This document shows, one piece after another, positions 1 to 39,436 of a stretch of DNA of 39,436 nucleotides. The notes beneath the pieces were generated by a model, which ran no database searches, had not been told where the DNA came from, and saw nothing but the letters and a program-made list of their open reading frames with translations. The first letter of the stretch is position 1. The number at the start of each line of letters is the position of its first letter. Both the position numbers and the translations under genes were made by a program. Source of the DNA: a virus (taxonomy: Duplodnaviria; Heunggongvirae; Uroviricota; Caudoviricetes). The DNA lies in IMG/VR virus record IMGVR_UViG_2537561944_000032. The stretch is one strand, 5' to 3'.

Positions 1-549
1 ATGCAATTTAATATCCCTACGTTGCTTACACTGTTCCGTGTCATCCTTATCCCATTCTTTGTATTGGTCTTTTATCTGCCTGTCACCTGGTCGCCGTTTG
101 CCGCCGCGCTCATTTTCTGCGTCGCGGCGGTGACTGACTGGTTCGATGGTTTTCTGGCACGCCGCTGGAACCAGAGTACCCGGTTTGGTGCTTTCCTTGA
201 CCCTGTAGCAGATAAAGTTCTCGTGGCTATCGCCATGGTGCTGGTAACCGAGCATTATCACAGCTGGTGGGTGACCCTACCGGCGGCAACGATGATCGCC
301 CGTGAAATTATTATTTCTGCGCTACGCGAATGGATGGCGGAGTTGGGTAAACGCAGTAGCGTGGCTGTCTCCTGGATTGGGAAAGTGAAAACCACTGCCC
401 AGATGGTGGCGTTGGCCTGGCTGCTGTGGCGTCCGAACATTTGGGTTGAGTACGCCGGTATTGCACTTTTCTTTGTGGCTGCGGTACTGACTCTGTGGTC
501 AATGTTGCAATATTTGAGCGCTGCGCGTGCAGATTTGCTTGATCAGTGA
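1..549 (+). CDS. pgsA: CDP-diacylglycerol--glycerol-3-phosphate 3-phosphatidyltransferase (phosphatidylglycerophosphate synthase), complete 182 aa
   Basis: Full ORF with polytopic membrane character and the CDP-alcohol phosphotransferase motif region (DWFDGFLAR...[11 protein letters not shown]); length and sequence match E. coli PgsA as I recall it; followed by the glyW-cysT-leuZ tRNA cluster as in E. coli K-12. Confidence 0.93.
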
Positions 550-599
550 TCGTTTCGGCGTAATTTTCAGCAAACGATCAAAAGTGGTGAAAAATATCG

Positions 600-627
600 T
601 TGACTCATCGCGCCAGGTAAGTAGAAT
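600..627 (+). promoter_or_regulatory. sigma70-type promoter of the tRNA operon (-35 TTGACT, 16-bp spacer, -10 TAGAAT)
   Basis: TTGACT at 600-605 and TAGAAT at 622-627, about 75 bp upstream of the first tRNA, with an A/T-rich tract upstream. Confidence 0.6.
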
Positions 628-700
628 GCAACGCATCGAACGGCGGCACTGATTGCCAGACGATAATAAAATCAAGTGATTAACTGATTGCTTGATGAAT

Positions 701-776
<76 letters not shown>

Positions 777-830
777 GTTTAAAAGACATCGGCGTCAAGC
801 GGATGTCTGGCTGAAAGGCCTGAAGAATTT

Positions 831-904
831 GGCGCGTTAACAAAGCGGTTATGTAGCGGATTGCAAATCCGTCTAGTCCGGTTCGACTCCGGAACGCGCC
901 TCCA
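831..904 (+). tRNA. cysT: tRNA-Cys (anticodon GCA)
   Basis: 74-nt sequence ggcgcgttaacaaagcggttatgtagcggattgcaaatccgtctagtccggttcgactccggaacgcgcctcca; GCA anticodon; CCA encoded. Confidence 0.95.
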
Positions 905-916
905 CTTTCTTCCCGA

Positions 917-1003
917 GCCCGGATGGTGGAATCGGTAGACACAAGGGATTTAAAATCCCTCGGCGTTCGCGCTGTGCGGGTTCAAGTCCCGCTCCGGGTA
1001 CCA
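917..1003 (+). tRNA. leuZ: tRNA-Leu (anticodon TAA), long variable arm
   Basis: 87-nt sequence gcccggatggtggaatcggtagacacaagggatttaaaatccct...gggttcaagtcccgctccgggtacca; class II tRNA with TAA anticodon. Confidence 0.95.
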
Positions 1004-1044
1004 TGGGAAAGATAAGAATAAAATCAAAGCAATAAGCAGTGTCG

Positions 1045-1072
1045 TGAAACCACCTTCGGGTGGTTTTTTCGT
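1045..1072 (+). terminator. rho-independent terminator of the tRNA operon
   Basis: Hairpin aaaccacc-ttcg-ggtggttt followed by a T-run (ggtggttttttcg). Confidence 0.7.
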
Positions 1073-1541
1073 ATTTGTATTTTGTGCAATGGCGGTAGAG
1101 TGGCGATGGTGTGGCGATATGCAGAAACAATGGTAGTGCACGTGCTGTTTAAACTCTAAGGATGAAGCAGAATTCTTCTGCAGCTCCTCCGTATTTCGCA
1201 TAGTGAACCAGGACCTCTGTTAAACAAAAATTTTTCTGGGATTTTTTCACTCGACTTCATTTTTCCTCCTGCAATCCACCAACAGGTACCTGCGCTAATC
1301 TATCTTTTTAATCTGACAACATCTTGGGAAAAGGCAAATTCGTCAGATTTACTGTTTTTCTGCTGCCTCGAATGCCGATGTCTGAAGCACTGATAAGAGT
1401 TCTATCTCTTTGATATAGATCTTTTTTTTGATGAATTGCACGACATATTATCGTTATGACACCTTCTTGTTAAAGGTATTGTACTCCTCATCTCGATTTT
1501 ATGATGTGGGCTATGATTGGTTAGTAATAGAGTGTATCGGT

Positions 1542-1823
1542 ATGCGATGTGGTTTATTAATGGCAATCTGCCTTTGTTTAGTATCTTTTAGTGGATATGC
1601 AGCAACAGGAAAGTCTGATGCTCAGATCAAAAAAGAAATAATTAAAGAATCCATTGAATCTTATCCAGGCAATTGTGCGTGTCCTTATAATCATGCAAGG
1701 AATGGTAGTAGATGTGGTGGACGCAGTGCATATAGCCGTAATGGAGGGTATGACGTGGTATGTTATGAGGGTGATGTTACCGATGAAATGATCCGGCAAT
1801 GGAAGCAGGAGAATGCTGAGTAA
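1542..1823 (+). CDS. hypothetical small secreted cysteine-rich protein (signal peptide, about 93 aa mature precursor)
   Basis: ORF 1428..1823; likely start at internal Met (MRCGLLMAICLCLVSFSGYAATG...) giving a signal peptide; C-terminal region is Cys/Gly/Arg-rich; AT-rich context; start codon uncertain. Confidence 0.4.
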   Translation: MRCGLLMAICLCLVSFSGYAATGKSDAQIKKEIIKESIESYPGNCACPYNHARNGSRCGGRSAYSRNGGYDVVCYEGDVTDEMIRQWKQENAE

Positions 1824-1894
1824 TCTCTTTTAACAGGTTTGTTGTGCGAGCATTATGTGCCGTTAACGGTACACTAGCTAGTGATTGTTCCAAA

Positions 1895-1932
1895 AAGAAA
1901 ACCCGCAGTTCTTACGCTGCGGGTTTGTTGTT
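1895..1932. terminator. bidirectional hairpin terminator
   Basis: acccgcag-ttcttacg-ctgcgggt hairpin flanked by A-run upstream and T-rich run downstream; sits downstream of ORF 1542..1823. Confidence 0.5.
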
Positions 1933-2011
1933 CATGTCTGTGAGATAGGGTGCCACTTCAGCCAACCTTAGCAACCGATTGACGGGGGATTGCTCCCCCG
2001 TCGCGGTTTCC

Positions 2012-2152
2012 TTACTGCTTACACTGTAAGAACGCCGCAAACTCCGCTCCCCAGAAGCTCATCCGTATTTCACACAGCGAACCGCGTAGCATCCAGATGA
2101 TGAGGATTACCGTCACGCAGAACGTGATGGCTGTAAGCGATTTTTGCGACAT
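2012..2152 (-). CDS. Hok/Gef-family type I toxin-like small membrane peptide (46 aa)
   Basis: Translation MSQKSLTAITFCVTVILIIWMLRGSLCEIRMSFWGAEFAAFLQCKQ: single TM segment followed by the SLCE(I/L)R and AAF motifs shared with Hok/HokA/Gef as I recall them; GGAG RBS 8 nt upstream of ATG; stable hairpin (cgggggagcaatcccccg) immediately after the stop. Below the 60-aa ORF-track cutoff, found by manual translation. Confidence 0.6.
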   Translation of the reverse strand: MSQKSLTAITFCVTVILIIWMLRGSLCEIRMSFWGAEFAAFLQCKQ

Positions 2153-2342
2153 AGCGCTTGCTCCTTTGTTGGAGAGGCGCTAACCTATCACTTGCTTAAG
2201 GTAGATATGTTAGGGCCTCGGTTAAACAGAAATGTTTTCCGGGGCCTTTCCACATCCGGCCTTCGGGTATTCCTCCGACCATCAGCCGAAAGGCACCCGC
2301 GGGTAATCTATCGTTTTTTTGTTACTCCGGCAATTCTGCCTG

Positions 2343-2603
2343 TTAATTCTGAGGTAAAGGCAAACTCATCTGATTGTTTCCCCTGTGTGAAGCTGGCAGC
2401 TCATGCCACGGGATACCTTCCGAAGAGTGAACGCCGGAGGCGTGTTTTGATGTGAATTTATGGAAAGCTTCCAGTGTTGAGAAGCATACGCCGCATTCCA
2501 GGTTGTTACACTGGTAATACTTTTGCCGCACAGTGTTTGAATCGTTTTCCGGACGACTGGTGCGGATTCGGGCAGATGCGCCACAAAGCGGACAACGGAA
2601 CAT
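2343..2603 (-). CDS. ogr: Ogr/Delta-family zinc-finger late-gene transcription activator
   Basis: N-terminus MFRCPLCGASARIRTSR...YYQCNNLECGVCF has the C4 zinc-finger spacing of P2 Ogr (MFHCPLC...); sits downstream of D on the same strand as in P2. Confidence 0.8.
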   Translation of the reverse strand: MFRCPLCGASARIRTSRPENDSNTVRQKYYQCNNLECGVCFSTLEAFHKFTSKHASGVHSSEGIPWHELPASHRGNNQMSLPLPQN

Positions 2604-2889
2604 AGCGACCTCCCTTAACGTGGTGCTGCCGCTATTCTAAGTTGTAATAGCTCAGACTCCAACTGACAGTTTGCGCAGCCAGAATACAATCAAACCTAGC
2701 GGTACGCTTTGTGCGAAGAGCGGAAGTTCGCAACTCCAACAACTTTGATAACCTCCGCATAAATGGAAATCGGTTGCTTACATAAGTTTATTGGCTGAGC
2801 ATATCGGGAAGCAAGCGGGCAGTGCCATCTTATCTGTTACAATCCCGAAATGATTGTTCAGCCCGCTTTTTCTAACAGCATGTAAACAT

Positions 2890-4029
2890 TCAGCTGCAAA
2901 TTTCGTTGTTGCTGCATGTTATCTCTTCAAGTGCAGCGGCGTTATAATCAACGGAATGATCAACCTGTGATGTAGGTCTGCCAAAAAATTCAACCCCTGA
3001 CATAATCATGTTGCCGATATTCTCTCGCTGTTTATCACTGAGCCTGTCCCACCACTCAGGGGATGAATATGTATTTTCGGCCTTTGTGAAGAAAAAATAC
3101 AGAAGGGTATTGAACATCCTGTTAGCTGGGATCTTAATTAGTGTCCGTATAAAACGTCTGATAATTGTTGAAGTTCTCAGCCAACTGAACACTACATATC
3201 CCTTACCTCCGCAGGAAAAAGCATTGAAACATACTTGTTCCGCCGACACTGTAAGATCGCTCAAATCCTGAATTTTGGTCCCATCGAAATCCCTCTCCGG
3301 TGAAAGAATTGACGAAACTACAATTGGTAAAGGCTCTGCAAAAGTGAAGATAACACTTTCAATTTCTGAAAATTGCCTGCTAAGTAGGATGCGGTCGAGG
3401 CTAGTTTTAAGATTATTTAATTCAATTATTGCTGCATTTAAGCCACTTTGGTGCTGGTCGATTAATTTCTGAATATAATACTGTTCAACTTGTAGCTTTC
3501 CTTTATCGGCATTTTTAGCAAAATCAGAAGATAGCACTCCCCCTTCTTTGGCATAAATTTCTTTAGACAATGAACGAAACATTAAGGCAAAGCACTGCTC
3601 GTCCGTGCCTGTAAATTTTTCGTTCTCTAGGCATGAAAATAAGATTCTGTCATGAACTGCACAAAATCCTGTAAAAGTGGATGCCTGATTGATACCGATC
3701 TTCTCGGGAAGCCATTTTCCGTTGTTTCTCATCAGGCTTGCTAAGTTCATTATCACCCCCATGACGTGATTGCTGGAGTCGGCGATCGCCTTAAGGCTAC
3801 TGCTCTTAGATATCGTATGCGCCTGAACGATGCGTTTATCACAATCTTCGTGCATGGATGCTGGCGCATAACATGCCTTTCTCTGCGAGAGAGACTTTGA
3901 AAATTTCAGTGCCTCGGCTTTGGATACCGGAGTTTCACGATCTCGACCAAGATGGCACTTTTTATACTTAAGTCCTGAATTACACCAGCACTTATCATTT
4001 CTTCCTAATTTCACTTTATTGTTTCCCAC
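2890..4029 (-). CDS. hypothetical protein with N-terminal SEC-C metal-binding motif (379 aa), cargo gene in AT-rich island
   Basis: ORF begins ...GRNDKCWCNSGLKYKKCH (CxC-x8-CH SEC-C motif); remainder has no family I recognise; region is markedly AT-rich relative to flanking phage genes; inserted between D and ogr, which are adjacent in P2. Start codon uncertain (GTG at 4029 or downstream GTG). Confidence 0.6.
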   Translation of the reverse strand: MGNNKVKLGRNDKCWCNSGLKYKKCHLGRDRETPVSKAEALKFSKSLSQRKACYAPASMHEDCDKRIVQAHTISKSSSLKAIADSSNHVMGVIMNLASLMRNNGKWLPEKIGINQASTFTGFCAVHDRILFSCLENEKFTGTDEQCFALMFRSLSKEIYAKEGGVLSSDFAKNADKGKLQVEQYYIQKLIDQHQSGLNAAIIELNNLKTSLDRILLSRQFSEIESVIFTFAEPLPIVVSSILSPERDFDGTKIQDLSDLTVSAEQVCFNAFSCGGKGYVVFSWLRTSTIIRRFIRTLIKIPANRMFNTLLYFFFTKAENTYSSPEWWDRLSDKQRENIGNMIMSGVEFFGRPTSQVDHSVDYNAAALEEITCSNNEICS

Positions 4030-5279
4030 GAAATTAATGTTCTATAACAAAAACACTTATCGAAAATAGGTGTAATTTATCACTCCGGCAGCTAAAAGAT
4101 CATCTGCCACATGCACGATAATAAATCTTCCTTGCGTCATCATCTCCCTCTGTTCTTAAATCAGGTGTTGCCTGTGTGCGGAGGATTCGCGAAGTACAGT
4201 AGCCGAAATGCATGATCTTACCCATCAATGGTGAGCACGCGATAATAAGTGAGTCCCTAATTGACCACTCATGGCAATACAACTTCAACCAGCATTCATG
4301 ACCACTATCCGTGGATTAACTGTTACATAAGCAACACCTGCTCTAGGCACAAAGCGGGCTGCCAGATTGGGTCTGGCACTGTGCTGTGAGTGTGTCAGTT
4401 CTGGTTTGAGTCAATACATCTAATTTGCTCATTCTGTTTCTGCTATCCATTCCGGGATTTTTGCTTCAAGCTCAAGCTGTGTGGTAAAGCCGCTGTTATC
4501 AATGGTGTGCTCGGCTTTTGCAATAATCCAGTCCTGATTATCGATGTCACTTTTGAAGCCTGTCACCGTGCCATGCATTTCGGGATAGAGTTCTGCGCGT
4601 CCACGCGCCAGCGTGATGGAGAATGATGCGGCTCCGCGTTGTAGCTGCTGCCACTTTGCCGCCGCTGCACGTCTTGCTGCCTGCTCGTTCTGATAAGTCT
4701 TGCGTAACACAAACACGTTGCCTTCCGCACCTTCCATATAGTCACCTTCACGGCTGCTGCTTTTCTCCTTTTTCGGTTTGCGGCGTTTCACGCTGACTTT
4801 TTTCTTTTCCCGTAATTAAGATCAAGCCAGTAAGCACGTACCCCCGTATACGCTTCGCGGTCAGCAATGCGGAACTGATGGCGATCGCCACTGCTGCGCG
4901 TGATGGCGAACGATGGCAACGGCTGGCCCTGTGCGTTCACGCCACCGCCTGGCATGATGAATAACAGATTACTGCTTTTTACCGTAGTGATTGCGCCCAG
5001 CATTTCCGCCATGCGCGTAAGGAAGGACATGTCGCTTTCTTCGGTCTGGTCGGCGTGGTCGATTTCAATATCCATCAGCATTTCGCTGATTTGTGGTTTC
5101 AGACCGTACCGATGAGCGATGGCGGATACCACGCGCTCAACGGTCACATCATGCCAGGACACCTCACGTTTAACGTTAAATTCATCCCGAAAATCTGCGC
5201 TTCTGGCTGAAACAGTCAGCCTGTCCGGCGGTCCTTCGTGAGCGATTTCATCAACAATGTAAGTGCCTTTTTCTGTCAG

Positions 5280-5306
5280 TGAGGTAGCCTGAGTTTAACG
5301 GACACT
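5280..5306 (+). repeat. IS left terminal inverted repeat
   Basis: tgaggtagcctgagtttaacggacact; matches reverse complement of 6517-6543 at about 19/27 positions, including the terminal TGAGGT and the CGGACACT block. Confidence 0.7.
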
Positions 5307-5343
5307 CCTTCCTGAAATAGAATGGCATCAGAAGGAGCTAATA

Positions 5344-5646
5344 ATGAGCAGAAAAACCCAACGTTACTCTAAAGAGTTCAAAGCCGAAGCTGTCAGAACG
5401 GTTCTTGAAAATCAACTTTCGATCAGTGAAGGCGCTTCCCGATTATCTCTTCCTGAAGGCACTTTAGGACAATGGGTTACCGCCGCCAGAAAAGGGCTCG
5501 GTACTCCTGGTTCCCGCACGGTGGCTGAACTGGAATCTGAAATTCTGCAACTGCGTAAGGCGTTAAATGAAGCTCGCCTTGAGCGAGATATATTAAAAAA
5601 AGCAACAGCGTATTTTGCACAGGAGTCGCTGAAAAATACGCGTTAA
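5344..5646 (+). CDS. IS3-family transposase OrfA (HTH DNA-binding, 100 aa)
   Basis: MSRKTQRYSKEFKAEAVRTV...LERDILKKATAYFAQES; typical IS3 OrfA with leucine zipper; contains slippery A_AAA_AAA_G at 5595-5602. Confidence 0.85.
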   Translation: MSRKTQRYSKEFKAEAVRTVLENQLSISEGASRLSLPEGTLGQWVTAARKGLGTPGSRTVAELESEILQLRKALNEARLERDILKKATAYFAQESLKNTR

Positions 5647-6500
5647 TCGAACAATGGCGACAACAATTTCCCATTGAAGCGATGTGTCAGGTATTTGGTG
5701 TATCCAGGAGCGGTTATTACAACTGGGTACAGCATGAACCCTCAGACAGAAAACAAAGTGATGAGCGGCTAAAACTGGAGATTAAGGTGGCACATATCCG
5801 CACTCGCGAAACATATGGAACCCGGCGGCTCCAGACGGAGCTGGCAGAGAATGGCATCATCGTTGGTCGTGACCGACTGGCACGTCTTCGTAAGGAGCTA
5901 AGGCTACGCTGTAAGCAGAAACGCAAGTTCAGAGCGACTACGAACTCGAACCACAATCTGCCAGTTGCGCCAAATCTGCTGAACCAGACGTTCGCTCCTA
6001 CAGCACCAAATCAGGTCTGGGTGGCGGACCTGACGTATGTTGCCACACAGGAGGGATGGTTGTACCTCGCTGGCATCAAAGATGTTTATACGTGCGAAAT
6101 TGTCGGCTACGCCATGGGAGAGCGCATGACAAAAGAGCTGACAGGTAAAGCTCTGTTTATGGCGCTCAGGAGCCAGCGCCCACCTGCCGGGCTAATCCAC
6201 CACTCTGATCGAGGTTCACAGTACTGCGCATACGATTACCGGGTCATACAGGAGCAGTTTGGTCTGAAAACATCAATGTCGCGTAAAGGTAACTGTTACG
6301 ACAACGCTCCGATGGAAAGCTTCTGGGGAACGCTGAAAAATGAGAGCCTGAGCCACTATCGTTTTAATAACCGGGATGAAGCCATCTCAGTAATACGGGA
6401 ATACATTGAGATTTTCTACAATCGTCAGCGTCGTCACTCTCGTCTGGGGAATATCTCCCCGGCAGCCTTCAGGGAAAAATATCATCAGATGGCTGCTTAA
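5595..6500 (+). CDS. IS3-family transposase OrfB (DDE integrase domain), expressed as OrfAB fusion by -1 frameshift
   Basis: Frame -1 relative to orfA is open from 5583; reads KKSNSVFCTGVAEKYALIEQWRQQFPIEAMCQVFGVSRSGYY... with DDE catalytic core (HSDRGSQY...NAPMESFWGTLK); start coordinate given at the slip site. Confidence 0.8.
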   Translation, partial: KKSNSVFCTGVAEKYALIEQWRQQFPIEAMCQVFGVSRSGYYNWVQHEPSDRKQSDERLKLEIKVAHIRTRETYGTRRLQTELAENGIIVGRDRLARLRKELRLRCKQKRKFRATTNSNHNLPVAPNLLNQTFAPTAPNQVWVADLTYVATQEGWLYLAGIKDVYTCEIVGYAMGERMTKELTGKALFMALRSQRPPAGLIHHSDRGSQYCAYDYRVIQEQFGLKTSMSRKGNCYDNAPMESFWGTLKNESLSHYRFNNRDEAISVIREYIEIFYNRQRRHSRLGNISPAAFREKYHQMAA

Positions 6501-6516
6501 AAAAAGAACAAATGGT

Positions 6517-6543
6517 AGTGTCCGCTATTGCCAGTACACCTCA
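6517..6543 (+). repeat. IS right terminal inverted repeat
   Basis: agtgtccgctattgccagtacacctca; terminal CA; its last three bases create the TGA stop that truncates the gpD N-terminal fragment. Confidence 0.7.
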
Positions 6544-6952
6544 CAGCGGTTCTCCTTTCCAGCCAATGAGAACCGTCAGGCGCGCGCCCCGTGGCGGTAG
6601 CTGCAACTGACCATCCGCATCATCCAGCGTGATGGTGAGCAGGTCCGCTTCAAATCCCCGGTTGTCGGTCAGTGACAGGCTCATCAGGCGCTCTGCCACG
6701 CCGGACAGTGTTTCCCCCTCCGCGAGAATATCAAAATCCGGCATTTTCACGGGGTCTGTGCTCTGACTGAGCAATTGCATGGTGGTATCGGTCATCTGTT
6801 CCCTCCCTGTGCGGCATGGTCGCATGTGCGTGCATAGGGGGTTACTGCTTTTTGTTGTCGCCGTGGCGGGAGAACGGCGCAGGGGTGAGATTACGCGCGT
6901 GGTGGGTGATGATTGTTGCCGAATCATTTAACGGATACAAGGGGCTGAAGCT

Positions 6953-8137
6953 ATGAGTGAAACTCGTTTTCATGGTGCCCGTGTTACGGAAAGTACCGAC
7001 CTGGTAACAGCGATTAATGATGTTGATTCCAGTGTTATCGGTATCGTGGCAACGGCGGATGATGCGGACGCGGAGCTGTTCCCGCTGAACAAGCCCACAC
7101 TGCTGACCCGCGTCAATGACGTGCTGGGAAAATGCGGGACTACGGGGACGCTTTATCGTGCGCTTAAGGCTATTGCAGACCAGGTGAGCACAAAAGTGAT
7201 CGTCGTTCGCGTGGCTGAACACAAAGAAGAAGGCGGTAAGACGCAGGATCAACTGGTTATCGGTGGTTCTGAATCTGACGGCAGCTATACGGGGATGTAT
7301 GCGCTGCTTGTTGCAGAGCAGGATGAAAGCATCGGATACCGTCCGCGTATTCTGGCCGCGCCGGAGCTGGACACGGAGGCGGTGACAAAATCCCTGTGCG
7401 TGATTGCGGGTAAACTGCGCGCGTTTGTGTATGCCTCATGTCATGACTGTAACACGATGGCTGAGGCAATTACCTACCGCCAGAAATTCAACGAACGTGA
7501 GGTGATGCTCTTATGGCCGGACTTCATCGCCTACAACCCGAAAAGTGGCAAAAACGAAACGTTCCCCGCGCCTGCCTATGCGTGCGGCCTTCGTGCGTAC
7601 ATTGACCATGAGCAGGGCTGGCACAAATCGCTGTCCAACGTTCCTGTTAAAAATGTGCTGGGGATGTCCAGGCATGTTTTCTGGTCGTTGCAGGCCGAAG
7701 ACAGTGATGCCAACAGCCTCAACAACAAAGAAATCACGACCATTATTCGTCGCAACGGGTTCCGCTTCTGGGGCAACCGCACACCGGAAACGAACGCCTA
7801 CATCTTTGAGGTGTATACCCGAACCGCACAGGTGCTGGCTGATTCAATTGCGGAAGCGCAGTTTGAAACCATCGACAGTCCACTGACGCCTGCGAACGTG
7901 AAGGATGTTATCAGTGCCATCAGGGCAAAACTGGATTCGCTGGTTACTGCCGGGAAACTGATTGGCGCGGAGTGCTGGTATGACGTGGTGGATAACAGCA
8001 CCACGGATTTACGTCAGGGGCGTGTGCGTATTCGCTACAAATATACGCCCGTTCCGCCACTGGAAGACATGGAGCTTTACCAGACGTTTACTGATGAATA
8101 CTTTGAACCCGCATTTGCGGTGCTGGGAGGTGCCTGA
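6953..8137 (+). CDS. FI: contractile tail sheath protein (P2 gpFI-like)
   Basis: 394-aa ORF, size and sequence consistent with P2 FI (396 aa); followed directly by FII, E/E', T, U in P2 order. Confidence 0.85.
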   Translation: MSETRFHGARVTESTDLVTAINDVDSSVIGIVATADDADAELFPLNKPTLLTRVNDVLGKCGTTGTLYRALKAIADQVSTKVIVVRVAEHKEEGGKTQDQLVIGGSESDGSYTGMYALLVAEQDESIGYRPRILAAPELDTEAVTKSLCVIAGKLRAFVYASCHDCNTMAEAITYRQKFNEREVMLLWPDFIAYNPKSGKNETFPAPAYACGLRAYIDHEQGWHKSLSNVPVKNVLGMSRHVFWSLQAEDSDANSLNNKEITTIIRRNGFRFWGNRTPETNAYIFEVYTRTAQVLADSIAEAQFETIDSPLTPANVKDVISAIRAKLDSLVTAGKLIGAECWYDVVDNSTTDLRQGRVRIRYKYTPVPPLEDMELYQTFTDEYFEPAFAVLGGA

Positions 8138-8649
8138 TGGCTGTACCAAAACATCTTCGCTTTTTTACGCTGTTTGTGGATGGTGAAAACGAAGTGGGTA
8201 AGGTGACGTCCGTCACTCTGCCTAAGCTGACGCGCAAAACCGACAGCTACCGGGGTGGTGGCATGATGGGTGCGGTAAGTATTGATCTCGGTCTGGACGA
8301 CTCCGCGCTTGATGCGAGCTTTGTCATGGGGGGCGCAGTTCGTGAGCTGTTCCTTAAGTATGGCGGCACGATTGACGGCACGCTGCTGCGTTTTGCGGGT
8401 GAATATTACACCGATGCAGAAAGCGACCTGTATGAAGTCGAAATGCGCGGACGTGTGACGGAAATTGATATGGGGGAAGCCAAACAGGGCGAAGCCACAT
8501 CACACACTTACGCCATTAAAAACACCTACTACAAGCTGAGTGTTAACGATCGCCCGTTGTGGGAGATTGACCTGCTGAACTTCATTTACCGGAAGGACGG
8601 CAAGGACATTGTGCCCGATCGCATCCGTTCCGCGCTCGGGCTTGGCTGA
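8137..8649 (+). CDS. FII: tail tube protein (P2 gpFII-like)
   Basis: 170-aa ORF immediately after FI (ATGA overlap), size as P2 FII (172 aa). Confidence 0.85.
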   Translation: MAVPKHLRFFTLFVDGENEVGKVTSVTLPKLTRKTDSYRGGGMMGAVSIDLGLDDSALDASFVMGGAVRELFLKYGGTIDGTLLRFAGEYYTDAESDLYEVEMRGRVTEIDMGEAKQGEATSHTYAIKNTYYKLSVNDRPLWEIDLLNFIYRKDGKDIVPDRIRSALGLG

Positions 8650-8703
8650 TAAGTAATATGCAGGCGGCGCAGTGCGTCGCCTCTGACTGAAAGGAGTTTC
8701 CTG

Positions 8704-9069
8704 ATGAAAGAGACGAAAAACATCGATACCGAAAACACGGTAGTTGCTGACACTGTGAAAGAAACCAGTGAGCGTGGTGTAAAACTTACCCAACCAATTG
8801 AGCGAGGCGGCGAAAAAATCACGTATGTGGAGATCACCGGGGCTATTGAGCAGGCTGGATCTCTGCGAGATTTGTCGCTGTCTGATGTGCTGAATCTGAA
8901 AGCGGAATCCATGTTTACGCTGCTGTCACGCGTGACATCACCGCGACTGGATGAAGTGACGATCAAAAAAATGGCATCCCGTGACTTTATTCAGTTATGT
9001 GTGGTTGCCGTAAATTTTTTGAGCGGTGCGGACTCTGGCGGGAAGAACGAACAGGCGACGGAAGCCTGA
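8704..9069 (+). CDS. E: tail assembly chaperone gpE; gpE+E' produced by -1 programmed frameshift (8704..9021 joined to -1 frame ending 9233)
   Basis: Small acidic ORF between tube and tape-measure genes; slippery T_TTT_TTG at 9015-9021; -1 frame ORF 8997..9233 encodes conserved E' extension (FEHIEDFVADIAVIFNWSPAEIF). Confidence 0.8.
   Translation: MKETKNIDTENTVVADTVKETSERGVKLTQPIERGGEKITYVEITGAIEQAGSLRDLSLSDVLNLKAESMFTLLSRVTSPRLDEVTIKKMASRDFIQLCVVAVNFLSGADSGGKNEQATEA
9015..9021 (+). other. programmed -1 ribosomal frameshift slippery heptamer TTTTTTG (gpE to gpE+E')
   Basis: T6G in the 0-frame context aat ttt ttg; same heptamer and position as the P2 E/E' frameshift site. Confidence 0.75.
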
Positions 9070-9210
9070 TCACGGTTGTGTGCTTTGAGCACATAGAAGA
9101 CTTTGTGGCAGATATTGCCGTTATTTTTAACTGGTCGCCCGCCGAAATCTTCATGATGACGCCCGGCGAAGTGGTTAGCTGGCGTGAGCGGGCGGCACTT
9201 CGCAGCGGGA

Positions 9211-12027
9211 ATGCAGACAATGAAGACTCTTGATATCCGGGTCGCTTTCAGCGCCGTTGACAGGCTGACCCGGCCTGCCGAAAACGCCCGCCGCCTGATG
9301 GGGCAGTTTGGTGACTCCATCCAGCGAACGCAGGGGGCGATTAAAAATCTCGAGCGTCAGGCTCGTTCATTTGAGCGCGCCCGCGACGCTGTCAGTAAAG
9401 CGGATGCGGGTATCGTGAAAGCACGACGCCAGCTTAACGCCCTTAATCAGTTACAACGCACGGGTACAGTGCTCAGCGAAAAACAACAAAAGCTGATGCA
9501 GCAGTTAAGCACCCGGCTTGAACGCCTGAATGAATCGCGCACACGGGAAATTCAGAAAATGCGGGAGCTTGGCGGAGAGCTGAAACGCCACGGCATTTCC
9601 CTGACAGGCAGCGATAACACCATCCAGCAGGCCATCAGACGCACCGAACAGTACAACAACCAGCTTGAACGCGAACGGCAGGCGCTTGCGCGTGTAACGC
9701 GGGCGCGTAAGTGGTATTCGCGCGCGCAGGAAACCGCGGGAAAACTGAAAACAGGTGGTGCGCTGGCAATTGGTGCGGCAGCGGCGGGCGGCTATGCTGC
9801 CGGGCGTTTTTTGCAGCCCGCGATCGGGTTCGGCAAAGAGATGTCCCGCGTTCAGGCGCTGACGCGAATCGACCAGAACAGCCCGCAGTTTAAGGCGCTG
9901 CGTGAGCAGGCGTTAAAACTTGGCTCTGAAACGCAGTTCACCGCAGGCGATGCCGCCAGTGGGCAGGCATTTCTTGCAATGGCAGGCTTCACACCGCAGG
10001 CCATTCAGGCTGCGCTTCCCGGAGTGCTGAGCATGGCAACGGCTGGCGGTATGGATCTCGGCGAGACGGCGGATATTGGCTCAAATATCCTGACGCAGTT
10101 CGGCCTTTCTGCTGACCAGATGGACCGGGTCGGTGACACACTCACCGCAGCGTTTACCCGTACCAACACTGACCTTCGCGCACTGGGCGAAACCATGAAA
10201 TATGCAGGTCCGGTGGCGGGTAAGCTGGGAATATCGCTGGAGCAGGCCGCAGCGATGGCTGGTGTGCTGGCGAATATGGGCATCAGAGGGAGTGATGCCG
10301 GGACGGCAATGCGTGCCAGCCTGGCTCGTCTGGCATCACCGCCAAAGGCGGCGGCAGAAGCTCTGAAAGAGCTGGGCGTGTCCGTCTCGGATGCCGGGGG
10401 TAAAATGCGCCCGATGGAGGATGTGCTGGCCGACCTTTATAAAGCCACCCGCAAATACGGGGAAGTTGACCGGGTATCGTTCTTTAAGGACATTGCCGGA
10501 GAAGAGGCTTTCACATCGTTTATGGCGCTCGTTGATGCAGTGGGTGACGGTTCCTTACCCAAACTGAGAAAAGAACTTGAAGGCGCGCGCGGTGAGGCTG
10601 AACGCACAGCAAAGGTTATGGCCAACAACCTTGACGGCGATCTGAAATCACTCGGCAGTGCATGGGAAGGGTTGCGCATCCGCATTGCAGATCTGATTGA
10701 CGGTCCGCTGCGTTCTGTCACGCAGTGGCTCACGCGGGTGGTATCAAGGGTGACGGCGCTGGCGCAGGCCCATCCGGCACTGACGCGCCAGCTACTGATA
10801 GCAGGCGGTGCGTTGCTGGCAATGACTGCAACGGTTGGCTCGTTGTCGCTGGCTATTGGTGTGCTTGCTGGTCCGCTGGCAAAACTGCGTCTTGGTTTTT
10901 CTCTCCTGACCGGATCAATGAATGCTGTCAGGGTCCTGCCAGCACTATGGGGAATGGTGACGGGTTCCGTTTCTTTACTGGGAGGCGCTATCGGGGCGCT
11001 GTTCAGTCCGGTTGGTCTTATCGTGGCTGCGCTTGCCGGAGCTGCCGTCCTTATCTGGAAATACTGGGATCCCATCAGGGCATTTTTTGCCGGGGTGTTC
11101 AGCGGGATTATGGAAAGGCTGAACCCGTTGCGTGAAACCTTTGAACGGTTTGGCCCTGTTTTTGACGCAATCGGAAGCGGGATCAGCCAGGTGTTTAACT
11201 GGTTTAAATCGCTGCTGTCACCGATGGAGTCCAGCAAGGAAACGTTGGATAAATGTACCAGTGCTGGCGAGATATTCGGTAACGTTCTTGGCGGTGCGTT
11301 ACAACTTGTTCTGACACCTGCAAAAATGCTACTGGATACGCTGGCGTGGATACTTGAAAAACTTGGCGTCCTTCCGGATGAAGCGGAAAGGGCGCGCAAG
11401 AAAATCGAAGACGCACAGCGTGCGGCCATTCTTCAGGATAAGGTTGCCTTACTTCAGGGGGACCTGGCGAAAATCAATCCGCCGAAGCCTGTGGAAAATG
11501 GCAATGGCACCGGAGGTGATAAACCCAAAGACAACAAACCGCTCACAGACAGCAATACCGGGACGCTACGCAGACTCAGCAAAATTGCTGATAACACAGG
11601 TAAGCTGGTTGATGAGACGAAAAAACGCATTGGCCCCGGCGATATTGTCTTTAAGAACCTGCCCCGCGCACTTGCTGTTCGTGGGGAGTGGCAGGAGCGG
11701 AAGATTGCGCAGGTCAGTAAGCCTGCCCCCGCAATTAATATCACACCCGTAGTCCCGGCTCCGCTGCCTCCGGCGCTGGTCCCTGTTGTTGCGGCCAGCT
11801 CCCGCCCGGTGGCGGAGGCCATACGATCGCCAGTGGCATCAGTTCCTGCAGCTTCCCGTAATCGGGAGCCTGCTGTCTCCAGATTTGGCGGTGAAATTCA
11901 TGTTCATCTGCATAACGTTGTTACGCAGAATCCCCGCGAACTGGCGAAACTGGTCGGTGAAATGGTCAGGGCAGAAATGGAACGGCGCGCCCGTGCCGGG
12001 CGTGGCAGTTTTTACGATAAAGATTGA
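9211..12027 (+). CDS. T: tail tape measure protein (P2 gpT-like)
   Basis: About 940-aa protein with extended coiled-coil N-terminal half and Gly/Ala-rich hydrophobic segments; position between E' and U. Start ambiguous (ATG 9211 or 9220; ORF opens at 9184). Confidence 0.85.
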   Translation: MQTMKTLDIRVAFSAVDRLTRPAENARRLMGQFGDSIQRTQGAIKNLERQARSFERARDAVSKADAGIVKARRQLNALNQLQRTGTVLSEKQQKLMQQLSTRLERLNESRTREIQKMRELGGELKRHGISLTGSDNTIQQAIRRTEQYNNQLERERQALARVTRARKWYSRAQETAGKLKTGGALAIGAAAAGGYAAGRFLQPAIGFGKEMSRVQALTRIDQNSPQFKALREQALKLGSETQFTAGDAASGQAFLAMAGFTPQAIQAALPGVLSMATAGGMDLGETADIGSNILTQFGLSADQMDRVGDTLTAAFTRTNTDLRALGETMKYAGPVAGKLGISLEQAAAMAGVLANMGIRGSDAGTAMRASLARLASPPKAAAEALKELGVSVSDAGGKMRPMEDVLADLYKATRKYGEVDRVSFFKDIAGEEAFTSFMALVDAVGDGSLPKLRKELEGARGEAERTAKVMANNLDGDLKSLGSAWEGLRIRIADLIDGPLRSVTQWLTRVVSRVTALAQAHPALTRQLLIAGGALLAMTATVGSLSLAIGVLAGPLAKLRLGFSLLTGSMNAVRVLPALWGMVTGSVSLLGGAIGALFSPVGLIVAALAGAAVLIWKYWDPIRAFFAGVFSGIMERLNPLRETFERFGPVFDAIGSGISQVFNWFKSLLSPMESSKETLDKCTSAGEIFGNVLGGALQLVLTPAKMLLDTLAWILEKLGVLPDEAERARKKIEDAQRAAILQDKVALLQGDLAKINPPKPVENGNGTGGDKPKDNKPLTDSNTGTLRRLSKIADNTGKLVDETKKRIGPGDIVFKNLPRALAVRGEWQERKIAQVSKPAPAINITPVVPAPLPPALVPVVAASSRPVAEAIRSPVASVPAASRNREPAVSRFGGEIHVHLHNVVTQNPRELAKLVGEMVRAEMERRARAGRGSFYDKD

Positions 12028-12033
12028 GGAGTC

Positions 12034-12528
12034 ATGGCCATGATGATGATCTATGGCATGTTTGTTTTTGAGCTGCGCACGCTGCCGCATCAGCAGTTAC
12101 AGCAAAATAAAAGCTGGCGGCATGTGAAAAATGAACGCGTTAACCGTTCAGCAAGCTGGCAGTATATCGGTGCAGGTGATGATCGCATCGTTCTTTCTGG
12201 TGTGCTTTATCCTGAAATTACAGGTGGCGAAGTGTCGCTGTCTCTGCTGACCACGCAGGCGTATACAGGACGGCCCTGGCCTCTGATTGATGGCGTCGGG
12301 CAGATTTACGGCATGTATGTCCTGACCGAAACGAATACGACCCGCTCCGAGTTTGATCGCTACGGTAAGTCGAAAAAGATAGAATTTTCACTGACTCTTG
12401 AACGCTGTGATGAGGATTTGCGGGAGCGCCTGCAATCCTCATCGTTCAGCGATATGTTGTCCGGCTTCAAAGATAAGGTGACATCATCCCTTAATAGCGC
12501 GACCAGCTCAGTTAAGGGGCTGCTCTGA
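12034..12528 (+). CDS. U: tail protein gpU-like
   Basis: 164-aa ORF (MAMMMIYGMFVFELRTLPHQ...) resembling P2 gpU (159 aa); directly after tape measure. Confidence 0.8.
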   Translation: MAMMMIYGMFVFELRTLPHQQLQQNKSWRHVKNERVNRSASWQYIGAGDDRIVLSGVLYPEITGGEVSLSLLTTQAYTGRPWPLIDGVGQIYGMYVLTETNTTRSEFDRYGKSKKIEFSLTLERCDEDLRERLQSSSFSDMLSGFKDKVTSSLNSATSSVKGLL

Positions 12529-12684
12529 TTTAACGTATGTCGCCAATTTCCTGATGAAGGTGACTGGCGACTTGCTGTTGTATGTCCTTCTCAGAAAATT
12601 GTTTTTGAATAACAAACAACAGGATTTTATAATCTCTTAACCTTATAATATGTGTGGTCTGAAATAATAATTAAGGAGATTATC

Positions 12685-13257
12685 GTGCTGTCTTACTTAA
12701 TGGCAATTCACTTTGCTTTATTTGGGGACTCTACTAATTTAAAAAACTTCTGGAAATATGAAGTAATTCGGCGGAAACGTATGGATATCTGGAGGCTTTT
12801 AAGAGAGAAAAAACAGCGTAACCGGAATTTCCTTTTCTGGTGGCGGTTGGCTAACGAAATGTATATTAATGGTAATAAATTACATAAGAAAGCAGCCAAA
12901 AAGTTAAACAGTAAAATAATTAACAAATTTGGTTGTGAAATTGGATTGGGCGCAAATATTGGAAAAGGGTTAACAATTCCCCATCATGCTGGAATTGTTG
13001 TTCATTTTGCTGTTGATGCTGGTGAAAATCTGGTGTTACGACAGAATACTACCATTGGACAGATAGATGGTGACATGCCTGGTTCAAGAGTAAAAATTGG
13101 TAGTAACGTTGATATCGGAGCTAATTGTTGCATCATTGGATTATCACGTAAAATTGGGGATAATGTAAAAATAGGTGCAATGTCTTTTATAAATAAAGAT
13201 ATACCATCGAACTGCACATATATAACTAAAAAGAGCGGTGTTGTATTGTATAAATAG
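12685..13257 (+). CDS. hexapeptide-repeat (left-handed beta-helix) acetyltransferase, CysE/LacA/WcaB-like; cargo gene
   Basis: Repeated [LIV]-G-x-x-x-x-I hexapeptide units (IGKGLTIPHHAGIVV...VKIGSNVDIGANCCIIG...KIGDNVKIGAMSF); GTG start at 12685 with AAGGAG RBS (ATG at 12700 alternative); region 12570-13260 is strongly AT-rich; followed by hairpin terminator. Confidence 0.75.
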   Translation: MLSYLMAIHFALFGDSTNLKNFWKYEVIRRKRMDIWRLLREKKQRNRNFLFWWRLANEMYINGNKLHKKAAKKLNSKIINKFGCEIGLGANIGKGLTIPHHAGIVVHFAVDAGENLVLRQNTTIGQIDGDMPGSRVKIGSNVDIGANCCIIGLSRKIGDNVKIGAMSFINKDIPSNCTYITKKSGVVLYK

Positions 13258-13265
13258 AGTACATA

Positions 13266-13300
13266 AAGCCATCTATATTTCAATCGATGGCTTTTTCTCT
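13266..13300 (+). terminator. rho-independent terminator after acetyltransferase gene
   Basis: gccatc...gatggc stem followed by TTTTTCTCTTTATT. Confidence 0.55.
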
Positions 13301-13879
13301 TTATTGTGGGGCGACTGGCCACTCAACATCCGCTGCTACCGCTGTATTAACACGATTCAACAATACCCGGTATGTCTTCCATGCAGCCAGTAACGATGCC
13401 TCTTCCTCCGTTGCAATATCCAAATCTACGGCATCCTGAAGTGGCGCAATATGCTCGCTGGCTACCTGCATCAGGCTGTTTTTTGTTTCTTCCGCCTCCC
13501 TTATCCGAAACAGTTTTTCTGCTTCTGCATCTTTCACCCAGGATGTGCCGTTCCACTTCTGATACTCTCCATACGGCGACAACCAGGTAACATTTTCCGG
13601 TAATGGACCGAGTTCAGAAATAAATAACGAGTCCCCTGATGCCACGTCATAAACCGTTTTACCCCGATGGTCTTCAACGAGATGCCACGATGCCTCATCA
13701 CTGTTGAAAACGGCCACGAAGCCAGCCGGAATATCTGGCGGGGCAATATCGGTACTGTTTGCAGGCAGACCTGTATGAGGTGGAATGTATGCATCACCTT
13801 CACCAATAAACTCATTGGTTCCGGTCAGTAGATTATAAATTTTTATGGTCCGTGAGTGTTCACTCATTCTGAATGTCAT
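13301..13879 (-). CDS. G: tail fiber assembly protein (P2 gpG-like)
   Basis: 192-aa ORF immediately downstream of the tail fiber gene on the same strand; typical size and position of gpG/Tfa. Confidence 0.75.
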
Positions 13880-16011
13880 TATGCAAGCCTCACAATATAG
13901 TTAAATGCGATGTTTTTTACGGTGTTTTCTTCGTTACCCGTAGCGTTAACGGTGATGGTGTGTCCGTGGGGACCAATAATGACAGAATGGGCATGAGCAC
14001 CAATGCCGATAGTGTGGTTATGGGCACCGATATATACATTGTGAGCATGCTCGCCTGCGCTCGACGTGGTACCAGTACCTAACGCAGCGTTATAACCGGC
14101 TGATACACCATTCCCCGCGCCAGTGTGACCAACAGGTATATTGTGTGAATGATTTCCAGCGCTATTCGTAGTTTTTGTGCCGTAATCAAATGAACTGGTC
14201 GTTTTAGTACCGTAATCAAACGACGATGTGGTTTTCGTCCCCAAATCCGTACTGGATGCGCTGGCGCTGTGGGTGTGCGATTTAATGCCGTCCTGTTCCT
14301 GAGACAATACGGCACGACCACTGCCGGGCTTGCCCTTAATCGTCCAGCCACGCATATCAGGAATAACGCCTGACGGATAAGCGACTGCAAGTTTCGGGTA
14401 TGCAGATTTGTCAAAAGTCTGCCCCTGCATCAGGGCATAACCAGACGGAACGGTATCTGATGGCCACGGAATCGGTGCACCGACTGGATAAAACTCTTCA
14501 GGAGGATGAGCCGAGGTGTAAAGCTGCGCCCACGGCGACCAGTTTGCGTCGGGCGTATCCCGTCGTGAACGAATAAATGCCGGAGCATGAGCACCGCTTA
14601 TACCACTCCAGCCGATGAGTAATTCGCCTTCGCCAACGGCTGTCATCCCTTTCAGGTGAATGATATTTCCATACGTTGTTGGATATCCGTTGTTATACGC
14701 CTCGTATAACTCCAGACCTGTGGCCCCCTGCATATTATCTGTCAGGGCGGTCAGCCGACCTTTTGAAGCCAGATTAACTGACGATACTGCTGTCCCATCT
14801 GACGGTAACGCCCCGATCTCTGATGCTGTTGGCTTATTCCTGGAGTTATAGTCCCTTCGCCAGCCAGGAGCATAAGCATCACCATGATTAATATAAGTAA
14901 ATTGAGCATTAGGGATGCCTTCACCGCTGGATGTACTCGGTGTGGTAATGCGTATGGTCATTGCGCCGCGGGTGCCAATAACTTCCACAACAGCACCTGC
15001 AAGACAAATACTTCCGCAACCTGTATCTGTAATGACCTTATTATTTGCATAAGCCCATGAGCCTTTGCACATCCAGTAAGGATGGTTAAATGCCCCCTGA
15101 CTCTCTAGCCAAAAAATCAACTGCGCAGTTGTCCATGCTTCACTATCTCCACCAATATTCAGCTCTGCACTATATGCACGGCAGGCACCGATATTTTTCG
15201 TAAAGGTGTCTTTATCAGAGATATCCTCACCATTCTTAGCTTTCTGCAGACGTTTTTCAGCATTGTCATAGGCAGCTTTTACTGCATTTGATGTTGCCGC
15301 CAGCGTTTCAGATGTACTGTTGGTTGCACTACTAAGCTGGACAAGGCCTTTTCGCGCTGTTGTGGCATCCTGCGCTGTATATTTTCCGTTAGCAAGATCA
15401 TACGCGACCTTAACCGCTTTCGGCGTTGCAGCCAGCGTTTCAGAATCGCTGTTAGTGGCGCTACTGAGTTGAACAAAGCCTTTTGCGGTCAGCGAGGCAT
15501 CCGGGTGACATCGTGACTGTTCATGCTCTTTCAGTTCGTTATCCACGTAATCCACTGTGGCCATCACCATGGTGTTATCCACGGTAAGCGCCACAGTGGC
15601 AGTGCTGGATACGGTCAGAATGGTGCGAAATGTTTGTGCACGTCCGGACCCTTCGGCAACGGCTGGCTTGTAACTTTCGGCAGTATTGCCCACCGCGATT
15701 AAATCGCCGTGCTCATCAAACACACCAATTTCCCGGATCCAGAATCCGCCCGTTTCTGGAGGAATAACCAGCTCCGCAATAATGCGGTTCTGATGTGTTG
15801 CGTCCAGGATGACGCGATTAACAGTGTGTCGCCACACCTCATGCACCAGACGGGTCTGCTTACTGTCTGGTGTGGGCAACGCGCCGCCACCGTCGCCCAC
15901 GGCCATATGAGTCAGGCGGACAGGCTTACCATCTGGCGCGGCTGCCTGAGCTAATTTTTTGGCACCTGTATCGGTGATAACGGTTTTAAATTTTCGTGTT
16001 GTGGTACTCAT
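13879..16011 (-). CDS. H: tail fiber protein (P2 gpH-like) with divergent His-rich C-terminal receptor-binding tip
   Basis: N-terminal two-thirds match P2 gpH as I recall it, including the duplicated [23 protein letters not shown] segment; C-terminus carries HxH repeats ([33 protein letters not shown]). Confidence 0.9.
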
Positions 16012-16013
16012 GC

Positions 16014-16544
16014 TTAATCGTCCGGATAAATGGTAATAACTTCACCGTCATGAGTTGCCGCCGCTGCAAAAATATCCCCCGGAATTTCCTGAATGATATT
16101 CAGCCCTGTCATGTGGCGGCTGACCGGACGGGCATCAGCAATCAACCGCTCCATTTCCAGATACATTTCCTCCGTCACGCCACTGTCCAGTGTGCCGACT
16201 TCAACGGTAAATGTTCCCGGTTCTCCGCCGAACTCCCACCACTCAGACACGCGAATGAGGTATCCCAGCGGCTCAATGGCCCTGCGCAGTGCGCTGATGG
16301 TCCCTTTGTGTCGGTGTATCAGCCATGCATCACGAATCACCTGTCGTTTTGTCTCTTCCGGCCAGTTGCGATCCCAGCGGTCAACGGAAAATGCCCAGGC
16401 GAGATAAGGCAGCAGGTGCACCGGGCAGGTGTCCGGCGACCACAGCGTGTTGAGGTCTACCGGGATGTCTGTAATGCGCGTTCCGACAGCTTCGGCACAA
16501 CGCATGAAACTGCTGGCTGATGGTGGTAACAGTGAATTACTCAT
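16014..16544 (-). CDS. I: baseplate assembly protein gpI-like
   Basis: Position between J and H; about 176 aa from Met at 16544 (MSNSLLPP...), P2 gpI size. Confidence 0.8.
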
Positions 16545-17433
16545 TGCGCCCACCTTCGCTGATGGTGAACGACTCACAGCGCGCCGCCTGTATGTCGCTG
16601 ATGGCCATATTCTGTGTGGGTTCGATTATCTCCACGCGTTGCACACCGTGCACATGCAGTGCGGCAGCAATGGCGGACAACGCCACGTCCTGACCGATAA
16701 GCCCCTGCTCAGCCAGCCACTTCCTGAACGACGATTCAGCCGCCGCCAGAATAGGTTCGGATTCCGGGCCGGGGTAAAAGTACAGTTTTGCATTCAGCCG
16801 CCATGTCACGATTCTGGCGCTCTGTACCGTCAGGCGGTCGGCCACCGGGCGGGTATCCTCTGCATTCAGAACGGCGCGAACGGTATTAAGCAACGCCTCC
16901 GTTGCTGTGCCGTCGCCTTCAGTGGACAGGATGGAAACCGTCACATTTGCCGGAGACGGACTGATAGCCCGCGCATCACGCACCAGACCGCTGGCGCTGC
17001 GGGCAAAATACTCGTATGCACCTGACGGGCCAGCAACACTCAGGCCATCGTACGCCCGCTGCGCCCGCAGTCTCAGCGAGGTGTCACTTTCCATCACTGC
17101 GTCGGTGGTATCCGTTGCCGGAGTGATGGTCAGGCGCTTTGTGTTCATATTGCCCGCGAGGTTGTCCAGGTCTGTCCCGGCGCTGTGGCTTAACATGCAG
17201 GCGCGTGCCCCCTCATTGACCCGCTGGCGTAACAGCATTTCACGAAACGCTGTTGTCTGGGCGATAACGTTCAGGGGTTCCGATTCCAGCTCCAGCGCGG
17301 CGGAGACGGCTTCACGCTGTTCGGCAGGATAGGACGCAATCATCATGGCCTTTGTGTCAGCCAGAATTGCCTCAAAGTCAGGCTCCGCGATGATGGCGGG
17401 TTCCGGTAACTGGGAAAGGTCAACGGCAGGCAT
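16537..17433 (-). CDS. J: baseplate protein gpJ-like
   Basis: 298-aa ORF between W and I; size matches P2 gpJ (302 aa). Confidence 0.85.
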   Translation of the reverse strand: MPAVDLSQLPEPAIIAEPDFEAILADTKAMMIASYPAEQREAVSAALELESEPLNVIAQTTAFREMLLRQRVNEGARACMLSHSAGTDLDNLAGNMNTKRLTITPATDTTDAVMESDTSLRLRAQRAYDGLSVAGPSGAYEYFARSASGLVRDARAISPSPANVTVSILSTEGDGTATEALLNTVRAVLNAEDTRPVADRLTVQSARIVTWRLNAKLYFYPGPESEPILAAAESSFRKWLAEQGLIGQDVALSAIAAALHVHGVQRVEIIEPTQNMAISDIQAARCESFTISEGGRNE

Positions 17434-17436
17434 GAT

Positions 17437-17787
17437 TTACTCCCTCAGCGTGATGGTTAATTCAACATTCTGCATGGTCTGCATGACAGTGCCCGACAGC
17501 GTCACCCCGGCGCGGCCTCCTGCCTTCCAGACAACGTCGATGGCGTCCAGGGCAATGCGGGGTTCCCATCGTGTCAGCGCAATCACGGCAGCACTCATGC
17601 ATTGCAGACGAGTGGTGTTATTCATGGGTTCGTCAATTAAATCGGGCACAAGGCTGCCATATTCCCGTCGCATAACCCGGCTTGCCAGCGGGGTGATCAG
17701 GATGTCCCTGACTGACTGTTTCAGATGCTCCATATCGTTCAGGTTTCCCGTTCCGTCCGGGTTCATTCCTGTGTAGCGGGTTGTCAC
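17437..17787 (-). CDS. W: baseplate wedge protein gpW-like (gp25/lysozyme-like fold family)
   Basis: 116-aa ORF between V and J; P2 gpW is 115 aa. Confidence 0.85.
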   Translation of the reverse strand: MTTRYTGMNPDGTGNLNDMEHLKQSVRDILITPLASRVMRREYGSLVPDLIDEPMNNTTRLQCMSAAVIALTRWEPRIALDAIDVVWKAGGRAGVTLSGTVMQTMQNVELTITLRE

Positions 17788-18365
17788 TGCGGGCCTCCTG
17801 TCGAATCGCTGCCACCTTTAACGCCACCATGTTTATGCGTATGCACTGTGATGCCGTTTGAGGTGAAATTGCCGCCGCTGTGCGTGATATTGCCGCTCAT
17901 CTTTCCCCCTTTTGTGACGTCAAGCGTCGCCGTTCTCAGAAGGTCTGTGCATTCCACGACGGGCGTGTCCAGTGTCACACTGACGGATGCCTGCAGGGTG
18001 GCCGTTTTCATGCCGCTGGCGCTCAGTGCGCCTGCGTCCGCGTCGTAGCGGAACACCGCGCCATCCGGCGCGCTGACCACGATTTCTTTCAGGCTTTTGC
18101 CGGGGGCCGGATTGGCATCACTCCACAGGCTGCCAATTATCATGGCGGTTTCCGGGTTGCCGCCAATGCAGGCAATTACCACCTGTTCGCCGGGTGATGG
18201 CGGCAGCCACACATTGAAGGCTCCCGCGCGCGTGGTGTTCCAGCGCAACCAGCCTGTTTCCAGTTCGCCGCTGCGAACGCGCACGCACCAGGACTTCTCA
18301 TCAACTTCAGAGATGATCCCGGTGCGGATGATGTTGCTCAGCAGTCGCATGAGTTCTGCGCTCAC
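17784..18365 (-). CDS. V: baseplate central spike protein gpV-like
   Basis: 193-aa ORF upstream of W with Gly-rich C-terminus; P2 gene order S-V-W-J-I-H-G. Confidence 0.8.
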   Translation of the reverse strand: MSAELMRLLSNIIRTGIISEVDEKSWCVRVRSGELETGWLRWNTTRAGAFNVWLPPSPGEQVVIACIGGNPETAMIIGSLWSDANPAPGKSLKEIVVSAPDGAVFRYDADAGALSASGMKTATLQASVSVTLDTPVVECTDLLRTATLDVTKGGKMSGNITHSGGNFTSNGITVHTHKHGGVKGGSDSTGGPQ

Positions 18366-19006
18366 CGTACAGCCTCCGCAATCCGGCCCAGCACCGTGTT
18401 ATAAATCAGGCGTTCATCTGCCTGACTGATGCCCAACAGCTCACGTACCGGGTAATCGGTGAAAATGCCCGGCGCAACCTGATCGCGCTCACCGAACTGA
18501 TGAACGCGGGCAATACGTGCGGCCACGCCGCTGTAACCCACCGTCACACCGGAAGCATCTGCACGGGCTTTCAGGTAGCGGGCGGTGCGCAGTTTTACGA
18601 ACATGGGGACGCGCTTTGTGCTGTCCTGGTTGATGCGCCGGGTGCGTATTTCCAGAAAGCGGTCGATGTCATCCCGGTAAAACGTGCGGATATTGTTTTT
18701 ATCCTCATCCCACCCGGTAATGGTTCGCCCGTATTTCCCCGTGTCGTGATGCCAGTTTTTCAGCGTGCGTGCTTCGTTATTCCAGATAAAGCGAATGCGC
18801 TCCTGTATCCGGGTTACGCGGCGTCTGCGTGGTGTCCACGCGGTCCCGTCCGGCGCTTTCTGTGACCGGATACGCGCCTGCTGGGCGCGGCGTAAATCCT
18901 GTGCCAGCTTTCTGGCGATGTTATTGATGGCCTGCTGATTCAGGCTGTCGCGGATAGCCTCAAAGGTTTCATCCACGCGGGTGAATGCCTTATCCATCGC
19001 TTTCAC
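18362..19006 (-). CDS. S: tail completion / virion morphogenesis protein gpS-like
   Basis: Basic 214-aa ORF between R and V in conserved P2 order. Confidence 0.7.
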   Translation of the reverse strand: MKAMDKAFTRVDETFEAIRDSLNQQAINNIARKLAQDLRRAQQARIRSQKAPDGTAWTPRRRRVTRIQERIRFIWNNEARTLKNWHHDTGKYGRTITGWDEDKNNIRTFYRDDIDRFLEIRTRRINQDSTKRVPMFVKLRTARYLKARADASGVTVGYSGVAARIARVHQFGERDQVAPGIFTDYPVRELLGISQADERLIYNTVLGRIAEAVR

Positions 19007-19457
19007 CCCACGTCACATCCTGGAATACATGCGACCAGTCGCCTTCGGAAGATGGCAGACGGGGTTTTGGCTCCTGCAGGTGTTCTGCCTGCGGTGCCCC
19101 CTGACTGCTGCGCGTGATGCGAACGCGTTCCCGCAGAGGGAGCGTAAACAGGAGATCGGCGCTGTCATCGTCATTGATAACGGCGGAGAATTTGATGTCC
19201 TGATTACGCTCCGGATTAAGCAACAATTGCGGCTGATTTTCGGATAACCACGCCAGTAGCGGCAGCGTGAGGTCGTCCAGCTCCCCGGCGTAATCCATGA
19301 CAAACATCACCATCTGATAGCGGTAAACAAACGAGGGCGTTTCTCCGGTCGTTTCAATGTTGCCGCTCTCCACGAAAATGGTGAATTTTTCCGGGTTGGC
19401 CTGACACCAGCGACACCCATGAATCATGCCCTTCCGGAGGCTGTTTGTCTTAAGCAT
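18990..19457 (-). CDS. R: tail completion protein gpR-like
   Basis: 155 aa from Met at 19457 (MLKTNSLRKG...), AGGAG RBS; resembles P2 gpR N-terminus (MLKPDSLRR...) and LAWL.ENQP motif. Confidence 0.8.
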   Translation of the reverse strand: MLKTNSLRKGMIHGCRWCQANPEKFTIFVESGNIETTGETPSFVYRYQMVMFVMDYAGELDDLTLPLLAWLSENQPQLLLNPERNQDIKFSAVINDDDSADLLFTLPLRERVRITRSSQGAPQAEHLQEPKPRLPSSEGDWSHVFQDVTWGESDG

Positions 19458-19480
19458 CTGTTTTGCTCTCCTGTTCATCC

Positions 19481-21358
19481 TTACGCTGCAGGACTATTTA
19501 TTTCCAGCACCAGACTTTCTATCTCAACGCCATACGTTGCATTTTTGGTAATATCCGTCAGCGTCAGTGCATTCAGCCCCAGTGTCAGACTGTCTTTTAT
19601 GACCTGGAATGCCGGGCCAGCCACTCCATTCAGTTTCGGAGTAACCGTGGCACTGCTGGCGGTGAACACCAGCTCCAGCGTCTGCCAGTCGTTACTGTAA
19701 TTCCCGAACTCGCCCAACTTTGTGTTTCCTGCTTTCTTGTGATGCATCAGATTCAGTTTGCCGTCTGTGGTCTGGGTGAAGAACGACATCAGGAACGGGT
19801 TACCAGTCCCGGTCATCGCCACGACGTCAGGTAACGCTACATCGGTATACAGATAAATTCCCAGACCGAACTGATTGTTGGTCAGTGCGCCTGACAGGCG
19901 GAACTTACAGGTCAGTCTGCCGCCCTGTGTCAGCAGGGTAATTGCGTCATCCACCGGATGCGTCAGGGACCAGGTTTTATTGCTCTGCTTGGTGATCTTA
20001 AATACACCATCTGACAACTGAATTCCGCCATCCTTAATGCTCCAGCCCTGCGCAGCAGCCTCTCCGGCTGCCGGCAGCAGGGAGATTGTGCGAACGGACG
20101 TATCTGCAGACGGACCCGATGGCGTGTTGCCGCCGGGCGAGGGTTTGATTTCCGGTGCCTTACCACTGATGAAGGCTAAGGTGCGACCGGCTACGTTCAG
20201 AATAGCGGTTGCCATACGATCCGGAATAATGCTCCTGCGCGCCCATGAACTGAAATGCGTCTGGCGATTTGATGATACCCAGTTTTTGTTCGTTCGGGAT
20301 GCCGAACCGTAATATCCCTCACTTGCAGCATCCGGATCTTCCGTTGGTGCGTTGGTGGAGGTATTGTTGCCACTACCATCGGTCAGGAATGGCACAAAGA
20401 AAACGTTGTCGCTCTCCCTGTTTTTGTACGCCCCGTAAATGGTGTCGTACTGCGTGCCGTAGGTGTTTTTCCAGTAATACGTCGTGTCACCACAAATCCA
20501 TGGCACACTTGCCGCTCTGCCTCCATGACACTGCGTGTTAAACTCGGTAATGTCCGCACGAAACTGTTTCAGCATGGCCGCAAACAGCGGAGGTTGCTGT
20601 GAGTACGTAGCGGCGCTCATGTCAAATTCGCCCTGCATCCAGCATACGGCCAGCAGCATGTTTTTTGGGTTTTTCTGCAATGCGGCCTTCGTGCGCAAAA
20701 TCAGGTCCTGATATAAAGGTTTACCCACACCCCAGCGAGCCGAATCCTGACTGGCTCCTGTGGACTCGCTGAATGTCCCCTCCGCGCCCTGGGTGAATGC
20801 CGAACCACCACGACAGCATGGAACCAGTAAAATCCCGGCATTCTGTGGAATGTAAGGCAACAGGCGTTTGGCAATATGCAAGCCCTGTCCGACACAGCCA
20901 TACTGCCCTTTGCTCAGGTCTGCATTCGGGTGATTCAGTACGCTCATATCCTGAACATCATGCAGGCAGTGATCTGCCGGAATGATGTCGTTAAATGCGC
21001 ATGCTTTACCACCGGGAGTCACTGTGTTGCGACGGGCCAGTTGCTTAATGCGTGGGTGGGGCGCATCGTAAGAATCCGGCAGCGGCATTCCCTCACCATA
21101 TGACATGGCATTGGATTGACCAGCAAGTACCACCACGTAATACCACTCCGGCACGCTGCCGTGCTGGGGGGAATCAGGTGAGATGTCTGTAGTGCCATCG
21201 GCCACCATTGCCTGCATTAGATACCACGGGGTGCCGGGTTCGTAGGCAACCCGCGTCTCCCCCTGAAGATGCCACCCTTTCGCAAGATGTTCATTCACCT
21301 TTTGAGTCAGTTCAGCCTGTGTCATGGCTGTAATCAGTGCAAAGTTCTTACTGGTCAT
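19481..21358 (-). CDS. prophage NanS-p-like protein: N-terminal DUF1737 + SGNH-hydrolase/sialate O-acetylesterase-like domain + C-terminal beta-rich domain (625 aa); cargo gene
   Basis: N-terminus MTSKNFALITAMTQAELTQKVNEHLAKGW resembles DUF1737; VVLAGQSNAMSYG contains the GQSN motif of the DUF303/SASA esterase family; inserted between lysC and R, which are adjacent in P2. Confidence 0.7.
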   Translation of the reverse strand: MTSKNFALITAMTQAELTQKVNEHLAKGWHLQGETRVAYEPGTPWYLMQAMVADGTTDISPDSPQHGSVPEWYYVVVLAGQSNAMSYGEGMPLPDSYDAPHPRIKQLARRNTVTPGGKACAFNDIIPADHCLHDVQDMSVLNHPNADLSKGQYGCVGQGLHIAKRLLPYIPQNAGILLVPCCRGGSAFTQGAEGTFSESTGASQDSARWGVGKPLYQDLILRTKAALQKNPKNMLLAVCWMQGEFDMSAATYSQQPPLFAAMLKQFRADITEFNTQCHGGRAASVPWICGDTTYYWKNTYGTQYDTIYGAYKNRESDNVFFVPFLTDGSGNNTSTNAPTEDPDAASEGYYGSASRTNKNWVSSNRQTHFSSWARRSIIPDRMATAILNVAGRTLAFISGKAPEIKPSPGGNTPSGPSADTSVRTISLLPAAGEAAAQGWSIKDGGIQLSDGVFKITKQSNKTWSLTHPVDDAITLLTQGGRLTCKFRLSGALTNNQFGLGIYLYTDVALPDVVAMTGTGNPFLMSFFTQTTDGKLNLMHHKKAGNTKLGEFGNYSNDWQTLELVFTASSATVTPKLNGVAGPAFQVIKDSLTLGLNALTLTDITKNATYGVEIESLVLEINSPAA

Positions 21359-21636
21359 TGTGTTACTCCCGTCTGGTGTGTCAGTTCGGCTATTCTCTTA
21401 TCCAGTTCAGCAATGGCCCGTTTATCCGCGTTACAGGTTTCCAGTGCATCCAGAAGGCGGTCGCCCCATATTCCGAGGTTTCCCCATGTGGGTTGGTCAG
21501 GGAAGGGGGGAGGCGTTACCGGCATGGTCAGCGTCTGCGGTATAAGCCGGACTGACGGCGCTGGCCGTGGCGCGTTCTGCGTGCCTGCGCAACCTGTCAG
21601 TAAAACGAGCGTCAGGCAAAGCGTGGGCGCATTCAT
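21355..21636 (-). CDS. o-spanin lipoprotein (LysC/Rz1-like)
   Basis: Met at 21636 gives MNAPTLCLTLVLLTGCAG with lipobox LLTGC; Pro-rich mature part; overlaps 3' end of i-spanin gene in another frame. Confidence 0.75.
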   Translation of the reverse strand: MNAPTLCLTLVLLTGCAGTQNAPRPAPSVRLIPQTLTMPVTPPPFPDQPTWGNLGIWGDRLLDALETCNADKRAIAELDKRIAELTHQTGVTQ

Positions 21637-21904
21637 CTTTTGCAATATCGTTGCGTAGCTGTTCACGTCTTACCTCTCCGTCCTGATTGCGTTGCTGATT
21701 GTCCGCGCGGAGTTGAGCCAGCACCTGCTGCATATCCTGTACCCCGGCGCTGATGATATTCAGTGTGTCGACGGTACTTTTCAGGGTGCTGGCCTGCGCT
21801 TCGTTTCTGGCGTTCTCCCGGCCCAGCGACCACGACAGACGCATGGATGTTCCCCATGCGGCAATCAGAAGGAAAGCGACGCCAAGCGTGGGCCAGAGCT
21901 TCAT
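21497..21904 (-). CDS. i-spanin (LysB/Rz-like)
   Basis: Met at 21904 gives N-terminal TM segment (MKLWPTLGVAFLLIAAWG) followed by coiled-coil-rich periplasmic domain; downstream of endolysin. Confidence 0.7.
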   Translation of the reverse strand: MKLWPTLGVAFLLIAAWGTSMRLSWSLGRENARNEAQASTLKSTVDTLNIISAGVQDMQQVLAQLRADNQQRNQDGEVRREQLRNDIAKDECAHALPDARFTDRLRRHAERATASAVSPAYTADADHAGNASPLP

Positions 21905-22293
21905 GCCGGATAGGCTCCGTGTGGTAACTGAAAATGCGGTCCGTCTTTCAGGGTCTTCCAGTCGCCGCCCCATTCCACCGGAATATTCAGTTCCCGGCTG
22001 GCCTGTCTGAATGCTGCTGCGATTTTTTCGTACAGCGGCCATTCCCATGACACCTGGCTGCCAACATAAGCCACAACATCCACGGCATGCCCTGTGAGAT
22101 GGCGACTGTTCATGGTCTGGCTCTTGCCTGTGGTCACGAGCTGCTTCTGACGATAACGACTGCGCAATCCTTCGGTGATACCAAAATCCACTTCCGAGAT
22201 TTCCAGCGCCCGTCGGGTCACTTTCACCAGATCAGGATTTACACCCTGCAAATTCTTTTCGCTTCGGCTGCTGAATTTAAATGTGTTGCTCAT
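21901..22293 (-). CDS. endolysin, peptidase M15-family (L-alanyl-D-glutamate peptidase-like)
   Basis: 130-aa ORF with H...D...H metal-binding pattern (SRHLTGHAVDV...GPHFQL); strong RBS AAGGAGAGGA; ATGA overlap with holin stop. Confidence 0.75.
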   Translation of the reverse strand: MSNTFKFSSRSEKNLQGVNPDLVKVTRRALEISEVDFGITEGLRSRYRQKQLVTTGKSQTMNSRHLTGHAVDVVAYVGSQVSWEWPLYEKIAAAFRQASRELNIPVEWGGDWKTLKDGPHFQLPHGAYPA

Positions 22294-22613
22294 TCGTTCC
22301 TCTCCTTCACCCTGCGATCAAATATTGCAATAACCTTGTCGCGTGCTTTCTCTGCGCCCATAAAACCGATTGAGGCACCAAAAAACGTCACTGCATCCTC
22401 AGGGATCCCGAAGAAGCGCAGCGACCCGGCCACGGCCATGGCAAGAACGCCGCACGCCAGCGATCCCGTTACGGTCTGAACCAGTGTTCGTCCGTCATAA
22501 AGACTCATCAGCGCGGAAATGCTGACAGCCGCGCCTACTGCATACACCGTTGGCAGGTGGTCAAAGAGCCACGCAATAACCTGCTCTGTGATCCCTGTTT
22601 GAATGGTGCTCAC
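22290..22613 (-). CDS. holin (P2 gpY-like position)
   Basis: GTG start at 22613 with GGGGGAG RBS; about 107 aa with hydrophobic helices; immediately upstream of endolysin. The ORF-track N-terminal extension overlaps gene X and is rejected. Confidence 0.6.
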   Translation of the reverse strand: MSTIQTGITEQVIAWLFDHLPTVYAVGAAVSISALMSLYDGRTLVQTVTGSLACGVLAMAVAGSLRFFGIPEDAVTFFGASIGFMGAEKARDKVIAIFDRRVKERNE

Positions 22614-22615
22614 TG

Positions 22616-22822
22616 CTACTCCCCCCACAACTGAATCATTTCTCGTTTCTTCTTCTCCGGCTCCGGCATCTCCACTTCCTGCCCGGCGTCCAGAAATACC
22701 TGCTGACAGAGTCCGGGGTTGGCATCCAGCACCTTTTCGGTGACGCCCCGTGTCGTGCCGTAGTACCGGAAACAGAGCGAATCCACGGTGTCGCCTTCCA
22801 GTGCCTTCACTTTCATCAGCAC
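22616..22822 (-). CDS. X: tail protein X (LysM-like, P2 gpX)
   Basis: 68-aa ORF MLMKVKALEGDTVDSLCFRYYGTTRGVTEKVLDANPGL... matches P2 gpX pattern; between L and the lysis genes. Confidence 0.85.
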   Translation of the reverse strand: MLMKVKALEGDTVDSLCFRYYGTTRGVTEKVLDANPGLCQQVFLDAGQEVEMPEPEKKKREMIQLWGE

Positions 22823-23319
22823 AGCTCCGCAAACATTCGCGGTCGTCCCAGAATGTCAGAGATGGCCCAGCTCACATCGCGCCACAAATCCGATGTCTGT
22901 ATATCCAGTGCGTCCGCCCGGCGGTCGCCCTTGTCCGTTGTGTCCGCATCGCGGTAACGCTCCAGAATCAGGGCGCGTGTGGCGGTATAAACAGCATTGC
23001 GCCAGTGCCAGAGATTGACGCTTTCTCCGTTAATTACAGGGGCCGGAACATCGGCCAGCGTCTGATAGCCAGCCGCCTGTTGTTCCTGCTGCCATGCTTC
23101 CAGCTCGCGGGTAACGTGTGCTATGGCCCCGGTGGCGGTATGCAGCAGGCGGGAGGTGGTCACGCGGCCCGGCAGTCGTACCGCCAGACGCAGCTCACGC
23201 AGCACAATATCCGGCCAGAATGCACCCGCTGAAATGCGAGTGTCGCCATCATCGGTATCGGTGATGTCGTCCTCTGCGGGGCCGGGGTTAGTTCTGGCAA
23301 CCATACTCATGGGGTTCAC
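22816..23319 (-). CDS. L: head completion/stabilisation protein gpL-like
   Basis: 167-aa ORF after M; P2 gpL is 169 aa. Confidence 0.8.
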   Translation of the reverse strand: MNPMSMVARTNPGPAEDDITDTDDGDTRISAGAFWPDIVLRELRLAVRLPGRVTTSRLLHTATGAIAHVTRELEAWQQEQQAAGYQTLADVPAPVINGESVNLWHWRNAVYTATRALILERYRDADTTDKGDRRADALDIQTSDLWRDVSWAISDILGRPRMFAELC

Positions 23320-23411
23320 TCCTGAAAAAATCGGGCGGTGGGTGCGCGGTGTAAACGGTCACGGAGTCAAACCGGAACACCGCGCACGCCGCCCGCTGAC
23401 GGGGTCAGTCG

Positions 23412-24212
23412 TTAACCGCGCTTTGCCTTCTGCGTCGCGGTGGTTTTTCGTGTTGCAGGCTTCCGCGTTGTCTTTTTATTTTTGCTGCTTTCGTCCTGCG
23501 CCTGCTGTGCGCTGGCGTCTTCTGGTTCGGCTGCGGAATCGGCTTTTTTCAGGGCGCGGGAAAGGGTTGCAATCTCGCGTTTCACACCTGCGTTCGGGTT
23601 CAGGTGCATCGCTTCGCGCAGCAGCTTCAGTGATGAGGCCATGTTGTCTGCATCGGTCAGGCCACGACGGGCAAAGGCACACGCCTTGCATAATTTGGCG
23701 CGCACTTCGTCCGGAATGTCCTGGTTGGCGACAATTTCCCAAAGTGTGTCCAGTGGTTCGATAAAGGCGGATAAATCCGCGTCGGCATCCGTCCCAGCCT
23801 GCGTCAGTACCGGGTTGCAGATTTCTTCGGTCAGTACCGTGGCAGCAGTACGGCCAAAGTTATCCGGCATGATGAGGTTGTGACGGACCACATATGCACC
23901 AATACGCAGCGCCAGCGGAAGATCGCCGCAGTCAATCGCCCACACCATCAGCGTGGCAATTACTTCGTCCTGTTGCCCGCCGTCAGCCTCCAGCGTTCCC
24001 TCAATCCAGCCGGAAAAGTCCGGCAACAACTCTTTTTTGATGGCGGCTTTCGCGCTTCTGGCCTGTATGGCCTTTAGCCTGGCCTGTGCCAGACGCAGAC
24101 GATACAGCACTTCTTCATGCGCGGTACACGCGGCGTGGTCCACACCTTCATTCGCCCGGCCTGCGCGCTGTGCCATCACGTTCTGCCAGTGTTGTTGTGC
24201 AGGAGTAATCAT
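23412..24212 (-). CDS. M: terminase small (endonuclease) subunit gpM-like
   Basis: 266-aa ORF between N and L with basic Lys/Arg-rich C-terminal tail; P2 order O-N-M-L. Confidence 0.8.
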   Translation of the reverse strand: MITPAQQHWQNVMAQRAGRANEGVDHAACTAHEEVLYRLRLAQARLKAIQARSAKAAIKKELLPDFSGWIEGTLEADGGQQDEVIATLMVWAIDCGDLPLALRIGAYVVRHNLIMPDNFGRTAATVLTEEICNPVLTQAGTDADADLSAFIEPLDTLWEIVANQDIPDEVRAKLCKACAFARRGLTDADNMASSLKLLREAMHLNPNAGVKREIATLSRALKKADSAAEPEDASAQQAQDESSKNKKTTRKPATRKTTATQKAKRG

Positions 24213-24257
24213 TTTTTCTCTCCGTTACAGGCGGGCATGATGCCCGCCGTGAGTTGA

Positions 24258-25310
24258 TTAGCTGTCGGCGAACTTCAGGCCAGTGACCATCGCGCACTTG
24301 CCATAGTCTTCAACGACATAAGCGTCATTGATGGACTGGTAGGTGGCGATGCGGTTGTATTCCGGCTCGTCTTTCATCAGACGACGCATTGAACCTTTCT
24401 GCCAGTAAATCGACAGGTTGTTGAACGAGGTGATAAGCATCGTTGCATCCGGGAAGAACGGCGCAAGGAACACGCCCAGCCCGCCAATGGTGCGCGATGA
24501 CAGGATGAGCTGCCCGGCAAGTAATTCCGCATTGGGATTCTGGCCGCTGATGCTGTTCAGCACGGGCAGACGCAGCGAGTTAAACAGGTTGCGCCCCATA
24601 ATCACCACGAGGTCGTCAGCTTCCTTGTGCCATTCATCCAGCAGGGATGAGCGCGCATCCTGTACCAGAGCATCGGCATTCGCATACTTACCCGCGTGCG
24701 CCACAGTGTTGTCCATGTTGCGGGAGGTCAGCGTCACGTCATTCATTACGCGCTCGCTGGCATCGGTTCTGATGTGCTCCAGCCAGCCCACGTTAACGTC
24801 CTGAAGCAGCTTGTTGGTGTGAAAATCAGACTCGTAGGCGTGGGATGTGCCGTTAAAGCCAATCATGATGCGATCAAGCGCTACCTGCCGGGCGATCTGT
24901 GTACTGATACGGGACTGAAAATCGCTGTGGGCCGCCCAGGTATCAAGCTGTGGGTACGAAATAAAGGTATCGTAGTTCACCTGTTCGCACTGGTACTGAC
25001 GAGACTTCATATCGATCACGTTATTCGGGTTACGGCGTTTGATGCCGTCATAACTGCTATTCGTGCGCGCAATTGGCCCGGTGGTGTCCGGGAGGATTTT
25101 TTCGCCTTTCTGGTCGGTCACGCCGATCACGTTAATTCTTTTCGTAAATTCGGTACTTTCCTTTGAGGCGTTTTCAAAACGCTGCTGCACCGCGGGTTCC
25201 ACGGTAAATCGCGATACCAGTGCAGATACCGGGATATTGTTAAGCGACGCCTGCTGCGCCATATAGCAACCCAGCTTGTTGCGGGTAATATCTGACATCA
25301 CCAGATTCAT
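24258..25310 (-). CDS. N: major capsid protein gpN-like
   Basis: 350-aa ORF with clear similarity to P2 gpN as I recall it (KFTVEP...; LITSFNNLSIYWQ; YVVEDYG). Confidence 0.9.
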   Translation of the reverse strand: MNLVMSDITRNKLGCYMAQQASLNNIPVSALVSRFTVEPAVQQRFENASKESTEFTKRINVIGVTDQKGEKILPDTTGPIARTNSSYDGIKRRNPNNVIDMKSRQYQCEQVNYDTFISYPQLDTWAAHSDFQSRISTQIARQVALDRIMIGFNGTSHAYESDFHTNKLLQDVNVGWLEHIRTDASERVMNDVTLTSRNMDNTVAHAGKYANADALVQDARSSLLDEWHKEADDLVVIMGRNLFNSLRLPVLNSISGQNPNAELLAGQLILSSRTIGGLGVFLAPFFPDATMLITSFNNLSIYWQKGSMRRLMKDEPEYNRIATYQSINDAYVVEDYGKCAMVTGLKFADS

Positions 25311-25333
25311 AAAAAATTTGCTCCTTTGTCTTA

Positions 25334-26170
25334 TCAGAAGTCAGCCAGCTGGTCGGAGGCTGCGCCCGTTGCGGTGAAGCGGTTCTGCGGATCGCCGTCC
25401 TGCGTGCGCAGTTTTTCCTTCAGTGCTGTCAGCTCTGTGGTCAGTGACGTGATTTTCTGGCGGTCCTGCTGATGGCGGGTTTCCAGCACATTAAAACGGT
25501 CGATAATGTCGACCTGTGATGTTGCAACGCCTTCCACCGCTTCCTGAATACGGGAGAAACTGGCGTCATCCGCTTTGCGGCCACGACCAATAATCCCCAT
25601 TACGCGGTTAAACCACTGGGTGCCTTCTTCCTGGCGTTGTTCTGCCATTTCGATGATTTCAGACTCGATGGCTTCGGAGATAAGCGGTGCTTCACCCTGG
25701 ATACTGTTGAACGTCATCACCGCCTGACGCTGCTGTGCCGTGAATTTCAGGCGCTCAGTGCCCAGGCTTGCCGGGGTGTCGGTCATCGCCAGCCCGACCA
25801 GATAGGCACGCCCGTTAACGGAGAACTGCGGGTGCAGTTCGATACTGGAATAGATTTTCTTGCCGTCAGCGATAAGCTGCTTCATGCGCTCGGTCGGTTC
25901 GATTTCTGCATACAGCGCAGTACGTCCGGCCAGCGGGCCTTCCGTAATATCTTCCGTACTCAGCGCGGTGACATCGCCCATTGCGGAAAATTCGCTTGAC
26001 GGGCATGGCGAGAGATAGTGCTCAACGTTCACGCGGGCAGCGTAAACATCCGGGTTGAAGTTCTCGGCGGCTTCACGCAGATGTACCGGGCTGATTTCGC
26101 GGCCATCAACAGTTGATCCGGAGACAGCCACGCGAAACTTTTTGCGGGATGTCTTTTTTTCATTAGCCAT
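25334..26170 (-). CDS. O: capsid scaffolding protein gpO-like
   Basis: Met at 26170 (MANEKKTSRKKFRVAVSGSTVDGREIS...) with GAGGGG RBS; matches P2 gpO N-terminus and LVGLAMTDTPASLGTE block. Confidence 0.9.
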   Translation of the reverse strand: MANEKKTSRKKFRVAVSGSTVDGREISPVHLREAAENFNPDVYAARVNVEHYLSPCPSSEFSAMGDVTALSTEDITEGPLAGRTALYAEIEPTERMKQLIADGKKIYSSIELHPQFSVNGRAYLVGLAMTDTPASLGTERLKFTAQQRQAVMTFNSIQGEAPLISEAIESEIIEMAEQRQEEGTQWFNRVMGIIGRGRKADDASFSRIQEAVEGVATSQVDIIDRFNVLETRHQQDRQKITSLTTELTALKEKLRTQDGDPQNRFTATGAASDQLADF

Positions 26171-26324
26171 AGTTTTTGCCCCTCTGACTGGTTCTTCAGT
26201 CATGATGGCAAAGCGTAACAGGCTGATACAAAGGGATTTTGTTGTAAGAAAACGGCCAGAACAGGGGGTTAAGGAGAACAGTTTCGCGCGCGGGTAATCT
26301 TCCTGTAATTACTCAGGGGGAGCA

Positions 26325-28075
26325 ATGATTCAGGACGCTTTTGTGCGCCAGCGTGCGCGGCAACTTTACTGGCAGGGTTATCCGCCCGCAGAAATATCAC
26401 GTCTGATGGGAATAAACCCGAACACGATTTATGCGTGGAAAAAACGCGACCAGTGGGATGAAACGCCACCCGTGCAGCGTGTCACGCAGTCCATCGATGC
26501 GCGCCTCATCCAGCTTACTGAAAAACAGAATAAAACAGGCGGTGACTTTAAGGAAATAGACCTGCTGACCCGGCAGCTTAAAAAACTGCATGATGGCCAG
26601 CCGGATGCGACGGTCACAGGAAAGAAAGGCCGGGCGAAAAAACTCAAAAATCATTTCACGCCGGAACAGATTGCCGCACTGCGGGAAAAAATCATCAGCA
26701 GGCTGGAGTGGCATCAGCGGGGCTGGTTTGACTCCCTGACCCTTTGCAGGGAAGCCGGGATACGTAACAGGATGATCCTGAAATCCCGACAGATTGGGGC
26801 GACCTGGTATTTTGCACAGGAAGCTCTGCTGATGGCGCTGCGTGACGATGTGGCGCAACCTTACCAGCGTAACCAGATTTTTTTGCTGCGTCGCGTCGTC
26901 AGGCGTTCCAGTTTAAAAGCATTATTCAGAAGGCCGCGGCTGAAGTTGATGTGGAGCTGAAAGGGGGCGATAAAATCATCCTCTCCAACGGCGCAGAGCT
27001 GCATTTTCTCGGCACTTCTGCTGCGTCGGCACAGTCCTATACGGGCAATTTTTATTTTGATGAATTTTTCTGGGTCAGTCGCTTTGCTGAACTGCGCAAG
27101 GTGGCTGGCGCTATGGCAACCCTCAGCGGACTGCGGCGCACCTACTTCTCCACGCCATCCACCGAAACGCACGAGGCATACGCCTACTGGAACGGCGACC
27201 GCTGGAACGAGAAAAAGGCCACGCATAAACGCCAGCGTTTTTCTGTGGACTGGAAAACGCTGCATAACGGGCTTATCTGCCCTGACCGGACGTGGCGGCA
27301 AATTGTCACGCTGGAAGATGTGGTCAATCACGGCTGGAAACACACCGATATCGACGAAATTCGTGATGAAAACACCGAAGACGAGTTCCTCAATCTCTAT
27401 ATGTGTGAGTTTGTCCGCGAAGGGGAATCGGCATTTAACCTGAATATCCTGATTGGCTGCGGTGTTGACGGATACGACGACTGGAAAGACTGGAAACCTT
27501 TTGCTCCCCGCCCGATGGGGAATCGTCCGGTATGGATTGGGTATGACGCAAACGGCAGTAGTGGCAACGGCGACAGCGGCGCTGTGTCCGTGGTGGTTCC
27601 TCCGGCTGTTCCTGGTGGCCGTTTTCGAACGGTGGAGACGCGACGCGTTCAGGGGCTGGAGTTTGAAGAACAGGCCAGAGTCATTGAAGAGTTCACGTAT
27701 CGCTACAACGTGGAACACATCGGCATTGATGTGACGGGCGGGAACGGGGAGGCTGTTTATCAGATAGTGAAACGGTTTTTCCCTGCTGCTATTCCGTACA
27801 CCTTCACGCTGTCATCAAAACGGTCGCTGGTACTGAAAATGCTGCAAATAATGCGTGCCGGGCGGTGGGAATACGATCGCGCCGAACGCGAGCTGGTCGC
27901 GGCCTTTAACGCCGTGCGTAAGGTGAAAACACCGGGCGGCTTTATCACTTACGAAACGGACCGCGCGAGGGGGATCAGCCACGGCGACCTTGCGTGGGCA
28001 ACCATGCTTGCTGTCATTAACGAACCGATTGGCGGCGAAGGAGAAAACGAGCGTTTCACGGTTATGGAGTTCTGA
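26325..28075 (+). pseudogene. P: terminase large (ATPase) subunit gpP-like, split into two frames at a T7 homopolymer (frameshifted)
   Basis: ORF 26325..26960 matches the gpP N-terminus (ARQLYWQG...LKSRQIGATWYFA...NQIFL), then runs out of frame; ORF 26951..28075 in another frame continues the gpP alignment (VELKGG...RTYFSTPST...IGYD...FRTVE). Frame break is at the T-run 26878-26884. Confidence 0.85.
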
Positions 28076-28100
28076 TGAGCAGAAAAATAAAAAAGTGCGC

Positions 28101-29120
28101 ATGAGTTCACGCATTGATCTCGCTGATGCGCTCAGGAAAGAATCATCGCTCAGTGCATTCACATTTGATGGTCCTTATCGCCTGACCGGGCATGACCTGC
28201 TGGACAATATGTACTGTGCTGATAACGGACGGTGGTATGAAACCCCGGTGGACTGGTACGGTCTGGCAAGAGCAGCCCGGCAAACGTCCTGGCATCAGTC
28301 TGCGCTTTACTTTAAGCGCAATGTATTACTCGGTTGCTACATCCCGCACCCGCTGCTTTCCCGGCAGGATTTCTCGGCGCTGGCGCTGGACTGGTTTGTG
28401 TTCGGTAACGCATTCCTTGAGCTTAGAAGCAATATGCTCGGCGAACCGCTTAAATTACGGCACGCCCTGGCGAAATACATGCGACGCGGAAGCGATCTTG
28501 AATCATGGTGGTATGTGCAGGATGGCAAGGACGCGTTCCAGTTTCGCCCTGGCAAAGTGTGCCACCTGATGAATCCGGATATTAACCAGGAAATCTACGG
28601 CATGCCGGAATATCTTGGCGCATTACTCTCGGCCAGCCTTTCTCATTCGGCGGACATGTTCAGAAAACTGTACTACGACAACGGATCCCACGCCGGGTGC
28701 ATCATCTACATCGGTGCAGCGCAGGTAAACCGCGAAAGCATGGACTCCCTGAAAGAAACGTTACAGGGCGCGCGTGGTGGTGGTGCGTTTAAAAACGTAC
28801 TCATCCATGCGCCCAACGGGGGCAAAGAAGGTGTGCAAATTTTGCCGTTCCAGCAGATCACTGCAAAGGATGAGTTCATGAATGTTAAGGCGGCATCCCG
28901 TGATGATGTGCTGGCTGCGCACCGCGTTCCGCCGCAACTGATGGGGGCGATGCCGGGCGAAAAAAGTGCGTTTGGTGATGTGGAGAAGGCCGCGCGGGTT
29001 TACGCAATTAACGAGCTGATGCCCGTTATGGAGGCCATGAAGCACATCAATGACTGGCTTGGCGAAGAGGTGATCCGCTTTAACCCTTACGCACTGCTAG
29101 ATACCCAGCCCACATCCTGA
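28101..29120 (+). CDS. Q: portal (capsid vertex) protein gpQ-like
   Basis: 339 aa from ATG 28101 (ORF opens at 27990, overlapping the end of P); downstream of P on the same strand, divergent from O as in P2. Confidence 0.85.
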   Translation: MSSRIDLADALRKESSLSAFTFDGPYRLTGHDLLDNMYCADNGRWYETPVDWYGLARAARQTSWHQSALYFKRNVLLGCYIPHPLLSRQDFSALALDWFVFGNAFLELRSNMLGEPLKLRHALAKYMRRGSDLESWWYVQDGKDAFQFRPGKVCHLMNPDINQEIYGMPEYLGALLSASLSHSADMFRKLYYDNGSHAGCIIYIGAAQVNRESMDSLKETLQGARGGGAFKNVLIHAPNGGKEGVQILPFQQITAKDEFMNVKAASRDDVLAAHRVPPQLMGAMPGEKSAFGDVEKAARVYAINELMPVMEAMKHINDWLGEEVIRFNPYALLDTQPTS

Positions 29121-29146
29121 CGCGCTTCGCTTGTCTGCTGCTTCGC

Positions 29147-29171
29147 CGGGGCATAAAAAATTTATGCCCCG
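29147..29171. terminator. perfect palindromic hairpin (bidirectional terminator candidate) downstream of Q
   Basis: ggggcataaa-aaa-tttatgcccc; 10-bp perfect arms with A/T loop. Confidence 0.6.
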
Positions 29172-29543
29172 ACTCTCCAGCTCCTGTATCAATCAGATAA
29201 TTTCACGACGCTTTTCTGCTTATTGTCATCATCGGCGGTCAGACTCTTACGCAATCCCACCGCGTTGACTGCATGTTCTCGCCGCCTCAGTGCGATTTTG
29301 ACGGCCTTATCTGCCACCCATCAAATCAAAAGCCCTCACGTCTTTTTCACGCTCAGCGTGAGAAATACAGCCATTCTGTTGTGTCGCTGCGACATCGTTC
29401 AGGGGATGCTATTTACCCCCTGAAACGCGGGCTGTTCCCCCGTCACCTGCGCGCAGAAAAAGCGCGTTTTTTTGTGCACGCACGGATCCTTGACGGATCC
29501 AGCCGCCATGCGGGCCGGAAGGGTAAAAAGTCGTTCAAAAAAA

Positions 29544-29570
29544 TTGTGCAAACTTGTGCACTATTGTGCA
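29544..29570. repeat. three tandem TTGTGCA iterons at exact 10-bp phasing
   Basis: aaaTTGTGCAaacTTGTGCActaTTGTGCA; lies in the non-coding region between Q and the Ea22-like gene, where the P2 cos site would be expected. Confidence 0.6.
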
Positions 29571-29609
29571 GCAGGGCGATGCGCGATTATCGCCCTGGTT
29601 TGAGGGGGA

Positions 29610-30200
29610 TCAGGTGTTATTTTTATCTGTCGTCAGTGGGCTAAACCATCCACGATTTACATCGCAGGACTGATGCGTTCTGTCCTCGTGTTTCTCCTGC
29701 CACAATGCTTTTCCGCCAGCCTTTATGATGGCTCTTTCAACATCCCGCTCGTATCGCAAGGGCTGAAATACGTCATTAATGAAATATTCGCTTATGTCCG
29801 GAAGCGATACTGCAAAATTATTTGTTTGTTGCGCCGTCCTGCTATGCAGCAAAGCGGCATACTTTAATGCGTCCTGTGCTTTCTGGAATTTAAGTGCATA
29901 GTCAGTGGCGATTTTTTCCAGTTCAGCGATTCGGTTGTCTTTGGTTTCCAGCCAATCAAGTAGCGCCAATACTTCAGGATCCCCGACATCCAACACTGTT
30001 ACGCGTGATTTTTCATAATGTTCGTCGGCAAGAGTTCGGCCAATTTTGAAATCTCCATCATCACCATAACCGGAGCAGGCATAAACAACCTGTGCTCCAG
30101 ATATTCGCTGAATTGACATTTCCTCGCCGCAAATAGGGCATTTCGGTACTGGCACAGGTGAATAACGTTCACGTAATGCCTGATAGTTGATTTCGCTCAT
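29610..30200 (-). CDS. hypothetical protein, Ead/Ea22-like N-terminus with CxxC...C zinc-ribbon-like motif (196 aa)
   Basis: Starts MSEINYQALRERYS...KCPICGEEMSIQRISGAQVVYACSG; AAGGAG RBS; last gene of the parM-parR-containing unit. Confidence 0.55.
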   Translation of the reverse strand: MSEINYQALRERYSPVPVPKCPICGEEMSIQRISGAQVVYACSGYGDDGDFKIGRTLADEHYEKSRVTVLDVGDPEVLALLDWLETKDNRIAELEKIATDYALKFQKAQDALKYAALLHSRTAQQTNNFAVSLPDISEYFINDVFQPLRYERDVERAIIKAGGKALWQEKHEDRTHQSCDVNRGWFSPLTTDKNNT

Positions 30201-30263
30201 TAAGTCGTTCTCCTTGTTTATGTTCTGAGGTGGAGAGCAGGGCGAACTCGCCCTGATGTTTTG

Positions 30264-30575
30264 TTATTCAGGAAATAACGCCCGGATATTTCCGGCCATC
30301 TGACTGGTTATCTGTGCGGTTGATACTGGCTGTGATGCGGGGCGTTCTGTCCTGGTTTGTGTCACTGATAACGCTTCATCACCAGCCCATGCAGCCAGTC
30401 GATAAGCCTCTGCCGGATTCATTTTCAGAAGTGCCAGCCCGGCCAGAAAAGCCACGCGTTGGCCGCTTTTGCGGGCTTCTGGTGTAAGGCTGTCCAGCCA
30501 GGCGCATGCTTCTCCTTCGTTCTTGACGGCGGTGGGCTTCAGATAGAAACTTATCCGTCTGGTTGGAGTCGTCAT
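30264..30575 (-). CDS. ParR/StbB-like centromere-binding adaptor (ribbon-helix-helix type)
   Basis: 103 aa from ATG 30575 (AAGGAG RBS, 2 nt after parM-like stop). RRISFYLKP...LDSLTPEARKSGQRVAFLAGLALL and C-terminal IRALFPE resemble plasmid R1 ParR as I recall it. Confidence 0.65.
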   Translation of the reverse strand: MTTPTRRISFYLKPTAVKNEGEACAWLDSLTPEARKSGQRVAFLAGLALLKMNPAEAYRLAAWAGDEALSVTQTRTERPASQPVSTAQITSQMAGNIRALFPE

Positions 30576-30579
30576 TGGT

Positions 30580-31539
30580 TTACTCCTTGTCCATTGCGTA
30601 CAGCCCATTAACCAGAGCAAACTGTGGCACCCCGTCCGCGATGAAAGTCGCATTAACTCCGCAGGCTTCGCGGATAGCGGGTGCCACAATCTCCGCCCCT
30701 CCACCGACAACCATCACCCGCCCGTAACCCGAAAAACCCGCCAGCGCGCGGATCACGCGTTGTTTCAGTGTTTCTTCCTTTTCACGAATAACCGCCATCA
30801 GGCTGGCGTAATGCGCGTCATTGTGGATGTGCTGGCGCAGCCAGGCTTCATCATGGCGATGTTCGATAATGGTATTGGCGATGTGGTGACTGGTGCGCAT
30901 ACCGTTAGTGGCCATCACCGACAGTACGGCATCGGCCATCAGAGAAACGCCCACGTGTGGATCGCAAAACACCTGGCTGATACCTGCCAGTTGCCCCTGA
31001 ACCTTTGCCACATCCAGAGTGGTTCCGCCCAAATCCACAATCAGCAGGGATTCAAACGGACTCATGTCAGCCAGTGCCTTAAAGCCAGCCGGAATGGATT
31101 CAGGCATAACCCGTACGTTACGGATAGTGAATGCTTCGCCGTTCTGGTACTCCACCGGGCGCATGACGTTCGCTTTTTTGCGGTTGATGTTGGCCATGTC
31201 CGGCTGTGCGTTTGTATCGAAATACTCGCTCAGTGGCAGGGTGACAACCACATCCACTTCCTGTGGTGTGATGCCTGATTTGACCAGCGCGTGATGAATG
31301 GCAATTATATTCACATCGCTGTACTGGTATTGCGTGTCGGTCGTCTGGACAAAGCGATCGCTGACCGGATCAAAACCATAGCGCACGCCATCAAGCATGT
31401 AGTTCGCGGGCTGCGTGCCACCGAACGGCGCAGACCATTCCGACTTGAAGCTGTTCGGGCTGATGGCGTTGCGGCGTTCGCCGTTCTCAGTCCATGCCAG
31501 CTTGATGTTGGTGGAGCCGTCGTCGATACAAATTTTCAT
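30580..31539 (-). CDS. ParM/StbA-like actin-family ATPase
   Basis: N-terminus MKICIDDGSTNIKLAW...ISPNSFKSEW...QYSDVNIIAIHHALVKSG closely parallels plasmid R1 ParM (FIDDGSTNIKLQW...ISPNSFKREW...QYSDVNVVAVHHALL) as I recall it; also the adjacent-Gly phosphate-binding loop DLGGTT. Confidence 0.8.
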   Translation of the reverse strand: MKICIDDGSTNIKLAWTENGERRNAISPNSFKSEWSAPFGGTQPANYMLDGVRYGFDPVSDRFVQTTDTQYQYSDVNIIAIHHALVKSGITPQEVDVVVTLPLSEYFDTNAQPDMANINRKKANVMRPVEYQNGEAFTIRNVRVMPESIPAGFKALADMSPFESLLIVDLGGTTLDVAKVQGQLAGISQVFCDPHVGVSLMADAVLSVMATNGMRTSHHIANTIIEHRHDEAWLRQHIHNDAHYASLMAVIREKEETLKQRVIRALAGFSGYGRVMVVGGGAEIVAPAIREACGVNATFIADGVPQFALVNGLYAMDKE

Positions 31540-31574
31540 GTCGCTTTTCCTTGTGTTGATTAATTAATCGGTTA

Positions 31575-31685
31575 CAGGATTTTTAAATCCCGCTTTTGCC
31601 TGTTTTGTGCGCGCTTCATATATCGCGGCACGTTTTTTGCTCATTTACGGGATTTGTGAGTCCCGTTTCTGTCTGTTTTTTGTTT
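31575..31685. repeat. two copies of a 35-40 bp direct repeat containing a short palindrome, spanning the 3' end of gene A and the parM upstream region
   Basis: acaggatttttaaatcccgcttttgcctgttttgtg (31575-31610) versus acgggatttgtgagtcccgtttctgtctgttttttg (31645-31680), about 80% identical. Confidence 0.4.
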
Positions 31686-34456
31686 CCACTGGTCAGGCTA
31701 CCCCGCAGCAGGTCTGCTTTGCGGTGGGCGCGTTCAGTGGTTTCACTGATTCTCTGTGCGTGCACTGCGTCACGGATGGCGCGCAGCATGTCAGAAAGCA
31801 CGGTAACGGGGGTTTTCATGGTGTTCTGGTCCTGCTGAAGTGTGGATGCCAGGTGTGCGGCGGCTTCGGGGTCTGATGCCCCCAGCTGTTCCAGATAGCT
31901 GGCGACCGGGTTATGGCGGATCTCCGTGCTGCTTACGCCGTGATTACGGCTCAGGCGCTGCCAGAGTTGCGTGATTCGGCTGTCCGGGCGGGTATCTGGT
32001 TTGCGTACAATTTCAAATCCCTGCGGTGCAATGATGCTGCCGTCAACGTACAGACTGCCGCCCCGTAACAGGTGCTGCATCTGCTGTTCACCGATATGCA
32101 GGCCGAGAGATTCAGCAGACTCCCGCCATTCTTTAGCGAGTAACTCGTGATTATCAGGCAAAGGCCGTGGCTGTTTGCGGCTCTGTGTCCAGTTCTGCAT
32201 TTCATCACTGCTGTTTTTTGCCTGTTTGTCACGCAGCGAACGCATCAGCGCCCGGCGTTCGTGCCGTTTCAGTGAGCGCATCCATTCATTCACGTCAACG
32301 CCGTCAGGAAGCTGCGGCCACGGTGCTGGCCTTTCTTCCGGCTGTTCTGTCCCGTTGTTGTCCGTTTCCTGTACACGGGGACAGTTATTGCCACGAGTCC
32401 AAGGGGCGGCAGGGCCGCCCTGAAGGTCAAAACCATTTTCGCGGGTGCTGTCTTCCGCTTCCGGTTTACGTCTTACCAGCTTCCAGTTATCCGGGTGCGT
32501 GCACACACGGGAGGATTCCCCGATGAGTGGTGACCAGATCCCGTAAATCTGTACGCTCTGTTCGCCGTAATCGTTCAGCTCATCTGCGAGGTCGTAGGCG
32601 GTGCGAATCAGGTAGTCTTTGCGTGGAACAAGTACGCCGCCCTGTTTCTCAATGTAGGTGGCAAAACACCCGGCATCAGCGGCAGCGAGTACCGCATCCA
32701 TTGCATCATCCTTCAGCCGTTGTGGGCCTTCCGGGTTGCGTGCCATCTGGCTGGCAAGGCGGCGGAGTTCACGCCATACCTGACGGGAGGGGATGCCAAA
32801 GAACTGGAACTGGCGGACCCGGTGAAGGCGTGCCCAGCCGATGGCGCGTTCCACGCTCTCGGCCATTGATTTTCCGGTTTCGTGGTCAACGCGTGGCTTG
32901 CCCGTTTTCGGGTCGATGCCATCCACGGCGCGGCTGTCCAGGTTCTTTCCGATGTAGGTGGCGATGTAGCTGGTTGGCGTGCCTTTTGAGCCGTCGACAT
33001 ACTCCACCTTAAAGCGCGGAGTAATATCATTGCCCAGCTCGTGGCGGTCTTCCTGAATGGCAATATCGCGGGTGTGGGACACAATGGTGTCGATTTCTTC
33101 CGGATGAGCAAAGACCATCATATGCCAGTGCACGGTGCCGTCATGGTGAGGCTCCACCGTGCGGATGCCATACCAGCGCAGGCCGTCGCGGTTCAGTTTC
33201 TTGCGGACCGCCGCAAAAAACGTGTTAACCAGGTAATCGCTGGAGTCGCGCATGGTGGCCCCGTTCCATTTGGGATTCGGATGACCGTTCTCTGTTGTGG
33301 CGTGGTATTTTGACGGGCAGGTGACAGTCAGAAACACCGCTCTGTCGCCACGGGCTTCGGCCAGAAGTTCCAGCCCCTTCATGGTGGCCATCATTTCTGC
33401 CTTACGGTGAATCGGGTTACTTACTCCCGCGTAATACACTGTCTCGAGATCAATCGTGAACCCGTCTTCGTTTTCCAGCATGAAACTTTTCAGGAAATCG
33501 CGTGTTTTCTCGCGCTGTGCGCGAAACTCGCTTAACGCGTCCTGGCTCAGATAGGGTGATGTTTTTCTGGAAACCAGACAGGCGGCGCGGAGTTGTTCTT
33601 CTCTCCACTCGCAACGTAACAGCCACAGTTTGCGTTTCCACCATTCCGCACAGGTCAGGCGAAGGATTGCGCCCGGCAGCAGCTCCGTGTCCGGTTCATT
33701 CCTCCGGTCTTTGTCTGTTGTCAGAGCGTCATAATGTGGAGGCATAGCGTGCAGGTGTAACGCCATGCGGGCCAGCATCTGATACGCCTTCAGCGTTACA
33801 TCCATGGTCAGCTCGCCATCGGTCGCGCCAAAGCCATCGCAGAGTTTTTCAAAAGTGCCACTGAACATCGCCGCCGTCATGGTGGCCAGCGTCTGTATCT
33901 GGTGTTTGTTGAGCTGCGGCAGGTAAAGCAAATCGTCCAGGCGTTCGCGTCCGGCAAGGGAGCGATAGCCCGGTGTCAGCCAGCGGCTGTCGGTGCGGTC
34001 CAGACGTTCGAATATTTTGCGCAGGGTTCCGCGCGCGTAGCGTTCAGCCTGCCAGCTCTTTTTGCCTTTCTGACGATCGGCTTCCTGCTTCTTGCGCAGA
34101 AAAGAGAGGTGGCGGCTCAGAGGTTCACGCAGATAAACGGGAAGCACCTTCAGTGTGGCAAAAGCACGGGCCACCGGGTCTTGTTCTGTTGCCTGACGCT
34201 TGCTGATGATGCTTTGTGCCAGCTTTTCACGCTGTCCGGCTTCCTCAAGGGATGCCATGAGTTTTTTACCCACGGTGGATTGTGCGAAAAAGGCTTCTTC
34301 CTTCGCTTCCTGTTCTTCCTGTGCCCTTTTGTTTGCCTCAAGGTAGTAACGGATGGCGCGTTGCAGGTCGGTTTCAGTTTCCTGCCTGCGCTCCGTAAAT
34401 CTGGCCGGATCAATGGCTGGCCGTGGTTCATTCCAGCTCCATGCAAACGCACTCAT
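31616..34456 (-). CDS. A: replication initiation endonuclease gpA-like (rolling-circle HUH nickase)
   Basis: About 946 aa; HUH motif GTVHWHMMVFAH and paired catalytic tyrosines SYIATYIGK; ATG 34456 in ATGA overlap with upstream ORF (GTG 34483 alternative). Confidence 0.85.
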   Translation of the reverse strand: MSAFAWSWNEPRPAIDPARFTERRQETETDLQRAIRYYLEANKRAQEEQEAKEEAFFAQSTVGKKLMASLEEAGQREKLAQSIISKRQATEQDPVARAFATLKVLPVYLREPLSRHLSFLRKKQEADRQKGKKSWQAERYARGTLRKIFERLDRTDSRWLTPGYRSLAGRERLDDLLYLPQLNKHQIQTLATMTAAMFSGTFEKLCDGFGATDGELTMDVTLKAYQMLARMALHLHAMPPHYDALTTDKDRRNEPDTELLPGAILRLTCAEWWKRKLWLLRCEWREEQLRAACLVSRKTSPYLSQDALSEFRAQREKTRDFLKSFMLENEDGFTIDLETVYYAGVSNPIHRKAEMMATMKGLELLAEARGDRAVFLTVTCPSKYHATTENGHPNPKWNGATMRDSSDYLVNTFFAAVRKKLNRDGLRWYGIRTVEPHHDGTVHWHMMVFAHPEEIDTIVSHTRDIAIQEDRHELGNDITPRFKVEYVDGSKGTPTSYIATYIGKNLDSRAVDGIDPKTGKPRVDHETGKSMAESVERAIGWARLHRVRQFQFFGIPSRQVWRELRRLASQMARNPEGPQRLKDDAMDAVLAAADAGCFATYIEKQGGVLVPRKDYLIRTAYDLADELNDYGEQSVQIYGIWSPLIGESSRVCTHPDNWKLVRRKPEAEDSTRENGFDLQGGPAAPWTRGNNCPRVQETDNNGTEQPEERPAPWPQLPDGVDVNEWMRSLKRHERRALMRSLRDKQAKNSSDEMQNWTQSRKQPRPLPDNHELLAKEWRESAESLGLHIGEQQMQHLLRGGSLYVDGSIIAPQGFEIVRKPDTRPDSRITQLWQRLSRNHGVSSTEIRHNPVASYLEQLGASDPEAAAHLASTLQQDQNTMKTPVTVLSDMLRAIRDAVHAQRISETTERAHRKADLLRGSLTSGNKKQTETGLTNPVNEQKTCRDI

Positions 34457-34842
34457 GGCTGGTATCCCGTCACGCGCTGCCACTCCTGTGAGAAGAGGGC
34501 GGAAAGGCGGTTAAATTCAGCGGAGTATTCACTCAGCGAGGCACACCCGCCAGCAGTGCGATGCGCCAGCATTGCCGCAAATATGGAGGCCGGGGAGTCG
34601 TAATACGCCAGCAGTGATTCGCCGTGTGGTGTCAGGCAGTGCAACGCCAGCCCGTGTGGTGTGAAGTCCACGCGGTAGCAGTCGTCTACTGTGAAATAAA
34701 GGGTGTCTGCATTCTCCGGTTTTGTGGTGCGTGCTCTGTTGTCACGACCACGGATGTAGAGATCAAATAATCCCTGAAGAACGGGAGCCAGACGGGTGTC
34801 CTGTGTGCGCACCCATCTTGTGAAGTCATGAGCGTCAATCAT
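34453..34842 (-). CDS. hypothetical early protein (129 aa)
   Basis: ORF translationally coupled to gene A (ATGA overlap); no family recognised. Confidence 0.5.
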   Translation of the reverse strand: MIDAHDFTRWVRTQDTRLAPVLQGLFDLYIRGRDNRARTTKPENADTLYFTVDDCYRVDFTPHGLALHCLTPHGESLLAYYDSPASIFAAMLAHRTAGGCASLSEYSAEFNRLSALFSQEWQRVTGYQP

Positions 34843-34950
34843 GCTGCAATTCTCTTTACTACAGATGTGCGAAGGCTTCCTGCCAAAAAACTCAGAAGCG
34901 GTCGGTTACAGGAATTGACGTTCTACGAGTAGTTATTGCTGGCTTGAGGT

Positions 34951-35169
34951 TCATTTCTGTTTAATTCCGTGCATGCTGTAGAAGAAATCAAAAGTGTTAT
35001 CTATGCGTATCATGAGCTCACGCTGCATCGCTTCTGGTGTTTCTGGTTCGCCTGGTGAGCCAACTCCCGCGAAGAAATCACCGATCTCGCTTTGAATAAG
35101 TGCCTTTAGCGTTGCTGAGGAACTCAGGTGTGTTCGGTGATGTCTGCGAGTGATTCTTCTCCTACTCAT
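34951..35169 (-). CDS. hypothetical early protein (72 aa)
   Basis: ORF with ATGA overlap to upstream gene; basic N-terminus. Confidence 0.45.
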   Translation of the reverse strand: MSRRRITRRHHRTHLSSSATLKALIQSEIGDFFAGVGSPGEPETPEAMQRELMIRIDNTFDFFYSMHGIKQK

Positions 35170-35369
35170 TTGCGTGGATCCTGTACCTGTCGGATAAGAT
35201 TCACCCGCGCCACATTAGTGGCGCAAAAGTAAGTGCCGTCAGTGAGATAGATGTGGTGTGCATCCTTTTCTGAGCGGTGTTTGTCGATTGTGGTAATCAG
35301 ACGTTCGTCGACTTCGTATTCACGTCCTCTGGAGGTGAAACGAACGACAGGAAAATGCTTAATTGCCAT
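35166..35369 (-). CDS. hypothetical early protein (67 aa)
   Basis: Met at 35369 (MAIKHFPVVRF...) preceded by perfect AAGGAGG RBS; ORF-track version extends to 35420 without RBS support. Confidence 0.55.
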   Translation of the reverse strand: MAIKHFPVVRFTSRGREYEVDERLITTIDKHRSEKDAHHIYLTDGTYFCATNVARVNLIRQVQDPRK

Positions 35370-35455
35370 TACGCCTCCTTGGTGTGTGTGAATACCTCTG
35401 CGAATGCAGATTGTGTTCACATTTTTTTATTTAAGCTGGGGTTTTATTTATGCGG

Positions 35456-35569
35456 TTATTCGCCAGTGAAAAAGCGTTCAATCTTTTTTACTGAATTAAT
35501 AATTCGCATAATACCAATTGCACAAACCACCGAAATAATAAGAACAATCCAGGATATAAATATACTCAT
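35456..35569 (-). CDS. small hydrophobic membrane peptide (37 aa)
   Basis: Manual translation MSIFISWIVLIISVVCAIGIMRIINSVKKIERFFTGE: one TM helix plus charged tail; ATG overlaps stop of upstream gene (ATGA). Below the ORF-track cutoff. Confidence 0.4.
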   Translation of the reverse strand: MSIFISWIVLIISVVCAIGIMRIINSVKKIERFFTGE

Positions 35570-35808
35570 GCGATATTTCCCAGTTTGTACGGCTCAATAT
35601 GCTCCCCGCATTCTGCGGCGCAGATAAGCTCAGAAAGTTCATTAAGTGCATCCAGATCGTCAGCGTAAAAAGCTACGTCATACAGACTCCGGATAGCCCT
35701 GGTCAATGAGTCACGGGCTGCACGTTCTGAATGAGCGCCGGATGCGCTTAAACGAAAATAAAAACGCTCAAGTGCTTTGTTGATGAGAGTTTTATATTCT
35801 TTATCCAT
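35566..35808 (-). CDS. hypothetical early protein (80 aa)
   Basis: ORF in the early operon; no family recognised. Confidence 0.45.
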   Translation of the reverse strand: MDKEYKTLINKALERFYFRLSASGAHSERAARDSLTRAIRSLYDVAFYADDLDALNELSELICAAECGEHIEPYKLGNIA

Positions 35809-35819
35809 CGCAACACCCT

Positions 35820-36098
35820 TTAATCTGCTTTCTGAATTTCAGCTTCTGAATCCATGCAGATAATCTCGATATAGGGTTCATCGCCATTAACCTGACGAGA
35901 TTTTTCGGCTTCGCTAATTATTTCGCGAATGATCTGGTACGGAAGCTCTACAGTCAGGCGTGTACCGTTCAGATAAACGTAGGTAGCTGCGTTTTTTTCA
36001 GATGGAACTACTCCGTCAATAGCTGATGCGCGTAATAACAGTTCACCGCGAAAATCAATAAAGCGGATAAATACACCTTGTGCATGGTCTTTAGTCAT
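35820..36098 (-). CDS. hypothetical early protein (92 aa)
   Basis: ORF in the early operon; no family recognised. Confidence 0.45.
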   Translation of the reverse strand: MTKDHAQGVFIRFIDFRGELLLRASAIDGVVPSEKNAATYVYLNGTRLTVELPYQIIREIISEAEKSRQVNGDEPYIEIICMDSEAEIQKAD

Positions 36099-36108
36099 AA
36101 AGCACCTG

Positions 36109-36458
36109 TTATAAAGCAGCCTGTTTAATAAAACTTTGCCCGCGAAGCAGACGATCGACTGTGCGTAGTGCTTCGTACAATGTGAAATCCTGCCCGAACT
36201 GATTATCGCCGCTGCTTAATGCAAAAATGCGGTTTCCGGTAAACGGATTGTGTGGGCATCTGTGAACCACGATTCCAGCTTTCTCAATCAGCCAGGTGTG
36301 TTCGCCGATTTGTTTTACAGCGTGCCCATCTGGTGTTGCGTGCGTCTCGTTCAGGTTATAGCGGCTGTTACTACGTGATGCACTGGTAGCGACGTGGTGT
36401 ACATGGCGTTCTACGCCATTACGAAATTTGGAGTATGGATTATTAGTGTTTTTTTCAT
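36109..36458 (-). pseudogene. possible frameshifted early gene (about 115 codons open but without an in-frame start)
   Basis: ATG at 36458 opens a frame that stops after 15 codons; the +1 frame is open for about 120 codons to a stop at 36109-36111 (…HNPFTGNRIFALSSGDNQFGQDFTLYEALRTV…). The two frames would join with one extra A in the A7 run (plus-strand T-run 36449-36455). Confidence 0.3.
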
Positions 36459-36479
36459 GATGATGCTCTGTTCATTGTT

Positions 36480-36683
36480 TTAGCTGTTAGCCAAAGCGTC
36501 TTTTAACATCGCCACAAGGTTTACTTCAGGCTTTTCCATTTTGGCGCGTTTGGGGCGGATAATAATTCGACCGTCAGCCAACATCTTTTTGCATGTATTA
36601 AGAGGGATACCTGTTATCTCTGCATATTTCTGCAGGGATACATAGGGGGCATTCACATTGATATTGATGGTTATACCTGACAT
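36480..36683 (-). CDS. small HTH DNA-binding protein, excisionase/Cox/AlpA-like (67 aa)
   Basis: AGGAGG RBS; YVSLQKYAEITGIPLNTCKKMLADGRI resembles the helix-turn-helix of Xis/AlpA-type proteins; second gene of the early rightward-type operon. Confidence 0.5.
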   Translation of the reverse strand: MSGITININVNAPYVSLQKYAEITGIPLNTCKKMLADGRIIIRPKRAKMEKPEVNLVAMLKDALANS

Positions 36684-36699
36684 CCCACTAGCCTCCTGA

Positions 36700-36906
36700 T
36701 CAGGAAGATTTGTTTTGTTCTTTCTGGGTTAGCTCTAGGCCGCGAAGGAAGATCATGCGCGCCATGTTAGAGGATGAGCGTTGTTCTTTAGCTGCCATTT
36801 CATCAATGACGGCTCGCTCCTCGAGGGACAGCCGAAGTGCCAGTCTTGGACCTGTGGCGGTGTTACGCGGAATGCGTGATCTGGTATCGTGAAGAACTTG
36901 TTTCAT
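36700..36906 (-). CDS. ribbon-helix-helix-like small regulator, first gene of early lytic operon (Cro/Apl-like role)
   Basis: 68 aa; RLALRLSLEERAVIDEMAAKEQRSSSNMARMI fits a beta-strand plus two-helix RHH pattern; divergent from the CI-like repressor gene. Confidence 0.5.
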   Translation of the reverse strand: MKQVLHDTRSRIPRNTATGPRLALRLSLEERAVIDEMAAKEQRSSSNMARMIFLRGLELTQKEQNKSS

Positions 36907-36981
36907 AGTGGTATATTGTGATCATCTAATAGCTCGTGAAATCATTTTGGTATCAAAAAAGATACCTGTCAAGGTTTTTGT
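36907..36981. promoter_or_regulatory. divergent promoter/operator region between CI-like repressor and early operon, with palindrome GGTATC-A6-GATACC
   Basis: 75-bp AT-rich spacer between divergent starts; perfect inverted repeat GGTATCaaaaaaGATACC at 36949-36966 and a TGATCA palindrome at 36919-36924. Confidence 0.5.
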
Positions 36982-37386
36982 ATGAAAAATGATATTGGTC
37001 AGCGGTTGCGTGAGGAAAGGGAAAGATTGGGACTTAGTCAAGTTGCCATGAGCGACATTGGTGGAGTCAAAAAGCTAACTCAGCTTAGATATGAGAAAGG
37101 AGATAGCTTTCCTGATGCTGCGTATTTGGCAGCGCTGTCTCGTTTTGGCCTTGATGTTCAGTATGTTGTGTTGGGAATTCACTCACCTGAAACTTATAAC
37201 GATGATGAGCAGGAGTTGATTACTCGCTTTCGAGCAGCTTCGTTAGATGTGAAAAACGCGGTGATCGGGGCTTTAAAAGGTGCGATCAGTGAAAAGGAAA
37301 CTCAGCCATCAGGACGTGAGTTAAATATTTCTGGTGGTAATAACCGTATCGCTGGTCGTGACTATAACGAAACTAAGGGTAGGTGA
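36982..37386 (+). CDS. CI-like repressor, XRE-family helix-turn-helix (134 aa)
   Basis: N-terminal HTH (QRLREERERLGLSQVAMSDIGGVKKLTQLRYEKGDSFPDAAYLAALSRFGLDVQYVVLG); divergent from early operon and on the same strand as int, like P2 C / 186 cI. Confidence 0.75.
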   Translation: MKNDIGQRLREERERLGLSQVAMSDIGGVKKLTQLRYEKGDSFPDAAYLAALSRFGLDVQYVVLGIHSPETYNDDEQELITRFRAASLDVKNAVIGALKGAISEKETQPSGRELNISGGNNRIAGRDYNETKGR

Positions 37387-37401
37387 TAGTAGGGAGGTGA
37401 C

Positions 37402-38052
37402 ATGGCCGTCAACTCAAACGGTTCAAACAATCGCGTTGCTGGGCGTGATTTTCACGAAAAGAATATTCAGATAGAGCGATATGATGGTTCTCATACCGTC
37501 AATATCGCAATCCCTTCGAATAATGATGATGACGATCGCCCTTTGCTTAAGGCTCAGCGTAAGGAGCTAAATAGCTTGGTTGCTGCTATTGCAGAAGCTA
37601 GCAATACTGAAGCGTTTATTATTTGGCAAAAAGTACATGCGGAGATTGGTGTAGCTGGTATTGATGATATGACAGTAAATCAATATAAAACAGCGGAGAG
37701 TTTTCTGCATGCAATGCTTGAGCGATGTAAAGATCATGATGCCTGTAAGACTCTTGTAAGTTTATTACTACGTAACAGTGAAGACTGTGGACTTCGACAA
37801 AAACTTCTGCGGTATTGCCATATCAATTTCGGTACAGGACGTTTAAACGATCTTACTCGTTCTCAGTTACAGTCTGCATTGTCGTGGTTAGAGCAACAAT
37901 CGGCATCAAGTCACACAGAGAGTTCGGCCTTACCAGAAGTTCGACTTCGTGCTTCAGAATTAATCCGACTTTATCCAAAAGAAATAATATTCTTTATCTG
38001 CGTAGGGGTTTTGGTAGGCGGTGCCATTTCTAGGGTGTTTTTTAATTTGTAA
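37402..38052 (+). CDS. hypothetical protein with C-terminal transmembrane anchor (216 aa); lysogeny-operon cargo
   Basis: In the same frame as the repressor ORF, separated by TGA-TAG-TAG and a GGGAGGTGA RBS; N-terminus repeats the repressor C-terminal motif (SNNRVAGRDFHE versus GNNRIAGRDYNE); C-terminal hydrophobic helix IIFFICVGVLVGGAISRVFF. Confidence 0.55.
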   Translation: MAVNSNGSNNRVAGRDFHEKNIQIERYDGSHTVNIAIPSNNDDDDRPLLKAQRKELNSLVAAIAEASNTEAFIIWQKVHAEIGVAGIDDMTVNQYKTAESFLHAMLERCKDHDACKTLVSLLLRNSEDCGLRQKLLRYCHINFGTGRLNDLTRSQLQSALSWLEQQSASSHTESSALPEVRLRASELIRLYPKEIIFFICVGVLVGGAISRVFFNL

Positions 38053-38081
38053 TCTTACTTGAGCTAAATTGAGGTAATGAT

Positions 38082-38429
38082 ATGAAAGTAAAAAAGGTTC
38101 AACTATTAGTTACTTTTTTATCTATGTTTTCTTTTTCCGCCGTCGCAATGCCTTTTAAAACTATTGAACGTGAGAGTTTCAATGGGGTATGGCCATTTAA
38201 TACTGATGAGGTTCAATTACAGTGTCTTGATGGTAATCCTTATGTGATGAATTTTGACGATAATAAGTTATATGCGCTTACAGGTTTAGCTCGAATAAAA
38301 GGTAAAACATTTGGTGCGTTACCGTTAGATAACAATAATCCATTTTGGCTAGATAATGATGCCGCCCCAGGGTTAAAAAAGAGTCTGGGGGATGTCACTA
38401 AGGCTGCATTTGATTTATGTGATAAGTAA
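38082..38429 (+). CDS. small secreted/periplasmic protein (signal peptide; possibly DUF2511/YebY-like), 115 aa
   Basis: Classical signal peptide MKVKKVQLLVTFLSMFSFSAVA; two Cys (possible disulfide); located between repressor module and int. Confidence 0.55.
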   Translation: MKVKKVQLLVTFLSMFSFSAVAMPFKTIERESFNGVWPFNTDEVQLQCLDGNPYVMNFDDNKLYALTGLARIKGKTFGALPLDNNNPFWLDNDAAPGLKKSLGDVTKAAFDLCDK

Positions 38430-38434
38430 CTAAA

Positions 38435-39436
38435 ATGTCGGTTCGTAAGATTCCATCAGGTAAATGGCTTTGCGAATGTTATCCCTACGGGGCATCGGGA
38501 AAACGCATTCGTAAACAGTTTGCGACAAAAAGTGAGGCGCTCTCTTATGAGCGCCGTTTAATGAATAGTAGAGTTGGAGACGAGTTTCAAGATGGTTCTG
38601 GTCCTCGTCTTTCTGAGTTGATTGCTCGTTGGTTTGAGATGTACGGTAAAACCTTGTCCTCTGGTGCAGAGCGCAAAGTCAAACTTGAGGCGATTTGTTC
38701 CAGGCTGGGGGATCCATTTGCTTCTCAGTTTGACAAAAATATGTTTGCTACTTATCGGGAAAGAAGGCTATCAGGAGAATGGAATCCCAAGGGGAAGAAA
38801 AAACTTAGTGAAGCAACCGTTAATCGCGAGCAGTCATATCTACATGCTGTTTTTGCCGAACTGAAGCGCCTTGGGGAGTGGTCTGGTGAAAACCCCCTGA
38901 CTGGTATTCGCAAGTTTCGTGAGGAAGAAAAGGAACTGGCGTTTCTGTATGTAGATGAGATTGAACGCCTTCTGATTGCGTGTGATGAGTCACGGAATAA
39001 AGATTTGGGGGTTGTTGTCCGTATTGGGCTTGCGACTGGTGCTCGGTGGAGTGAAGCTGAAGGATTAAAGCAATCTCAAGTACTGCCCGGTCGAATCACA
39101 TTTGTTAAAACTAAAGGAAAGAAGAACCGCACTGTACCGATTTCACCTCAATTGCAGGCTATGCTTCCTCAAAAACGAGGAGCGCTATTTTCACCATGTT
39201 ATGAGGCTTTTGACGCTGCAATTAAGAGAGCGAAGATCGAGCTTCCTGATGGGCAATTAACTCATGTGCTACGTCACACGTTTGCCAGTCATTTTATGAT
39301 GCGGGGCGGAAATATTCTTGTGTTGCAAAAAATACTGGGGCATAGCGATATAAAAATGACTATGCGTTATGCGCATTTTGCTCCAGGTCATTTAGAGGCT
39401 GCTGTTGAATTGAACCCTTTTGACAATAGAGGGTAA
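38435..39436 (+). CDS. int: tyrosine-type site-specific integrase (P2 Int-like), 333 aa
   Basis: C-terminal catalytic region with R...HVLRHTFAS...MRYAHF (R-H-R-Y signature); ORF ends at the last base of the window, so the adjacent att site is not visible. Confidence 0.9.
   Translation: MSVRKIPSGKWLCECYPYGASGKRIRKQFATKSEALSYERRLMNSRVGDEFQDGSGPRLSELIARWFEMYGKTLSSGAERKVKLEAICSRLGDPFASQFDKNMFATYRERRLSGEWNPKGKKKLSEATVNREQSYLHAVFAELKRLGEWSGENPLTGIRKFREEEKELAFLYVDEIERLLIACDESRNKDLGVVVRIGLATGARWSEAEGLKQSQVLPGRITFVKTKGKKNRTVPISPQLQAMLPQKRGALFSPCYEAFDAAIKRAKIELPDGQLTHVLRHTFASHFMMRGGNILVLQKILGHSDIKMTMRYAHFAPGHLEAAVELNPFDNRG

Follow-up and report, generated by a model that had tools for sequence, protein, structure and literature searches.

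A probable sialate O-acetylesterase gene of the NanS-p family, with a P2-specific N-terminus, in a P88-like late operon

NanS-p proteins have so far been discussed as cargo of lambdoid prophages, both Stx and non-Stx, and these esterases are regarded as fitness or virulence factors of EHEC that unlock the O-acetylated sialic acids of mucin. The characterised family is that of the Stx2a podoviruses (933W z1466/L0105; phi24B gp84, also named vb_24B_21), in which an esterase acting on Neu5,9Ac2 and mucin is induced with the late genes, as described for z1466. All NanS-p proteins tested from EDL933 (7/7) and O104:H4 (5/5) were active esterases and supported growth on Neu5,9Ac2 (PMC8065619). A 2026 preprint on phi24B describes hexamers of the gp84 DUF1737 domain plugged into the pores of capsid hexons, with gp84 abundant in virions. 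The domain occupies only the flat face-centre hexons of the T=9 shell, not those near the vertices, and cleavage of gp84 was proposed in its linker region.

Here we analyse a window of 39,436 nucleotides, the whole stretch of DNA studied and the reference for all coordinates, that holds a P88-like prophage of the P2 family; a prophage of EHEC O26:H11 11368 matches it at 99.97% identity. Its late operon carries a nanS-p-like gene, and carriage by a P2-family phage extends the picture drawn from lambdoid prophages.

The gene and its place in the late operon

The nanS-p-like coding sequence (19481..21358, minus strand, as are all features below) is an intact ORF with an ATG start that encodes 625 aa plus a stop. 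Pfam places DUF1737 (PF08410) at aa 4-53 (28.8 bits, cut-off 24), SASA at aa 75-271 (E=2e-11) and DUF6645 at aa 476-586 (E=3e-19); phrog_143 of PHROGs matches the protein over its full length (1075 bits), and an NCBIfam search returned no model matching it. The DUF1737 domain, of a P2-lineage subtype (aa 1-54, 21197..21358), carries the anchor-loop signature YEPGTPWYLMQA. It is followed by a Ser/Pro/Asp-rich interdomain linker (aa 55-70, 21149..21196; GTTDISPDSPQHGSVP), recognised by pLDDT and by alignment to phi24B, in which aa 56-67 have an AF2 pLDDT below 50 and which is by alignment the equivalent of the proposed gp84 cleavage region (SISSP). The NanS-type SGNH/SASA esterase domain (aa 71-390, 20189..21148) is matched by NanS structure 3PT5 over aa 69-388 (320 residues, E=6e-124), and by Foldseek with a TM of 0.77 and 57% identity to the same structure. 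A second linker, Pro/Ser-rich and disordered (aa 391-430, 20069..20188; pLDDT below 50 at aa 398-421), leads to a C-terminal lectin-like DUF6645 jelly-roll, a putative carbohydrate-binding module (aa 431-625, 19484..20068). This domain matches the NanS-p C-domain 6YP6 (E=3e-31; Foldseek TM 0.84, rmsd 2.1), and the next Foldseek matches are lectins and the sialic-acid-binding domain of the V. cholerae sialidase. Three of the four aromatics of the proposed phi24B carbohydrate site are still aromatic here (F497, Y502 and F527), the fourth being L593. AF2 modelled the whole protein with moderate confidence only (pLDDT 73, some esterase loops being of low confidence), and almost the entire C-terminal third of the model is beta-strand.

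The 625-aa protein is thus a genuine member of the NanS-p family with the complete three-domain architecture, showing the hallmarks of a NanS-like SASA/SGNH domain, DUF1737, a DUF6645 jelly-roll and a prophage late-region site beside lysis genes. This agrees with the original prediction, in which a DUF1737-like N-terminus, a GQSN esterase and a beta-rich C-terminus were taken to indicate a NanS-p: the three Pfam domains, the GQSN motif at aa 80-83, the AF2 model and the matches to 3PT5 and 6YP6 all bear it out. The NanS-p of Stx2a podoviruses has the same architecture, an esterase 67% identical and a C-terminal fold that matches 6YP6, but its overall identity to the 625-aa protein is only ~48%, falling to 21% in the N-domain and 38% in the C-domain. 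The chromosomal NanS (YjhS) of E. coli has a homologous catalytic domain, yet this nan-regulon protein consists of that one domain (~326 aa), without DUF1737 or jelly-roll, and is not phage-borne.

The catalytic blocks are those of NanS. Ser82 (codon 21113-21115) lies in GQSN and His368 (codon 20255-20257) in RQTH (aa 365-368), with further SGNH-type blocks at CCRGGS (aa 181-186) and WMQGEFD (aa 240-246), and S82, G184, G243, E244, D246, R365 and H368 are invariant across 71 homologues. The last SGNH block is R-x-x-H (RQTH here, RSSH or RASH in NanS and NanS-p) rather than D-x-x-H, and the same variant pattern in NanS and NanS-p was described by Pascal et al. 2023. Judging from these motifs, the NanS/NanS-p enzyme family does not use the classical Ser-His-Asp triad motif. 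Of the triad that the original check looked for, Ser82 and His368 are conserved. Our naming of catalytic residues rests on reviews and alignment; the alignment offsets of Ser82 and His368 to 3PT5 fit Ser19 and His301 as the catalytic residues of NanS, reportedly so named by Rangarajan 2011.

Around the gene, Pfam, PHROGs and RefSeq identify gpL, X, holin, M15 endolysin, LysB and LysC upstream, and gpR and gpS downstream, in the P2-type late operon order O-N-M-L-X-holin-endolysin-lysB/lysC-[nanS-p]-R-S. The holin (22290-22613), M15 endolysin (21901-22293) and LysB/DUF2570 (21497-21904) genes are supported by all three sources, and lysC, encoding an Rz1-like o-spanin (21355..21543; Pfam LysC, RefSeq), ends in a stop that overlaps the nanS-p ATG (ATGA). 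Tail completion gene R (18990..19457; P2_Phage_GpR, E=1e-37) starts 23 nt 3' of the nanS-p stop and has its own Shine-Dalgarno sequence (AGGAG). The predicted position between the lysis cassette and R in the late operon is confirmed by these neighbours, and the slot is empty in phage P88 and in the majority of P88-like phages. The lambda-like phages (434 CPT_434_71, JLK-2012 yjhS, and Stx1a phages such as YYZ-2008) encode the same three domains in a late-region gene that likewise lies beside the lysis cassette. In those phages, however, the gene sits upstream of the holin, after Q/stx and with terminators around it, whereas the P2-borne gene follows lysC as an integral part of the operon; the carriers also differ, being lambda-head siphoviruses there and a P2-type myovirus here.

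A promoter scan, by consensus only, gave a single promoter-like match, overlapping the nanS-p start codon and below shuffle expectation, and a consensus scan for minus-strand terminators between nanS-p and R found none. By these signals nanS-p, which lacks both a promoter and a terminator of its own and is translationally packed into the late operon, is not a classical moron here. An IS3-family element disrupts tail gene D of the window prophage, so this copy is probably unable to make complete virions; nanS-p is still intact. Among the P88-like prophages with the cassette, those of O26:H11 11368 and O104:H4 C227-11phi-cu keep gene D intact. The same prophage also encodes a hexapeptide-repeat acetyltransferase moron.

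A shared enzyme body behind a P2-specific N-terminus

The nanS-p gene is a two-part mosaic, in which the body from the esterase to the C-terminus recombines repeatedly with lambdoid alleles while the first ~70 codons are P2-specific. This structure is what is new here; the family itself is known, and the context is modestly novel. The enzyme body shares 85-97% identity with its counterparts in the lambdoid phages 434 and JLK-2012 and in Stx1a phages, and against 434 and JLK-2012 identity rises from 29-30% in the N-domain to 85-86% in the esterase, 97.5% in the second linker and 92% in the C-domain. In sliding nucleotide windows, different lambdoid alleles match the gene in blocks of 96-100% identity, and the first 150 nt stand at ~52%. 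Together, the body identities and the nucleotide blocks indicate that exchange between phage families is real and recent, and since the body is traded between P2-borne and lambdoid alleles, an exchangeable nanS-p pool spans unrelated phage families. The suggestion that a moron had been transferred between phage families therefore holds for the body, but not for the P2-specific N-domain (~29% identical) and not for the gene as a classical moron. Discordance between body and anchor is also seen in other lineages. A Mu-like prophage has the same body behind an unrelated N-domain of ~119 aa, and in one relative (P0093) a PF08400 tail-fibre N-terminus replaces DUF1737.

The P2-type N-domain is a distinct subtype of DUF1737. 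It is 21-30% identical to the domains of phi24B (21%), 434 and JLK-2012, and 51-59% identical to the NanS-p N-termini of three diverged P2-like phages (P0070, P0071 and P0097). AF2 gives it a beta-alpha-beta-beta-beta fold (pLDDT 80-88), a helix with an antiparallel sheet, a topology compatible with docking of the phi24B kind, in which an aromatic loop (W45/Y46) lies where phi24B has its anchor loop with an aromatic 'tooth'. Tyr42, the anchor residue of phi24B, is not conserved in position, W45/Y46 lying nearby. The P2-type domain and the lambda-like ones of 434 and JLK-2012 differ by a 4-residue EPG(T/V) loop insertion.

The subtype follows the phage lineage. P2 markers accompany the P2-type N-domain at 14/14 loci, always in the slot between lysC and R, and the 434-type N-domain at 0/~75, with lambda-type heads at the 24 that have head genes in range. 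The major capsid protein gpN of the window (24258..25310, PF05125 family, RefSeq) has homologues of 61-100% identity beside 13 of the 14 P2-type NanS-p genes, the remaining contig (L015) being too short to reach gpN; Pfam Phage_cap_P2 was detected in L007-L009. The three diverged P2-like phages share the N-subtype and the slot even though their gpN is 61-63% identical, their endolysin belongs to a different family and their bodies are only ~52-55% identical. These phages were recovered by full-length search and not by N-domain search: tblastn with the N-domain alone against 50,697 phage records returned three P88-like records only, and a word-seeded protein search with the same query returned near-identical fragments, with no distant or stand-alone relatives. 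Conservation of the P2-type N-domain is complete (100%) across alleles that are 10-15% apart in the body.

A strict rule in which DUF1737 subtype equals MCP family was rejected for lambdoids, given two carriers of the 434-type anchor: Stx2c_2409, whose head is HK97-type with a protease-MCP fusion, and Stx1a_PV02105. Head markers of the lambda and phi24B types are missing from both. A single lambdoid subtype is thus combined with either of two MCP families, the lambda gpE type or the HK97-type fusion, and subtype is not strictly capsid-specific.

Predicted release at lysis and possible display on the capsid

We consider it very probable that this gene, cargo of a P2-type late operon, specifies a NanS-p-type sialate O-acetylesterase that is released by lysis and possibly tethered to the capsid. 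Activity and late expression of the 625-aa protein are inferred from its homologues and from the gene arrangement. Transcription would be confined to the induced prophage, together with the late genes that depend on Ogr. Having no secretion signal, the enzyme would be set free into the gut lumen as the products of the neighbouring lysis genes burst the cell. There, like the characterised NanS-p enzymes, it would remove the 7/8/9-O-acetyl groups of mucin sialic acids, which would then become usable by sialidases and by sister lysogens. By analogy to phi24B gp84, the N-domain may tether the enzyme, at least transiently, to the phage's own capsid at gpN hexons. This tethering is the less certain and weakest step of the explanation, the N-domain being only 21% identical to that of phi24B, though it would account for the contrast between an N-domain bound to its phage lineage and a body that is swapped.

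The same pattern could have a neutral origin. If the N-domain is too diverged to recombine, crossovers would fall only in the conserved esterase core, and lineage restriction would follow. On that account the protein is soluble metabolic cargo, a public good released by lysis for sister lysogens and never bound to virions, whose N-domain has no capsid role and is restricted to P2-like phages by linkage and divergence; we give this slightly less than an even chance. It is the classical view of NanS-p, drawn from the growth of lysogens on Neu5,9Ac2 and from active recombinant enzymes. The recombination blocks end where nucleotide identity drops to ~52%, as expected from homology dependence alone, and the pairing of one lambdoid subtype with two MCP families and the persistence of an intact nanS-p beside a disrupted gene D point the same way. 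What sits poorly with a purely soluble enzyme is the phi24B case, in which gp84 is plentiful in virions and DUF1737 is resolved on the capsid. Retention of a functionless N-domain in all relatives would also be hard to explain, as would its complete conservation in front of bodies that differ, and the body is common to P2-like, lambda-like, Mu-like and tail-fibre-fused relatives in which the N-module always differs by phage type.

Tentatively, a broader scheme can be drawn from these observations, one that we regard as possible and on balance doubtful: NanS-p proteins would be modular, virion-displayed mucin-modifying enzymes, in which an exchangeable esterase-plus-lectin payload rides on lineage-specific N-terminal adaptors and the P2-type DUF1737 docks on gpN hexons. 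The adaptors would be DUF1737 subtypes in phages with lambda-like, Sepvirinae and P2-like heads, the ~119-aa domain in Mu-like phages and the tail-fibre N-terminus in others. Were this so, a P88-like myovirus would bear a sialate O-acetylesterase on its T=7 capsid, the first decoration protein on a full-size P2-type capsid, and one that could steer the phage in mucus. The capsids themselves differ, with a PF13252 MCP in the T=9 shell of phi24B and gpN in P2. The P2 capsid has T=7 symmetry, so that its hexons are all vertex-adjacent, unlike the sites occupied in phi24B, and this counts against tethering. The lineage-specific N-domain offers a testable prediction for DUF1737 docking on a different capsid geometry. 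For the window copy, with its gene D broken by the IS3-family element, any virion-linked role of NanS-p would be moot.

If DUF1737 does dock on gpN, the arrangement would resemble T4 Hoc, T5 pb10 and P4 Psu, capsid decorations that engage mucus or occupy hexons, as a hexon-centred decoration displaying a glycan-directed module. None of these has sequence or fold kinship to the 625-aa protein, and Hoc and pb10 are non-enzymatic. Psu decorates gpN hexamers externally, which shows that such hexamers can take an added protein; it binds as a dimer and on small P4 capsids only.

A virion-borne enzyme need not act on mucin. It could instead de-O-acetylate O-antigen, capsule or other bacterial glycans for adsorption or release, a possibility raised in a review of Stx phages (PMC8065619), and the fusion in P0093, whose tail-fibre N-terminus adjoins a tail-fibre assembly gene, is in a typical place for such enzymes; the acetyltransferase moron of the window prophage could be read likewise. 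We think this improbable, as the catalytic domain and NanS share ~57-65% identity, the characterised relatives are sialate-specific and the C-domain resembles sialic-acid-binding and lectin modules. Pfam finds no tail-fibre or tailspike anchoring domain in the 625-aa protein, and on this ground, together with the sialate-specific relatives, a tail-depolymerase reading was rejected. We know of no need for de-O-acetylation of the O26 and O104 O-antigens in P2-like adsorption. The original prediction had set a structural component against an esterase as its refutation, a false dichotomy given that the phi24B orthologue is both an esterase and capsid-decorating.

The cassette in P88-like phages and in E. 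coli

Relative to phage P88, the window carries a cassette of 1,995 bp (19416..21410) in place of 93 bp, as defined by blastn and base-level junctions. Besides nanS-p it takes in ~17 codons from the end of lysC and ~14 from the start of R, both in diverged form, and the Shine-Dalgarno sequence of R lies within it. Since its junctions fall inside lysC and R, the cassette came into this P88-like backbone by homologous recombination with another P2-like phage, and not as a fresh insertion of lambdoid origin.

The P2-borne arrangement is common, not rare. The cassette was found in 376/5,426 complete E. coli genomes (about 7%), including O26:H11 EHEC and the O104:H4 outbreak lineage, and the empty P88-type junction in 688 genomes of the same set. 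O104:H4 HUSEC2011 has the same P88-like cassette, with an N-domain 100% identical and a body 85-91% identical to those of the window; the NanS-p of the O104:H4 P88-like prophage is WP_000202135.1. That the gene is a decaying or inactive passenger, left over from recombination and now without function in the P2-like prophage, might be suspected from the IS damage to the window prophage and from the many database entries that are fragments. Those fragments are mostly contig-end truncations, though, and with an ORF of 625/626 aa intact in RefSeq annotations of unrelated lineages (O26, O104:H4 and O111:H11), the cassette segment in so many complete genomes and every catalytic-block residue conserved, we find such decay hardly credible; a pseudogene reading was rejected on the intact ORF and the conserved blocks.

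A scan of species-representative genomes found five loci only, in Escherichia and, as single-domain NanS-like matches, in Proteus and a Bacillota MAG. Within E. coli, nanS-p also supplies homology for recombination between P2-like and lambdoid prophages, of which contig IMGVR_UViG_2529292998_000004 (L013), a P2/lambdoid hybrid or else an assembly chimera, may be an example.

A NanS-p-like esterase gene within the late operon

The window's minus strand carries, at 19481-21358, an unbroken ORF of 625 codons with an ATG start, and its product matches three Pfam domains that all score above their gathering thresholds: DUF1737 (aa 4-53), the SASA carbohydrate esterase domain (aa 75-271) and DUF6645 (aa 476-586). 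The protein also matches PHROGs family phrog_143 (function 'unknown') end to end at 1075 bits, while no NCBIfam model matches it and RefSeq labels the gene 'DUF6645 domain-containing protein'. Upstream are the genes for head completion gpL, X, holin, M15 endolysin, LysB (DUF2570) and LysC, and downstream those for tail completion gpR, gpS, V, W, J and I. The ORF, its coordinates, its domains and its neighbours all agree with the original prediction of a NanS-p-like esterase gene lying here, between the lysis genes and R.

This protein is a member of the NanS/NanS-p family. Residues 69-388 align to E. coli NanS/YjhS (PDB 3PT5, E=6e-124), and the crystal structure of the phi24B NanS-p C-terminal domain (6YP6) is matched by residues 430-622 (E=3e-31). 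An AF2 model (mean pLDDT 73; N-domain 80-88, C-domain ~85-90, both linkers disordered) retrieves the same two structures with Foldseek (3PT5 at TM 0.77; 6YP6 at TM 0.84, rmsd 2.1 Å), followed by lectin folds that include the sialic-acid-binding domain of V. cholerae sialidase. Three of the four aromatics in the proposed phi24B carbohydrate site stay aromatic (F497, Y502 and F527), and the fourth is Leu593. The catalytic motifs are intact, comprising the SGNH blocks GQSN (S82), CCRGGS (aa 181-186), WMQGEFD (aa 240-246) and RQTH (H368), and the family-specific residues of these blocks are invariant across 71 aligned homologues. Pascal et al. (2023) report the very same variant blocks in both NanS and NanS-p, the last one reading RSSH, RASH or RPTH. 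Judged by this R-x-x-H form, the family carries an Arg in place of the triad Asp of canonical SGNH enzymes. Of the Ser-His-Asp triad that had been proposed as a check, the Ser and His are thus present, but the Asp is replaced family-wide, and the appropriate test is 'Ser and His'. Rangarajan and colleagues reportedly described a Ser19/His301 pair in NanS in 2011, and our alignment offsets to 3PT5 agree with that pair.

The gene is tightly packed among its neighbours. Its ATG, with GGGAG ahead of it, shares an ATGA with the lysC stop, and its own stop lies 23 nt from the ATG of R, which has its own AGGAG. A consensus scan found no credible promoter for the gene, the one 9/12 match overlapping the start codon and falling below shuffle expectation, and no minus-strand terminator between the gene and R. 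The gene had been described as a moron, but this packing, together with the lack of promoter and terminator, makes it an integral late-operon cistron instead. In P2, Ogr activates a late operon extending from O via the lysis genes to R and S, and the nanS-p-like gene likely belongs to this O-to-S operon.

A mobile enzyme body on a lineage-bound anchor

The backbone of the prophage is P88-like (Xuanwuvirus, Peduoviridae), with 96-97% nucleotide identity to phage P88 on either side of the nanS-p-like gene. P88 and most sequenced P88-like phages match the window in two pieces and have no gene at the lysC|R slot; P88 homology ends at 19415 and restarts at 21411, so that 1,995 bp stand in place of 93 bp. 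The break-points of this cassette (window 19416-21410) are intragenic: the final ~17 lysC codons and the initial ~14 of R are present in diverged form. The cassette therefore brought along a lysC 3' end and an R 5' end of its own, and it moved between P2-like phages by homologous recombination instead of being inserted from a lambdoid phage.

A 331-bp probe spanning the cassette-specific lysC end and N-domain, which does not cross-match lambdoid copies, was present (coverage at least 80%) in 376 of 5,426 complete E. coli genomes. The positive genomes include O26:H11, O111:H11 and HUSEC2011 (the O104:H4 outbreak strain), along with cattle, dolphin and frog isolates. An empty P88-type junction was found in 688 genomes, so roughly one third of P88-type lysC|R junctions are occupied. 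The cassette also occurs in three phage records (PV468777, ON470599 and ON470623), in each case running off a record end, and the listed host of PV468777 is O25b:H4-ST131.

Within the protein, identities to the closest lambdoid references, the phage 434 and JLK-2012 proteins, are discordant: 29-30% in the N-domain (21% to phi24B gp84) and 14-21% in the first linker (29%), as against 85-86% in the esterase (67%), 97.5% in the second linker (32.5%) and 92% in the C-domain (38.5%). By contrast, the first halves of the 434 and phi24B N-domains are very alike. The same mosaic is seen in nucleotide comparisons of three P88-borne alleles, namely those of the window, of L014/O104:H4 and of L016. All three stand equally far from lambdoid genes over their first 150 nt, at 50-53% identity. 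L014 shares 97-100% identity with the window across the initial ~450 nt; L016 shares 91% with it over the first 150 nt and 70-77% over the following 300 nt. Three prime of these segments, each allele is a different patchwork, with blocks 96-100% identical to particular lambdoid alleles.

Other homologues follow suit. The O104:H4 protein has an N-domain 100% identical to the window's and a body 85-91% identical. In body-only comparisons, two more proteins with P2-type anchors, P0016 and P0097, are 95.6% and 83% identical to lambdoid alleles; for P0016 this exceeds its identity to other P2-type alleles, and P0097 is only 52-53% identical overall to the window's protein. By the same comparison a Mu-like allele, P0112, has a body that matches lambdoid alleles at 87-89%. 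This discordance of body and anchor shows that the enzyme body circulates among phage families, repeatedly and recently, and that the N-terminal module does not. The transfer between phage families originally proposed therefore survives for the enzyme body, with its near-identical lambdoid blocks, but not for the distant N-domain, and not as a fresh lambdoid insertion.

In one contig, L013 (IMGVR_UViG_2529292998_000004, nanS-p at 10001-11878), the genes upstream of nanS-p are head and lysis genes of P88-like type, and those downstream are a lambdoid holin, endolysin and Rz with a lambda-type terminase and portal; lambdoid locus L018 matches the downstream flank at 99.7% identity. Either recombination within the common nanS-p body produced a true P2-like/lambdoid hybrid, or the assembly is chimeric at that repeat.

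We typed the N-terminus and flanking phage markers in the window and in 88 loci drawn from public genomes and contigs. In 14/14 loci the P2-type N-terminus, whose signature is (S/Y)EPG(V/T)P(W/F)YLMQA, is accompanied by P2 genes (gpN, gpO, gpL and LysB among them, with gpR/gpS where the contig reaches). P2 markers occur in none of ~75 loci with the 434-type N-terminus; wherever markers fall within range, these loci show an S21-type lambdoid holin together with endolysin, Rz and Q. Three of the P2-like loci, L007-L009, are clearly diverged phages (gpN 61-63% identical; a lysozyme-family rather than M15 endolysin) whose NanS-p shares only 52-55% overall identity with the window's protein, yet nanS-p occupies the same slot there, between LysB/LysC and R. 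In the Mu-like prophage, an unrelated N-terminal domain of ~119 aa that matches nothing in Pfam takes the place of DUF1737 ahead of the esterase and DUF6645 body of P0112 (L095 10001-12070; L096 8319-10388); a gin-type invertase precedes the gene, and small DUF1378 and DUF826 ORFs follow it, as in Stx phages. In the 917-aa P0093 (L097 1015-3768), DUF1737 is replaced by a PF08400 prophage tail-fibre N-terminal domain fused to the SASA and DUF6645 body, and the gene lies directly 3' of a tail-fibre assembly gene at the prophage end; P0093 thus resembles this enzyme in a tail-mounted form.

A small DUF1378 ORF (50-60 aa) directly follows nanS-p in L007 (12046-12213), L008 (11300-11467), L009 (12105-12257) and L095 (12235-12417). 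Such an ORF is reported downstream of nanS-p in Stx phages too, and it is absent from the window's cassette. L008 also carries an IS200/IS605-type element (14471-16160; TnpB/OrfB and Y1 transposase TnpA) within its baseplate J gene, and the Mu-like prophage with P0112 abuts a T6SS cluster.

As a family, NanS-p proteins are well known, as are their activity and their carriage by prophages, and this exact gene is annotated in hundreds of genomes. Several papers state that nanS-p occurs in non-Stx prophages; we found no mention of a P2-like carrier in the literature searched. In that literature, P2-family carriage and the conserved slot between LysB/LysC and R appear undescribed, as do the P2-specific DUF1737 subtype and the clear pattern in which, across P2-like, lambda-like and Mu-like phages and one tail-fibre fusion, the anchor stays and the payload swaps.

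Possible capsid tethering and the proposed role of the enzyme

The NanS-p of phi24B, gp84, is an abundant virion protein whose DUF1737 forms a hexamer that plugs the pore of face-centre hexons in a T=9 capsid, anchored by Tyr42 and avoiding curved, vertex-adjacent hexons, and whose enzyme is later clipped off at Ser/Pro-rich linkers (10.64898/2026.04.10.717836, a 2026 preprint). The window's N-domain is predicted by AF2, with good confidence, as a helix packed on an antiparallel sheet, and the loop corresponding to the phi24B anchor loop holds an aromatic pair, W45/Y46, followed by a DISPDSP linker. By analogy with gp84, a lineage-specific capsid adaptor would be a neat explanation of why the anchor follows phage type, with the P2-type anchor confined to P2-like phages. 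Among lambdoids, 24 loci with the 434-type anchor (23 viral or genomic contigs and PhiR5_1) have a lambda-type terminase, portal, gpD and gpE, and phi24B-type head genes occur in none of these 24. A strict match of DUF1737 subtype to major capsid protein (MCP) family nonetheless fails, given that Stx2c_2409, which has an HK97-type protease-MCP fusion, and Stx1a_PV02105 combine a 434-type anchor with heads that have neither lambda- nor phi24B-type markers. The restriction of the P2-type anchor can also have a neutral origin, since a 52%-identical segment blocks recombination. The P2 shell is T=7, where vertex-adjacent hexons are the sole hexon kind, and the hexons that gp84 avoids would thus be the only ones on offer. 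In favor of tethering, gpN hexamers are known to accept decoration by P4 Psu, though in small capsids only. Weighing these points, we lean somewhat against capsid tethering of NanS-p in P88-like phages. The P2-type nanS-p is a known kind of gene with a useful evolutionary twist, and would be weightier if the capsid-adaptor reading were true.

Upon induction, Ogr would most likely switch on the late operon, and NanS-p would be made alongside head, lysis and tail-completion proteins. The protein has no signal peptide, aa 5-11 being a strand of the folded N-domain in the AF2 model, and it would exit at lysis through the action of the holin, endolysin and spanin genes immediately upstream. The released enzyme may be free, or head-bound and then shed through linker cleavage. 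Its jelly-roll domain would direct it to glycans, and it would be expected to de-O-acetylate mucin sialic acids, to the benefit of surviving lysogens. Activity on mucin sialic acids is reported for 7/7 EDL933 and 5/5 O104:H4 NanS-p proteins (review PMC8065619).

The prophage and its other genes

Many EHEC genomes match a 2.5-kb query across the nanS-p-like gene at 100% identity. One of them, O26:H11 str. 11368, has a prophage that is 99.97% identical to the whole window and adjoins a tRNA-Gly/Cys/Leu cluster, with host yecA at the other end. A 121-bp segment (window 949-1069) overlaps the 3' part of tRNA-Leu (917-1003) and is repeated exactly past the integrase end in 11368 (L003 40347-40467); it is presumably the att duplication bounding the prophage. 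The single difference between window and 11368 prophage is a 1,264-bp IS3-family insertion (window 5280-6543) with orfA (HTH_Tnp_1, 5344-5646) and orfB (rve integrase core, 5682-6500), termini TGAGGTAGCC... and ...ACACCTCA, and a 3-bp target duplication, CAG. The element splits tail gene D (4429-5279 and 6544-6795, minus strand), so this copy of the prophage probably cannot assemble tails.

In the early region (L003 31067-32342, ~window 30266-31541, minus strand) lie genes for ParM, a segregation ATPase, and for a 'plasmid partitioning/stability' protein, which suggests that this integrated P88-like prophage has a capacity for plasmid-like maintenance. At the prophage end opposite the integrase, RefSeq places a Hok/Gef toxin (~window 2012-2152) and a 379-aa 'YecA family protein' (~2890-4029), whereas host yecA lies beside the integrase end. 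A gene standing alone on the plus strand (window 12685-13257), with tail gene U on one side and the tail-fibre assembly gene on the other, encodes a 190-aa hexapeptide-repeat acetyltransferase, a 'serine O-acetyltransferase' in RefSeq with a weak Pfam Hexapep match. It lies in a low-GC island (0.38-0.42, versus 0.53-0.60 in most flanking structural genes) and looks like a classical moron. An acetyltransferase gene and an O-acetylesterase gene within one prophage make a curious pairing.

Follow-up and report, generated by a model that had tools for sequence, protein, structure and literature searches.

The closest described relatives of the terminase examined here are the large subunits of phage P88 (YP_009113067.1) and of the P88-like prophage of E. 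coli O26:H11 (WP_000613774.1), both of the genus Xuanwuvirus in the family Peduoviridae. Phage P2, which belongs to another genus, encodes the homologous protein gpP (NP_046758.1) as a single ORF; the motifs KSRQIGAT and NQIFLSAS are conserved in it, and the operon layout, P then Q, is common to both. Here, we analysed a stretch of 39,436 nt (the window), the source of which was the whole-genome shotgun draft contig AFAI02000036.1 of E. coli 900105 (10e), part of assembly GCA_000194725.2. In O26:H11 strain 11368 the P88-like prophage sits between pgsA/tRNA-Leu and yecA, and the window is its reverse complement. Over the whole gene, the terminase of the window had 97.9–99.2% nucleotide identity to those of P88-like phages (Xuanwuvirus) and 99.9% to the prophage gene in E. 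coli O26:H11 and related STEC. Gene order was also that of P88 and the O26 prophage, with the scaffold and capsid genes on one side and the terminase and then the portal gene on the other. The P88 and O26 genes have a T at gene position 562 that is missing from the gene in the window.

The tail genes run in the opposite order to those of P2; a rearrangement was considered and rejected, this order being normal for the prophage in O26 genomes. Several cargo-like genes were seen elsewhere in the window:

2890-4029, minus strand, gene of the YecA family with a SEC-C motif, between D and ogr
12685-13257, plus strand, serine O-acetyltransferase gene, adjoining the tail fibre genes
19481-21358, minus strand, gene for a SASA/DUF6645 protein of 625 aa, located between lysis and tail genes
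30580-31539, minus strand, partition pair of the ParM/StbA type

The terminase gene of the window is laid out in two reading frames, as follows:

26325-28075, plus strand, terminase large subunit gene, homologue of P2 gpP and of phage P88 gp24, assigned from Pfam matches and identity to P2 gpP
26325-26960, plus strand, upstream ORF of 211 aa, made up of the HTH/Terminase_5 domain, the start of the ATPase domain and 24 out-of-frame codons
26885-28075, plus strand, continuation of the terminase in the -1 frame relative to the upstream ORF, reading ...AASRRQAFQFKSIIQKAAAEVDVELKGG... and open to 28075

The gene spans 1751 nt, compared with 1752 aligned nt in intact relatives, and is split into ORFs of 211 and 374 aa. 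The upstream ORF starts at ATG 26325, reads ...KSRQIGATWYFAQEALLMALRDDVAQPYQRNQIFL and closes with a TGA stop at 26958-26960, the end of its translation reading ...YQRNQIFLLRRVV... before the stop; it corresponds to the deposited protein EIJ13954.1, for which an exact match was found on AFAI02000036.1 only. The annotated 374-aa downstream ORF begins at GTG 26951. Pfam searches recovered Terminase_5, Terminase_6N and Terminase_6C on an intact relative and across the two fragments, and the earlier note was correct in naming the gene a terminase large subunit. Terminase_5, the N-terminal gpP-like HTH domain, fell on the 211-aa fragment (E = 1.8e-27) and Terminase_6C, the C-terminal RNaseH-like nuclease domain, on the 374-aa fragment (E = 6.6e-32), while Terminase_6N was divided, with profile positions 1-35 on the upstream fragment and 67-211 on the called downstream ORF. 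A Walker-A-like motif, KSRQIGAT, is encoded in the upstream ORF (nt 26781-26804), and the downstream piece holds both the RNaseH-like nuclease domain and YFDEFFW (27053-27073), which we read as the Walker B motif. Both motifs are thus encoded, in different frames, and would lie on one polypeptide only after one T is restored.

On ORF evidence alone, the frame change is bounded by the TAA at 26870-26872, the last upstream stop in the downstream frame, and the frame 0 stop at 26958-26960. Across this interval P2 gpP (HNQIFLSASKTQAYVF), which has 44% identity over the whole protein, aligned with RNQIFL in the upstream frame and then with AASRRQAFQF. The earlier reading of the locus, in which a gpP homologue runs in frame to NQIFL and then continues in another frame, was therefore confirmed, with the -1 frame giving AASRRQAFQ... 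and P2 gpP spanning the break. The features that fix its position are two:

26878-26884, plus strand, T7 run, of the same length in intact homologues and not the lesion
26885-26886, plus strand, site of the missing base at gene position 562, G-T-C in intact genes and G-C in the window

Intact genes read CAG ATT TTT TTG TCT GCG TCG (within N Q I F L S A S), that is, T7 followed by GTCTGCG, and in the window T7 is followed by GCTGCG. The base lost is the T after G26885, which converts ATTTTTTTGTCTGCG to ATTTTTTTG-CTGCG; BLAST placed the gap at 26886, which corresponds to about position 137,664 of AFAI02000036.1, in both orientations, and inserting one T after 26885 turned the sequence into the intact O26 gene with no other difference. 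What has been lost is a lone T, flanked by G and C, which is the second base after the run. The earlier note had counted exactly seven T at 26878-26884, and we found the same number, but its proposal that the break is a change in this run was not borne out. The comparison of run length in related prophages that it had called for gave T7 in the window and also in the intact genes of P88, Shae_phiSM, O26:H11 strain 11368 and other finished E. coli genomes. T8, which would arithmetically restore the frame, was present in none of the intact relatives examined. Contraction or expansion of the T-run by homopolymer slippage was accordingly rejected as the lesion, T7 being the wild-type length, and because the missing T lies outside the run, the lesion is not a textbook homopolymer-length error.

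The 80-nt terminase sequence of the window occurred in none of the 1084 finished E. coli records carrying the gene, its portal variant in none of 1056 and its gene D variant in none of 1134, although absence from finished genomes alone does not separate a rare mutation from an error. Further drafts were gathered by exact look-ups of the truncated products. The same T deletion at gene position 562 (delta-T562) was found in three NCBI drafts, AFAI02, AQEN01000018.1 and ADUP01000059.1, whose terminase alleles differed from the O26/window allele by 0 SNPs, by 13 SNPs in 1482 nt and by 41 SNPs in 1483 nt, respectively. SNPs that distinguish the three delta-T562 alleles lie only 18–74 nt from the site, and thus the three drafts share no recombinant patch. 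On the evidence of these alleles, the recurrence of delta-T562 is homoplasy and not inheritance or a shared recombination patch. An identical change was therefore present on unrelated backgrounds, and only in low-quality assemblies. A-runs at the start of the portal gene were shortened in all three of these drafts; in addition, 164 nt downstream, the terminase gene of ADUP01 carries a further deletion in a T-run, and the second prophage copy of AQEN01 has 5 indels in 1.5 kb.

Relative to three finished O26 genomes, the window showed 5–11 SNPs and four one-base indels, all four of which were deletions in the window. Three of these were in homopolymers (T5 to T4, A6 to A5 and T8 to T7), and the fourth was that in the terminase gene, two bases after the T7 run. 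The three further deletions lie in the following features:

4805-4808, plus strand, T4 run in gene D, T5 in the three finished O26 genomes compared
28075-29120, plus strand, portal gene, with an A5 run at 28083-28087 against A6 in relatives
36449-36455, plus strand, T7 run, read as A7 on the coding strand and adjoining the ATG of the DUF4761 gene, T8 in most relatives

The frame opened by the native ATG of the portal gene (28075) stops after 9 codons, the A-run lying four codons in, and the gene was called instead from GTG 28095 with 341 aa. Portal A5 was found in at least eight drafts (AGRD01, AIGS01 (DEC10D), AIGR01, AFDT01, AIHN01, AIGM01, AQEN01 and AFAI02), on alleles that differ by 0–40 SNPs. 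It was present in 3 of 5 drafts picked on an unrelated criterion, as against none of 1056 finished records (Fisher p = 5e-8), and has the look of a site where base-calling errors recur. Frameshifts in the DEC drafts, among them AIGS (DEC10D), were previously flagged as possible sequencing errors (PMC5592225). Chromosomal DNA of a sister draft (L013) likewise carried 5 deletions and no SNPs in 20 kb, a deletion-only homopolymer signature. Overall, at least one of the four deletions of the window is almost certainly artefactual, and the terminase deletion behaves in the same way as its artefactual companion.

The distribution of differences along the window bears on the same question. The 21 kb from 18322 to 39436 contain no SNPs and three of the four deletions; assuming an indel:substitution ratio of 0.1, the probability of at least two indels in these 21 kb was ~0.001–0.04, and three deletions without SNPs over this distance are improbable as true divergence. 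All SNPs relative to the finished O26 prophages were between 10071 and 18321, in the tail-gene half, with none in the half that holds the head, replication and lysogeny genes, and the SNP-bearing tail module could be a recombination patch.

The second lesion in gene D, at 4798-4808, consists of TTTTTTCTTTT in place of TTTTTTCTTTTT; at this site, other drafts and Logan read-level assemblies showed the T4 of the window or, alternatively, a first run shortened to T5. The DUF4761 variant was found in 4 of 509 finished genomes, including 98E11, in which the gene is annotated as a pseudogene, and the A8 site is either truly hypervariable or generally error-prone. The A7 form of this gene was also seen in six other drafts.

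We conclude that the one-base gap in the terminase gene is very probably a systematic consensus or base-calling artefact of the draft assembly. In the bacterium the gene would then most likely be intact, and the gap at 26885/26886 would be an error of the deposited AFAI02000036.1 consensus, with T7-G-T-C mis-called as T7-G-C by the platform or pipeline behind a set of drafts that also under-call the A and T runs nearby. The fault would lie in base calling or in the building of the consensus; flow-based sequencing chemistry is our guess as to its origin. Known homopolymer errors of draft and early long-read assemblies are alike in being deletion-only, one-base changes in or beside A and T runs, in recurring at the same sites in unrelated strains, in being absent from finished genomes and in giving rise to apparent pseudogenes. 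The case is unlike the typical error in that the base lost is a singleton beside the run and not a member of it. The earlier note had allowed that a homopolymer length error in sequencing would give the same picture as decay; as an account of the break, sequencing error is the better supported of the two, but not as an error in T-run length, T7 being the wild type.

Several observations stand against an artefact. Besides the position of the missing T outside a homopolymer, under-calling is not pervasive in the region: a homopolymer census found only 1 of 10 runs of at least 7 bases to be shortened, along with 1 of 55 runs of 6 and 1 of 134 runs of 5, and a rate of shortening that rises with run length fits real slippage and sequencing error alike. 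On the left of the window, 3.46 kb of flanking chromosome were 100% identical to O26 11368, a weak test with little power, since only ~0.4 errors would be expected there. Genuine-looking T6 and T8 frameshifts also occur at the neighbouring T-run in otherwise clean assemblies. Finally, the prophage is truly defective, and relaxed selection following the disruption of gene D could permit true frameshifts.

This last point is the basis of the alternative that fares best after an artefact, namely that a real one-base deletion turned the terminase into a pseudogene in a truly defective prophage. The insertion concerned is the following:

5280-6543, plus strand, IS600, 1264 bp long, interrupting tail gene D between direct 3-bp CAG repeats at 5277-5279 and 6544-6546

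The element is complete and 100% identical to copies in O26 genomes. The CAG target duplication indicates that the insertion is a genuine transposition, and since the junction product was found on AFAI02000036.1 only, the insertion is private to the strain. It really does inactivate the prophage. Elements of the IS3 family use a programmed -1 frameshift near the end of orfA into orfB, and an A7 run of IS600 at 5595-5601, near the orfA end, is a candidate for a genuine recoding site.

With D interrupted, selection on the packaging genes would have ended, and frameshifts would have followed in P, Q, D and an early gene. Under this alternative neither terminase fragment could work alone, because the break parts the Walker-A-like motif from YFDEFFW. 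A real deletion is favoured by the genuine and strain-specific IS600 insertion with its target-site duplication, by a break that falls inside the Terminase_6N ATPase domain and by the loss of a base outside a homopolymer. It is further favoured by other frameshifts within the same 85-nt stretch (T6, T8 and delta-G510) in assemblies that are clean elsewhere, some of them with Logan read-level support. ABRUZX01, FBVG01 and Logan SRR26490633 carry T6 at loci that have no lesion at the portal and DUF4761 sites, and a different allele with T6 was found in 15 contigs that include Logan and ENA sources (protein P0004); T8 was found in JACIOL01 and delta-G510 in DAFAWJ01 and Logan ERR1218555. Such frameshifts in otherwise clean assemblies imply that the gene is inactivated in nature. 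Some of the assemblies with real-looking frameshifts in this stretch are derived from Illumina data.

Nevertheless, we consider a real deletion in this strain unlikely. The identical loss was found on three divergent alleles, exclusively in drafts laden with homopolymer errors and in none of the 1084 finished records; three deletions without a SNP in 21 kb are improbable for real divergence; and the behaviour of at least one companion deletion, portal A5, is that of a platform artefact. The earlier note had taken the terminase break together with the insertion sequence in D as pointing to a decaying prophage. Of that proposal the IS600 insertion in D, with its CAG duplication, stands; decay has no other support, the terminase break being better read as an error.

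The neighbouring frameshifts admit a broader form of the same idea, in which a mutational hot spot at T7-G-T repeatedly disarms P88-like prophages in natural E. coli, and delta-T562, T6, T8 and delta-G510 each arose independently as real changes. The T6, T8 and delta-G510 assemblies suggest that the T7 run may be a true hot spot for the inactivation of P88-like prophages. T6 was found in none of 1110 finished genomes. Under the broader idea, delta-T562 might also be leaky through a low-level -1 slip on U_UUU_UUG, giving an S188A terminase, at the following motif:

26879-26885, plus strand, T_TTT_TTG heptamer read in frame 0, which in form (X_XXY_YYZ) is a -1 slippery motif

We regard this combination, with all four changes real, as very unlikely.

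In the remaining alternative, the frameshift is real and is decoded, either by a -1 ribosomal slip on U_UUU_UUG or by transcriptional slippage on T7, such that full-length terminase is made. The products would carry NQIFLAAS or NQIFFAAS and not NQIFLSAS, and packaging would be reduced but not abolished. The heptamer is in the correct frame 0 register, as at the programmed -1 sites of IS3-family transposases and dnaX, where an X_XXY_YYZ motif is likewise found in frame 0 at the frame change, and a -1 slip would alter one residue only, from Ser to Ala. In contrast to those programmed sites, the motif here has no stimulator and is weak in E. coli, and homologues do not share the shift. A search of the downstream 80 nt for a stimulatory RNA structure found none (MFE -20.9 against a shuffle mean of -21.4, z = 0.17). 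E. coli heptamers that lack a stimulator reach just 2.1–10 times a background of ~0.055% (PMC4066793), and U_UU.U_UU.G is absent from the selected list of motifs above 0.1% in the same study (PMC4066793).

The two-frame arrangement is also not conserved: P88, Shae_phiSM and O26 11368 have one 1752-nt ORF, and the variant is missing from all 1084 finished records. No finished-genome homologue needs a shift, and among the best matches listed, all have the base of the uninterrupted gene. Moreover, a site created by the loss of one base is not a programmed signal. A conserved programmed frameshift was rejected, given uninterrupted homologues, the lack of a stimulator and a motif that is weak in E. 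coli; programmed recoding of the terminase is effectively excluded, the heptamer would give trace read-through at most, and decoding of a real frameshift into full-length terminase is scarcely credible.

Fragmented terminases are also found among reference phage genomes. In the RefSeq phage records 503458 (NC_049341) and 500465-2 (NC_049343) the terminase is annotated as three CDS, with 4 one-base deletions in the gene of phage 503458 and 2 in that of phage 500465-2; these are probably assembly errors carried into the reference genomes.

A draft consensus error at position 562 would imply nothing new about terminases or frameshifting. Were the deletion true, it would add a further inactivating mutation to a prophage that IS600 had already disabled, which is a well-known and unsurprising outcome. 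The practical value of the case is as a test, in that an identical indel on divergent alleles, seen only in drafts, marks a systematic error site. These results call for caution with early draft genomes, in which apparent prophage pseudogenes should be taken as decay only with read support.

Follow-up and report, generated by a model that had tools for sequence, protein, structure and literature searches.

What occupies the gap between the portal gene and the nearest cargo gene of a P2-like Escherichia coli prophage, and why should three copies of TTGTGCA stand there exactly 10 bp apart? We examined this question in a stretch of 39,436 nucleotides from a tailed phage (IMG/VR record IMGVR_UViG_2537561944_000032, hereafter the window). 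An earlier note on this DNA had expected the cos site in this gap, had reported that the cohesive-end sequence of P2 was missing, and had considered that the repeats might instead serve the neighboring partition proteins. The gap is indeed non-coding, and measures 489 bp rather than the 490 bp first given (from the portal stop at 29120 to the minus-strand stop at 29610). With a probability of about 0.8 we read this interval as the cos region of a P88-like element from the P2 family, containing a conserved module of ~140–150 bp in which the repeats, from here on called boxes, are proposed to be docking sites for the terminase.

Judged by its closest matches, the element that carries this interval is a P88-like prophage (Xuanwuvirus, Peduoviridae), a very common P2-family type in E. 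coli. The nearest phage records (P88, Chuche, 500465-2 and Shae_phiSM), together with further Xuanwuvirus phages, are 93–96% identical to the window over positions 28900–29570, and a segment of 1130 bp (29121–30250) is 100% identical to positions 2621812–2622941 of E. coli E2865 (NZ_AP018808.1). The region has a match in 1226 of the 5426 complete E. coli genomes, or roughly one in four. The gene order as assigned by Pfam is of the P2 type (gpM, gpP, gpQ, the gap, Ea22-like cargo, ParR, ParM, gpA), and the arrangement around the gap in P88 and E2865 is the same as in the window. The genes that bear on the question are the following.

23412–24212, minus strand: small terminase gene, gpM homologue (Pfam Phage_term_smal, 7e-37)
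26325–28075, plus strand: large terminase gene, gpP homologue (Pfam; residues 1–58 correspond to a Terminase_5/HTH domain)
28074–29120, plus strand: portal gene, homologue of P2 gpQ (Pfam Phage_portal; annotated as portal in P88 and E2865)
29610–30200, minus strand: Ea22-like cargo gene (Pfam Ead_Ea22, 1e-31; same annotation in E2865)
about 30264–30575: ParR-like gene (Pfam Plasmid_stab_B)
30580–31539: ParM gene (Pfam)

The portal protein shares 44–47% identity with its counterparts in P2 and 186 and 69% with that of phiT5282H, and the 3′ end of its gene faces the cos region. A PADLOC search with the Ea22-like, ParR-like and ParM proteins returned no match. Two peculiarities of the records may be mentioned here. 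The large terminase gene of the window carries a 1-nt deletion near 26885 (within 26871–26890; TTTTTTTG-CTGCG as compared to TTTTTTTGTCTGCG in P88, Chuche and E2865), which splits it into open reading frames of 211 and 374 amino acids. E. coli E2865 contains the extra T and an intact gene of 1752 nt. Unless the missing base is a sequencing error, the prophage in the window would be unable to package DNA. In addition, a P88-like prophage with a portal 99% identical to that of the window, the same cos module and the same Ea22-like/ParMR neighbors is found in a contig labelled Vagococcus sp. WN89Y (NZ_JBQPOM010000071.1); its occurrence in this Gram-positive genus is probably due to assembly contamination or mislabeling.

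The gap contains the features listed below, with offsets counted from the first base of the predicted cohesive-end 19-mer.

29147–29171, plus strand: hairpin with perfect 11-bp arms after the portal stop (perfect arms; folding)
29340–29368, no strand assigned: palindrome 2, core tcacgctcagcgtga at 29347–29361, within an imperfect repeat with 14-nt arms (folding)
29429–29447, plus strand: predicted cohesive-end (cleavage) 19-mer, GGGCTGTTCCCCCGTCACC, assigned by positional and architectural homology with the ends of P2, 186 and P4
29449–29474, plus strand: GC hairpin GCGCGCAGAAAAAGCGCGT followed by T7, filling the 19-nt segment after the predicted cleavage site as in P2, 186 and P4
29472–29478, plus strand: proximal box, the fourth copy of TTGTGCA (TGCA core at +46, position 29475)
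29482–29500, no strand assigned: ACGGATCC twice, forming two GATC (Dam) sites
29544–29570, plus strand: three distal TTGTGCA boxes with 10-bp spacing (cores at +118, +128 and +138)
29571–29609, minus strand: start of the variable cargo region, a cos-adjacent hotspot, placed by the homology boundary

The repeats recorded in the earlier note could all be recovered, in part with small corrections. The perfect palindrome after the portal gene has arms of 11 nt (29147–29157 and 29161–29171) rather than 10, and the second palindrome, tcacgctcagcgtga, lies one base off its estimated position. The GGATCC direct repeat is present as ACGGATCC at 29482 and 29493, 11 bp apart, and the three copies of TTGTGCA start at 29544, 29554 and 29564, at exact 10-bp spacing. 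The fourth copy, at 29472, had not been listed. Over the whole window TTGTGCA is not enriched (10 observed, 8.9 expected). Among 5000 dinucleotide-shuffled versions of the gap, none had a phased triple of any 7-mer, and 22 had a perfect palindrome of 10 bp or more. The phased TTGTGCA triple is not a product of chance.

The canonical 19-mer of P2 is absent from the gap, and to this extent the earlier observation stands; what had escaped it is a diverged homologue at 29429–29447. The minus strand of this segment (GGTGACGGGGGAACAGCCC) is identical to the left end of P2 (GGCGAGGCGGGGAAAGCAC) at 13 of 19 positions. This position was obtained by an anchored comparison with P2, 186 and P4. In the orientation of the window, the cos junctions of P2, 186 and P4 all begin with the 19-mer and continue with a segment of 19 nt, TTTTAATGCA, a spacer and finally the (A)TGCA box three times. 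The window follows this layout with GGGCTGTTCCCCCGTCACC, TGCGCGCAGAAAAAGCGCG, TTTTTTTGTGCA, a spacer and three copies of TTGTGCA. The P2 and 186 records annotate these ends as cos, and the termini of P4 were included in the comparison. A diverged 19-mer together with the P2/186/P4 layout bears out the expectation that the cos site of a P2-type phage lies between portal and cargo, and it also agrees with the suggestion that this packaging site may differ from that of P2: it does so in sequence, with the architecture of P2, 186 and P4 kept.

The conserved part of P2-family cos sites is represented in the accessible text of three papers (PMC5694545, PMC3931495 and PMC9594776) by the 55-bp core of Ziermann and Calendar (1990), made up of the GCGCGC flank, the 19-mer, the 19-nt segment and TTTTAATGCA. 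Within the portions of the literature accessible to us, this core is what is described, and neither the distal boxes nor a contact between gpP and cos is mentioned. In the window, the right part of the core is present as TGCGCGC...TTTTTTTGTGCA, and the GCGCGCA flank at –9 to –1 of P2, 186 and P4 is not kept but replaced by CTGAAACGC. The requirement for cos determined by Ziermann and Calendar is reportedly ~125 bp. An unanchored three-way MAFFT alignment with flipped P2 and 186 junctions had placed the P2 19-mer at ~29370–29393; this candidate is contradicted by the anchored comparison and by the cross-genus footprint described below.

The cleavage positions at 29429–29447 are predicted by homology. 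None of the IMG/VR contigs and phage records was found to begin at a predicted end, and the phage and genome records examined contain no cos annotation in this region. Two phage records differ from the window within the predicted 19-mer when aligned to 29426–29440: Chuche has a 7-nt deletion, and P88_4B11 has a 5-nt deletion and a substitution. As a circumstantial hint, these differences may reflect assembly errors at physical DNA ends.

To what extent is this arrangement a property of the family? By way of the portal alignment we fetched 80 P2-like prophage loci from GTDB genomes, 53 of which showed a cos-like 19-mer downstream of the portal. Five of these proved false on inspection and were dropped; the 53 regions of the later counts are those left after this removal plus P2, 186, P4, the window and phiT5282H. 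Loci from Enterobacterales through to Burkholderiales show this cos architecture. TGCR cores peak at +44/46, +50/52, +116/118, +126/128 and +135–139 in a set of 58 family cos regions (GTDB prophages and reference phages), 52 of which have a core at +44 or +46. Boxes paired at 10-bp spacing occur in 45 of 53 regions and triples in 34 of 53, as compared to 0 in 200 shuffles. The array in the window falls into the +46/+118/+128/+138 class, in which the proximal core precedes the first distal core by 72 bp (~7 helical turns). Conservation is weaker for the third box than for the other two. By position, the TTGTGCA triple is this lineage's version of the P2/186/P4 box array, at equal distance from the predicted cutting site.

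Comparison with 11 relatives from other genera, made within the P88/Novemvirus clade, delimits the conserved elements. Against a background identity of ~0.3, peaks appear at 29429–29458 (0.95), 29469–29488 (0.79) and 29539–29568 (0.92). From the portal stop to 29410, both palindromes included, identity to the same 11 relatives stays at ~0.3, and it returns to background after 29570. Enterobacter phage phiT5282H (Novemvirus) aligns with the window only over 29426–29570. In these alignments, only the 19-mer and the boxes are conserved across genera. On the portal side of cos, no more than ~10 bp are conserved in the family, and several lineages carry other DNA inserted there. A GCTSAG motif that palindrome 2 shares with the P2 and 186 left ends has no positional conservation in the family. 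A separate observation concerns the distance between portal and 19-mer in a set of IMG/VR loci (L091–L210), which falls into discrete size classes of ~264, 312 and 935 bp and hints at another small insertion site between portal and cos.

On the opposite side the module ends abruptly. The homology of all P88-like phages stops at 29570/29571, right after box 3, and among the E. coli genome matches listed, most end at 29569–29571. Among 120 IMG/VR contigs with the first two boxes, the exact 19-mer stands 115 bp before the boxes in 100, and the 20 bases after box 3 exist in 57 different forms. This diversity, together with the loss of homology at 29570/29571, identifies box 3 as the last conserved element before the cargo hotspot. 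The distal boxes mark the limit of the conserved cos module on this side, and everything from 29571 on is exchangeable cargo: 161 E. coli genomes share the Ea22-like gene, and in ~1000 others the shared part ends with box 3. A cos-adjacent hotspot for defense and other cargo between gpQ and gpA of P2-like phages has been described by Rousset et al. (2022, PMC9122126), and the title of Dodd and Egan (1996) points to the same cos-adjacent variability in 186-related prophages. The first element beyond the boundary is a hairpin at 29572–29597, 3′ of the Ea22-like gene on the minus strand (–15.6 kcal/mol, z = –3.8).

The remaining repeats in the gap are largely specific to this lineage. A 65-nt segment around the hairpin at 29147–29171 folds with –24 kcal/mol (z = –3.7), and terminators are annotated at the equivalent position in the records of P2 (tQ) and 186 (tW). 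The hairpin has no U-tract and is without conservation outside of E. coli P88-like phages. It probably marks the end of the P–Q transcript, in the position of P2 tQ and 186 tW. Palindrome 2 is restricted to E. coli P88-like phages, with a cross-genus identity (~0.35) at background, and an inverted repeat at 29398–29424 (TTCAGGGG/CCCCTGAA) is lineage-specific as well. The DNA from the portal stop to ~29420, with its probable transcript-end hairpin and palindrome, is lineage-specific throughout. One GATC at ~+56 recurs in relatives, and the second copy of ACGGATCC is specific to E. coli P88-like phages. On this comparative evidence both palindromes and the second GGATCC are lineage-specific and lie outside the conserved packaging module. 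In the window, P2, P4 and 186, the GC hairpin that follows the 19-mer is strong; among the 53 regions it is strong in 16 and weak in 19, and it is not a conserved structural requirement. A search of 29000–29800 against Rfam gave no match with E values up to 1. As a side observation, GATC sites stand at fixed offsets (+56, +100 and +111) in 13–16 of the 53 cos regions, and in arrays of the P2/186 type a GATC immediately precedes the first distal box (GATCATGCR).

How could such a module function? We propose that terminase introduces staggered nicks at the predicted 19-nt site (29429–29447). This site is followed by ~19 nt, then by the T-run with the proximal TGTGCA box (29472–29478), and then by a spacer for which length is fixed and sequence free. 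The distal boxes follow at 29544–29570, one helical turn apart. With 10-bp spacing and a distance of 72 bp (~7 turns) from the proximal box, all four boxes lie on one face of the DNA, where they may form a docking site that positions terminase for the cut at the 19-mer. The boxes would be the functional counterpart, by analogy, of the R sites in lambda cosB. In P2, the left end is the first part of the DNA to enter the head. Should this also apply here, boxes that lie on the right-end side of the cleavage site might serve cleavage or termination instead of holding the end that enters.

Compared with known packaging sites, the site in the window appears to be a diverged P2-family cos that is ordinary in kind. 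Like the cos sites of P2, 186 and P4, it lies immediately downstream of the portal gene and beside the cargo hotspot, and it presents a GC-rich 19-mer, a 19-nt segment, a T-run, a TGCA box and phased boxes at +116 to +142, the last being a cos feature derived in the present analysis and not taken from the literature. The cohesive end differs from that of P2 at 6 of 19 positions. The repeat unit is TTGTGCA, shifted by 2 bp relative to the P2-type (C)ATGCA/G, with a regular 10/10-bp spacing instead of 10 and then 9–13 bp, and the distance from portal to cos is ~310 bp instead of ~170 bp. The cos site of lambda consists of cosQ, cosN and cosB, with sites R3, R2 and R1 for gpNu1, an IHF site (I1) and a 12-nt overhang. 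Both sites combine a nicking site, short repeats on one side of it (here proposed) as terminase sites bound by a helix-turn-helix, and a spacer that fixes the geometry. In contrast, there is no homology in sequence or protein between the two; the predicted overhang has 19 nt where that of lambda has 12, the reader proposed here may belong to the large subunit and not to the small one, and the boxes of the window are located on the side of the right end in mature DNA. A further difference from lambda is that P2 terminase uses circular monomers.

The most likely reader of the boxes would be the N-terminal helix-turn-helix of gpP, with gpM as the alternative. The N-terminus of gpP matches Terminase_5 and also HTH_23, HTH_Tnp_1 and sigma-70 region 4 in Pfam. 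A single-sequence AlphaFold2 model contains helices at residues 2–16, 21–28 and 32–42, with pLDDT values of ~91 over residues 11–40; the third, P32–D42, is the predicted recognition helix. Foldseek matches to the helix-turn-helix of this model were all non-significant (best E = 0.49); those ranked best were mostly DNA-binding helix-turn-helix proteins (Pax paired domain, LuxR/RcsB type, DeoR, IstA transposase and serine recombinase). The record of 186 notes a putative helix-turn-helix in its gpP homologue.

Sequence variation in the third helix follows that of the boxes. The motif NTxY[AS]W is paired with TTGTG boxes in 19 of 19 cases; with xTxHSW, the first box has TGCG in ~16 of 19; and PTVQSW, the motif of P2, 186 and their relatives, is accompanied by TGCA in ~10 of 12. 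The type of 19-mer is uncoupled from the type of box: in loci L020 and L024–L028, TTGTG boxes and the Y helix occur together with a 19-mer of the P2-like type. In a neighbor-joining tree of the gpP ATPase/nuclease portion, the Y/TTGTG group forms one clade; interleaving is confined to the H and Q states and involves two or more switches. Because the Y/TTGTG group is a single clade, the association between helix and box is confounded by common descent and is suggestive rather than proof. These data suggest that the large-terminase helix-turn-helix tracks the box type (Y with TTGTG, H with TGCG, Q with TGCA).

A different reader, such as a host DNA-bending protein (IHF or Fis) or Dam methylation, could in principle act on the box and spacer region in place of terminase. 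IHF acts at site I1 of lambda cosB. A-tracts flank the boxes of the window (29525–29529 and 29537–29543, the latter being an A7 tract directly before the distal boxes), GATC recurs at +56, +100 and +111 in relatives, and a spacer of fixed length and free sequence suggests a bent or looped geometry. We nevertheless regard this explanation as improbable. Inspection by eye of the A-tract and box region revealed no match to WATCAANNNNTTR, with the best candidate one base off in spacing, and the box type follows the phage-encoded helix-turn-helix. TTGTGCA in P88-like phages and CATGCA in P2 and 186 are too different for one host protein; since both box types occur in E. coli phages, a host protein is unlikely to be the sequence-specific reader. 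The region was also inspected by eye for the late-activator dyad TGT-N12-ACA, with a near miss as the only result, and neither this near miss nor that to the IHF consensus is conserved in P2/186-type arrays.

Could the boxes act in transcription instead, as a terminator of minus-strand cargo transcripts or as a promoter or operator of the cargo? A terminator scan did return a candidate on the minus strand (29561–29546), composed of GTGCACAAGTTTGCAC followed by AATTTTTTTG (a GTGCAC..TTGCAC hairpin and T7). The –35 region of the P2 old promoter may coincide in part with the third box of that phage, as estimated from annotated transcript starts. The stem of the candidate terminator comprises only 5 bp, however, and P2/186-type arrays are without the T-run. 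A scan for sigma-70-like promoters over 28900–30400 found none, and the cargo has its own strong hairpin at 29572–29597. Furthermore, the array is kept whatever the content or orientation of the cargo, and we find a transcriptional role still harder to credit.

The partition hypothesis of the earlier note, in which the repeats would be a parC-like centromere bound by ParR so that ParM filaments segregate a plasmid form of the phage, is very improbable given that the homologous array occurs at equal offset from cos in P2, 186 and the satellite P4, that ParM is absent from 20 and present in 37 of 57 box-bearing contigs with at least 5 kb of downstream sequence, and that the distance from boxes to parM ranges from 404 to 4035 bp. 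We know of no partition genes in the gene maps of P2, 186 and P4, and found none in the parts of these records examined. What speaks for this idea is the proximity of the ParM and ParR-like genes (~0.7–1 kb from the boxes) and the fact that short phased direct repeats are typical of centromeres; the parC sites of ParMR (type II) systems likewise have short direct repeats in helical phase near parM and parR. These parC sites, however, consist of two clusters that flank the parMR promoter, whereas the window has three copies plus the single box at 29472, located downstream of parR beyond an unrelated and exchangeable cargo gene. The boxes are not co-inherited with parMR and occur independently of partition genes. 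The usual centromere position upstream of parM is occupied by a repeat pair of its own (31572–31682). This pair consists of two 38-nt direct repeats, 73 bp apart and 79% identical, with internal dyads (CGGGAyT...AAATCCCG); it covers the end of gpA together with sequence upstream of parM, and is a candidate ParR centromere or operator.

Returning to the reading of the interval as a cos region, several consequences follow. Placing cos gives the true ends of the genome for annotation and sets the exact inner edge (29570/29571) of the hotspot of Rousset et al. (2022, PMC9122126). The module is a minimal candidate packaging signal of ~150 bp for the design of cosmids or transducing particles with P88-type helpers. 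The match between box array and terminase helix-turn-helix offers a testable handle on how P2-type terminases choose their DNA and on how helpers mobilize satellites. As a tentative extension, possible but on balance doubtful, packaging specificity in the P2 family might be set by the distal array and read by the gpP helix-turn-helix instead of, or besides, gpM, with at least three groups (Y-TTGTG, H-TGCG and Q-TGCA). If so, these groups would decide which satellites each helper packages, P4-type cos sites would be invisible to P88-like helpers, and two IMG/VR loci, L206 and L209, would be satellites matched to such helpers.

In these two loci, L206 and L209 (IMGVR_UViG_2737471844_000002), the P88-type box array adjoins a P2-family major capsid gene. 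An upstream portal gene is absent from both, and no large terminase was seen among the open reading frames scanned. L206 contains the exact 19-mer as well, and L209 contains genes for the GPO scaffold and the small terminase, an integrase-like open reading frame and a ProQ/FinO gene. Both are possible satellites, equipped with the packaging signal that P88-like helpers use.

Follow-up and report, generated by a model that had tools for sequence, protein, structure and literature searches.

The parM and parR genes of an Escherichia coli prophage of the P88 type, which belongs to the P2 family, are, together with two palindromic sites upstream of parM, a near-constant part of the backbone of the P88-like (Xuanwuvirus) branch. 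On balance, they probably make up a type II (ParMRC-like) module for DNA segregation that is both complete and functional and that most likely segregates or positions phage circles while these are transiently extrachromosomal.

The presence of parMR in P2-like phages is already known. Rousset et al. (2022; PMC9122126) had described this partition system, listed the exact protein trio considered here, stated that roughly one P2-like phage in four carries it, and put forward the idea of plasmid maintenance. Beyond that report, the present analysis finds the module to be fixed with one lineage of the replication protein GpA, to be accompanied by conserved cis sites and to be followed, 3′ of parR, by a true variable slot. 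The main text of the earlier paper mentions neither Ea22 nor ParM and accordingly reports no phage-protection test of this arrangement, and a literature search found no published experiment on any P2-family ParMR.

The parM and parR genes and their products

The window, i.e., the whole stretch of DNA that was analysed (39,436 nt), is identical (100%) to E. coli O26:H11 str. 11368 between positions 29100 and 31700. The prophage encodes an integrase and adjoins yecA in the chromosome; its terminase gene is frameshifted. The first-pass annotation called three co-directional genes downstream of replication gene A. All three are present at the given coordinates, on the minus strand, RefSeq annotates them in the same way, and their location, on the side of gene A that faces the cos/portal end, is likewise correct. 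They are listed here with gene A:

31616..34483, minus strand: gene A, encoding the rolling-circle replication endonuclease GpA (PF05840, 8.9e-130)
30580..31539, minus strand: parM, encoding an actin-like (ASKHA) segregation ATPase of 319 aa (PF06406, PF21523, R1 ParM structures)
30264..30575, minus strand: parR, encoding a ParR/StbB adaptor of 103 aa (PF10784, 3.1e-23; phrog_2515, 1.7e-57)
29610..30200, minus strand: an Ead/Ea22-like cargo gene, encoding a protein of 196 aa (PF13935, 1.1e-31)

The Pfam profile search also upheld the proposed identities of the three products as ParM, a ParR-like protein and an Ea22-like protein. Both ParM domains are present (PF06406, 3.7e-82; PF21523, 1.3e-68), and the protein matches the structures of R1 ParM (1mwk, 5aey and 4a62) over residues 2-316, i.e., along its full length, at about 1e-92 (1.2e-92 for the 1mwk chain). 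The nucleotide-binding motifs are intact, with DDGSTNIKL, PESIPAG, DLGGTTLD and GGGAE all kept in the alignment to R1 ParM. The dN/dS values of 0.02-0.1, with a single pair at 0.2, point to strong purifying selection on ParM. The ParMs of the P2-like prophages, including those of Hafnia, Plesiomonas, Serratia and Enterobacter, form one clade separate from the plasmid ParMs, of which the closest are at most 52% identical to the phage protein; ParM of the 91-kb E. coli phage D6, a P1-like plasmid prophage, shows 47% identity.

The ATG of parR lies 4 nt past the parM stop codon. The AAGGAG Shine-Dalgarno motif previously proposed for parR is indeed present, not 2 nt after the parM stop but at 30588-30583, where it makes up the final two sense codons of parM, ahead of the TAA and 7 nt from the parR ATG. 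The encoded protein consists of a predicted DNA-binding domain at the N-terminus (residues 1-66), a linker (residues 67-95) and a C-terminal tail, NIRALFPE; across 27 ParR alleles the tail is invariant or nearly so and the linker is hypervariable. In an alignment, the tail matches the C-terminal ends of plasmid ParRs that are encoded beside ParM (...NIKNLFPDDE and ...NAENMFGDD); it also resembles the end of an R1 ParR sequence, and is predicted to be the ParM-binding C-terminal peptide. The best PDB match of the ParR family profile is StbB/ParR of pB171 (2jd3), with residues 8-71 aligned to residues 10-71, a stretch that covers the N-terminal domain, although at a marginal E value of 0.016. 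In a ParR, this domain would be expected to adopt a ribbon-helix-helix fold. The AlphaFold monomer of the phage ParR is poor (pLDDT 58.7), with helices at residues 20-29 and 32-52 and no strand, and a Foldseek search with this low-confidence model yielded no structural match.

The arrangement as a whole resembles that of the ParMRC system of plasmid R1/NR1 (parM/stbA, parR/stbB and parC), with which it shares the gene order (in the phage, a candidate centromere/promoter, then parM, then parR), the catalytic motifs of ParM and the Pfam family of ParR. The R1 system, however, is plasmid-borne whereas the phage module sits in an integrating prophage; the phage ParM belongs to a clade of its own; the phage ParR is shorter (103 aa compared to 117-140 aa for plasmid ParR); and the candidate phage centromere consists of a pair of 20-bp palindromes with a spacing of 73 bp, in contrast to the ten direct iterons of R1 parC, which form two sets of five 11-bp repeats.

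Candidate parC sites, the putative parM promoter and the boundary with gene A

The two direct repeats of about 35 bp that had been noted upstream of parM are real and, more precisely, are 38 nt long and 79% identical (31572-31609 and 31645-31682, spaced 73 nt). Each contains a palindromic core, and a putative parM promoter, assigned from conservation, follows:

31647..31666, no strand assigned: parC-like site 1, palindrome ACGGGACTCACAAATCCCGT, core of the 38-nt repeat 31645-31682
31574..31593, no strand assigned: parC-like site 2, palindrome GCGGGATTTAAAAATCCTGT, core of the 38-nt repeat 31572-31609
31544..31564, minus strand: putative parM promoter, with the -10 element ATTAAT (31564-31559) and the Shine-Dalgarno sequence AAGGA (31552-31548)

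Site 2 is located 53 nt 5′ of the parM ATG and has the perfect form ACGGGATTTCAGAATCCCGT in most relatives. Site 1, 126 nt 5′ of the same ATG, lies within the final codons of gene A, so that the repeats are not wholly intergenic. Close matches to the palindrome (1 and 2 mismatches) occur in the 39-kb window at sites 1 and 2 only, against a chance expectation of 0.16; a single match with 3 mismatches is found elsewhere in the window, at 12619-12638. Relative to parM, the two sites are positioned at -126/-53 in E. coli, and their counterparts are at -129/-56 (Hafnia) and -132/-60 (Plesiomonas), in a cross-genus comparison that used a loose motif with a background of about 1 per 5.6 kb per strand; the layout of the upstream repeats differs in the Serratia/Enterobacter subclade. 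In the relative found in E. coli FDAARGOS_1285, the sites are gone along with parMR and the same GpA is retained. This arrangement of two sites is found again at a ParM identity of just 62%, which makes the upstream repeats credible candidates for a parC-like centromere or operator; the centromere-like element proposed earlier is a sound candidate, with the layout kept in Hafnia and Plesiomonas. Given that the candidate sites number only two and are palindromic, a centromere function is not assured, and they could be a plain operator.

Within the putative promoter region, ATTAATCAA is kept in E. coli, Hafnia and Plesiomonas, and a -35 element set 17 nt upstream of the -10 would land within site 2. 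A consensus scan yielded no strong sigma-70 match upstream of parM, and neither a strong sigma-70 promoter nor a terminator between A and parM.

The left boundary of the parMR module is inside the coding sequence of A: the last ~33 codons of the gene are part of a block swapped along with parMR, with homology to the FDAARGOS_1285 relative resuming at 31716, and the last ~16 GpA residues are rewritten. In the P88-type phages, GpA further possesses a lineage-specific C-terminal extension, residues 812-955, to which nothing corresponds in the remaining GpA proteins of the P2 family. The adjacency of the module to gene A, the rewritten end of GpA, its extension and the location of site 1 within A would all fit a role of ParM and ParR not in partition but as helpers of replication that target or cooperate with the HUH endonuclease GpA, stimulating nicking or organising rolling-circle replication. 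GpA and the relaxase TraI both belong to the HUH endonuclease class. TraI is bound and stimulated by ParM and ParR of R1 (PMC4949242), and the excised prophage CGP3 of Corynebacterium glutamicum depends on an analogous system, AlpAC, to replicate efficiently (PMC4446434). Nevertheless, parMR is missing from the FDAARGOS_1285 relative, in which GpA is the same and keeps the extension as far as residue 939, so the module is not required by GpA, and in Hafnia and Enterobacter other genes separate A from parM; we consider a replication-helper role decidedly unlikely.

The AlpA/AlpC/alpS system consists of an actin-like ATPase and a co-transcribed adaptor whose sites are in the upstream region of its own operon, and AlpAC links circular phage DNA to filaments (PMC4446434, PMC5539076). 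The likeness to the E. coli module is a functional analogy only, in that both combine an actin-like protein with an adaptor on a chromosomally integrated prophage and have adaptor sites, candidate ones in E. coli, upstream of their own operon. AlpC is a distant actin-like protein, its phage being unrelated and its host Gram-positive. Whereas AlpAC promotes replication after excision, a comparable contribution of the E. coli module to replication can only be suggested by this analogy.

The variable slot downstream of parR

The three genes do not form one unit, contrary to the first-pass annotation. Since P88-like homology breaks at 29570/29571 and again near the parR stop codon (30212-30269 in phages with this ParR type), the Ea22-like gene alone is swappable cargo, separate from the par module. 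It is wholly contained in the variable slot, 29571-30263, the content of which differs in every phage compared, with ClpX-zf+DUF7446, DUF3800, DUF4760, memP or nothing in the place of this gene. The full-length Ea22-like protein was found only in P884B11. Its match to PF13935 (110.7 bits, the curated cut-off being 27) spans residues 2-140. Identity to the Ead/Ea22 proteins of ES18, ST64B and D6 is about 51% over the first 120-138 aa, whereas the last ~60 aa show no relationship to other Ea22 proteins. The N-terminal part also shares PF13935 with Ea22 of phage lambda and the Stx phages, in which, however, the gene resides in the exo-xis region rather than in a P2-type hotspot (PMC7093339, PMC10834534). 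The family assignment thus stands. As to the zinc-ribbon label, which would imply four metal ligands, the only candidate ligands are a CxxC pair, C21-x2-C24, and one more cysteine, C42, and the zinc-ribbon Pfam matches are below threshold (E value 0.014-0.12).

The edge of the slot is marked by short repeats:

29544..29570, plus strand: three TTGTGCA copies in 10-bp phase, starting at 29544, 29554 and 29564

A fourth copy is present at 29472. Homology to all relatives stops at 29570/29571, the right edge of the slot, and the repeats are kept in the par-less Gemsvirus 500465-2 and E. coli FDAARGOS_1285. Because they are present in phages without par genes, the repeats are not par-specific; they belong to the cos-proximal backbone. 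Their number and phasing were described correctly, but the centromere-like role attributed to them is not supported.

The same interval, from gene A to the cos/portal end, harbours tin/old in P2, and the A-Q interval is a documented anti-phage hotspot of which the 'putative plasmid partitioning system' was classed as variable content (PMC9122126). This location, together with the many ParR alleles with a hypervariable middle region, would be compatible with a repurposed cytomotive system that excludes phages, as the first-pass annotation had suggested, or uses incompatibility as a weapon, aimed at related phages that superinfect or at plasmids with ParMRC. Unlike the variable exclusion genes tin/old, however, parMR is lineage-fixed, and only the Ea22-like gene behaves as cargo; none of the three proteins matches a PADLOC model (E <= 1). 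Moreover, those portions of ParR expected to determine specificity are, like the DNA sites, conserved rather than diversifying, the plasmid ParMs reach 52% identity at most, and in the two plasmids compared (IncI and IncF) parC bears no apparent relationship to the phage sites. A function in such conflicts therefore seems very improbable.

Distribution of the module and its possible role

All P88-like phage records with this GpA type carry parMR (14/14), which is absent from the other 370 P2-family records. Among 5426 complete E. coli genomes, parM is found in 1279 (approximately a quarter), compared to 1355 with P88-type GpA, i.e., about 94% when expressed as the ratio of these genome counts. 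The same A-to-Q position is occupied by parMR in P2-like prophages of Hafnia, Plesiomonas, Serratia and Enterobacter. The module is thus not the unexpected accessory it had been taken for; the survey of P2-like phages found it to be a constant part of this phage lineage, an outcome that the first-pass annotation had itself named as refuting its reading.

Of the features of a type II module, the locus possesses a ParM ATPase that has both domains and a small ParR directly 3′ of parM, together with a putative ParM-binding tail and candidate parC sites. It is not, as a rule, carried on a low-copy plasmid: 1441 of the 1443 parM copies in the complete E. coli genomes are chromosomal. Hence the episomal lifestyle initially envisaged is not the norm. 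Long-term persistence as a low-copy plasmid in place of integration, the role proposed by Rousset et al. (PMC9122126), would make use of the full ParMRC set formed by ParM, ParR and the candidate sites, and a complete, circular P88-like genome of 34,461 bp has been deposited as a plasmid (PLSDB NZ_CP148288.1); the relationship to the D6 ParM points in the same direction. However, NZ_CP148288.1 itself encodes an integrase and may be an excised replicating form, and the same integrase region is found in chromosomal phages in 308 genomes. All these phages have an integrase and att sites, and PhiSM integrates at pdxB (PMC6456863). No plasmid-type replicon is found beside the module, the replication gene being that for GpA. 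In P2, GpA-driven rolling-circle replication is part of the lytic programme. A stable plasmid life is, accordingly, an unlikely explanation.

Given that the prophage is almost always integrated, the proposed segregation module most likely acts on phage genomes during a transient extrachromosomal phase, either between infection and integration or once the prophage has excised and undergoes GpA-driven rolling-circle replication, for which AlpAC of prophage CGP3 is a precedent. Under this scenario, ParR dimers would bind the two palindromes, which lie on either side of the gene A stop codon and overlap the putative parM promoter, and such binding would both auto-repress the operon and assemble a centromere complex. 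The NIRALFPE tail of ParR would then capture the ends of ATP-ParM filaments, and as the filaments elongate between two circles of phage DNA with bound ParR, they would push these apart, so that the circles are distributed or positioned and each daughter cell inherits a copy. The benefit may be small or conditional, given that P2-type phages without parMR manage well.

Some P88-type prophages lack parMR, and this absence, along with the frameshifted terminase gene in the window, could be taken to indicate a functionless relic of an old capture of plasmid genes. Such a history is extremely improbable in view of the strong purifying selection apparent for ParM. Furthermore, the parMR reading frames are intact even in a decayed prophage remnant of E. 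coli O157:H7, and the module is conserved together with its cis sites over five genera.

Identification of ParM and ParR

The three minus-strand open reading frames (ORFs) that the first-pass annotation described next to the replication gene A are present exactly as it had them and are listed here together with gene A:

31616..34483, minus strand, gene A (GpA, rolling-circle replication endonuclease)
30580..31539, minus strand, parM (319 aa)
30264..30575, minus strand, parR (103 aa)
29610..30200, minus strand, Ea22-like gene (196 aa)

Window positions 29100-31700 have an exact counterpart (100% identity) in the chromosome of E. coli O26:H11 str. 11368, where RefSeq labels the three products as plasmid segregation protein ParM, plasmid partitioning/stability family protein and ead/Ea22-like family protein, and their flanks as replication endonuclease (GpA) and phage portal protein. 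The integrase-bearing element there is a prophage of the P2 family; it adjoins yecA and matches the window with 99.97% identity over 30 kb.

The identity proposed for ParM is borne out by profile search: the 319-aa protein scores against both Pfam domains of ParM (3.7e-82 and 1.3e-68) as well as PHROG 691, and its alignment with the R1 ParM of known structure runs from end to end (1.2e-92), with the nucleotide-binding motifs kept; in an NCBIfam search, the ParM matches were sub-threshold only. The ParR-like assignment of the 103-aa protein likewise holds, with matches to PF10784 (Plasmid_stab_B, 3.1e-23) and PHROG 2515 (1.7e-57). A search of the PDB with the single ParR sequence returned no sequence match, and a profile of 27 phage ParR alleles had pB171 ParR/StbB (2jd3) as its best PDB match, at a marginal E of 0.016. 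ParR modelled as a monomer with AlphaFold came out at low confidence, and Foldseek gave meaningless matches and no fold match. In the 27 alleles, residues 1-66 form a conserved N-terminal domain and residues 67-95 a hypervariable linker, whereas the tail, NIRALFPE, is invariant and aligns with the C-termini of plasmid ParRs whose genes adjoin ParM. The N-terminal segment RRISFYLKP, where ribbon-helix-helix proteins have their DNA-reading strand, is also conserved. The AAGGAG before parR, placed by the first-pass annotation 3' of the parM stop as a ribosome-binding site, is in fact the last two sense codons of parM.

Purifying selection on ParM is strong (dN/dS 0.02-0.1, with one pair at 0.2), and identity within Escherichia is 91-100%. 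For ParR, dN/dS is 0.1-0.37, the weaker selection being due to the linker. These values contradict the notion that parMR is a relic without function, the least probable of the four alternatives considered here. Many ParR alleles, 52-97% identical, occur within Escherichia; the O157:H7/ST131 allele diverges past residue 17, with the C-terminal tail and the DNA sites unchanged.

Candidate parC sites and the limits of the module

The two direct repeats reported upstream of parM are real and measure 38 nt each. Each holds a 20-bp palindrome of the form ACGGGAyT-N4-AATCCCGT:

31647-31666, candidate parC-like palindrome, site 1, at -126 from the parM ATG
31574-31593, candidate parC-like palindrome, site 2, at -53 from the parM ATG

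Close matches to the palindrome (1 and 2 mismatches) occur in the 39-kb window at these two sites only, against a chance expectation of 0.16; a weaker match (3 mismatches) is present at 12619-12638. The palindromes are kept in all nine aligned Escherichia and Citrobacter relatives, including those with the divergent ParR allele, and equivalent pairs are found in Hafnia (-129/-56) and Plesiomonas (-132/-60) with a loose motif that elsewhere occurs about once per 5.6 kb per strand. The Serratia/Enterobacter subclade carries a different upstream element, a long inverted repeat. Downstream of site 2, ATTAATCAA is conserved and could serve as a -10 element with its -35 inside the palindrome, an arrangement that would imply R1-like autoregulation; a consensus scan of the stretch from A to parM yielded neither a strong coding-strand sigma-70 promoter nor a terminator.

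The boundaries of the module emerge from a locus in E. coli FDAARGOS_1285, in which genes for an AAA ATPase and a Dam methylase stand in place of parMR after the same GpA (94.7% identity over residues 287-939). Homology of this locus to the window ends at 29570 and restarts at 31716, and the par module therefore takes in the last codons of A along with both upstream repeats. The two sites were also considered as GpA or origin elements and rejected as such, being absent from this par-less relative. The C-terminus of P88-type GpA is extended by about 140 residues (812-955; window 31616-32050), for which there is no counterpart in the other 370 P2-family GpA matches, the alignments of which end near residue 811-817; the last ~16 residues of the extension differ when parMR is absent.

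On the other side, the proposal that the Ea22-like gene forms a three-gene unit with parM and parR is refuted by comparison with eight relatives, in which the slot between parR and the portal/cos side swaps independently. Homology to these relatives stops at 29570/29571 on the cos side and picks up again at 30212-30269, the parR stop region, in phages with the same ParR type.

Content of the slot between parR and the portal/cos side
This window and P884B11: Ea22-like gene
P88: ClpX-type zinc finger and another ORF
Chuche: 268-aa ORF on the opposite strand
PhiSM: memP
520873: 89-aa ORF
Other E. coli prophages: DUF3800, DUF4760 or nothing

Because the interval holds different genes in different phages, the Ea22-like gene is independent cargo, to be judged apart from parMR, and the true variable cargo slot is the 0.7 kb between parR and the TTGTGCA repeats. 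Three copies of TTGTGCA lie in exact 10-bp phase at 29544-29570, with a fourth 72 bp off (29472-29478). The suggestion that they form a par centromere is untenable: sitting exactly at the slot edge, they belong to the portal/cos-side backbone and are conserved in P2-like phages with and without parMR. The block could be a cos-accessory or regulator binding site.

As to the 196-aa protein itself, the Ead/Ea22 family assignment stands (PF13935, 1.1e-31); the zinc ribbon is doubtful, with profile matches that are sub-threshold and only three cysteines placed for metal. Its N-terminal two-thirds are ~51% identical to Ead/Ea22 of ES18, ST64B and D6, the C-terminus is unique, and the PDB holds no sequence relative. 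Hairpins with the same stem (CAGGGCGA...TCGCCCTG) occur on both sides of the gene (30238-30255 and 29571-29596) and may have been left behind by an exchange of cassettes; as a terminator, the upstream hairpin would serve the plus strand only.

Phyletic distribution of parMR

In the phage collection, 14 records contain ParM and represent ten distinct P88-like (Xuanwuvirus) phages of Escherichia and Citrobacter; a ParM of 47% identity is also encoded by phage D6 (91 kb), a P1-like plasmid prophage. GpA with at least 86% identity is encoded in exactly the same 14 P88-like records; in the other 370 P2-family records, GpA is below 60% identity and ParM is missing. Among 5426 complete E. coli genomes, 1279 (23.6%) carry parM and 1355 the P88-type A gene, and ~94% of the genomes with P88-type GpA also hold parM, these being genome-level and not locus-level counts. 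Thus, parMR is not the unexpected accessory that it had been taken for but a near-constant component of one GpA lineage. In O157:H7 TW14359 (NC_013008.1, 2503417-2512594), a decayed P2-like remnant retains intact A, parM and parR ORFs, with an IS3 element and tail genes abutting parR and head genes absent from the stretch.

Divergent ParM relatives were obtained by protein search and contig look-up. Outside Escherichia, the nearest are those of Hafnia and Plesiomonas (62% identical), Serratia (58%) and Enterobacter (54%); in all four genera, parM lies between the GpA and portal genes of P2-like prophages and is followed by a PF10784 protein and then by variable cargo. In a neighbor-joining tree, the phage ParMs form one clade, apart from those of IncF, IncI and other plasmids. 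No plasmid ParM exceeds 52% identity to the phage protein, and two homologs at ~50% identity are in plasmid or ICE contexts. Given a phage-only clade that spans genera and the low identity to plasmid proteins, the module is old in this phage family and no recent capture from a plasmid. A scan of genome contigs for the locus recovered three near-identical loci only, in E. albertii, in Salmonella and in an assembly that bears the name of the Gram-positive Vagococcus sp.; in the last of these (NZ_JBQPOM010000071.1), the parM locus is 98% identical, and the label is probably due to contamination or mislabelling.

Possible functions of a phage partition system

An episomal lifestyle as the norm, one of the implications initially drawn from the cassette, is at odds with the chromosomal location of 1441 of the 1443 parM copies in complete E. 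coli genomes. The same distribution contradicts long-term plasmid maintenance by parMR, which is nonetheless the likeliest of the four alternatives. In PLSDB, a complete circular P88-like genome of 34,461 bp (NZ_CP148288.1) is listed as a non-mobilizable plasmid of a feline E. coli isolate. It includes integrase, cox and repressor genes besides parMR and could represent either a prophage replicating after excision or a genuine episome. Phage exclusion, the other role originally suggested, or incompatibility ranks third and is improbable: PADLOC matched none of the three proteins to known defence families.

In our judgement, parMR is most probably a working ParMRC-type machine that would act on phage DNA in its free circular state, be it ahead of integration or, once excised, in the course of replication by GpA. 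AlpAC of the Corynebacterium glutamicum prophage CGP3 has been shown to fill such a role (PMC4446434). A functional coupling of parMR to GpA, second among the alternatives, would have an analogy in the stimulation of the TraI relaxase by R1 ParMR (PMC4949242) and is weakened by the par-less relative with the same GpA. Extending the free-circle reading, we put forward, as a rather doubtful conjecture, that P2-family enterobacterial phages use their own actin-like cytoskeleton in the extrachromosomal phase: ParR bound to parC at the 3' end of gene A would pass the rolling-circle products of GpA to ParM filaments, or would stimulate GpA as R1 ParMR does TraI. Under this conjecture, parMR would be a replication or propagation factor, a Gram-negative counterpart of AlpAC, and not a plasmid-maintenance device, and it would be active in the prophages of about one-quarter of E. 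coli strains, including O157 and O26 EHEC and ST131.

The presence of a partition system in P2-like phages is already known: an analysis of the interval between A and Q in 18,150 P2-like loci (Rousset et al., 2022; PMC9122126) assigned it to about one-quarter of P2-like phages and listed the same three proteins, and the PhiSM paper lists the par gene as fitness cargo (PMC6456863). A literature search found no functional study of a P2-family ParMR. What the present analysis adds is that parMR goes with one GpA lineage as a fixed component and does not behave as variable cargo. Sequence comparison further yields module boundaries with the left edge within gene A, a phage-specific ParM clade over five genera, a conserved two-site parC candidate and the separation of the Ea22-like cargo and TTGTGCA repeats from the par module. 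A plasmid centromere machine is of no obvious use to an integrating phage, yet this one experiences strong purifying selection and is kept in at least five enterobacterial genera and in about one in four complete E. coli genomes, major pathogen lineages included. Its function would tell whether an episomal stage with active segregation is routine for temperate phages; such a stage is relevant to how lysogeny is established, to pseudolysogeny, to the loss of prophages and to transduction. For work on a phage cytoskeleton, a tractable system would be P88 and PhiSM, both of which form plaques on E. coli K-12.

Several further features of the prophage deserve mention. The P2 ori and cos sequences have no match in the window at up to 3 mismatches. 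The gene for the terminase large subunit (26325-28075) is broken into two ORFs (26325-26960 and 26951-28075) by a 1-nt deletion at 26886 relative to the 11368 prophage; this copy may be packaging-deficient, or the missing base may be a sequencing error. At 949-1069, 121 bp identical to the sequence just past the integrase gene in the 11368 locus (L001, 30445-30565) look like an attachment-site duplication at the opposite prophage end. Further likely cargo, with coordinates transferred from the 11368 annotation, comprises a DUF6645 protein of 625 aa, encoded between the lysis and tail genes (~19481-21358), and a serine O-acetyltransferase adjoining the tail-fibre genes in a low-GC stretch (0.42-0.43; ~12685-13257).

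Follow-up and report, generated by a model that had tools for sequence, protein, structure and literature searches.

The paired 38-nt direct repeats at the junction of gene A and parM are probably parC, the site in cis on which a type II ParMRC partition cassette acts, in a P88-like (Xuanwuvirus) prophage of the P2 family, a reading drawn from sequence comparison. As in type II ParMRC systems, the locus has an adjacent ParM, a ParR gene after parM, a repeat site upstream, and co-inheritance of that site with the two genes. The window analyzed here is the whole 39,436-nt stretch of DNA. A, parM, and parR all lie on its minus strand, along which the order is repeat 2, repeat 1, parM, and parR. 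The features used below are as follows:

31616 to 34483, minus strand: gene A (longest open reading frame; likely start ATG 34456), P2-type rolling-circle replication initiator
32381 to 32405, minus strand: homologue of the P2/186 origin nick site, CCCTTGGACTCGTGGCAATAACTGT, outside the repeats
31645 to 31682, minus strand: distal repeat, copy 2, sense CAAAAAACAGACAGAAACGGGACTCACAAATCCCGTAA, overlapping the last 22 codons of A
31649 to 31664, minus strand: core of copy 2, GGGACTCACAAATCCC, GGG-N10-CCC
31610 to 31644, minus strand: central segment between the repeats, 35 bp, holding the A stop codon TGA
31572 to 31609, minus strand: proximal repeat, copy 1, sense CACAAAACAGGCAAAAGCGGGATTTAAAAATCCTGTAA, in the A-parM spacer
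31576 to 31591, minus strand: core of copy 1, GGGATTTAAAAATCCT
31556 to 31564, minus strand: ATTAATCAA, between copy 1 and the parM ribosome-binding site
30580 to 31539, minus strand: parM, 319 aa, actin-like segregation ATPase
30264 to 30575, minus strand: parR, 103 aa, adaptor, directly after parM

A preliminary description had reported paired direct repeats of about 35 bp lying some 70 bp apart, one inside the last codons of A and one in the A-parM spacer. We confirmed the pair as two units of 38 nt with 79% identity, placed as described, and a direct-repeat search, which returned this one family only, gave a start-to-start spacing of 73. The interval 31575-31690 named in that description spans both copies. 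The A stop codon TGA occupies 31618-31616 and the parM ATG lies at 31539, leaving a spacer of 76 nt, and the repeats finish 33 nt ahead of the ATG. Each copy had also been described as a palindrome followed by a T-rich tail, which holds on the plus strand, where the palindromes are CAGGATTTTTAAATCCCG at 31575-31592 and CGGGATTTGTGAGTCCCG at 31648-31665. Read on the coding (minus) strand, each repeat is an A-rich run and then the palindrome CGGGAyT-N4-AATCCyG. With at most one mismatch, this palindrome occurs at just these two sites within the 39.4-kb window. The two cores are 73 bp apart, about seven helical turns, and so face the same side of the DNA; both repeats and the center together measure 111 bp.

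The best self-diagonal score in a 181-nt region around the repeats was 14, against 7.8 ± 1.0 in dinucleotide shuffles, with none of 300 shuffles scoring as high; in a 601-nt region the same score was matched by 1 of 100 shuffles. The two copies resemble each other more closely in the consensus of 11 close relatives than in the window. In most relatives the copy 2 core reads GGGATTCACAAATCCC, a perfect CGGGATT/AATCCCG palindrome, and the T carried at 31576 in copy 1 is in the minority, occurring in 14 of 71 unique sequences, whereas most relatives have CCC.

The proteins encoded downstream belong to the families expected of such a cassette. ParM matches the Pfam families StbA_N (E=3.7e-82) and ParM C-terminal domain (E=1.3e-68) and shares 46-52% identity with plasmid ParM proteins. 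ParR matches Plasmid_stab_B (E=7.8e-23). A profile containing ParR matches the pB171 ParR structure 2JD3 (E=3.9e-17), the sole solved structure matched; the profile was needed, as the single sequence gave no match in the PDB. The AlphaFold monomer of ParR, with a pLDDT of 55, was too poor for a fold search. The N-terminus of ParR, TRRISFYLKP, is presumed to form the ribbon strand, and its C-terminus reads NIRALFPE; in alignments, RRISFYLKP near the N-terminus and N-x-x-x-LFP near the C-terminus are conserved throughout the ParR family. On these family matches and motifs, ParR is a bona fide Plasmid_stab_B member and an adaptor of the ribbon-helix-helix (RHH) type. Gene A matches Phage_GPA (E=8.9e-130) and was aligned with the A genes of P2 and 186.

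Mosaic relatives, which separate the repeats from the end of A, provide insight into what the repeats are inherited with. A search with the C-terminal domain of A, which returned mostly fragments, reached two of them, L171 and L172. L171 has a different A tail ahead of the repeats: upstream of 31682 the alignment is near-random, and downstream it runs at 93-100% identity per 30-column block. The breakpoint at about 31681/31682, the 5' edge of copy 2, recurs against L176, in which an unrelated 151-aa open reading frame stands upstream of the repeats. In L172, the A stop codon comes before copy 2, truncating A, and the repeats are retained. As read from these junctions, the repeats are co-inherited with parM-parR as a cassette, whatever stands upstream, and the par module is bounded on its left by copy 2. 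In L172 and in Chuche, the stretch of the A tail that copy 2 encodes is dispensable or carries a frameshift, yet the DNA repeat is kept, and the overlap of copy 2 with the last codons of A therefore appears incidental.

More distant lineages keep the paired core where the flanking sequence has diverged. In P2-like prophages of Plesiomonas and Hafnia, whose ParM is 62% identical, GGG-N10-CCC occurs at 4870 and 4942 (Plesiomonas, L020; spacing 72) and at 4873 and 4946 (Hafnia, L017; spacing 73), in each case 40-60 nt upstream of parM. In Hafnia, a 167-aa open reading frame that is not A lies directly upstream of the repeats, between them and A. Each locus has the composite core pattern once, where at most 0.03 occurrences would be expected by chance, an optimistic estimate since the pattern was defined post hoc. 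P2, 186, and the plasmid loci that we tested lack the pattern. A ParM search of genome contigs returned three near-identical loci only, and a search of viral contigs with a ParM alignment returned only loci of 99-100% identity; the Hafnia ParM found no match in viral contigs.

The type of repeat also follows the DNA-binding end of ParR. The Plesiomonas and Hafnia proteins share TRR(I/V)SFYL, and this N-terminal strand is retained wherever the GGG-N10-CCC core is retained; ParR variants 56-83% identical keep both TRRISFYLKP and the same repeats. The Serratia-type ParR, with NRKISFYLKP, is paired with different, inverted repeats, and the R1 ParR, with RRTIAFKLNP, is paired with 11-bp A/C-rich iterons.

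Among 69 unique junction sequences from the genus, at a divergence of about 3% that leaves the comparison uninformative, variation in the repeats is not clearly lower than in their neighbors. Nucleotide diversity (π) is 0.032 in copy 2, 0.072 in copy 1, and 0.036 in the A coding sequence; within the palindrome the 4-nt center varies freely (0.154) and the arms less so (0.037), a difference that favors parC. The case for parC rests on the cross-lineage comparison.

The known systems closest to this site include parC of plasmid R1, a type II ParMRC system (Dam & Gerdes 1994; Hoischen et al. 2008, PMC2241845), in which two repeat blocks surround a 39-bp center directly upstream of parM (PMC2241845). 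The phage site likewise lies directly upstream of parM-parR (an R1-type sequence was compared in locus L007), consists of two blocks around a short center (39 bp in R1, 35 bp here), and is A-rich on the parM sense strand; ParM is homologous, and ParR falls in the same Pfam family. The architecture differs. R1 has 2 x 5 direct 11-bp iterons over 159 bp, whereas the phage has 2 x 38 bp over 111 bp, with one GGG-N10-CCC palindromic core per repeat; a direct-repeat search found no R1-type array of 11-bp iterons, only the two 38-nt units. R1 parC is wholly intergenic and belongs to a plasmid replicon, whereas one phage block overlaps the coding sequence of a replication initiator and the element is an integrating phage. 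The R1 center contains an autoregulated promoter, whereas the phage center holds the stop codon of the upstream gene and no recognizable promoter. A scan for sigma-70 consensus promoters found none within the site in the window, Plesiomonas, or Hafnia, although one of a weak or non-consensus type could escape such a scan; R1-type autoregulation is thus not supported. ATTAATCAA, kept in Xuanwuvirus, Plesiomonas, and Hafnia, is a possible weak -10 element. The earlier suggestion of a parC-like centromere placed as in R1 is supported by position, co-inheritance with parMR, the conserved paired core, and an RHH-type ParR, and the architecture departs from that of R1.

In par1 of pB171, as cited in PMC9426499, ParR binds just two 10-bp repeats upstream of parM. 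Few sites upstream of parM (two in pB171, two candidates here) are common to both; the repeats differ in sequence and length, as judged from their description, and the pB171 ParR has 130 aa against 103 aa here, where the central linker is shorter. The srpMRC system of SXT/R391 integrative and conjugative elements (ICEs) has a centromere of four 13-bp repeats upstream of the motor gene; its function has been shown experimentally, and it is thought to stabilize the excised circular form (PMC4489591). It too provides type II partition to an element that is normally integrated in the chromosome, and its centromere, ahead of the motor gene, consists of a few repeats, both direct and inverted. Its expression depends on the element's own activation circuit instead of an autoregulated par promoter, as we propose here. 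SrpR has no recognizable similarity to ParR, whereas the present ParR is a Plasmid_stab_B protein, and the element is an ICE and not a phage; the phage system is known from its sequence. In the Corynebacterium prophage CGP3, AlpA-AlpC-alpS has been proposed to act in handling excised, replicating phage DNA (PMC4446434). CGP3 is likewise an integrated prophage that encodes an actin-like, filament-forming protein and an adaptor that binds DNA, and it has repeats close to the start of the operon. It differs in that the adaptor gene comes first, the repeats are 24 short TTAAnnG units, and both the proteins and the phage family are unrelated.

Some observations count against the parC assignment. 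The conserved core is an inverted repeat within each direct repeat, and characterized ParR proteins are described in PMC9426499 as binding direct repeats. There are two blocks here against ten iterons in R1. Of the 1443 places at which the element occurs in complete E. coli genomes, 1441 were chromosomal, which we also counted against this reading.

If the repeats are parC, ParR ribbon-helix-helix dimers would bind both blocks and bend the intervening 35-bp segment, comparable to the U-shaped ParR-parC complex of R1. The C-terminal LFPE tails of ParR would then capture ParM filament ends, and the filaments would drive sister phage genomes apart while these are excised or replicating circles. 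Because no promoter or terminator is recognizable between A and parM, transcription of the early operon, whose last gene is A, probably continues into parMR; with such read-through, partition would operate once the phage has infected or been induced, and not while the prophage is repressed.

The preliminary description had also considered that the repeats might be origin elements. It was correct that replication of P2 and 186 originates within the 3' part of A. The nick sites lie 427 nt (P2) and 252 nt (186) before the stop codon, and one repeat copy lies within A. In the window, the homologue of this nick site sits about 720 bp away, at 32405-32381, and the nick-site sequence does not occur within 31572-31682. 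Conservation of the nick-site DNA, CCyyGGAsT...CAATAACTGT, extends to each of the eight A genes examined, with CAATAACTGT invariant (the P2 A-protein nick-site sequence is GCGCCTCGGAGTCCTGTCAATAACTGT), which makes 32381-32405 the better origin candidate on sequence grounds. The proposal that the repeats serve the A protein as nick sites, A-binding enhancers, or lagging-strand priming hairpins could draw on hairpins that the palindromes might form once a strand is displaced (about -9 to -10 kcal/mol when folded as RNA) and on TCCTGTAA in copy 1, a weak echo of P2 TCCTGTCAATAA. Hairpin potential is not retained in Plesiomonas or Hafnia, however, where the sites pair just 3-4 bp, and P2 and 186, which have their origins in or beside the same part of A, lack the repeats. 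Across mosaic junctions the repeats go with parMR and not with A: copy 2 alone overlaps A in the window, both copies lie outside A in L172 and L176, and other open reading frames stand between A and the par-linked repeats in Hafnia, L105, and L106. We regard an origin function as very improbable, and this alternative as largely refuted. An action in RNA, either as A-parM stem-loops affecting stability, processing, or translational coupling or as an antisense (plus-strand) terminator pair, is somewhat less far-fetched yet still quite unlikely. Folding is moderate in Xuanwuvirus: hairpins on the sense strand reach -9 to -9.7 kcal/mol (copy 2, z = -3.5), and copy 2 is terminator-like on the plus strand; copy 1, however, folds no better than shuffled sequence on that strand (z = +0.8) and weakly in the sense direction (z = -1.8). 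The arm polymorphisms at 31660 and 31576 are uncompensated, Plesiomonas and Hafnia do not preserve the stem and have no terminator-like sites there, and an Rfam search gave no match. An intrinsic terminator was rejected as a candidate: the sense strand has no U-run, and on the plus strand, where copy 2 only qualifies, there is no upstream gene needing termination. The A-run ahead of copy 2 recalls a frameshift cassette; a -1 cassette of A-run and stem was likewise rejected, with the A-run missing in copy 1 and in Plesiomonas and a product change of about 10 residues.

Two further origins of the repeats, as the operator of another phage regulator or as a functionless duplication scar left by insertion of par behind A, are together unlikely, if less so than a role in RNA. 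The left repeat falls at a recombination boundary, conservation within the genus is unremarkable, and the two copies give similar peptides in one register, so that a tail peptide appears duplicated as KKQTETGLTNPV in A and TKQAKAGFKNPV in a 27-codon open reading frame (31642-31559). A scar would not preserve a paired core and a 72-73 bp spacing at 62% ParM identity between unrelated flanks. The DNA is also retained where the A tail encoded by copy 2 is dispensable or frameshifted. ParR travels with the repeats, and no other regulator gene does. The small open reading frame and its duplicated peptide were set aside as a candidate, as they are not conserved outside the genus (Plesiomonas reads ATG ACG TAA), and are taken to be a by-product of the DNA repeat.

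Should ParR bind these repeats, a centromere would be defined for the ParMRC system of an integrated P2-like prophage: a compact, easily testable parC of 111 bp with two palindromic cores. Binding would also show that the coding sequence of a replication gene can share its end with a centromere, and would give a handle on why an integrating phage retains a plasmid segregation machine. The fuller proposition, that P88-like phage uses a working ParMRC with a compact two-site centromere fused to the end of its cis-acting replicase gene and expressed by early-operon read-through, is doubtful at present, and we put it forward tentatively. If true, the excised or infecting circle would be actively segregated, or positioned for replication, during a transient plasmid-like phase, in parallel with srpMRC for SXT/R391 ICEs and AlpAC for CGP3, and P88-like phages would be facultative phage-plasmids. 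Many E. coli chromosomes would then carry a silent centromere; about a quarter of the complete E. coli genomes, 1304 of 5426, contain the prophage. For the annotation of P2-like phages, in which origin and par site are easily confused, the two appear separable: the origin falls within A, around position 32390, and the par site where A ends.

Judged by sequence, the window is a P88-like P2-family prophage (genus Xuanwuvirus). The 2-kb piece around the repeats shares 96-99.7% identity with phages P88, P884B11, 520873 and Citrobacter phiSM, which are annotated with an integrase, a C-type repressor, Cox and an early operon in which replication gene A comes last, followed by two 'partition' genes. 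The relevant features are as follows.

34483-31616, minus strand: gene A, longest ORF, TGA stop at 31618-31616 (Pfam Phage_GPA, E=8.9e-130)
32405-32381, minus strand: homologue of the P2/186 nick site, CCCTTGGACTCGTGGCAATAACTGT, ~720 bp from the repeats
31645-31682, minus strand: copy 2, coding strand CAAAAAACAGACAGAAACGGGACTCACAAATCCCGTAA, within the last 22 codons of A
31572-31609, minus strand: copy 1, coding strand CACAAAACAGGCAAAAGCGGGATTTAAAAATCCTGTAA, within the 76-nt A-parM spacer
31539-30580, minus strand: parM (Pfam ParM N-terminal domain, E=3.7e-82; C-terminal domain, E=1.3e-68)
30575-30264, minus strand: parR (Pfam Plasmid_stab_B, E=7.8e-23)

A repeat search returned a single direct-repeat family, 31572-31609 and 31645-31682 (38 nt, 79% identity, 73-bp spacing). 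These are the same two copies that the preliminary description had placed astride the 3' end of A and the parM upstream region, read here on the other strand. On the coding strand, each copy consists of an A-rich run followed by a palindrome. The self-match score of 14 compares with 7.8 ± 1.0 in shuffles of the local 181 nt and was reached by 0 of 300; with a 601-nt region, 1 of 100 shuffles reached it. The repeat is more than chance. Allowing one mismatch, the palindrome does not recur elsewhere in the 39.4 kb. In both copies, the consensus drawn from 11 close relatives is a perfect ACGGGATT-N4-AATCCCGT. The window has the minority alleles C at 31660 and T at 31576, and its palindromes are weaker as a result.

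Mosaic relatives indicate where the repeats belong. In L171, an E. coli prophage, the C-terminal domain of A is just 50% identical to the window's, and alignment is near-random upstream of 31682 but reaches 93-100% per 30-column block from 31681 through both repeats into parM. L176 shows the same junction behind an unrelated 151-aa ORF, so that both its repeats are intergenic. In L172 a small deletion creates an A stop codon just ahead of copy 2, and in phage Chuche one extra A in the run preceding copy 2 frameshifts the A tail. Since the DNA repeats are retained in all four, A can seemingly do without the tail that copy 2 encodes, and the module's left edge is at copy 2. On these alignments, the repeats belong to the par cassette. 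The A-run AAACAAAAAAC (31676-31686, minus strand) lies directly 5' of copy 2, and the Chuche insertion and L172 deletion could be homopolymer sequencing errors or real variation. At its other end, gene A begins MSAFAWSWNEPR... in the window vs MTAEYIRDWQQPR... in P884B11 (window 34400-34483), despite 99.7% identity over the 3' 2 kb. By sequence, gene A is a mosaic, with L171 a second form carrying another C-terminal domain.

The repeats had been proposed as either origin elements of the P2/186 type or a parC-like centromere. The premise of the former, that the P2 and 186 origin lies within the 3' part of A, holds: the A-protein nick site is annotated inside A, 427 nt (P2) and 252 nt (186) before the stop. 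It falls in sequence coding ..PRSPVNNC.. and was found in 8/8 A genes compared (P2, 186, window, Hafnia, Plesiomonas, Serratia and two viral contigs), 243-774 nt before the stop, with CAATAACTGT invariant, synonymous positions included. Comparison with the annotated sites places the window's homologue at 32405-32381, outside the repeats, and this sequence is likely the true origin of the phage. P2 and 186 contain no repeats of this kind. With the homologue so distant and the repeats absent from P2 and 186, an origin role for the repeats is very unlikely.

Within-genus conservation is uninformative on the repeats. A ParM search recovered P2-like prophages of Hafnia, Plesiomonas and Serratia in which A ... 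parM-parR occupies the same place in the genome (ParM 62%, 62% and 58% identical to the window's), together with two viral contigs whose ParM is 74-75% identical to that of Serratia. Plesiomonas carries GCGGGACAACAAAAACCCG in the last A codons and GCGGGACAACACTAACCCA in the spacer, 72 bp apart; Hafnia carries GGGATTGAGGAAACCC and GGGTTCATTAAATCCC, 73 bp apart, preceded by a 167-aa ORF, not A. In an alignment anchored on the parM start, GGG(A)...CCC at both sites is among the few conserved columns. The composite GGG-N10-CCC, 54-60 nt, GGG-N10-CCY occurs once per Xuanwuvirus, Plesiomonas or Hafnia locus, always just upstream of parM, against a chance expectation of at most 0.03 matches, an optimistic estimate for a pattern set post hoc. 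P2, 186 and four plasmid par loci gave 0 matches to the composite pair. The Serratia lineage (Serratia-type P2-like prophages L021 4870-4945, L105 3375-3450 and L106 3378-3455) has different par-linked repeats, an inverted pair AACGGGAACGAwAyAGAAAAATG with arms of about 20 nt, ~26-30 bp apart and wholly intergenic; in L105 and L106 other ORFs separate A from them. Upstream of parM in the IncL/M plasmid pSL267 (1008-1178), T-rich repeats are likewise spaced at 72-73 bp, a hint of a geometric constraint common to this ParR family.

A ParR homologue profile including the window protein matches the solved pB171 ParR (2JD3, E=3.9e-17); the structure model of ParR was too poor for use. The presumed DNA-reading N-terminal strand, TRRISFYLKP, is present in the window and all E. 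coli ParR variants examined, although overall identity is just 56-83%, and the repeats are unchanged alongside these variants. The GGG-N10-CCC core is retained in Plesiomonas and Hafnia, whose ParR reads TRR(I/V)SFYL. The repeats differ alongside Serratia-type ParR (NRKISFYLKP), and R1 ParR (RRTIAFKLNP) is paired with 11-bp A/C-rich iterons. This co-variation, drawn from few lineages, is suggestive. E. coli ParR is far more variable than ParM (many clusters at 56-97% vs 98-99% identity for the two largest ParM clusters), with the variation at residues about 60-95 and N-terminal TRRISFYLKP..VK.E..AC and C-terminal NIRALFPE invariant.

The Xuanwuvirus palindromes can also fold as hairpins, with energies of about -9 to -10 kcal/mol. 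The Plesiomonas and Hafnia sites allow pairing of the GGG/CCC ends alone, with 10 nt left in the loop, and the two within-genus arm polymorphisms are uncompensated; an Rfam search of the repeat region gave no match. Within the genus the palindrome centres (4 nt) vary freely, with pi 0.154 against 0.037 in the arms. On the plus strand copy 2 is terminator-like and copy 1 is not; no plus-strand gene lies upstream, and Plesiomonas and Hafnia lack the terminator-like feature. Two triplets, spaced by one and a half helical turns, make up the conserved part, an arrangement that fits a symmetric protein on duplex DNA.

In the most likely mechanism, which follows the established R1 case, ParR dimers would bind both blocks, seven helical turns apart on the same helix face, the 35-bp centre would bend, and C-terminal LFPE tails would capture the ends of ParM filaments that push sister genomes apart. 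In R1 parC, five 11-bp iterons stand on each side of a 39-bp centre, and the two sets are bound separately in a U-shaped complex (PMC2241845). For pB171 ParR, two repeats upstream of parM suffice, and ParC sites differ widely among systems (PMC9426499). Unlike R1 parC with its ten iterons, the putative window site has two 38-bp blocks with one palindromic core each, no recognisable embedded promoter and one block overlapping the replicase coding end. Its host replicon also differs, being an integrating phage: the A-parM junction (31500-31720) is present in 1304/5426 complete E. coli genomes, chromosomal in 1441/1443 places, making a plasmid-type ParMRC on an integrated P2-like prophage very common.

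Scans of the window, Plesiomonas and Hafnia revealed no recognisable promoter or sense-strand terminator between A and parM, so parMR is probably transcribed by read-through of the early operon, and its expression would follow infection or induction. Type II-like systems on integrated elements are known. The SXT/R391 system srpMRC, under control of the element's activators, stabilises the ICE once it has excised (PMC4489591), and AlpAC-alpS supports replication of CGP3 prophage DNA (PMC4446434). On account of its partition genes, P88 had already been marked as a possible phage-plasmid (PMC7969092), and a 'plasmid stability' gene is listed for phiSM (PMC6456863); our literature search found no published description of a P88-type cis site. 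The addition here is a candidate cis site upstream of already known partition genes, and the system's use to an integrating phage is the more interesting question.

Xuanwuvirus, Plesiomonas and Hafnia all keep ATTAATCAA (31556-31564, minus strand) between copy 1 and the parM ribosome-binding site; a consensus promoter was not found there. A 27-codon ORF, MSKKRAAIYEARTKQAKAGFKNPVTD (31559-31642, minus strand), overlaps the A end and finishes with a peptide that mirrors the tail of A; as the ORF is not kept in Plesiomonas, it probably arose as a side effect of the DNA repeat. A prophage module in contig NZ_JBQPOM010000071.1, labelled Vagococcus sp. WN89Y (Gram-positive), shares 98% identity with the E. 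coli phage of the window, and the assembly is likely contaminated or mislabelled.

Follow-up and report, generated by a model that had tools for sequence, protein, structure and literature searches.

Does a 37-codon hydrophobic reading frame inside a phage early operon encode a real protein, and if so, what might that protein do? The frame lies on the minus strand of the window, by which we mean the whole 39,436-nt stretch of viral DNA that was analysed, and it is present there as the preliminary description had reported it (Table 1). Its translated product is MSIFISWIVLIISVVCAIGIMRIINSVKKIERFFTGE. The GC content of the frame is 29.8%, and 4.7% of composition-preserving shuffles of codons 2-37 (36 codons) remain open. 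The description had also called the frame unannotated, and this proved incorrect. RefSeq carries it in E. coli O26:H11 strain 11368 as the "hypothetical protein" WP_000021647.1, a CDS at the matching position of an 11368 stretch that is 100% identical to the window; phage P88 carries it as gp07, a "membrane protein" (YP_009113050.1); two other phage records label it "putative membrane protein"; and UniRef names the exact 37-residue sequence "Prophage membrane protein". This exact sequence is found on at least 1000 contigs in a public protein collection. P88 gp07 is 92% identical to the product over 37 residues and occupies the same operon, with the same ATGA overlap behind a DUF4754 gene. The P88 and RefSeq entries are the same gene as the small ORF, with allelic substitutions as the sole difference, and the small ORF is a member of an annotated but functionally uncharacterised orthologous group (P88 gp07/WP_000021647). 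We found no literature on the small ORF or on DUF4754, and the P88 genome paper (PMC5285337) makes no mention of gp07.

Over positions 29100-39436 the window matches, at 99.99% identity, a P2-type prophage that E. coli O26:H11 strain 11368 has between the glyW-cysT-leuZ tRNA genes (window 701-1003) and yecA. Window 949-1069 is a 121-bp repeat whose second copy lies beyond the integrase gene. Among deposited phages, P88 and its relatives (family Peduoviridae, genus Xuanwuvirus) come closest. The gene is carried by a prophage of P88 type (Xuanwuvirus, P2 family) with its integration site at the leuZ tRNA gene. The 1-kb region with the small ORF is present in 1367 of 5426 complete E. coli genomes (~25%), and the prophages that carry the gene include those of EHEC O26 and ST131.

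On the plus strand of this element, a helix-turn-helix (HTH) repressor gene (36982-37386) is followed by genes for a 216-residue membrane protein, a DUF2511 protein and the integrase. A minus-strand site resembling a promoter is the only such site found on either strand between 34300 and 37300; within that interval, none private to the small ORF and none antisense to it was found. Reading away from this site, the minus strand holds an Arc-like ORF, a Cox-like gene, a DUF4761 gene, a 92-residue gene, the DUF4754 gene and the small ORF and then, after an 86-nt gap, genes of 67, 72 and 129 residues and replication gene A. The small ORF is the last cistron of a conserved promoter-proximal block (Cox-like, DUF4761, 92-residue protein, DUF4754, small ORF), and a variable gene slot directly adjoins it. 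The earlier placement of the small ORF inside an early operon is borne out, the operon corresponding to the early (Pe) operon of a P2-family prophage; the label is sound as drawn from gene order and from analogy with P2 and 186 rather than from transcripts. In the window, the upstream DUF4761 gene is frameshifted (A7 versus A8), which could lower expression of the whole operon through polarity.

Table 1 Features at and around the small ORF, in window coordinates
Feature	Position	Strand	Remark
Small ORF, 37 codons	35456..35569	minus	putative single-pass membrane protein gene; stop TAA at 35456-35458
Predicted transmembrane segment, codons 3-21, IFISWIVLIISVVCAIGIM	35507..35563	minus	Kyte-Doolittle 2.84; AF2 helix
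Charged juxtamembrane tail, codons 22-37, RIINSVKKIERFFTGE	35459..35506	minus	probably cytoplasmic (positive-inside rule)
A_AAA_AAG heptamer, codons 27-29 in frame	35483..35489	minus	indel hot spot; potential -1 slippery site
ATGA overlap	35566..35569	minus	small-ORF ATG shares bases with DUF4754 TGA; plus-strand "tcat"
Weak Shine-Dalgarno-like TGGGA	35578..35582	minus	8 nt to ATG; inside last DUF4754 codons
DUF4754 gene, 80 aa	35566..35808	minus	full-length Pfam match E=7.5e-54; predicted three-helix bundle
5-bp hairpin	35397..35410	minus	46-59 nt past small-ORF stop, between conserved block and variable slot
Promoter-like TTGACA-17-CAAAAT	36944..36972	minus	probable early promoter Pe; faces repressor gene

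We next consider whether the frame is constrained as a protein. The close set comprised 93 sequences, the window and 92 related loci from IMG/VR, deposited phages and genomes, with 81-100% DNA identity to the window across a 643-bp segment (blastn). The preliminary description had named conservation of the reading frame in related prophages as a check, and the frame is indeed conserved: it has exactly 37 codons with the ATGA overlap in 87 of the 93. Five others keep the start and the helix and have a frameshifted tail (30 or 45 residues), and in the last, predicted phage 503458, the small ORF and its DUF4754 gene are both disrupted. Substitutions were counted in intact copies along a minimum-spanning tree of 60 distinct haplotypes; these prophages recombine, and the tree events are approximate. 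In its own frame (24.5 synonymous and 83.5 non-synonymous sites), the small ORF showed 63 synonymous and 55 non-synonymous events, an omega of 0.26 (p=5e-13 for the non-synonymous deficit versus neutral), with values of 0.24 for the helix and 0.29 for the tail. By contrast, omega was 1.29 in frame +1 (21 synonymous and 96 non-synonymous events) and 1.15 in frame +2 (19 and 98), neither of which was significant. The DUF4754 gene in its own frame had 151 synonymous and 60 non-synonymous events (omega 0.12, p=1e-50). An overlapping antisense gene was considered as the source of the constraint and rejected, because every antisense frame has stops in most haplotypes (two of the frames in 60/60 and the third in 46/60). 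The frame-specific substitution pattern marks the small ORF as a real, evolutionarily constrained gene.

The junction with the upstream gene is similarly stable. The start of the small ORF does overlap the stop of its neighbour, which is the DUF4754 gene, and the two other ATGA junctions cited alongside it are also present in the sequence: at 35166-35169 the stop of the 67-residue gene overlaps the start of the 72-residue gene, and at 34453-34456 the stop of the 129-residue gene overlaps the start of replication gene A in the RefSeq annotation. The overlap at the small ORF is retained in 92 of the 93 close sequences, window included, the exception being the decayed copy in phage 503458, and it is found in the deep relatives L095 and L099-L103 as well. 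Since its start codon overlaps the upstream stop, the small ORF has no 5' UTR of its own. Its duplex with the 3' end of 16S rRNA is weak (-4.2 kcal/mol), and several other operon genes are similar. Purine-rich runs (TGGGAA, GAGGAG, AAGGGG, GAGGTGG) stand 6-9 nt ahead of the ATG in every lineage, and they persist in the deep relatives although the C-terminus of the upstream protein differs there. We rejected the idea that local RNA structure hides the ribosome-binding site, the local fold being no better than that of shuffled sequence (z=0.37).

The product has the character of a membrane protein. Its best 19-residue Kyte-Doolittle window, at 2.84, is the highest among 143 ATG-initiated ORFs of 30-60 residues in all six frames of the window (runner-up 2.27), and AlphaFold2 (AF2), supplied with a 23-homologue alignment, predicted one continuous helix over residues 2-35 with a mean pLDDT of 87.7. 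This fits the single transmembrane helix proposed at the outset. The basic tail proposed with it needs correction: R22, K28, K29 and R32 set against E31 and E37 make a charged segment with a small net positive balance, not a strongly basic one. All charges follow the helix, and by the positive-inside rule the N-terminus is probably in the periplasm and the tail probably in the cytoplasm. Searches with the peptide found no family in Pfam, PHROGs or PADLOC, a single sub-threshold transmembrane match in NCBIfam (E=0.067) and, in a PDB profile search, a best match at chance level (E=0.54). Rfam scans of either strand at gathering and permissive thresholds returned nothing relevant above chance at the small ORF. 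No early protein of P2 or 186 resembles the peptide or has a transmembrane-grade segment, and the early regions of these two phages contain no comparable unannotated hydrophobic small ORF.

A profile search of 1.84 billion representative proteins with the small peptide yielded only 17 clusters, three of them 41-residue forms (MSVFLSWVILIISVLMAIGIMRIIEALKNIESLFTGEERRK, MNILISWLILILAIICAVGTMRIINGIKTIESLFTGDKRHK and MSIFMSWVVLVLAIIFAIGIVKIITVIKAIEALFTGDKHHK). These longer forms sit in other E. coli P2-family prophages (with integrase, repressor, Cox, DUF4761 and a GPA-type replication gene), and each directly follows an 80-residue gene with the same four-base overlap. They are 54-68% identical to the window peptide at loci where synonymous differences are saturated (pS 0.74-0.84), and the upstream 80-residue protein at these loci is 27-41% identical to the window DUF4754; conservation is thus higher in the small gene than in the one beside it. 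Every clade shares nine invariant residues (M1, W7, A17, G19, I24, K28, I30, E31 and F34), and position 13 is S or A. The tail motif K-x-IE-x-[FL]-FTG-[DE] is also kept, including FTG[DE] in the 41-residue clade. Among the records retrieved, the small gene is specific to the lineage carrying DUF4754, whose source names are Escherichia together with some Shigella, Salmonella and Citrobacter records. The small ORF had been described as probably expressed; its operon position, the kept overlap, the in-frame coding constraint and its persistence in deep relatives make expression in the early operon very probable.

These data can be brought together in one reading, to which we give a probability of roughly 0.6: the gene encodes a 37-residue single-pass inner-membrane protein, accessory to the phage, that modulates the host by acting through a specific partner. 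As judged from its sequence, the small gene is constrained, coupled by overlap and of membrane type. Ribosomes terminating on DUF4754 would start the small ORF at the overlapping ATGA, aided by the weak purine-rich stretch. Because the operon is under the immunity repressor, synthesis would take place only after derepression, whether by infection or by induction. The peptide would then bind its partner at the inner membrane or within it. Two conserved features are the putative contacts, a small-residue helix face ([S/A]13-x3-A17-x-G19, W7 lying at the outer interface) and the cytoplasmic motif K-x-IE-x-[FL]-FTG-[DE]. We infer partner binding from conservation patterns, because both the face and the motif survive synonymous saturation and a pore-forming toxin would need neither. 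The gene appears to be accessory and non-essential. [quoted passage not shown]

Several known systems resemble the proposed host modulator in part. Phage 186 encodes Fil, a cell-division inhibitor, and Dhr, a host replication inhibitor, small non-essential proteins from the equivalent slot of a P2-family early operon. In 186, fil and dhr come after the Apl/Cox and regulator genes and ahead of the terminator tR1, and the small ORF precedes a conserved hairpin. However, Fil and Dhr have no homology with the peptide (phmmer E>1), and their best hydrophobicity values are 1.26 and 0.49, compared with 2.84. LysM is a 37-residue single-gene lysis peptide that inhibits the lipid II flippase MurJ (PMC12506998). 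It is of the same size as our peptide, likewise has one helix and offers a precedent for a 37-residue phage transmembrane peptide as a specific inhibitor, but it lacks sequence similarity and is a lysis gene of an ssRNA phage rather than an early gene, so that the analogy is one of mechanism only. Small regulators of the AcrZ, MgtS and CydX type are single-pass peptides that bind a larger membrane protein (PMC12648545). The window peptide is also single-pass and also shows a conserved small-residue helix face; AcrZ, MgtS and CydX, by contrast, are products of chromosomal host genes with known partners, and the small ORF is phage-borne and confined to Escherichia-type P2-family prophages.

The preliminary description had suggested host killing or exclusion as the role of such peptides, and both suggestions are drawn by analogy. 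In the first, the product would be a generic membrane-damaging peptide that oligomerises, dissipates the proton gradient and shuts down host metabolism early in the lytic cycle, in the style of TisB, HokB, DinQ or a holin. We regard this as unlikely. Type I toxins (TisB, HokB, DinQ, ZorO, Ibs), some of them prophage-borne, are shorter than 60 residues and combine a hydrophobic helix with a short charged extension (PMC12648545), and the window peptide, with 37 residues and one hydrophobic helix, matches them in size and architecture. Its hydrophobicity is extreme, and variants that lose the tail and keep the helix persist, as if the helix alone mattered. The arrangement of the gene is nevertheless unlike that of a type I toxin, since the small ORF has neither a transcription unit of its own nor a structured 5' UTR and is translationally coupled inside a long operon. 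A scan for an antitoxin RNA revealed no promoter-like site on the opposite strand between 34300 and 37300 and no Rfam match at the small ORF, these being simple scans that an undescribed RNA could escape. Early killing would harm a phage that needs about 1 h more of host metabolism, and the cytoplasmic motif, which a pore former would not need, has been kept across saturated divergence; this deeply conserved motif fits a specific partner better than it fits a generic membrane-damaging toxin. P2-type phages carry a separate late lysis cassette, and the small ORF differs from a holin or antiholin gene in lying within the early operon, between the Cox-like gene and gene A.

It is rather less likely that the peptide serves as a membrane anchor or partner of DUF4754, in a 1:1 complex whose three-helix bundle would be held at the inner membrane by the peptide tail. 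In every lineage examined the two genes are adjacent, with a 4-nt overlap that would favour equimolar synthesis, and this holds even where DUF4754 identity is 27-41%. DUF4754 is itself predicted to be a small soluble helical bundle without a fold relative: its AF2 model has three helices (mean pLDDT 88.6), and a PDB fold search with that model gave no match at E<1, only generic helical bundles and no functional lead. Against a dedicated complex, however, the alleles are shuffled. The 41-residue peptide P0195 occurs behind a DUF4754 with 83% identity to the window copy at locus L101 and behind one with only 41% at loci L100, L102 and L103, and peptide and DUF4754 therefore do not co-vary. Nor do the long DUF4754 database entries include stable natural fusions. 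Entries of 103-128 residues were rejected as Rosetta-stone evidence for fusion with the peptide, because the majority read through out of frame, begin at an earlier start or are joined to upstream sequence; the singleton P0093 is the only long entry that reads into the peptide frame.

Exclusion, in which the peptide would act at the membrane against the entry of DNA or the multiplication of other phages, we judge improbable. Small membrane proteins act in exclusion in other phages, as T4 Imm and Sp and HK97 gp15 do, and the variable gene slot next to the small ORF would suit such a role. But the operon is repressor-controlled and no promoter-like site of the gene's own was found, so that it should be silent in the lysogen, which argues against a classical lysogen-expressed exclusion gene. 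The peptide had no PADLOC match. In P2, tin is encoded on the opposite strand and outside the early operon, whereas the small ORF lies inside it; the P2 genes old and fun(Z) share the outside position of tin and are expressed in the lysogen. In the present prophage, the 216-residue membrane protein and the DUF2511 protein on the lysogen side are better candidates. Finally, that the peptide is irrelevant, the ORF being spurious or its mere translation countering Rho-dependent polarity before the next gene, is very improbable: the 86-nt untranslated gap that follows, the AT-rich region and the tolerance of frameshifted or truncated versions speak for it, but the constraint acts on amino acids and on one frame (omega 0.26 versus ~1.2 in the others), and 54-68% identity is kept at saturated synonymous sites where the neighbour falls to 27-41%.

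A phage-encoded small single-pass membrane protein is of a kind already known, and no new category is proposed. The novelty lies in the comparative evidence for a real, deeply conserved gene with a defined motif and a defined coupling. Membrane proteins this small are not easily recognised in phages, and targets are known for few of them; the comparative support for this small gene is unusually clean, and the prophages that carry it are present in about one quarter of complete E. coli genomes. If the peptide does bind a specific host membrane protein, it would represent a new phage-host interaction and possibly a new scaffold for peptide inhibitors; as a modulator of a host inner-membrane machine, it would be a new host-takeover factor. 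If it has no measurable effect, the gene would be a well-documented case of a constrained accessory micro-gene.

The tail variants bear on how far the full-length product is needed. Chuche and PhiR44_2, deposited complete genomes with E. coli as recorded host, have frameshifted tails that give products of 30 and 45 residues, respectively, and for this reason the full-length form appears dispensable for growth, judged from the deposited phage records. Tail variants are carried on hundreds of contigs, one of 34 residues on 388 and two of 45 residues on 512 and 360. That frameshifts removing the conserved tail motif are common implies either that the motif is dispensable or that the gene decays freely in dormant prophages.

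The heptamer in codons 27-29 coincides with this variation. AAA AAG is invariant in the 87 sequences, and 65 of the 87 have the perfect heptamer (GTA AAA AAG context, X_XXY_YYZ). The -1 frame reads KKD-stop, which corresponds to the natural 30-residue variant, and the heptamer might give a second, tail-less product of 30 residues. Inspection of the sequence for dnaX-type stimulators revealed no upstream Shine-Dalgarno-like motif and no hairpin directly downstream of the heptamer, and the 41-residue clade has K-N, K-T or K-A at this position, so the heptamer is absent there.

The hairpin that follows the small ORF occurs in three forms, TCTGC-ATTC-GCAGA in the window, TCCGC-N4-GCGGA in most relatives and TCCGT-ATTA-ACGGA in 17 relatives. 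It thus shows two different compensatory pair changes, and its fold z-score is -2.1.

The 37-codon membrane-protein ORF of the early operon (the small ORF) carries an A_AAA_AAG heptamer of the classic -1 slippery type, placed in the correct frame. Reading on in the -1 frame from this heptamer gives KKD followed by a stop, the same ending as in a natural 30-aa variant, and such a product recalls the gamma product of dnaX. The AAA AAG codons are unchanged in 87 close relatives of the small ORF; the heptamer is not present in the clade of deeper relatives that have a 41-residue version.

We also examined the sequence beyond the stop codon of the small ORF, where we found a conserved hairpin. In the window it reads TCTGC-ATTC-GCAGA, in most relatives TCCGC-N4-GCGGA, and in 17 loci TCCGT-ATTA-ACGGA. 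Across loci the stem thus displays two independent compensatory pair changes, and wobble variants occur as well. No U-run follows the hairpin on the strand of the small ORF, and a T-rich tail lies 3' of it when the opposite strand is read. With this arrangement, the hairpin resembles in sequence an opposite-strand terminator. The stretch from the hairpin to the next gene is variable: in about half of the related loci this slot is occupied by inserts of 280-770 bp. These encode diverse helical proteins of 87-138 aa, with two genes in some loci. The slot is empty in the window, as it is in P88, one of the closest deposited phages.

Features of the early operon and other prophage regions (window coordinates unless a related locus, L-number, is named)
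Feature	Coordinates	Strand	Remarks
Slippery heptamer A_AAA_AAG	35483-35489	minus	codons 27-29 of small ORF, GTA AAA AAG
Conserved 5-bp hairpin	35397-35410		46-59 nt past small ORF stop; equivalent place in L003-L103
Variable slot between hairpin and next gene	gap 35370-35455		at ~35384 in window
Slot insert examples	L078 1946-2356; L058 1943-2206; L033 1944-2261; L087 2446-3196		
Mosaic locus	L101 2762-3126		compared with L100, L102, L103
DUF4761 gene	36109-36459	minus	A run at 36448-36454, near gene start
Arc-like ORF, 68 aa	36700-36906	minus	PHROG 3431 'Arc-like repressor', E=1e-28
Lysogenic-side genes past repressor	37402-38429	plus	216-aa membrane protein (PHROG 5825) and DUF2511 protein
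IS009 Rfam match	13338-13536	minus	192 bits; within prophage late region

The related loci L100, L101, L102 and L103 have one 41-aa allele of the small ORF in common. The DUF4754 gene ahead of it is 83% identical to the window copy in L101 and 41% identical in the other three. The same allele therefore stands behind differing DUF4754 copies, and these comparisons place a recombination breakpoint at or near the gene junction. Separately, the DUF4754 of L005 (NZ_JBQPOM010000071.1, 'Vagococcus sp. WN89Y') is 98% identical; here an E. coli-type prophage region lies on a contig labelled as Gram-positive Vagococcus, and the assembly is likely contaminated or mislabelled.

Further upstream, the A run in DUF4761 has 7 A in the window versus 8 A in E. 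coli O26:H11 strain 11368, the sole mismatch between the two over 10.3 kb. The shorter run shifts the reading frame past codon 3, resulting in a stop after 15 codons. Either the missing A reflects an error in sequencing, or the mutation is genuine and inactivates the gene; in the latter case it could be polar on the early genes that follow, the small ORF among them.

The Arc-like ORF lies between the putative early promoter Pe and a Cox-like gene. It is missing from the RefSeq annotation of strain 11368, where an opposite-strand ORF of 45 aa is called instead. Past the repressor, the 216-aa membrane protein and the DUF2511 protein, whose N-terminus is signal-like, are more plausible than the small early ORF as conversion or exclusion genes expressed in the lysogen.

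Finally, the prophage has the tRNA-Leu gene leuZ as its integration site and is joined to the 3' end of that gene, which follows glyW and cysT (701-1069 and beyond 39436). A 121-bp segment (949-1069) recurs past the integrase gene in strain 11368 and is the att duplication.

What the first reader, a model, noticed from the sequence alone, without database searches (positions are those of the whole stretch)
36982..38429. Two extra genes co-oriented with the repressor, sharing a repeated peptide motif across a triple stop
Between the CI-like repressor and int, where P2 has nothing, there are two genes: a 216-aa protein with a C-terminal membrane anchor and a 115-aa signal-peptide protein. The first is in the same frame as the repressor, separated by TGA-TAG-TAG and a strong RBS, and its N-terminus repeats the repressor's C-terminal motif (GGNNRIAGRDYNE then SNNRVAGRDFHE). 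The motif is conserved at protein level but diverged at DNA level. The position resembles lambda rexAB, so a lysogen-expressed exclusion module is a plausible role.
Basis: partly seen in the sequence, partly recalled or inferred. Interest (0 to 1): 0.6.

Follow-up and report, generated by a model that had tools for sequence, protein, structure and literature searches.

The report
Prophage repressor and membrane partner share peptide
A prophage repressor and the membrane-anchored protein encoded right after it carry matching short peptides at their facing ends, and the two copies change together across very different phages, which suggests that the lysogeny switch is physically wired to a membrane protein in a way not described before.

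Summary
The 134-aa HTH repressor (36982-37386) ends in ...LNISGGNNRIAGRDYNE. After TGA-TAG-TAG and GGAGG, a 216-aa protein (37402-38052) begins in the same frame with ..VNSNGSNNRVAGRDFHE.

ORF216 is not a one-off extra gene. It has a disordered N-terminus, one Flk_N-like helical domain and a C-terminal membrane anchor, and it is the constant partner of this repressor family. Of 125 loci with such a partner, 121 have a matching repressor tail.

The pair occurs in P2-like prophages (about 10% of complete E. coli genomes) and in BcepMu-like transposable phages, including BcepMu gp17/gp18. The motif differs between lineages, but the tail and the partner N-terminus change together (3 of 40,320 permutations reach the cognate score). 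They are not kept alike by recent gene conversion. In Gilliamella, tail plus partner are exchanged as one cassette.

The shared frame and triple stop are not conserved, and no fused form was found. The DUF2511 gene is variable cargo.

Best reading: the two disordered, G/N/Q-rich peptides bind each other and couple the repressor to a membrane protein. The closest known logic is amyloid-signalling gene pairs (Bab/Agp, HET-s/NWD2). The function itself is untested.

The parts
36907..36981 (.). Divergent control region between the early operon (Arc-like and Cox-like genes, minus strand) and the repressor operon. It holds a leftward promoter-like site (TTGACA-17-CAAAAT, 36972-36944) and a perfect inverted repeat GGTATC-N6-GATACC (36949-36966).
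   Evidence: The inverted repeat was read directly from the sequence. An operator role is inferred, not tested.
36982..37386 (+). XRE/Cro-CI-type repressor, 134 aa. HTH domain is residues 5-64 (nt 36994-37173), a helical hairpin is residues 74-105 (nt 37201-37296), and the tail at residues 107-134 is predicted disordered.
   Evidence: Pfam HTH_31/HTH_3 and PHROG 'transcriptional regulator/repressor'. PDB profile match to the P22 C2 repressor N-terminal domain, E 1e-6. AF2 gives pLDDT above 90 for the HTH domain and below 50 for residues 107-134.
37321..37371 (+). Repressor tail motif LNISGGNNRIAGRDYNE (residues 114-130), followed by a basic end TKGR.
   Evidence: It is conserved in homologous repressors from many genera as ..INVSGxGNRVAGRD[YF]NENKK.
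37384..37401 (+). Junction: TGA TAG TAG, then GGAGG (37393-37397), with 4 nt before the ATG at 37402. The 15-nt gap fits one operon and close translational coupling. The frame and the triple stop are not conserved in relatives.
37402..38052 (+). ORF216, the tail-anchored partner protein (PHROG 5825, Pfam PF27202 Flk_N).
   Evidence: PHROG 5825 full-length match, E 4e-102. Flk_N is precomputed on homologues. NCBIfam Flk hit at 58 bits, against an equivalog cut-off of 353. AF2 model has mean pLDDT 86.9.
37408..37458 (+). Partner N-terminal motif VNSNGSNNRVAGRDFHE (residues 3-19), the copy that matches the repressor tail.
   Evidence: S5, G7, N10, R11, G14, D16 and E19 are invariant in 20 homologues of 58-78% identity. 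G..NR.AGRD[YF].E is kept in relatives of 31-35% identity. The region is predicted disordered, pLDDT 53-63.
37462..37518 (+). Second, degenerate repeat of the motif, NIQIERYDGSHTVNIAIPS (residues 21-39). In relatives it reads as a clear second copy, for example P0124 ..AAGRDFNES..LIGRDIVNISL.
   Evidence: Calling it a repeat is an inference from those relatives.
37537..37920 (+). Flk_N-like all-helical cytoplasmic domain (residues 46-173).
37975..38046 (+). C-terminal transmembrane anchor (residues 192-215). The bulk of the protein therefore faces the cytoplasm.
   Evidence: AF2 helix 192-215 and the hydrophobic sequence FFICVGVLVGGAISRVFF. The same tail-anchored layout is described for Flk (PMC13344023).
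38082..38429 (+). DUF2511/YebY-like secreted protein, 115 aa with a signal peptide. It is variable cargo in the slot between partner and int and is not part of the conserved pair.
   Evidence: Pfam DUF2511 28.4 bits against a cut-off of 21, and PHROG 2950. Relatives carry unrelated genes in this slot.
38435..39436 (+). P2-type tyrosine integrase, the last gene of the same rightward gene string.
   Evidence: Pfam Int_N and Phage_integrase. No + strand terminator-like site lies upstream.

Best explanation
This is a conserved two-gene immunity cassette. Gene 1 is the prophage repressor: an HTH domain, a helical hairpin, and a disordered C-terminal tail with a short motif rich in G, N, Q and V/I, ending in a basic patch. 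Gene 2 lies 15 nt downstream in the same operon. It encodes a cytoplasm-facing, tail-anchored membrane protein whose disordered N-terminus carries the same motif plus a degenerate second copy, followed by a Flk_N-like helical domain. I propose that the two copies bind each other directly through a homotypic beta-strand (cross-beta or zipper-like) contact. The membrane protein would then capture, tether or nucleate assembly of the repressor, or be triggered by it. Either way the lysis-lysogeny switch is coupled to an event at the inner membrane.

Shown: the motif pair, its conservation, its co-variation, its inheritance as a cassette, the predicted disorder and the topology. Inferred: physical binding, its direction (partner controls repressor, or repressor triggers partner) and the biological output (induction control, immunity buffering or exclusion).
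For: 1. Association. 121 of 125 loci with a Flk_N-like partner have an upstream repressor whose tail matches the partner N-terminus. The four exceptions are disrupted or rearranged loci.
2. Breadth. The pair occurs in P2-like prophages of Escherichia, Klebsiella, Enterobacter, Erwinia, Mixta and Rosenbergiella. It also occurs in BcepMu-like transposable prophages of Pectobacterium, Gilliamella and Pseudomonas and in phage BcepMu itself as gp17/gp18.
3. Co-variation. Examples are E. coli NNRIAGRDYNE / NNRVAGRDFHE, Pectobacterium FNGDISGQFAGNQIIN / FNGTAQGQFSSRDIIN, L126 FHGAVSGGVAARDIINN / FQGNVDGGVAGRDIVNQ, L142 INGGQFSTGTIHNHYKEK / IHGGQFGNIHNHYEQK, and BcepMu QVFHGSVGQAV / QEFNKPVGQAI. For 8 motif types the cognate score sum is 355 against 227 +/- 28, only 3 of 40,320 permutations reach it, and every derangement is lower. 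In 50 non-redundant loci taken without preselection, tails of this kind rank their own partner first in 13 cases and 2nd-4th in most of the rest. HTH homologues without such a tail give random ranks.
4. Selection on the peptide. The copies are 53-67% identical in DNA, and 50-70% of the identical residues use different codons.
5. Cassette inheritance. Gilliamella loci L014 and L125 are 86% identical up to repressor codon ~101, then diverge through tail, partner and third gene, and realign about 1.1 kb later.
6. The motif is independent of the partner's globular domain. Partners with other domains (Zn-ribbon plus 2 TM, small 2-TM proteins, coiled coil plus TM) still carry a matching N-terminus.
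7. Both motifs lie in termini that AF2 predicts to be disordered, and both face the cytoplasm.
8. A repressor homologue without the tail (E. coli L129) has no Flk_N partner.
Against: No binding was tested, and the available tool could not predict a complex. One pair (Gilliamella L125) is not individually significant. Phage Komp_PAO1_1 has a tail motif but a secreted, motif-less downstream protein. L193 and L195 have a tail with no matching N-terminus in the ORF I picked. The enterobacterial motif contains R, D and E, which is atypical for an amyloid core. A co-expressed protein that sequesters the repressor would need an extra control layer that I cannot identify. Ancient gene conversion followed by synonymous drift cannot be formally excluded.
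Confidence: 0.55

Rival explanations
1. Amyloid-type signalling, a specific form of the main explanation. The shared peptide would be a prion-like templating motif as in Bab/Agp (BASS11) or HET-s/NWD2. Oligomerised copies on one protein would nucleate a cross-beta fold that converts the other. The result would be either inactivation or aggregation of the repressor (induction), or activation of the membrane protein (abortive infection or exclusion).
For: The gene logic is the same as in known pairs, with the motif at the C-terminus of gene 1 and the N-terminus of the adjacent gene 2 (bioRxiv 10.1101/2024.11.07.622273; bioRxiv 10.1101/2020.01.06.895854). The partners co-vary. Composition is G 14.5%, N 11.6%, Q 8%, with V/I enriched and L 1.7%. 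RHIM/BASS3-like [VIL]-Q-[IV]-G cores occur on both sides in L154, L163 and L192. There is one repeat on the repressor and two on the partner, as in NWD2/HET-s. Both motifs are disordered in monomer models.
Against: There is no NLR/STAND sensor and no Bell/HeLo effector. The E. coli motif is charged (R, D, E). No amyloid predictor or experiment was available. Both proteins are presumably co-expressed all the time in lysogens, so a trigger is still needed.
Confidence: 0.3
2. Mimicry or competition. The two peptides do not touch each other but bind the same third component (a host protease or chaperone, or another phage protein), so the partner acts as a decoy or competitor for the repressor tail.
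For: Similar peptides can compete for one site. The tail ends in a conserved basic patch. From general knowledge, not tested here: in phage Mu the repressor C-terminus controls ClpXP degradation.
Against: The motif differs sharply between cassettes in the same host genus (Gilliamella L014 against L125). A conserved host receptor would not predict that. No third phage gene is conserved with the pair, and the next gene is always different. The repressor HTH and hairpin stay conserved while the motif changes.
Confidence: 0.12
3. One reading: a lysogen-expressed exclusion or abortive-infection module analogous to lambda rexAB, with the motif similarity incidental, for example a relic of an old duplication or gene fission.
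For: The position is downstream of the repressor in the same gene string, with no terminator-like site. One product is membrane-anchored. The neighbouring slot carries variable cargo.
Against: There is no similarity to RexA/RexB or to any PADLOC family. ORF216 is not accessory but is tied to the repressor tail. An incidental relic would not co-vary or be kept under peptide-level selection. No fused ancestor-like protein was found in two large protein searches.
Confidence: 0.1
4. A Flk-like moron. ORF216 would act on the host flagellar type III export gate as Flk does, altering motility of lysogens, with no link to the repressor.
For: Flk_N homology. Flk is a tail-anchored cytoplasmic protein that inhibits the secretion-specificity switch (PMC13344023).
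Against: There is only one Flk_N unit, and the score is far below the Flk equivalog cut-off. Chromosomal Flk proteins lack the N-terminal motif. Partners with unrelated domains keep the motif. The linkage to the repressor tail is unexplained.
Confidence: 0.05
5. Programmed stop-codon readthrough, or a split gene that makes a repressor-ORF216 fusion.
For: Same frame in this window, and in 46 of 64 unique junctions.
Against: There are three consecutive stops here. The in-frame junctions belong to a few clades, and only 4 of 16 spacing classes are in frame, which is about chance. Gaps range from -4 to +32 nt. Each partner has its own start and, here, its own GGAGG. No fused protein appears among the homologues.
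Confidence: 0.02

Closest known systems
Amyloid-signalling gene pairs: E. coli Bab/Agp (BASS11), bacterial Bell/NLR BASS1-10, fungal HET-s/NWD2
   Same: A short motif sits at the C-terminus of one protein and the N-terminus of the protein encoded by the adjacent gene. The two copies co-vary. The composition is rich in G, N, Q and V/I, and some variants have a RHIM-like phi-Q-phi-G core. One side has more repeats than the other. One partner targets the membrane.
   Different: The C-terminal-motif protein here is a DNA-binding prophage repressor, not a pore-forming Bell/HeLo domain. The N-terminal-motif protein is a small tail-anchored membrane protein, not an NLR/STAND or TPR sensor. Amyloid formation is untested, and the enterobacterial motif is charged.
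Flk (RflH, 'Fluke'), the flagellar secretion-switch inhibitor of Salmonella and E. coli
   Same: Homologous Flk_N helical domain. C-terminal membrane anchor with the bulk of the protein in the cytoplasm.
   Different: Flk is about 333 aa with two Flk_N units and no N-terminal motif, and it is chromosomal. ORF216 is 216 aa with one unit, is encoded by a prophage and is tied to a repressor.
Lambda cI-rexA-rexB
   Same: Genes co-oriented with and downstream of the repressor, presumably expressed in the lysogen. One product is a membrane protein.
   Different: No sequence similarity. Rex proteins share no peptide with CI. ORF216 is linked to the repressor's own tail.
Antirepressors that inactivate or aggregate repressors (186 Tum, P22 Ant, VP882 Qtip). 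This comparison is from general knowledge.
   Same: A small phage protein that would act on the repressor protein rather than on DNA.
   Different: Those proteins are made from separately controlled promoters, are soluble, and do not mimic the repressor sequence. Here the partner is in the repressor operon and is membrane-anchored.
Burkholderia phage BcepMu gp17 (repressor) and gp18 (membrane protein)
   Same: The same cassette in a sequenced, cultured phage, with its own motif variant.
   Different: A different phage type (transposable). gp18 is 260 aa with additional repeats. No paper found here's full-text searches notes the shared motif.

Membership tests
XRE/Cro-CI-type phage repressor | Helix-turn-helix domain of the lambda-repressor-like fold | tested here: met
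   Pfam HTH_31/HTH_3 hits are below the curated cut-offs but consistent. PDB profile match to the P22 C2 N-terminal domain, E 1e-6. AF2 gives a five-helix domain with pLDDT above 90.
XRE/Cro-CI-type phage repressor | Placed divergently from the early lytic operon at the lysogeny switch | tested here: met
   Arc-like and Cox-like genes lie on the minus strand 75 nt upstream, with a leftward promoter-like site in the gap. The layout is the same in BcepMu-like loci next to ner-like and transposase genes.
XRE/Cro-CI-type phage repressor | Confers immunity / represses the early promoter | not testable with these tools
   Needs genetics or DNA-binding assays.
Flk (NCBIfam NF007987 equivalog) | Flk_N domain present | tested here: met
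   PF27202 is precomputed on homologues. NCBIfam Flk aligns to residues 37-166, E 9e-16.
Flk (NCBIfam NF007987 equivalog) | Full-length match above the curated cut-off, about 333 aa with two Flk_N units | tested here: not met
   58 bits against a cut-off of 353. ORF216 is 216 aa with one unit.
Flk (NCBIfam NF007987 equivalog) | C-terminal membrane anchor | tested here: met
   Hydrophobic helix at residues 192-215.
Amyloid-signalling motif pair (BASS / HET-s type) | Homologous short motif at the C-terminus of one protein and the N-terminus of the adjacent gene's product | tested here: met
Amyloid-signalling motif pair (BASS / HET-s type) | Motif copies of a pair resemble each other more than copies of other pairs | tested here: met
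   3 of 40,320 permutations reach the cognate score. Cognate rank is 1-4 of 50 for nearly all motif-bearing loci.
Amyloid-signalling motif pair (BASS / HET-s type) | Motif about 20-40 aa, rich in G, N, Q and hydrophobic residues, unstructured in the monomer | tested here: inconclusive
   Composition fits and AF2 pLDDT is low. However, the E. coli variant has R, D and E, and no amyloid predictor was available.
Amyloid-signalling motif pair (BASS / HET-s type) | Partners are an NLR/STAND-type (or other) sensor and a Bell/HeLo-type membrane-disrupting effector | tested here: not met
   The partners are an HTH repressor and a Flk_N-like tail-anchored protein. There is no defence-family hit.
Amyloid-signalling motif pair (BASS / HET-s type) | Motif forms fibrils and templates its partner | not testable with these tools
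   Needs peptides, ThT binding, electron microscopy and foci assays.
Lambda RexAB-type exclusion module | Homology to RexA/RexB or any catalogued defence protein | tested here: not met
   No PADLOC hit for ORF216 or the DUF2511 protein. PHROG 5825 and 2950 are 'unknown function'.
Lambda RexAB-type exclusion module | Expressed from the repressor operon in lysogens | tested here: inconclusive
   15-nt gap, own RBS, and no terminator-like site before int. No transcript data.
DUF2511 / YebY family (third gene) | Pfam DUF2511 above the gathering score | tested here: met
   28.4 bits against 21. RefSeq calls it a DUF2511 domain-containing protein.

The most novel reading that the evidence does not exclude
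Prophage repressors of P2-like and BcepMu-like phages are wired to membrane proteins by a prion-like (amyloid-signalling) peptide pair. A cross-beta fold nucleated on one protein converts the other. This would give an SOS-independent, all-or-none route either to inactivate the repressor (induction triggered from the membrane) or to fire a membrane effector when the repressor's state changes (repressor-guarded abortive infection). It would be the first amyloid-type signalling motif found on a transcription factor at a lysogeny switch. It would also extend the BASS/HET-s principle beyond NLR-effector pairs into common E. coli, Klebsiella, Salmonella and Burkholderia prophages.
Probability: 0.3. 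Interest if true: 0.9.

Novelty: new variant of a known kind. Interest (0 to 1): 0.72.

Why it matters
P2-type phages that lack a LexA-cleavable or Tum-controlled repressor have no known physiological induction signal. The same is true of BcepMu-type transposable phages. A repressor with a dedicated peptide link to a cytoplasm-facing membrane protein gives a concrete, testable candidate for that missing input, or for a repressor-coupled defence output.

The cassette is common. It is present in 521 of 5,426 complete E. coli genomes, including O157:H7, and is widespread in Klebsiella, Salmonella, Enterobacter, Pectobacterium, Pseudomonas and Burkholderia prophages. The motif specificity classes suggest a second, protein-level layer of 'immunity type' alongside operator specificity. 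If the contact is amyloid-like, it broadens the known use of amyloid signalling in bacteria from NLR-type defence pairs to transcriptional switches. It also assigns a first context to the phage branch of the poorly understood Flk_N domain.

Tried and rejected
- Readthrough or fusion. Rejected: there is a triple stop here, spacing runs from -4 to +32 nt, only 4 of 16 spacing classes are in frame, and no fused proteins appear among homologues.
- Recent gene conversion as the cause of similarity. Rejected: the copies are 53-67% identical in DNA with many synonymous differences.
- Complex prediction.
- First genome-contig scan with the single protein found nothing. The alignment-based scan found 6 loci.
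- A viral scan with P0139 found nothing.
- There is no solved homologue of the Flk_N domain.
- PADLOC found no defence family.
- Local Pfam hits of ORF216 (zf-P11, ELYS) are below cut-off and were ignored.
- Literature searches linking Flk or amyloid signalling with phage repressors, and searches on BcepMu gp17/gp18, returned nothing relevant.
- Among 50,697 deposited phage genomes, only Escherichia phage 520873 carries a close ORF216 homologue, and there it aligns in three pieces and has no annotated CDS.
Full report
**What is there**

The window is a P2-like prophage. Its right end is 98% identical to Escherichia phage 520873 (Peduoviridae, Xuanwuvirus). The 1.4-kb region of the finding is present in 521 of 5,426 complete E. 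coli genomes, including many O157:H7 strains.

The gene order on the + strand is:
- an HTH repressor at 36982-37386
- ORF216 at 37402-38052
- a DUF2511 secreted protein at 38082-38429
- a P2-type integrase at 38435-39436

Arc-like and Cox-like early genes lie on the other strand. The junction reads TGA TAG TAG GGAGG TGAC ATG, and the two ORFs are in the same frame. No terminator-like site lies on the + strand before int.

The repressor tail LNISGGNNRIAGRDYNE (residues 114-130) and the ORF216 N-terminus VNSNGSNNRVAGRDFHE (residues 3-19) align with a score of 62. Shuffled controls give 20.9 +/- 4.7, and none of 500 reaches 62. These are the only two copies in the window. At the DNA level only 30 of 51 nt are identical, and 6 of the 10 identical residues use different codons.

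**What the two proteins are**

AlphaFold2 with a 51-sequence alignment gives the repressor three parts:
- a confident five-helix HTH domain (residues 5-64)
- a helical hairpin (residues 74-105)
- a tail (residues 107-134) with pLDDT below 50

The HTH profile matches the P22 C2 repressor N-terminal domain.

ORF216 was modelled with 46 sequences and also has three parts:
- an N-terminus (residues 1-44) with low confidence
- a very confident all-helical domain (residues 46-173)
- a terminal hydrophobic helix (residues 192-215)

It is therefore a tail-anchored protein whose bulk faces the cytoplasm. Its helical domain is the Pfam Flk_N domain and aligns to Flk with E 9e-16. The score of 58 bits is far below the 353-bit equivalog cut-off. 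True Flk proteins are about 330-400 aa, have two such units and lack the N-terminal motif. Flk is a cytoplasmic, C-terminally anchored inhibitor of the flagellar secretion-specificity switch (PMC13344023). No solved structure exists for this domain, and fold matches are weak.

**Comparative evidence**

- *Constant pairing.* The pair is conserved in P2-like prophages of many Enterobacterales. In Klebsiella, Rosenbergiella, Mixta, Izhakiella, Enterobacter and Erwinia the repressor ends ..INVSGxGNRVAGRD[YF]NENKK and the partner begins M.VNS.G..NR.[AS]GRDF.EN. Across 125 loci with a Flk_N-like partner, 121 have such a matching upstream tail. The exceptions are frameshifted, truncated or rearranged loci.
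- *Spacing and frame are not conserved.* The gap varies from -4 to +32 nt, and only 4 of 16 spacing classes are in frame. The shared frame and triple stop in E. coli are therefore incidental.
- *No fusions.* No fused protein appears among the homologues of either gene.
- *Variable third gene.* The gene after the partner is different in almost every lineage. The DUF2511 gene occupies a cargo slot.

**The key result**

The same two-gene cassette sits at the switch of BcepMu-like transposable prophages. There it lies next to ner-like, transposase, holin and SLT genes in Pectobacterium, Gilliamella and Pseudomonas, and in phage BcepMu itself as gp17/gp18. The motif is different in these phages, but tail and partner N-terminus change together:

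| Locus | Repressor tail | Partner N-terminus |
|---|---|---|
| Pectobacterium | FNGDISGQFAGNQIIN | FNGTAQGQFSSRDIIN |
| Gilliamella | GEGQIAGGNIY | TAEQIAGRDIY |
| Pseudomonas | QQFNGPVGTVTSGDVVN | QQFHDRVHQVAAGDIKN |
| L126 | FHGAVSGGVAARDIINN | FQGNVDGGVAGRDIVNQ |
| L127 | QTFHGSVGQSVAGSITN | QDFHGEVGQAAGGDINN |
| BcepMu | EQVFHGSVGQAVKVEGN | KQEFNKPVGQAIQAGEAN |

A metagenome scan seeded only on the conserved HTH added further types: L142 (score 81), L146, L154, L163, L145, L152, L175, L190 and L192. Several of these have partners that are not Flk_N proteins but small Zn-ribbon or 2-TM membrane proteins.

The statistics are as follows:
- For one representative of each of 8 motif types, the summed cognate score is 355 against 227 +/- 28 over all 40,320 permutations. 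Only 3 permutations reach it, and every derangement is lower.
- In 50 non-redundant loci taken without preselection, loci with such tails rank their own partner first in 13 cases and 2nd-4th in most of the rest.
- HTH homologues without such a tail give random ranks. An example is the chromosomal gene upstream of a uvrY-like regulator.
- Within each locus the two copies are only 53-67% identical in DNA. Similarity is therefore kept at the peptide level and not by recent conversion.
- Two Gilliamella prophages are 86% identical through the repressor up to about codon 101. They then diverge through tail, partner and third gene, and realign 1.1 kb later. The tail is inherited with the downstream gene, not with the HTH domain.
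- A tail-less repressor homologue in another E. coli P2-like prophage has no Flk_N partner.

**Interpretation**

Two disordered termini that face the same compartment carry the same lineage-specific peptide and are exchanged as one unit. The most economical reading is that they recognise each other.

A common third receptor is unlikely for three reasons. The motif changes between cassettes in one host genus. The rest of the repressor stays conserved. No third phage gene is conserved with the pair.

Self-similar recognition peptides at the C-terminus of one protein and the N-terminus of the next gene's product are the signature of amyloid-signalling pairs. These include fungal HET-s/NWD2, bacterial BASS and the E. 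coli Bab/Agp antiphage system. Several features fit:
- the composition (G 14.5%, N 11.6%, Q 8%, V/I enriched, L 1.7%)
- [VIL]-Q-[IV]-G cores in several variants
- one repeat on the repressor against two on the partner

The partner domains do not fit, since there is no NLR and no Bell/HeLo. The enterobacterial variant is charged, and nothing about fibril formation can be tested here.

I therefore commit to motif-mediated physical coupling of the repressor to the membrane partner (confidence 0.55). I treat amyloid-type templating as the most novel reading that is still open (0.3). Two things remain inferred: the direction of signalling (partner controls repressor, or repressor triggers partner) and the output (induction control, immunity buffering or exclusion).

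The anatomy and the 'protein-level, not DNA-level' conservation are confirmed. The rexAB analogy holds only for position. ORF216 is a conserved component of this repressor family's cassette rather than an extra gene. Neither gene matches a known defence family. The in-frame triple-stop arrangement is not a conserved feature.

**Novelty**

The genes themselves are in thousands of genomes and in the sequenced phage BcepMu. I found no paper that notes the shared, co-varying peptide or links amyloid-signalling motifs to phage repressors. That search covers only the held library. Only one deposited phage genome of 50,697 carries a close ORF216 homologue, which may explain why the pair has not been studied.

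Noticed in passing
window 36949-36966: A perfect inverted repeat GGTATC-AAAAAA-GATACC lies directly beside the -35 hexamer of the leftward promoter-like site (36972-36944), in the 75-nt gap between the repressor and the early operon. It is a candidate operator.
   Followed up: no
window 36480-36906 (minus strand): The early operon starts with an Arc-like ribbon-helix-helix gene (36700-36906, PHROG 3431) followed by a Cox-like excisionase/repressor gene (36480-36683, PHROG 575). There are thus two small regulators where P2 has Cox alone.
   Followed up: no
window 38082-38429: The DUF2511/YebY-like secreted protein sits in a cargo slot between partner and int. Relatives carry unrelated genes there: 288 aa in Klebsiella, 440-459 aa in Salmonella, 85 aa in L216, and a lipoprotein-like 124 aa in Gilliamella.
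   Followed up: partly
window 30264-31539 (minus strand): Two ORFs match PHROG 'partition protein' families (phrog_691 and phrog_2515) inside this integrating P2-like prophage.
   Followed up: no
window 2890-4029 (minus) and 29273-29644 (plus): A 379-aa ORF and a 123-aa ORF have no PHROG match at E of 1e-5 or better. They may be cargo genes or may not be real genes.
   Followed up: no
L001 (Escherichia phage 520873, NC_049344), locus 3982-6024: In the only deposited phage genome with this cassette, ORF216 aligns in three pieces and has no annotated CDS, and the integrase is annotated as two fragments. This suggests frameshifts or sequencing errors in that record.
   Followed up: partly
L131 767-2801 (Salmonella enterica contig): Three tandem repressor paralogues (141, 124 and 121 aa) precede one Flk_N partner. 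The first two have complete tails, and the third has a decayed tail. A relic ..AVGRDYH.. lies in the 135-nt gap before the partner.
   Followed up: partly
L213 1801-2996 (BcepMu gp17/gp18): BcepMu gp18 ('membrane protein') carries, after the gp17-matching motif, further repeats such as SIGSVAGRDIVNVNHG. That repeat resembles the enterobacterial AGRD motif class.
   Followed up: partly
L214 1633-2778 (Pseudomonas phage Komp_PAO1_1): The repressor homologue keeps a tail motif (SFHGPVGQAAQGDIKN..), but the next gene encodes a signal-peptide protein without the motif. This is an exception to the pairing rule.
   Followed up: no
L129 2857-3632 (E. coli P2-like prophage with a tail-less repressor homologue): [quoted passage not shown] It is again a tail-anchored protein next to a repressor, but with no shared motif detected.
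   Followed up: no
A4 alignment: The HTH domain, including the presumed recognition helix (..GGVKKLTQLNYEKGE..), is unusually conserved between P2-like and BcepMu-like repressors from different genera, while the tails diverge. This raises the question of how immunity specificity is set.
   Followed up: no
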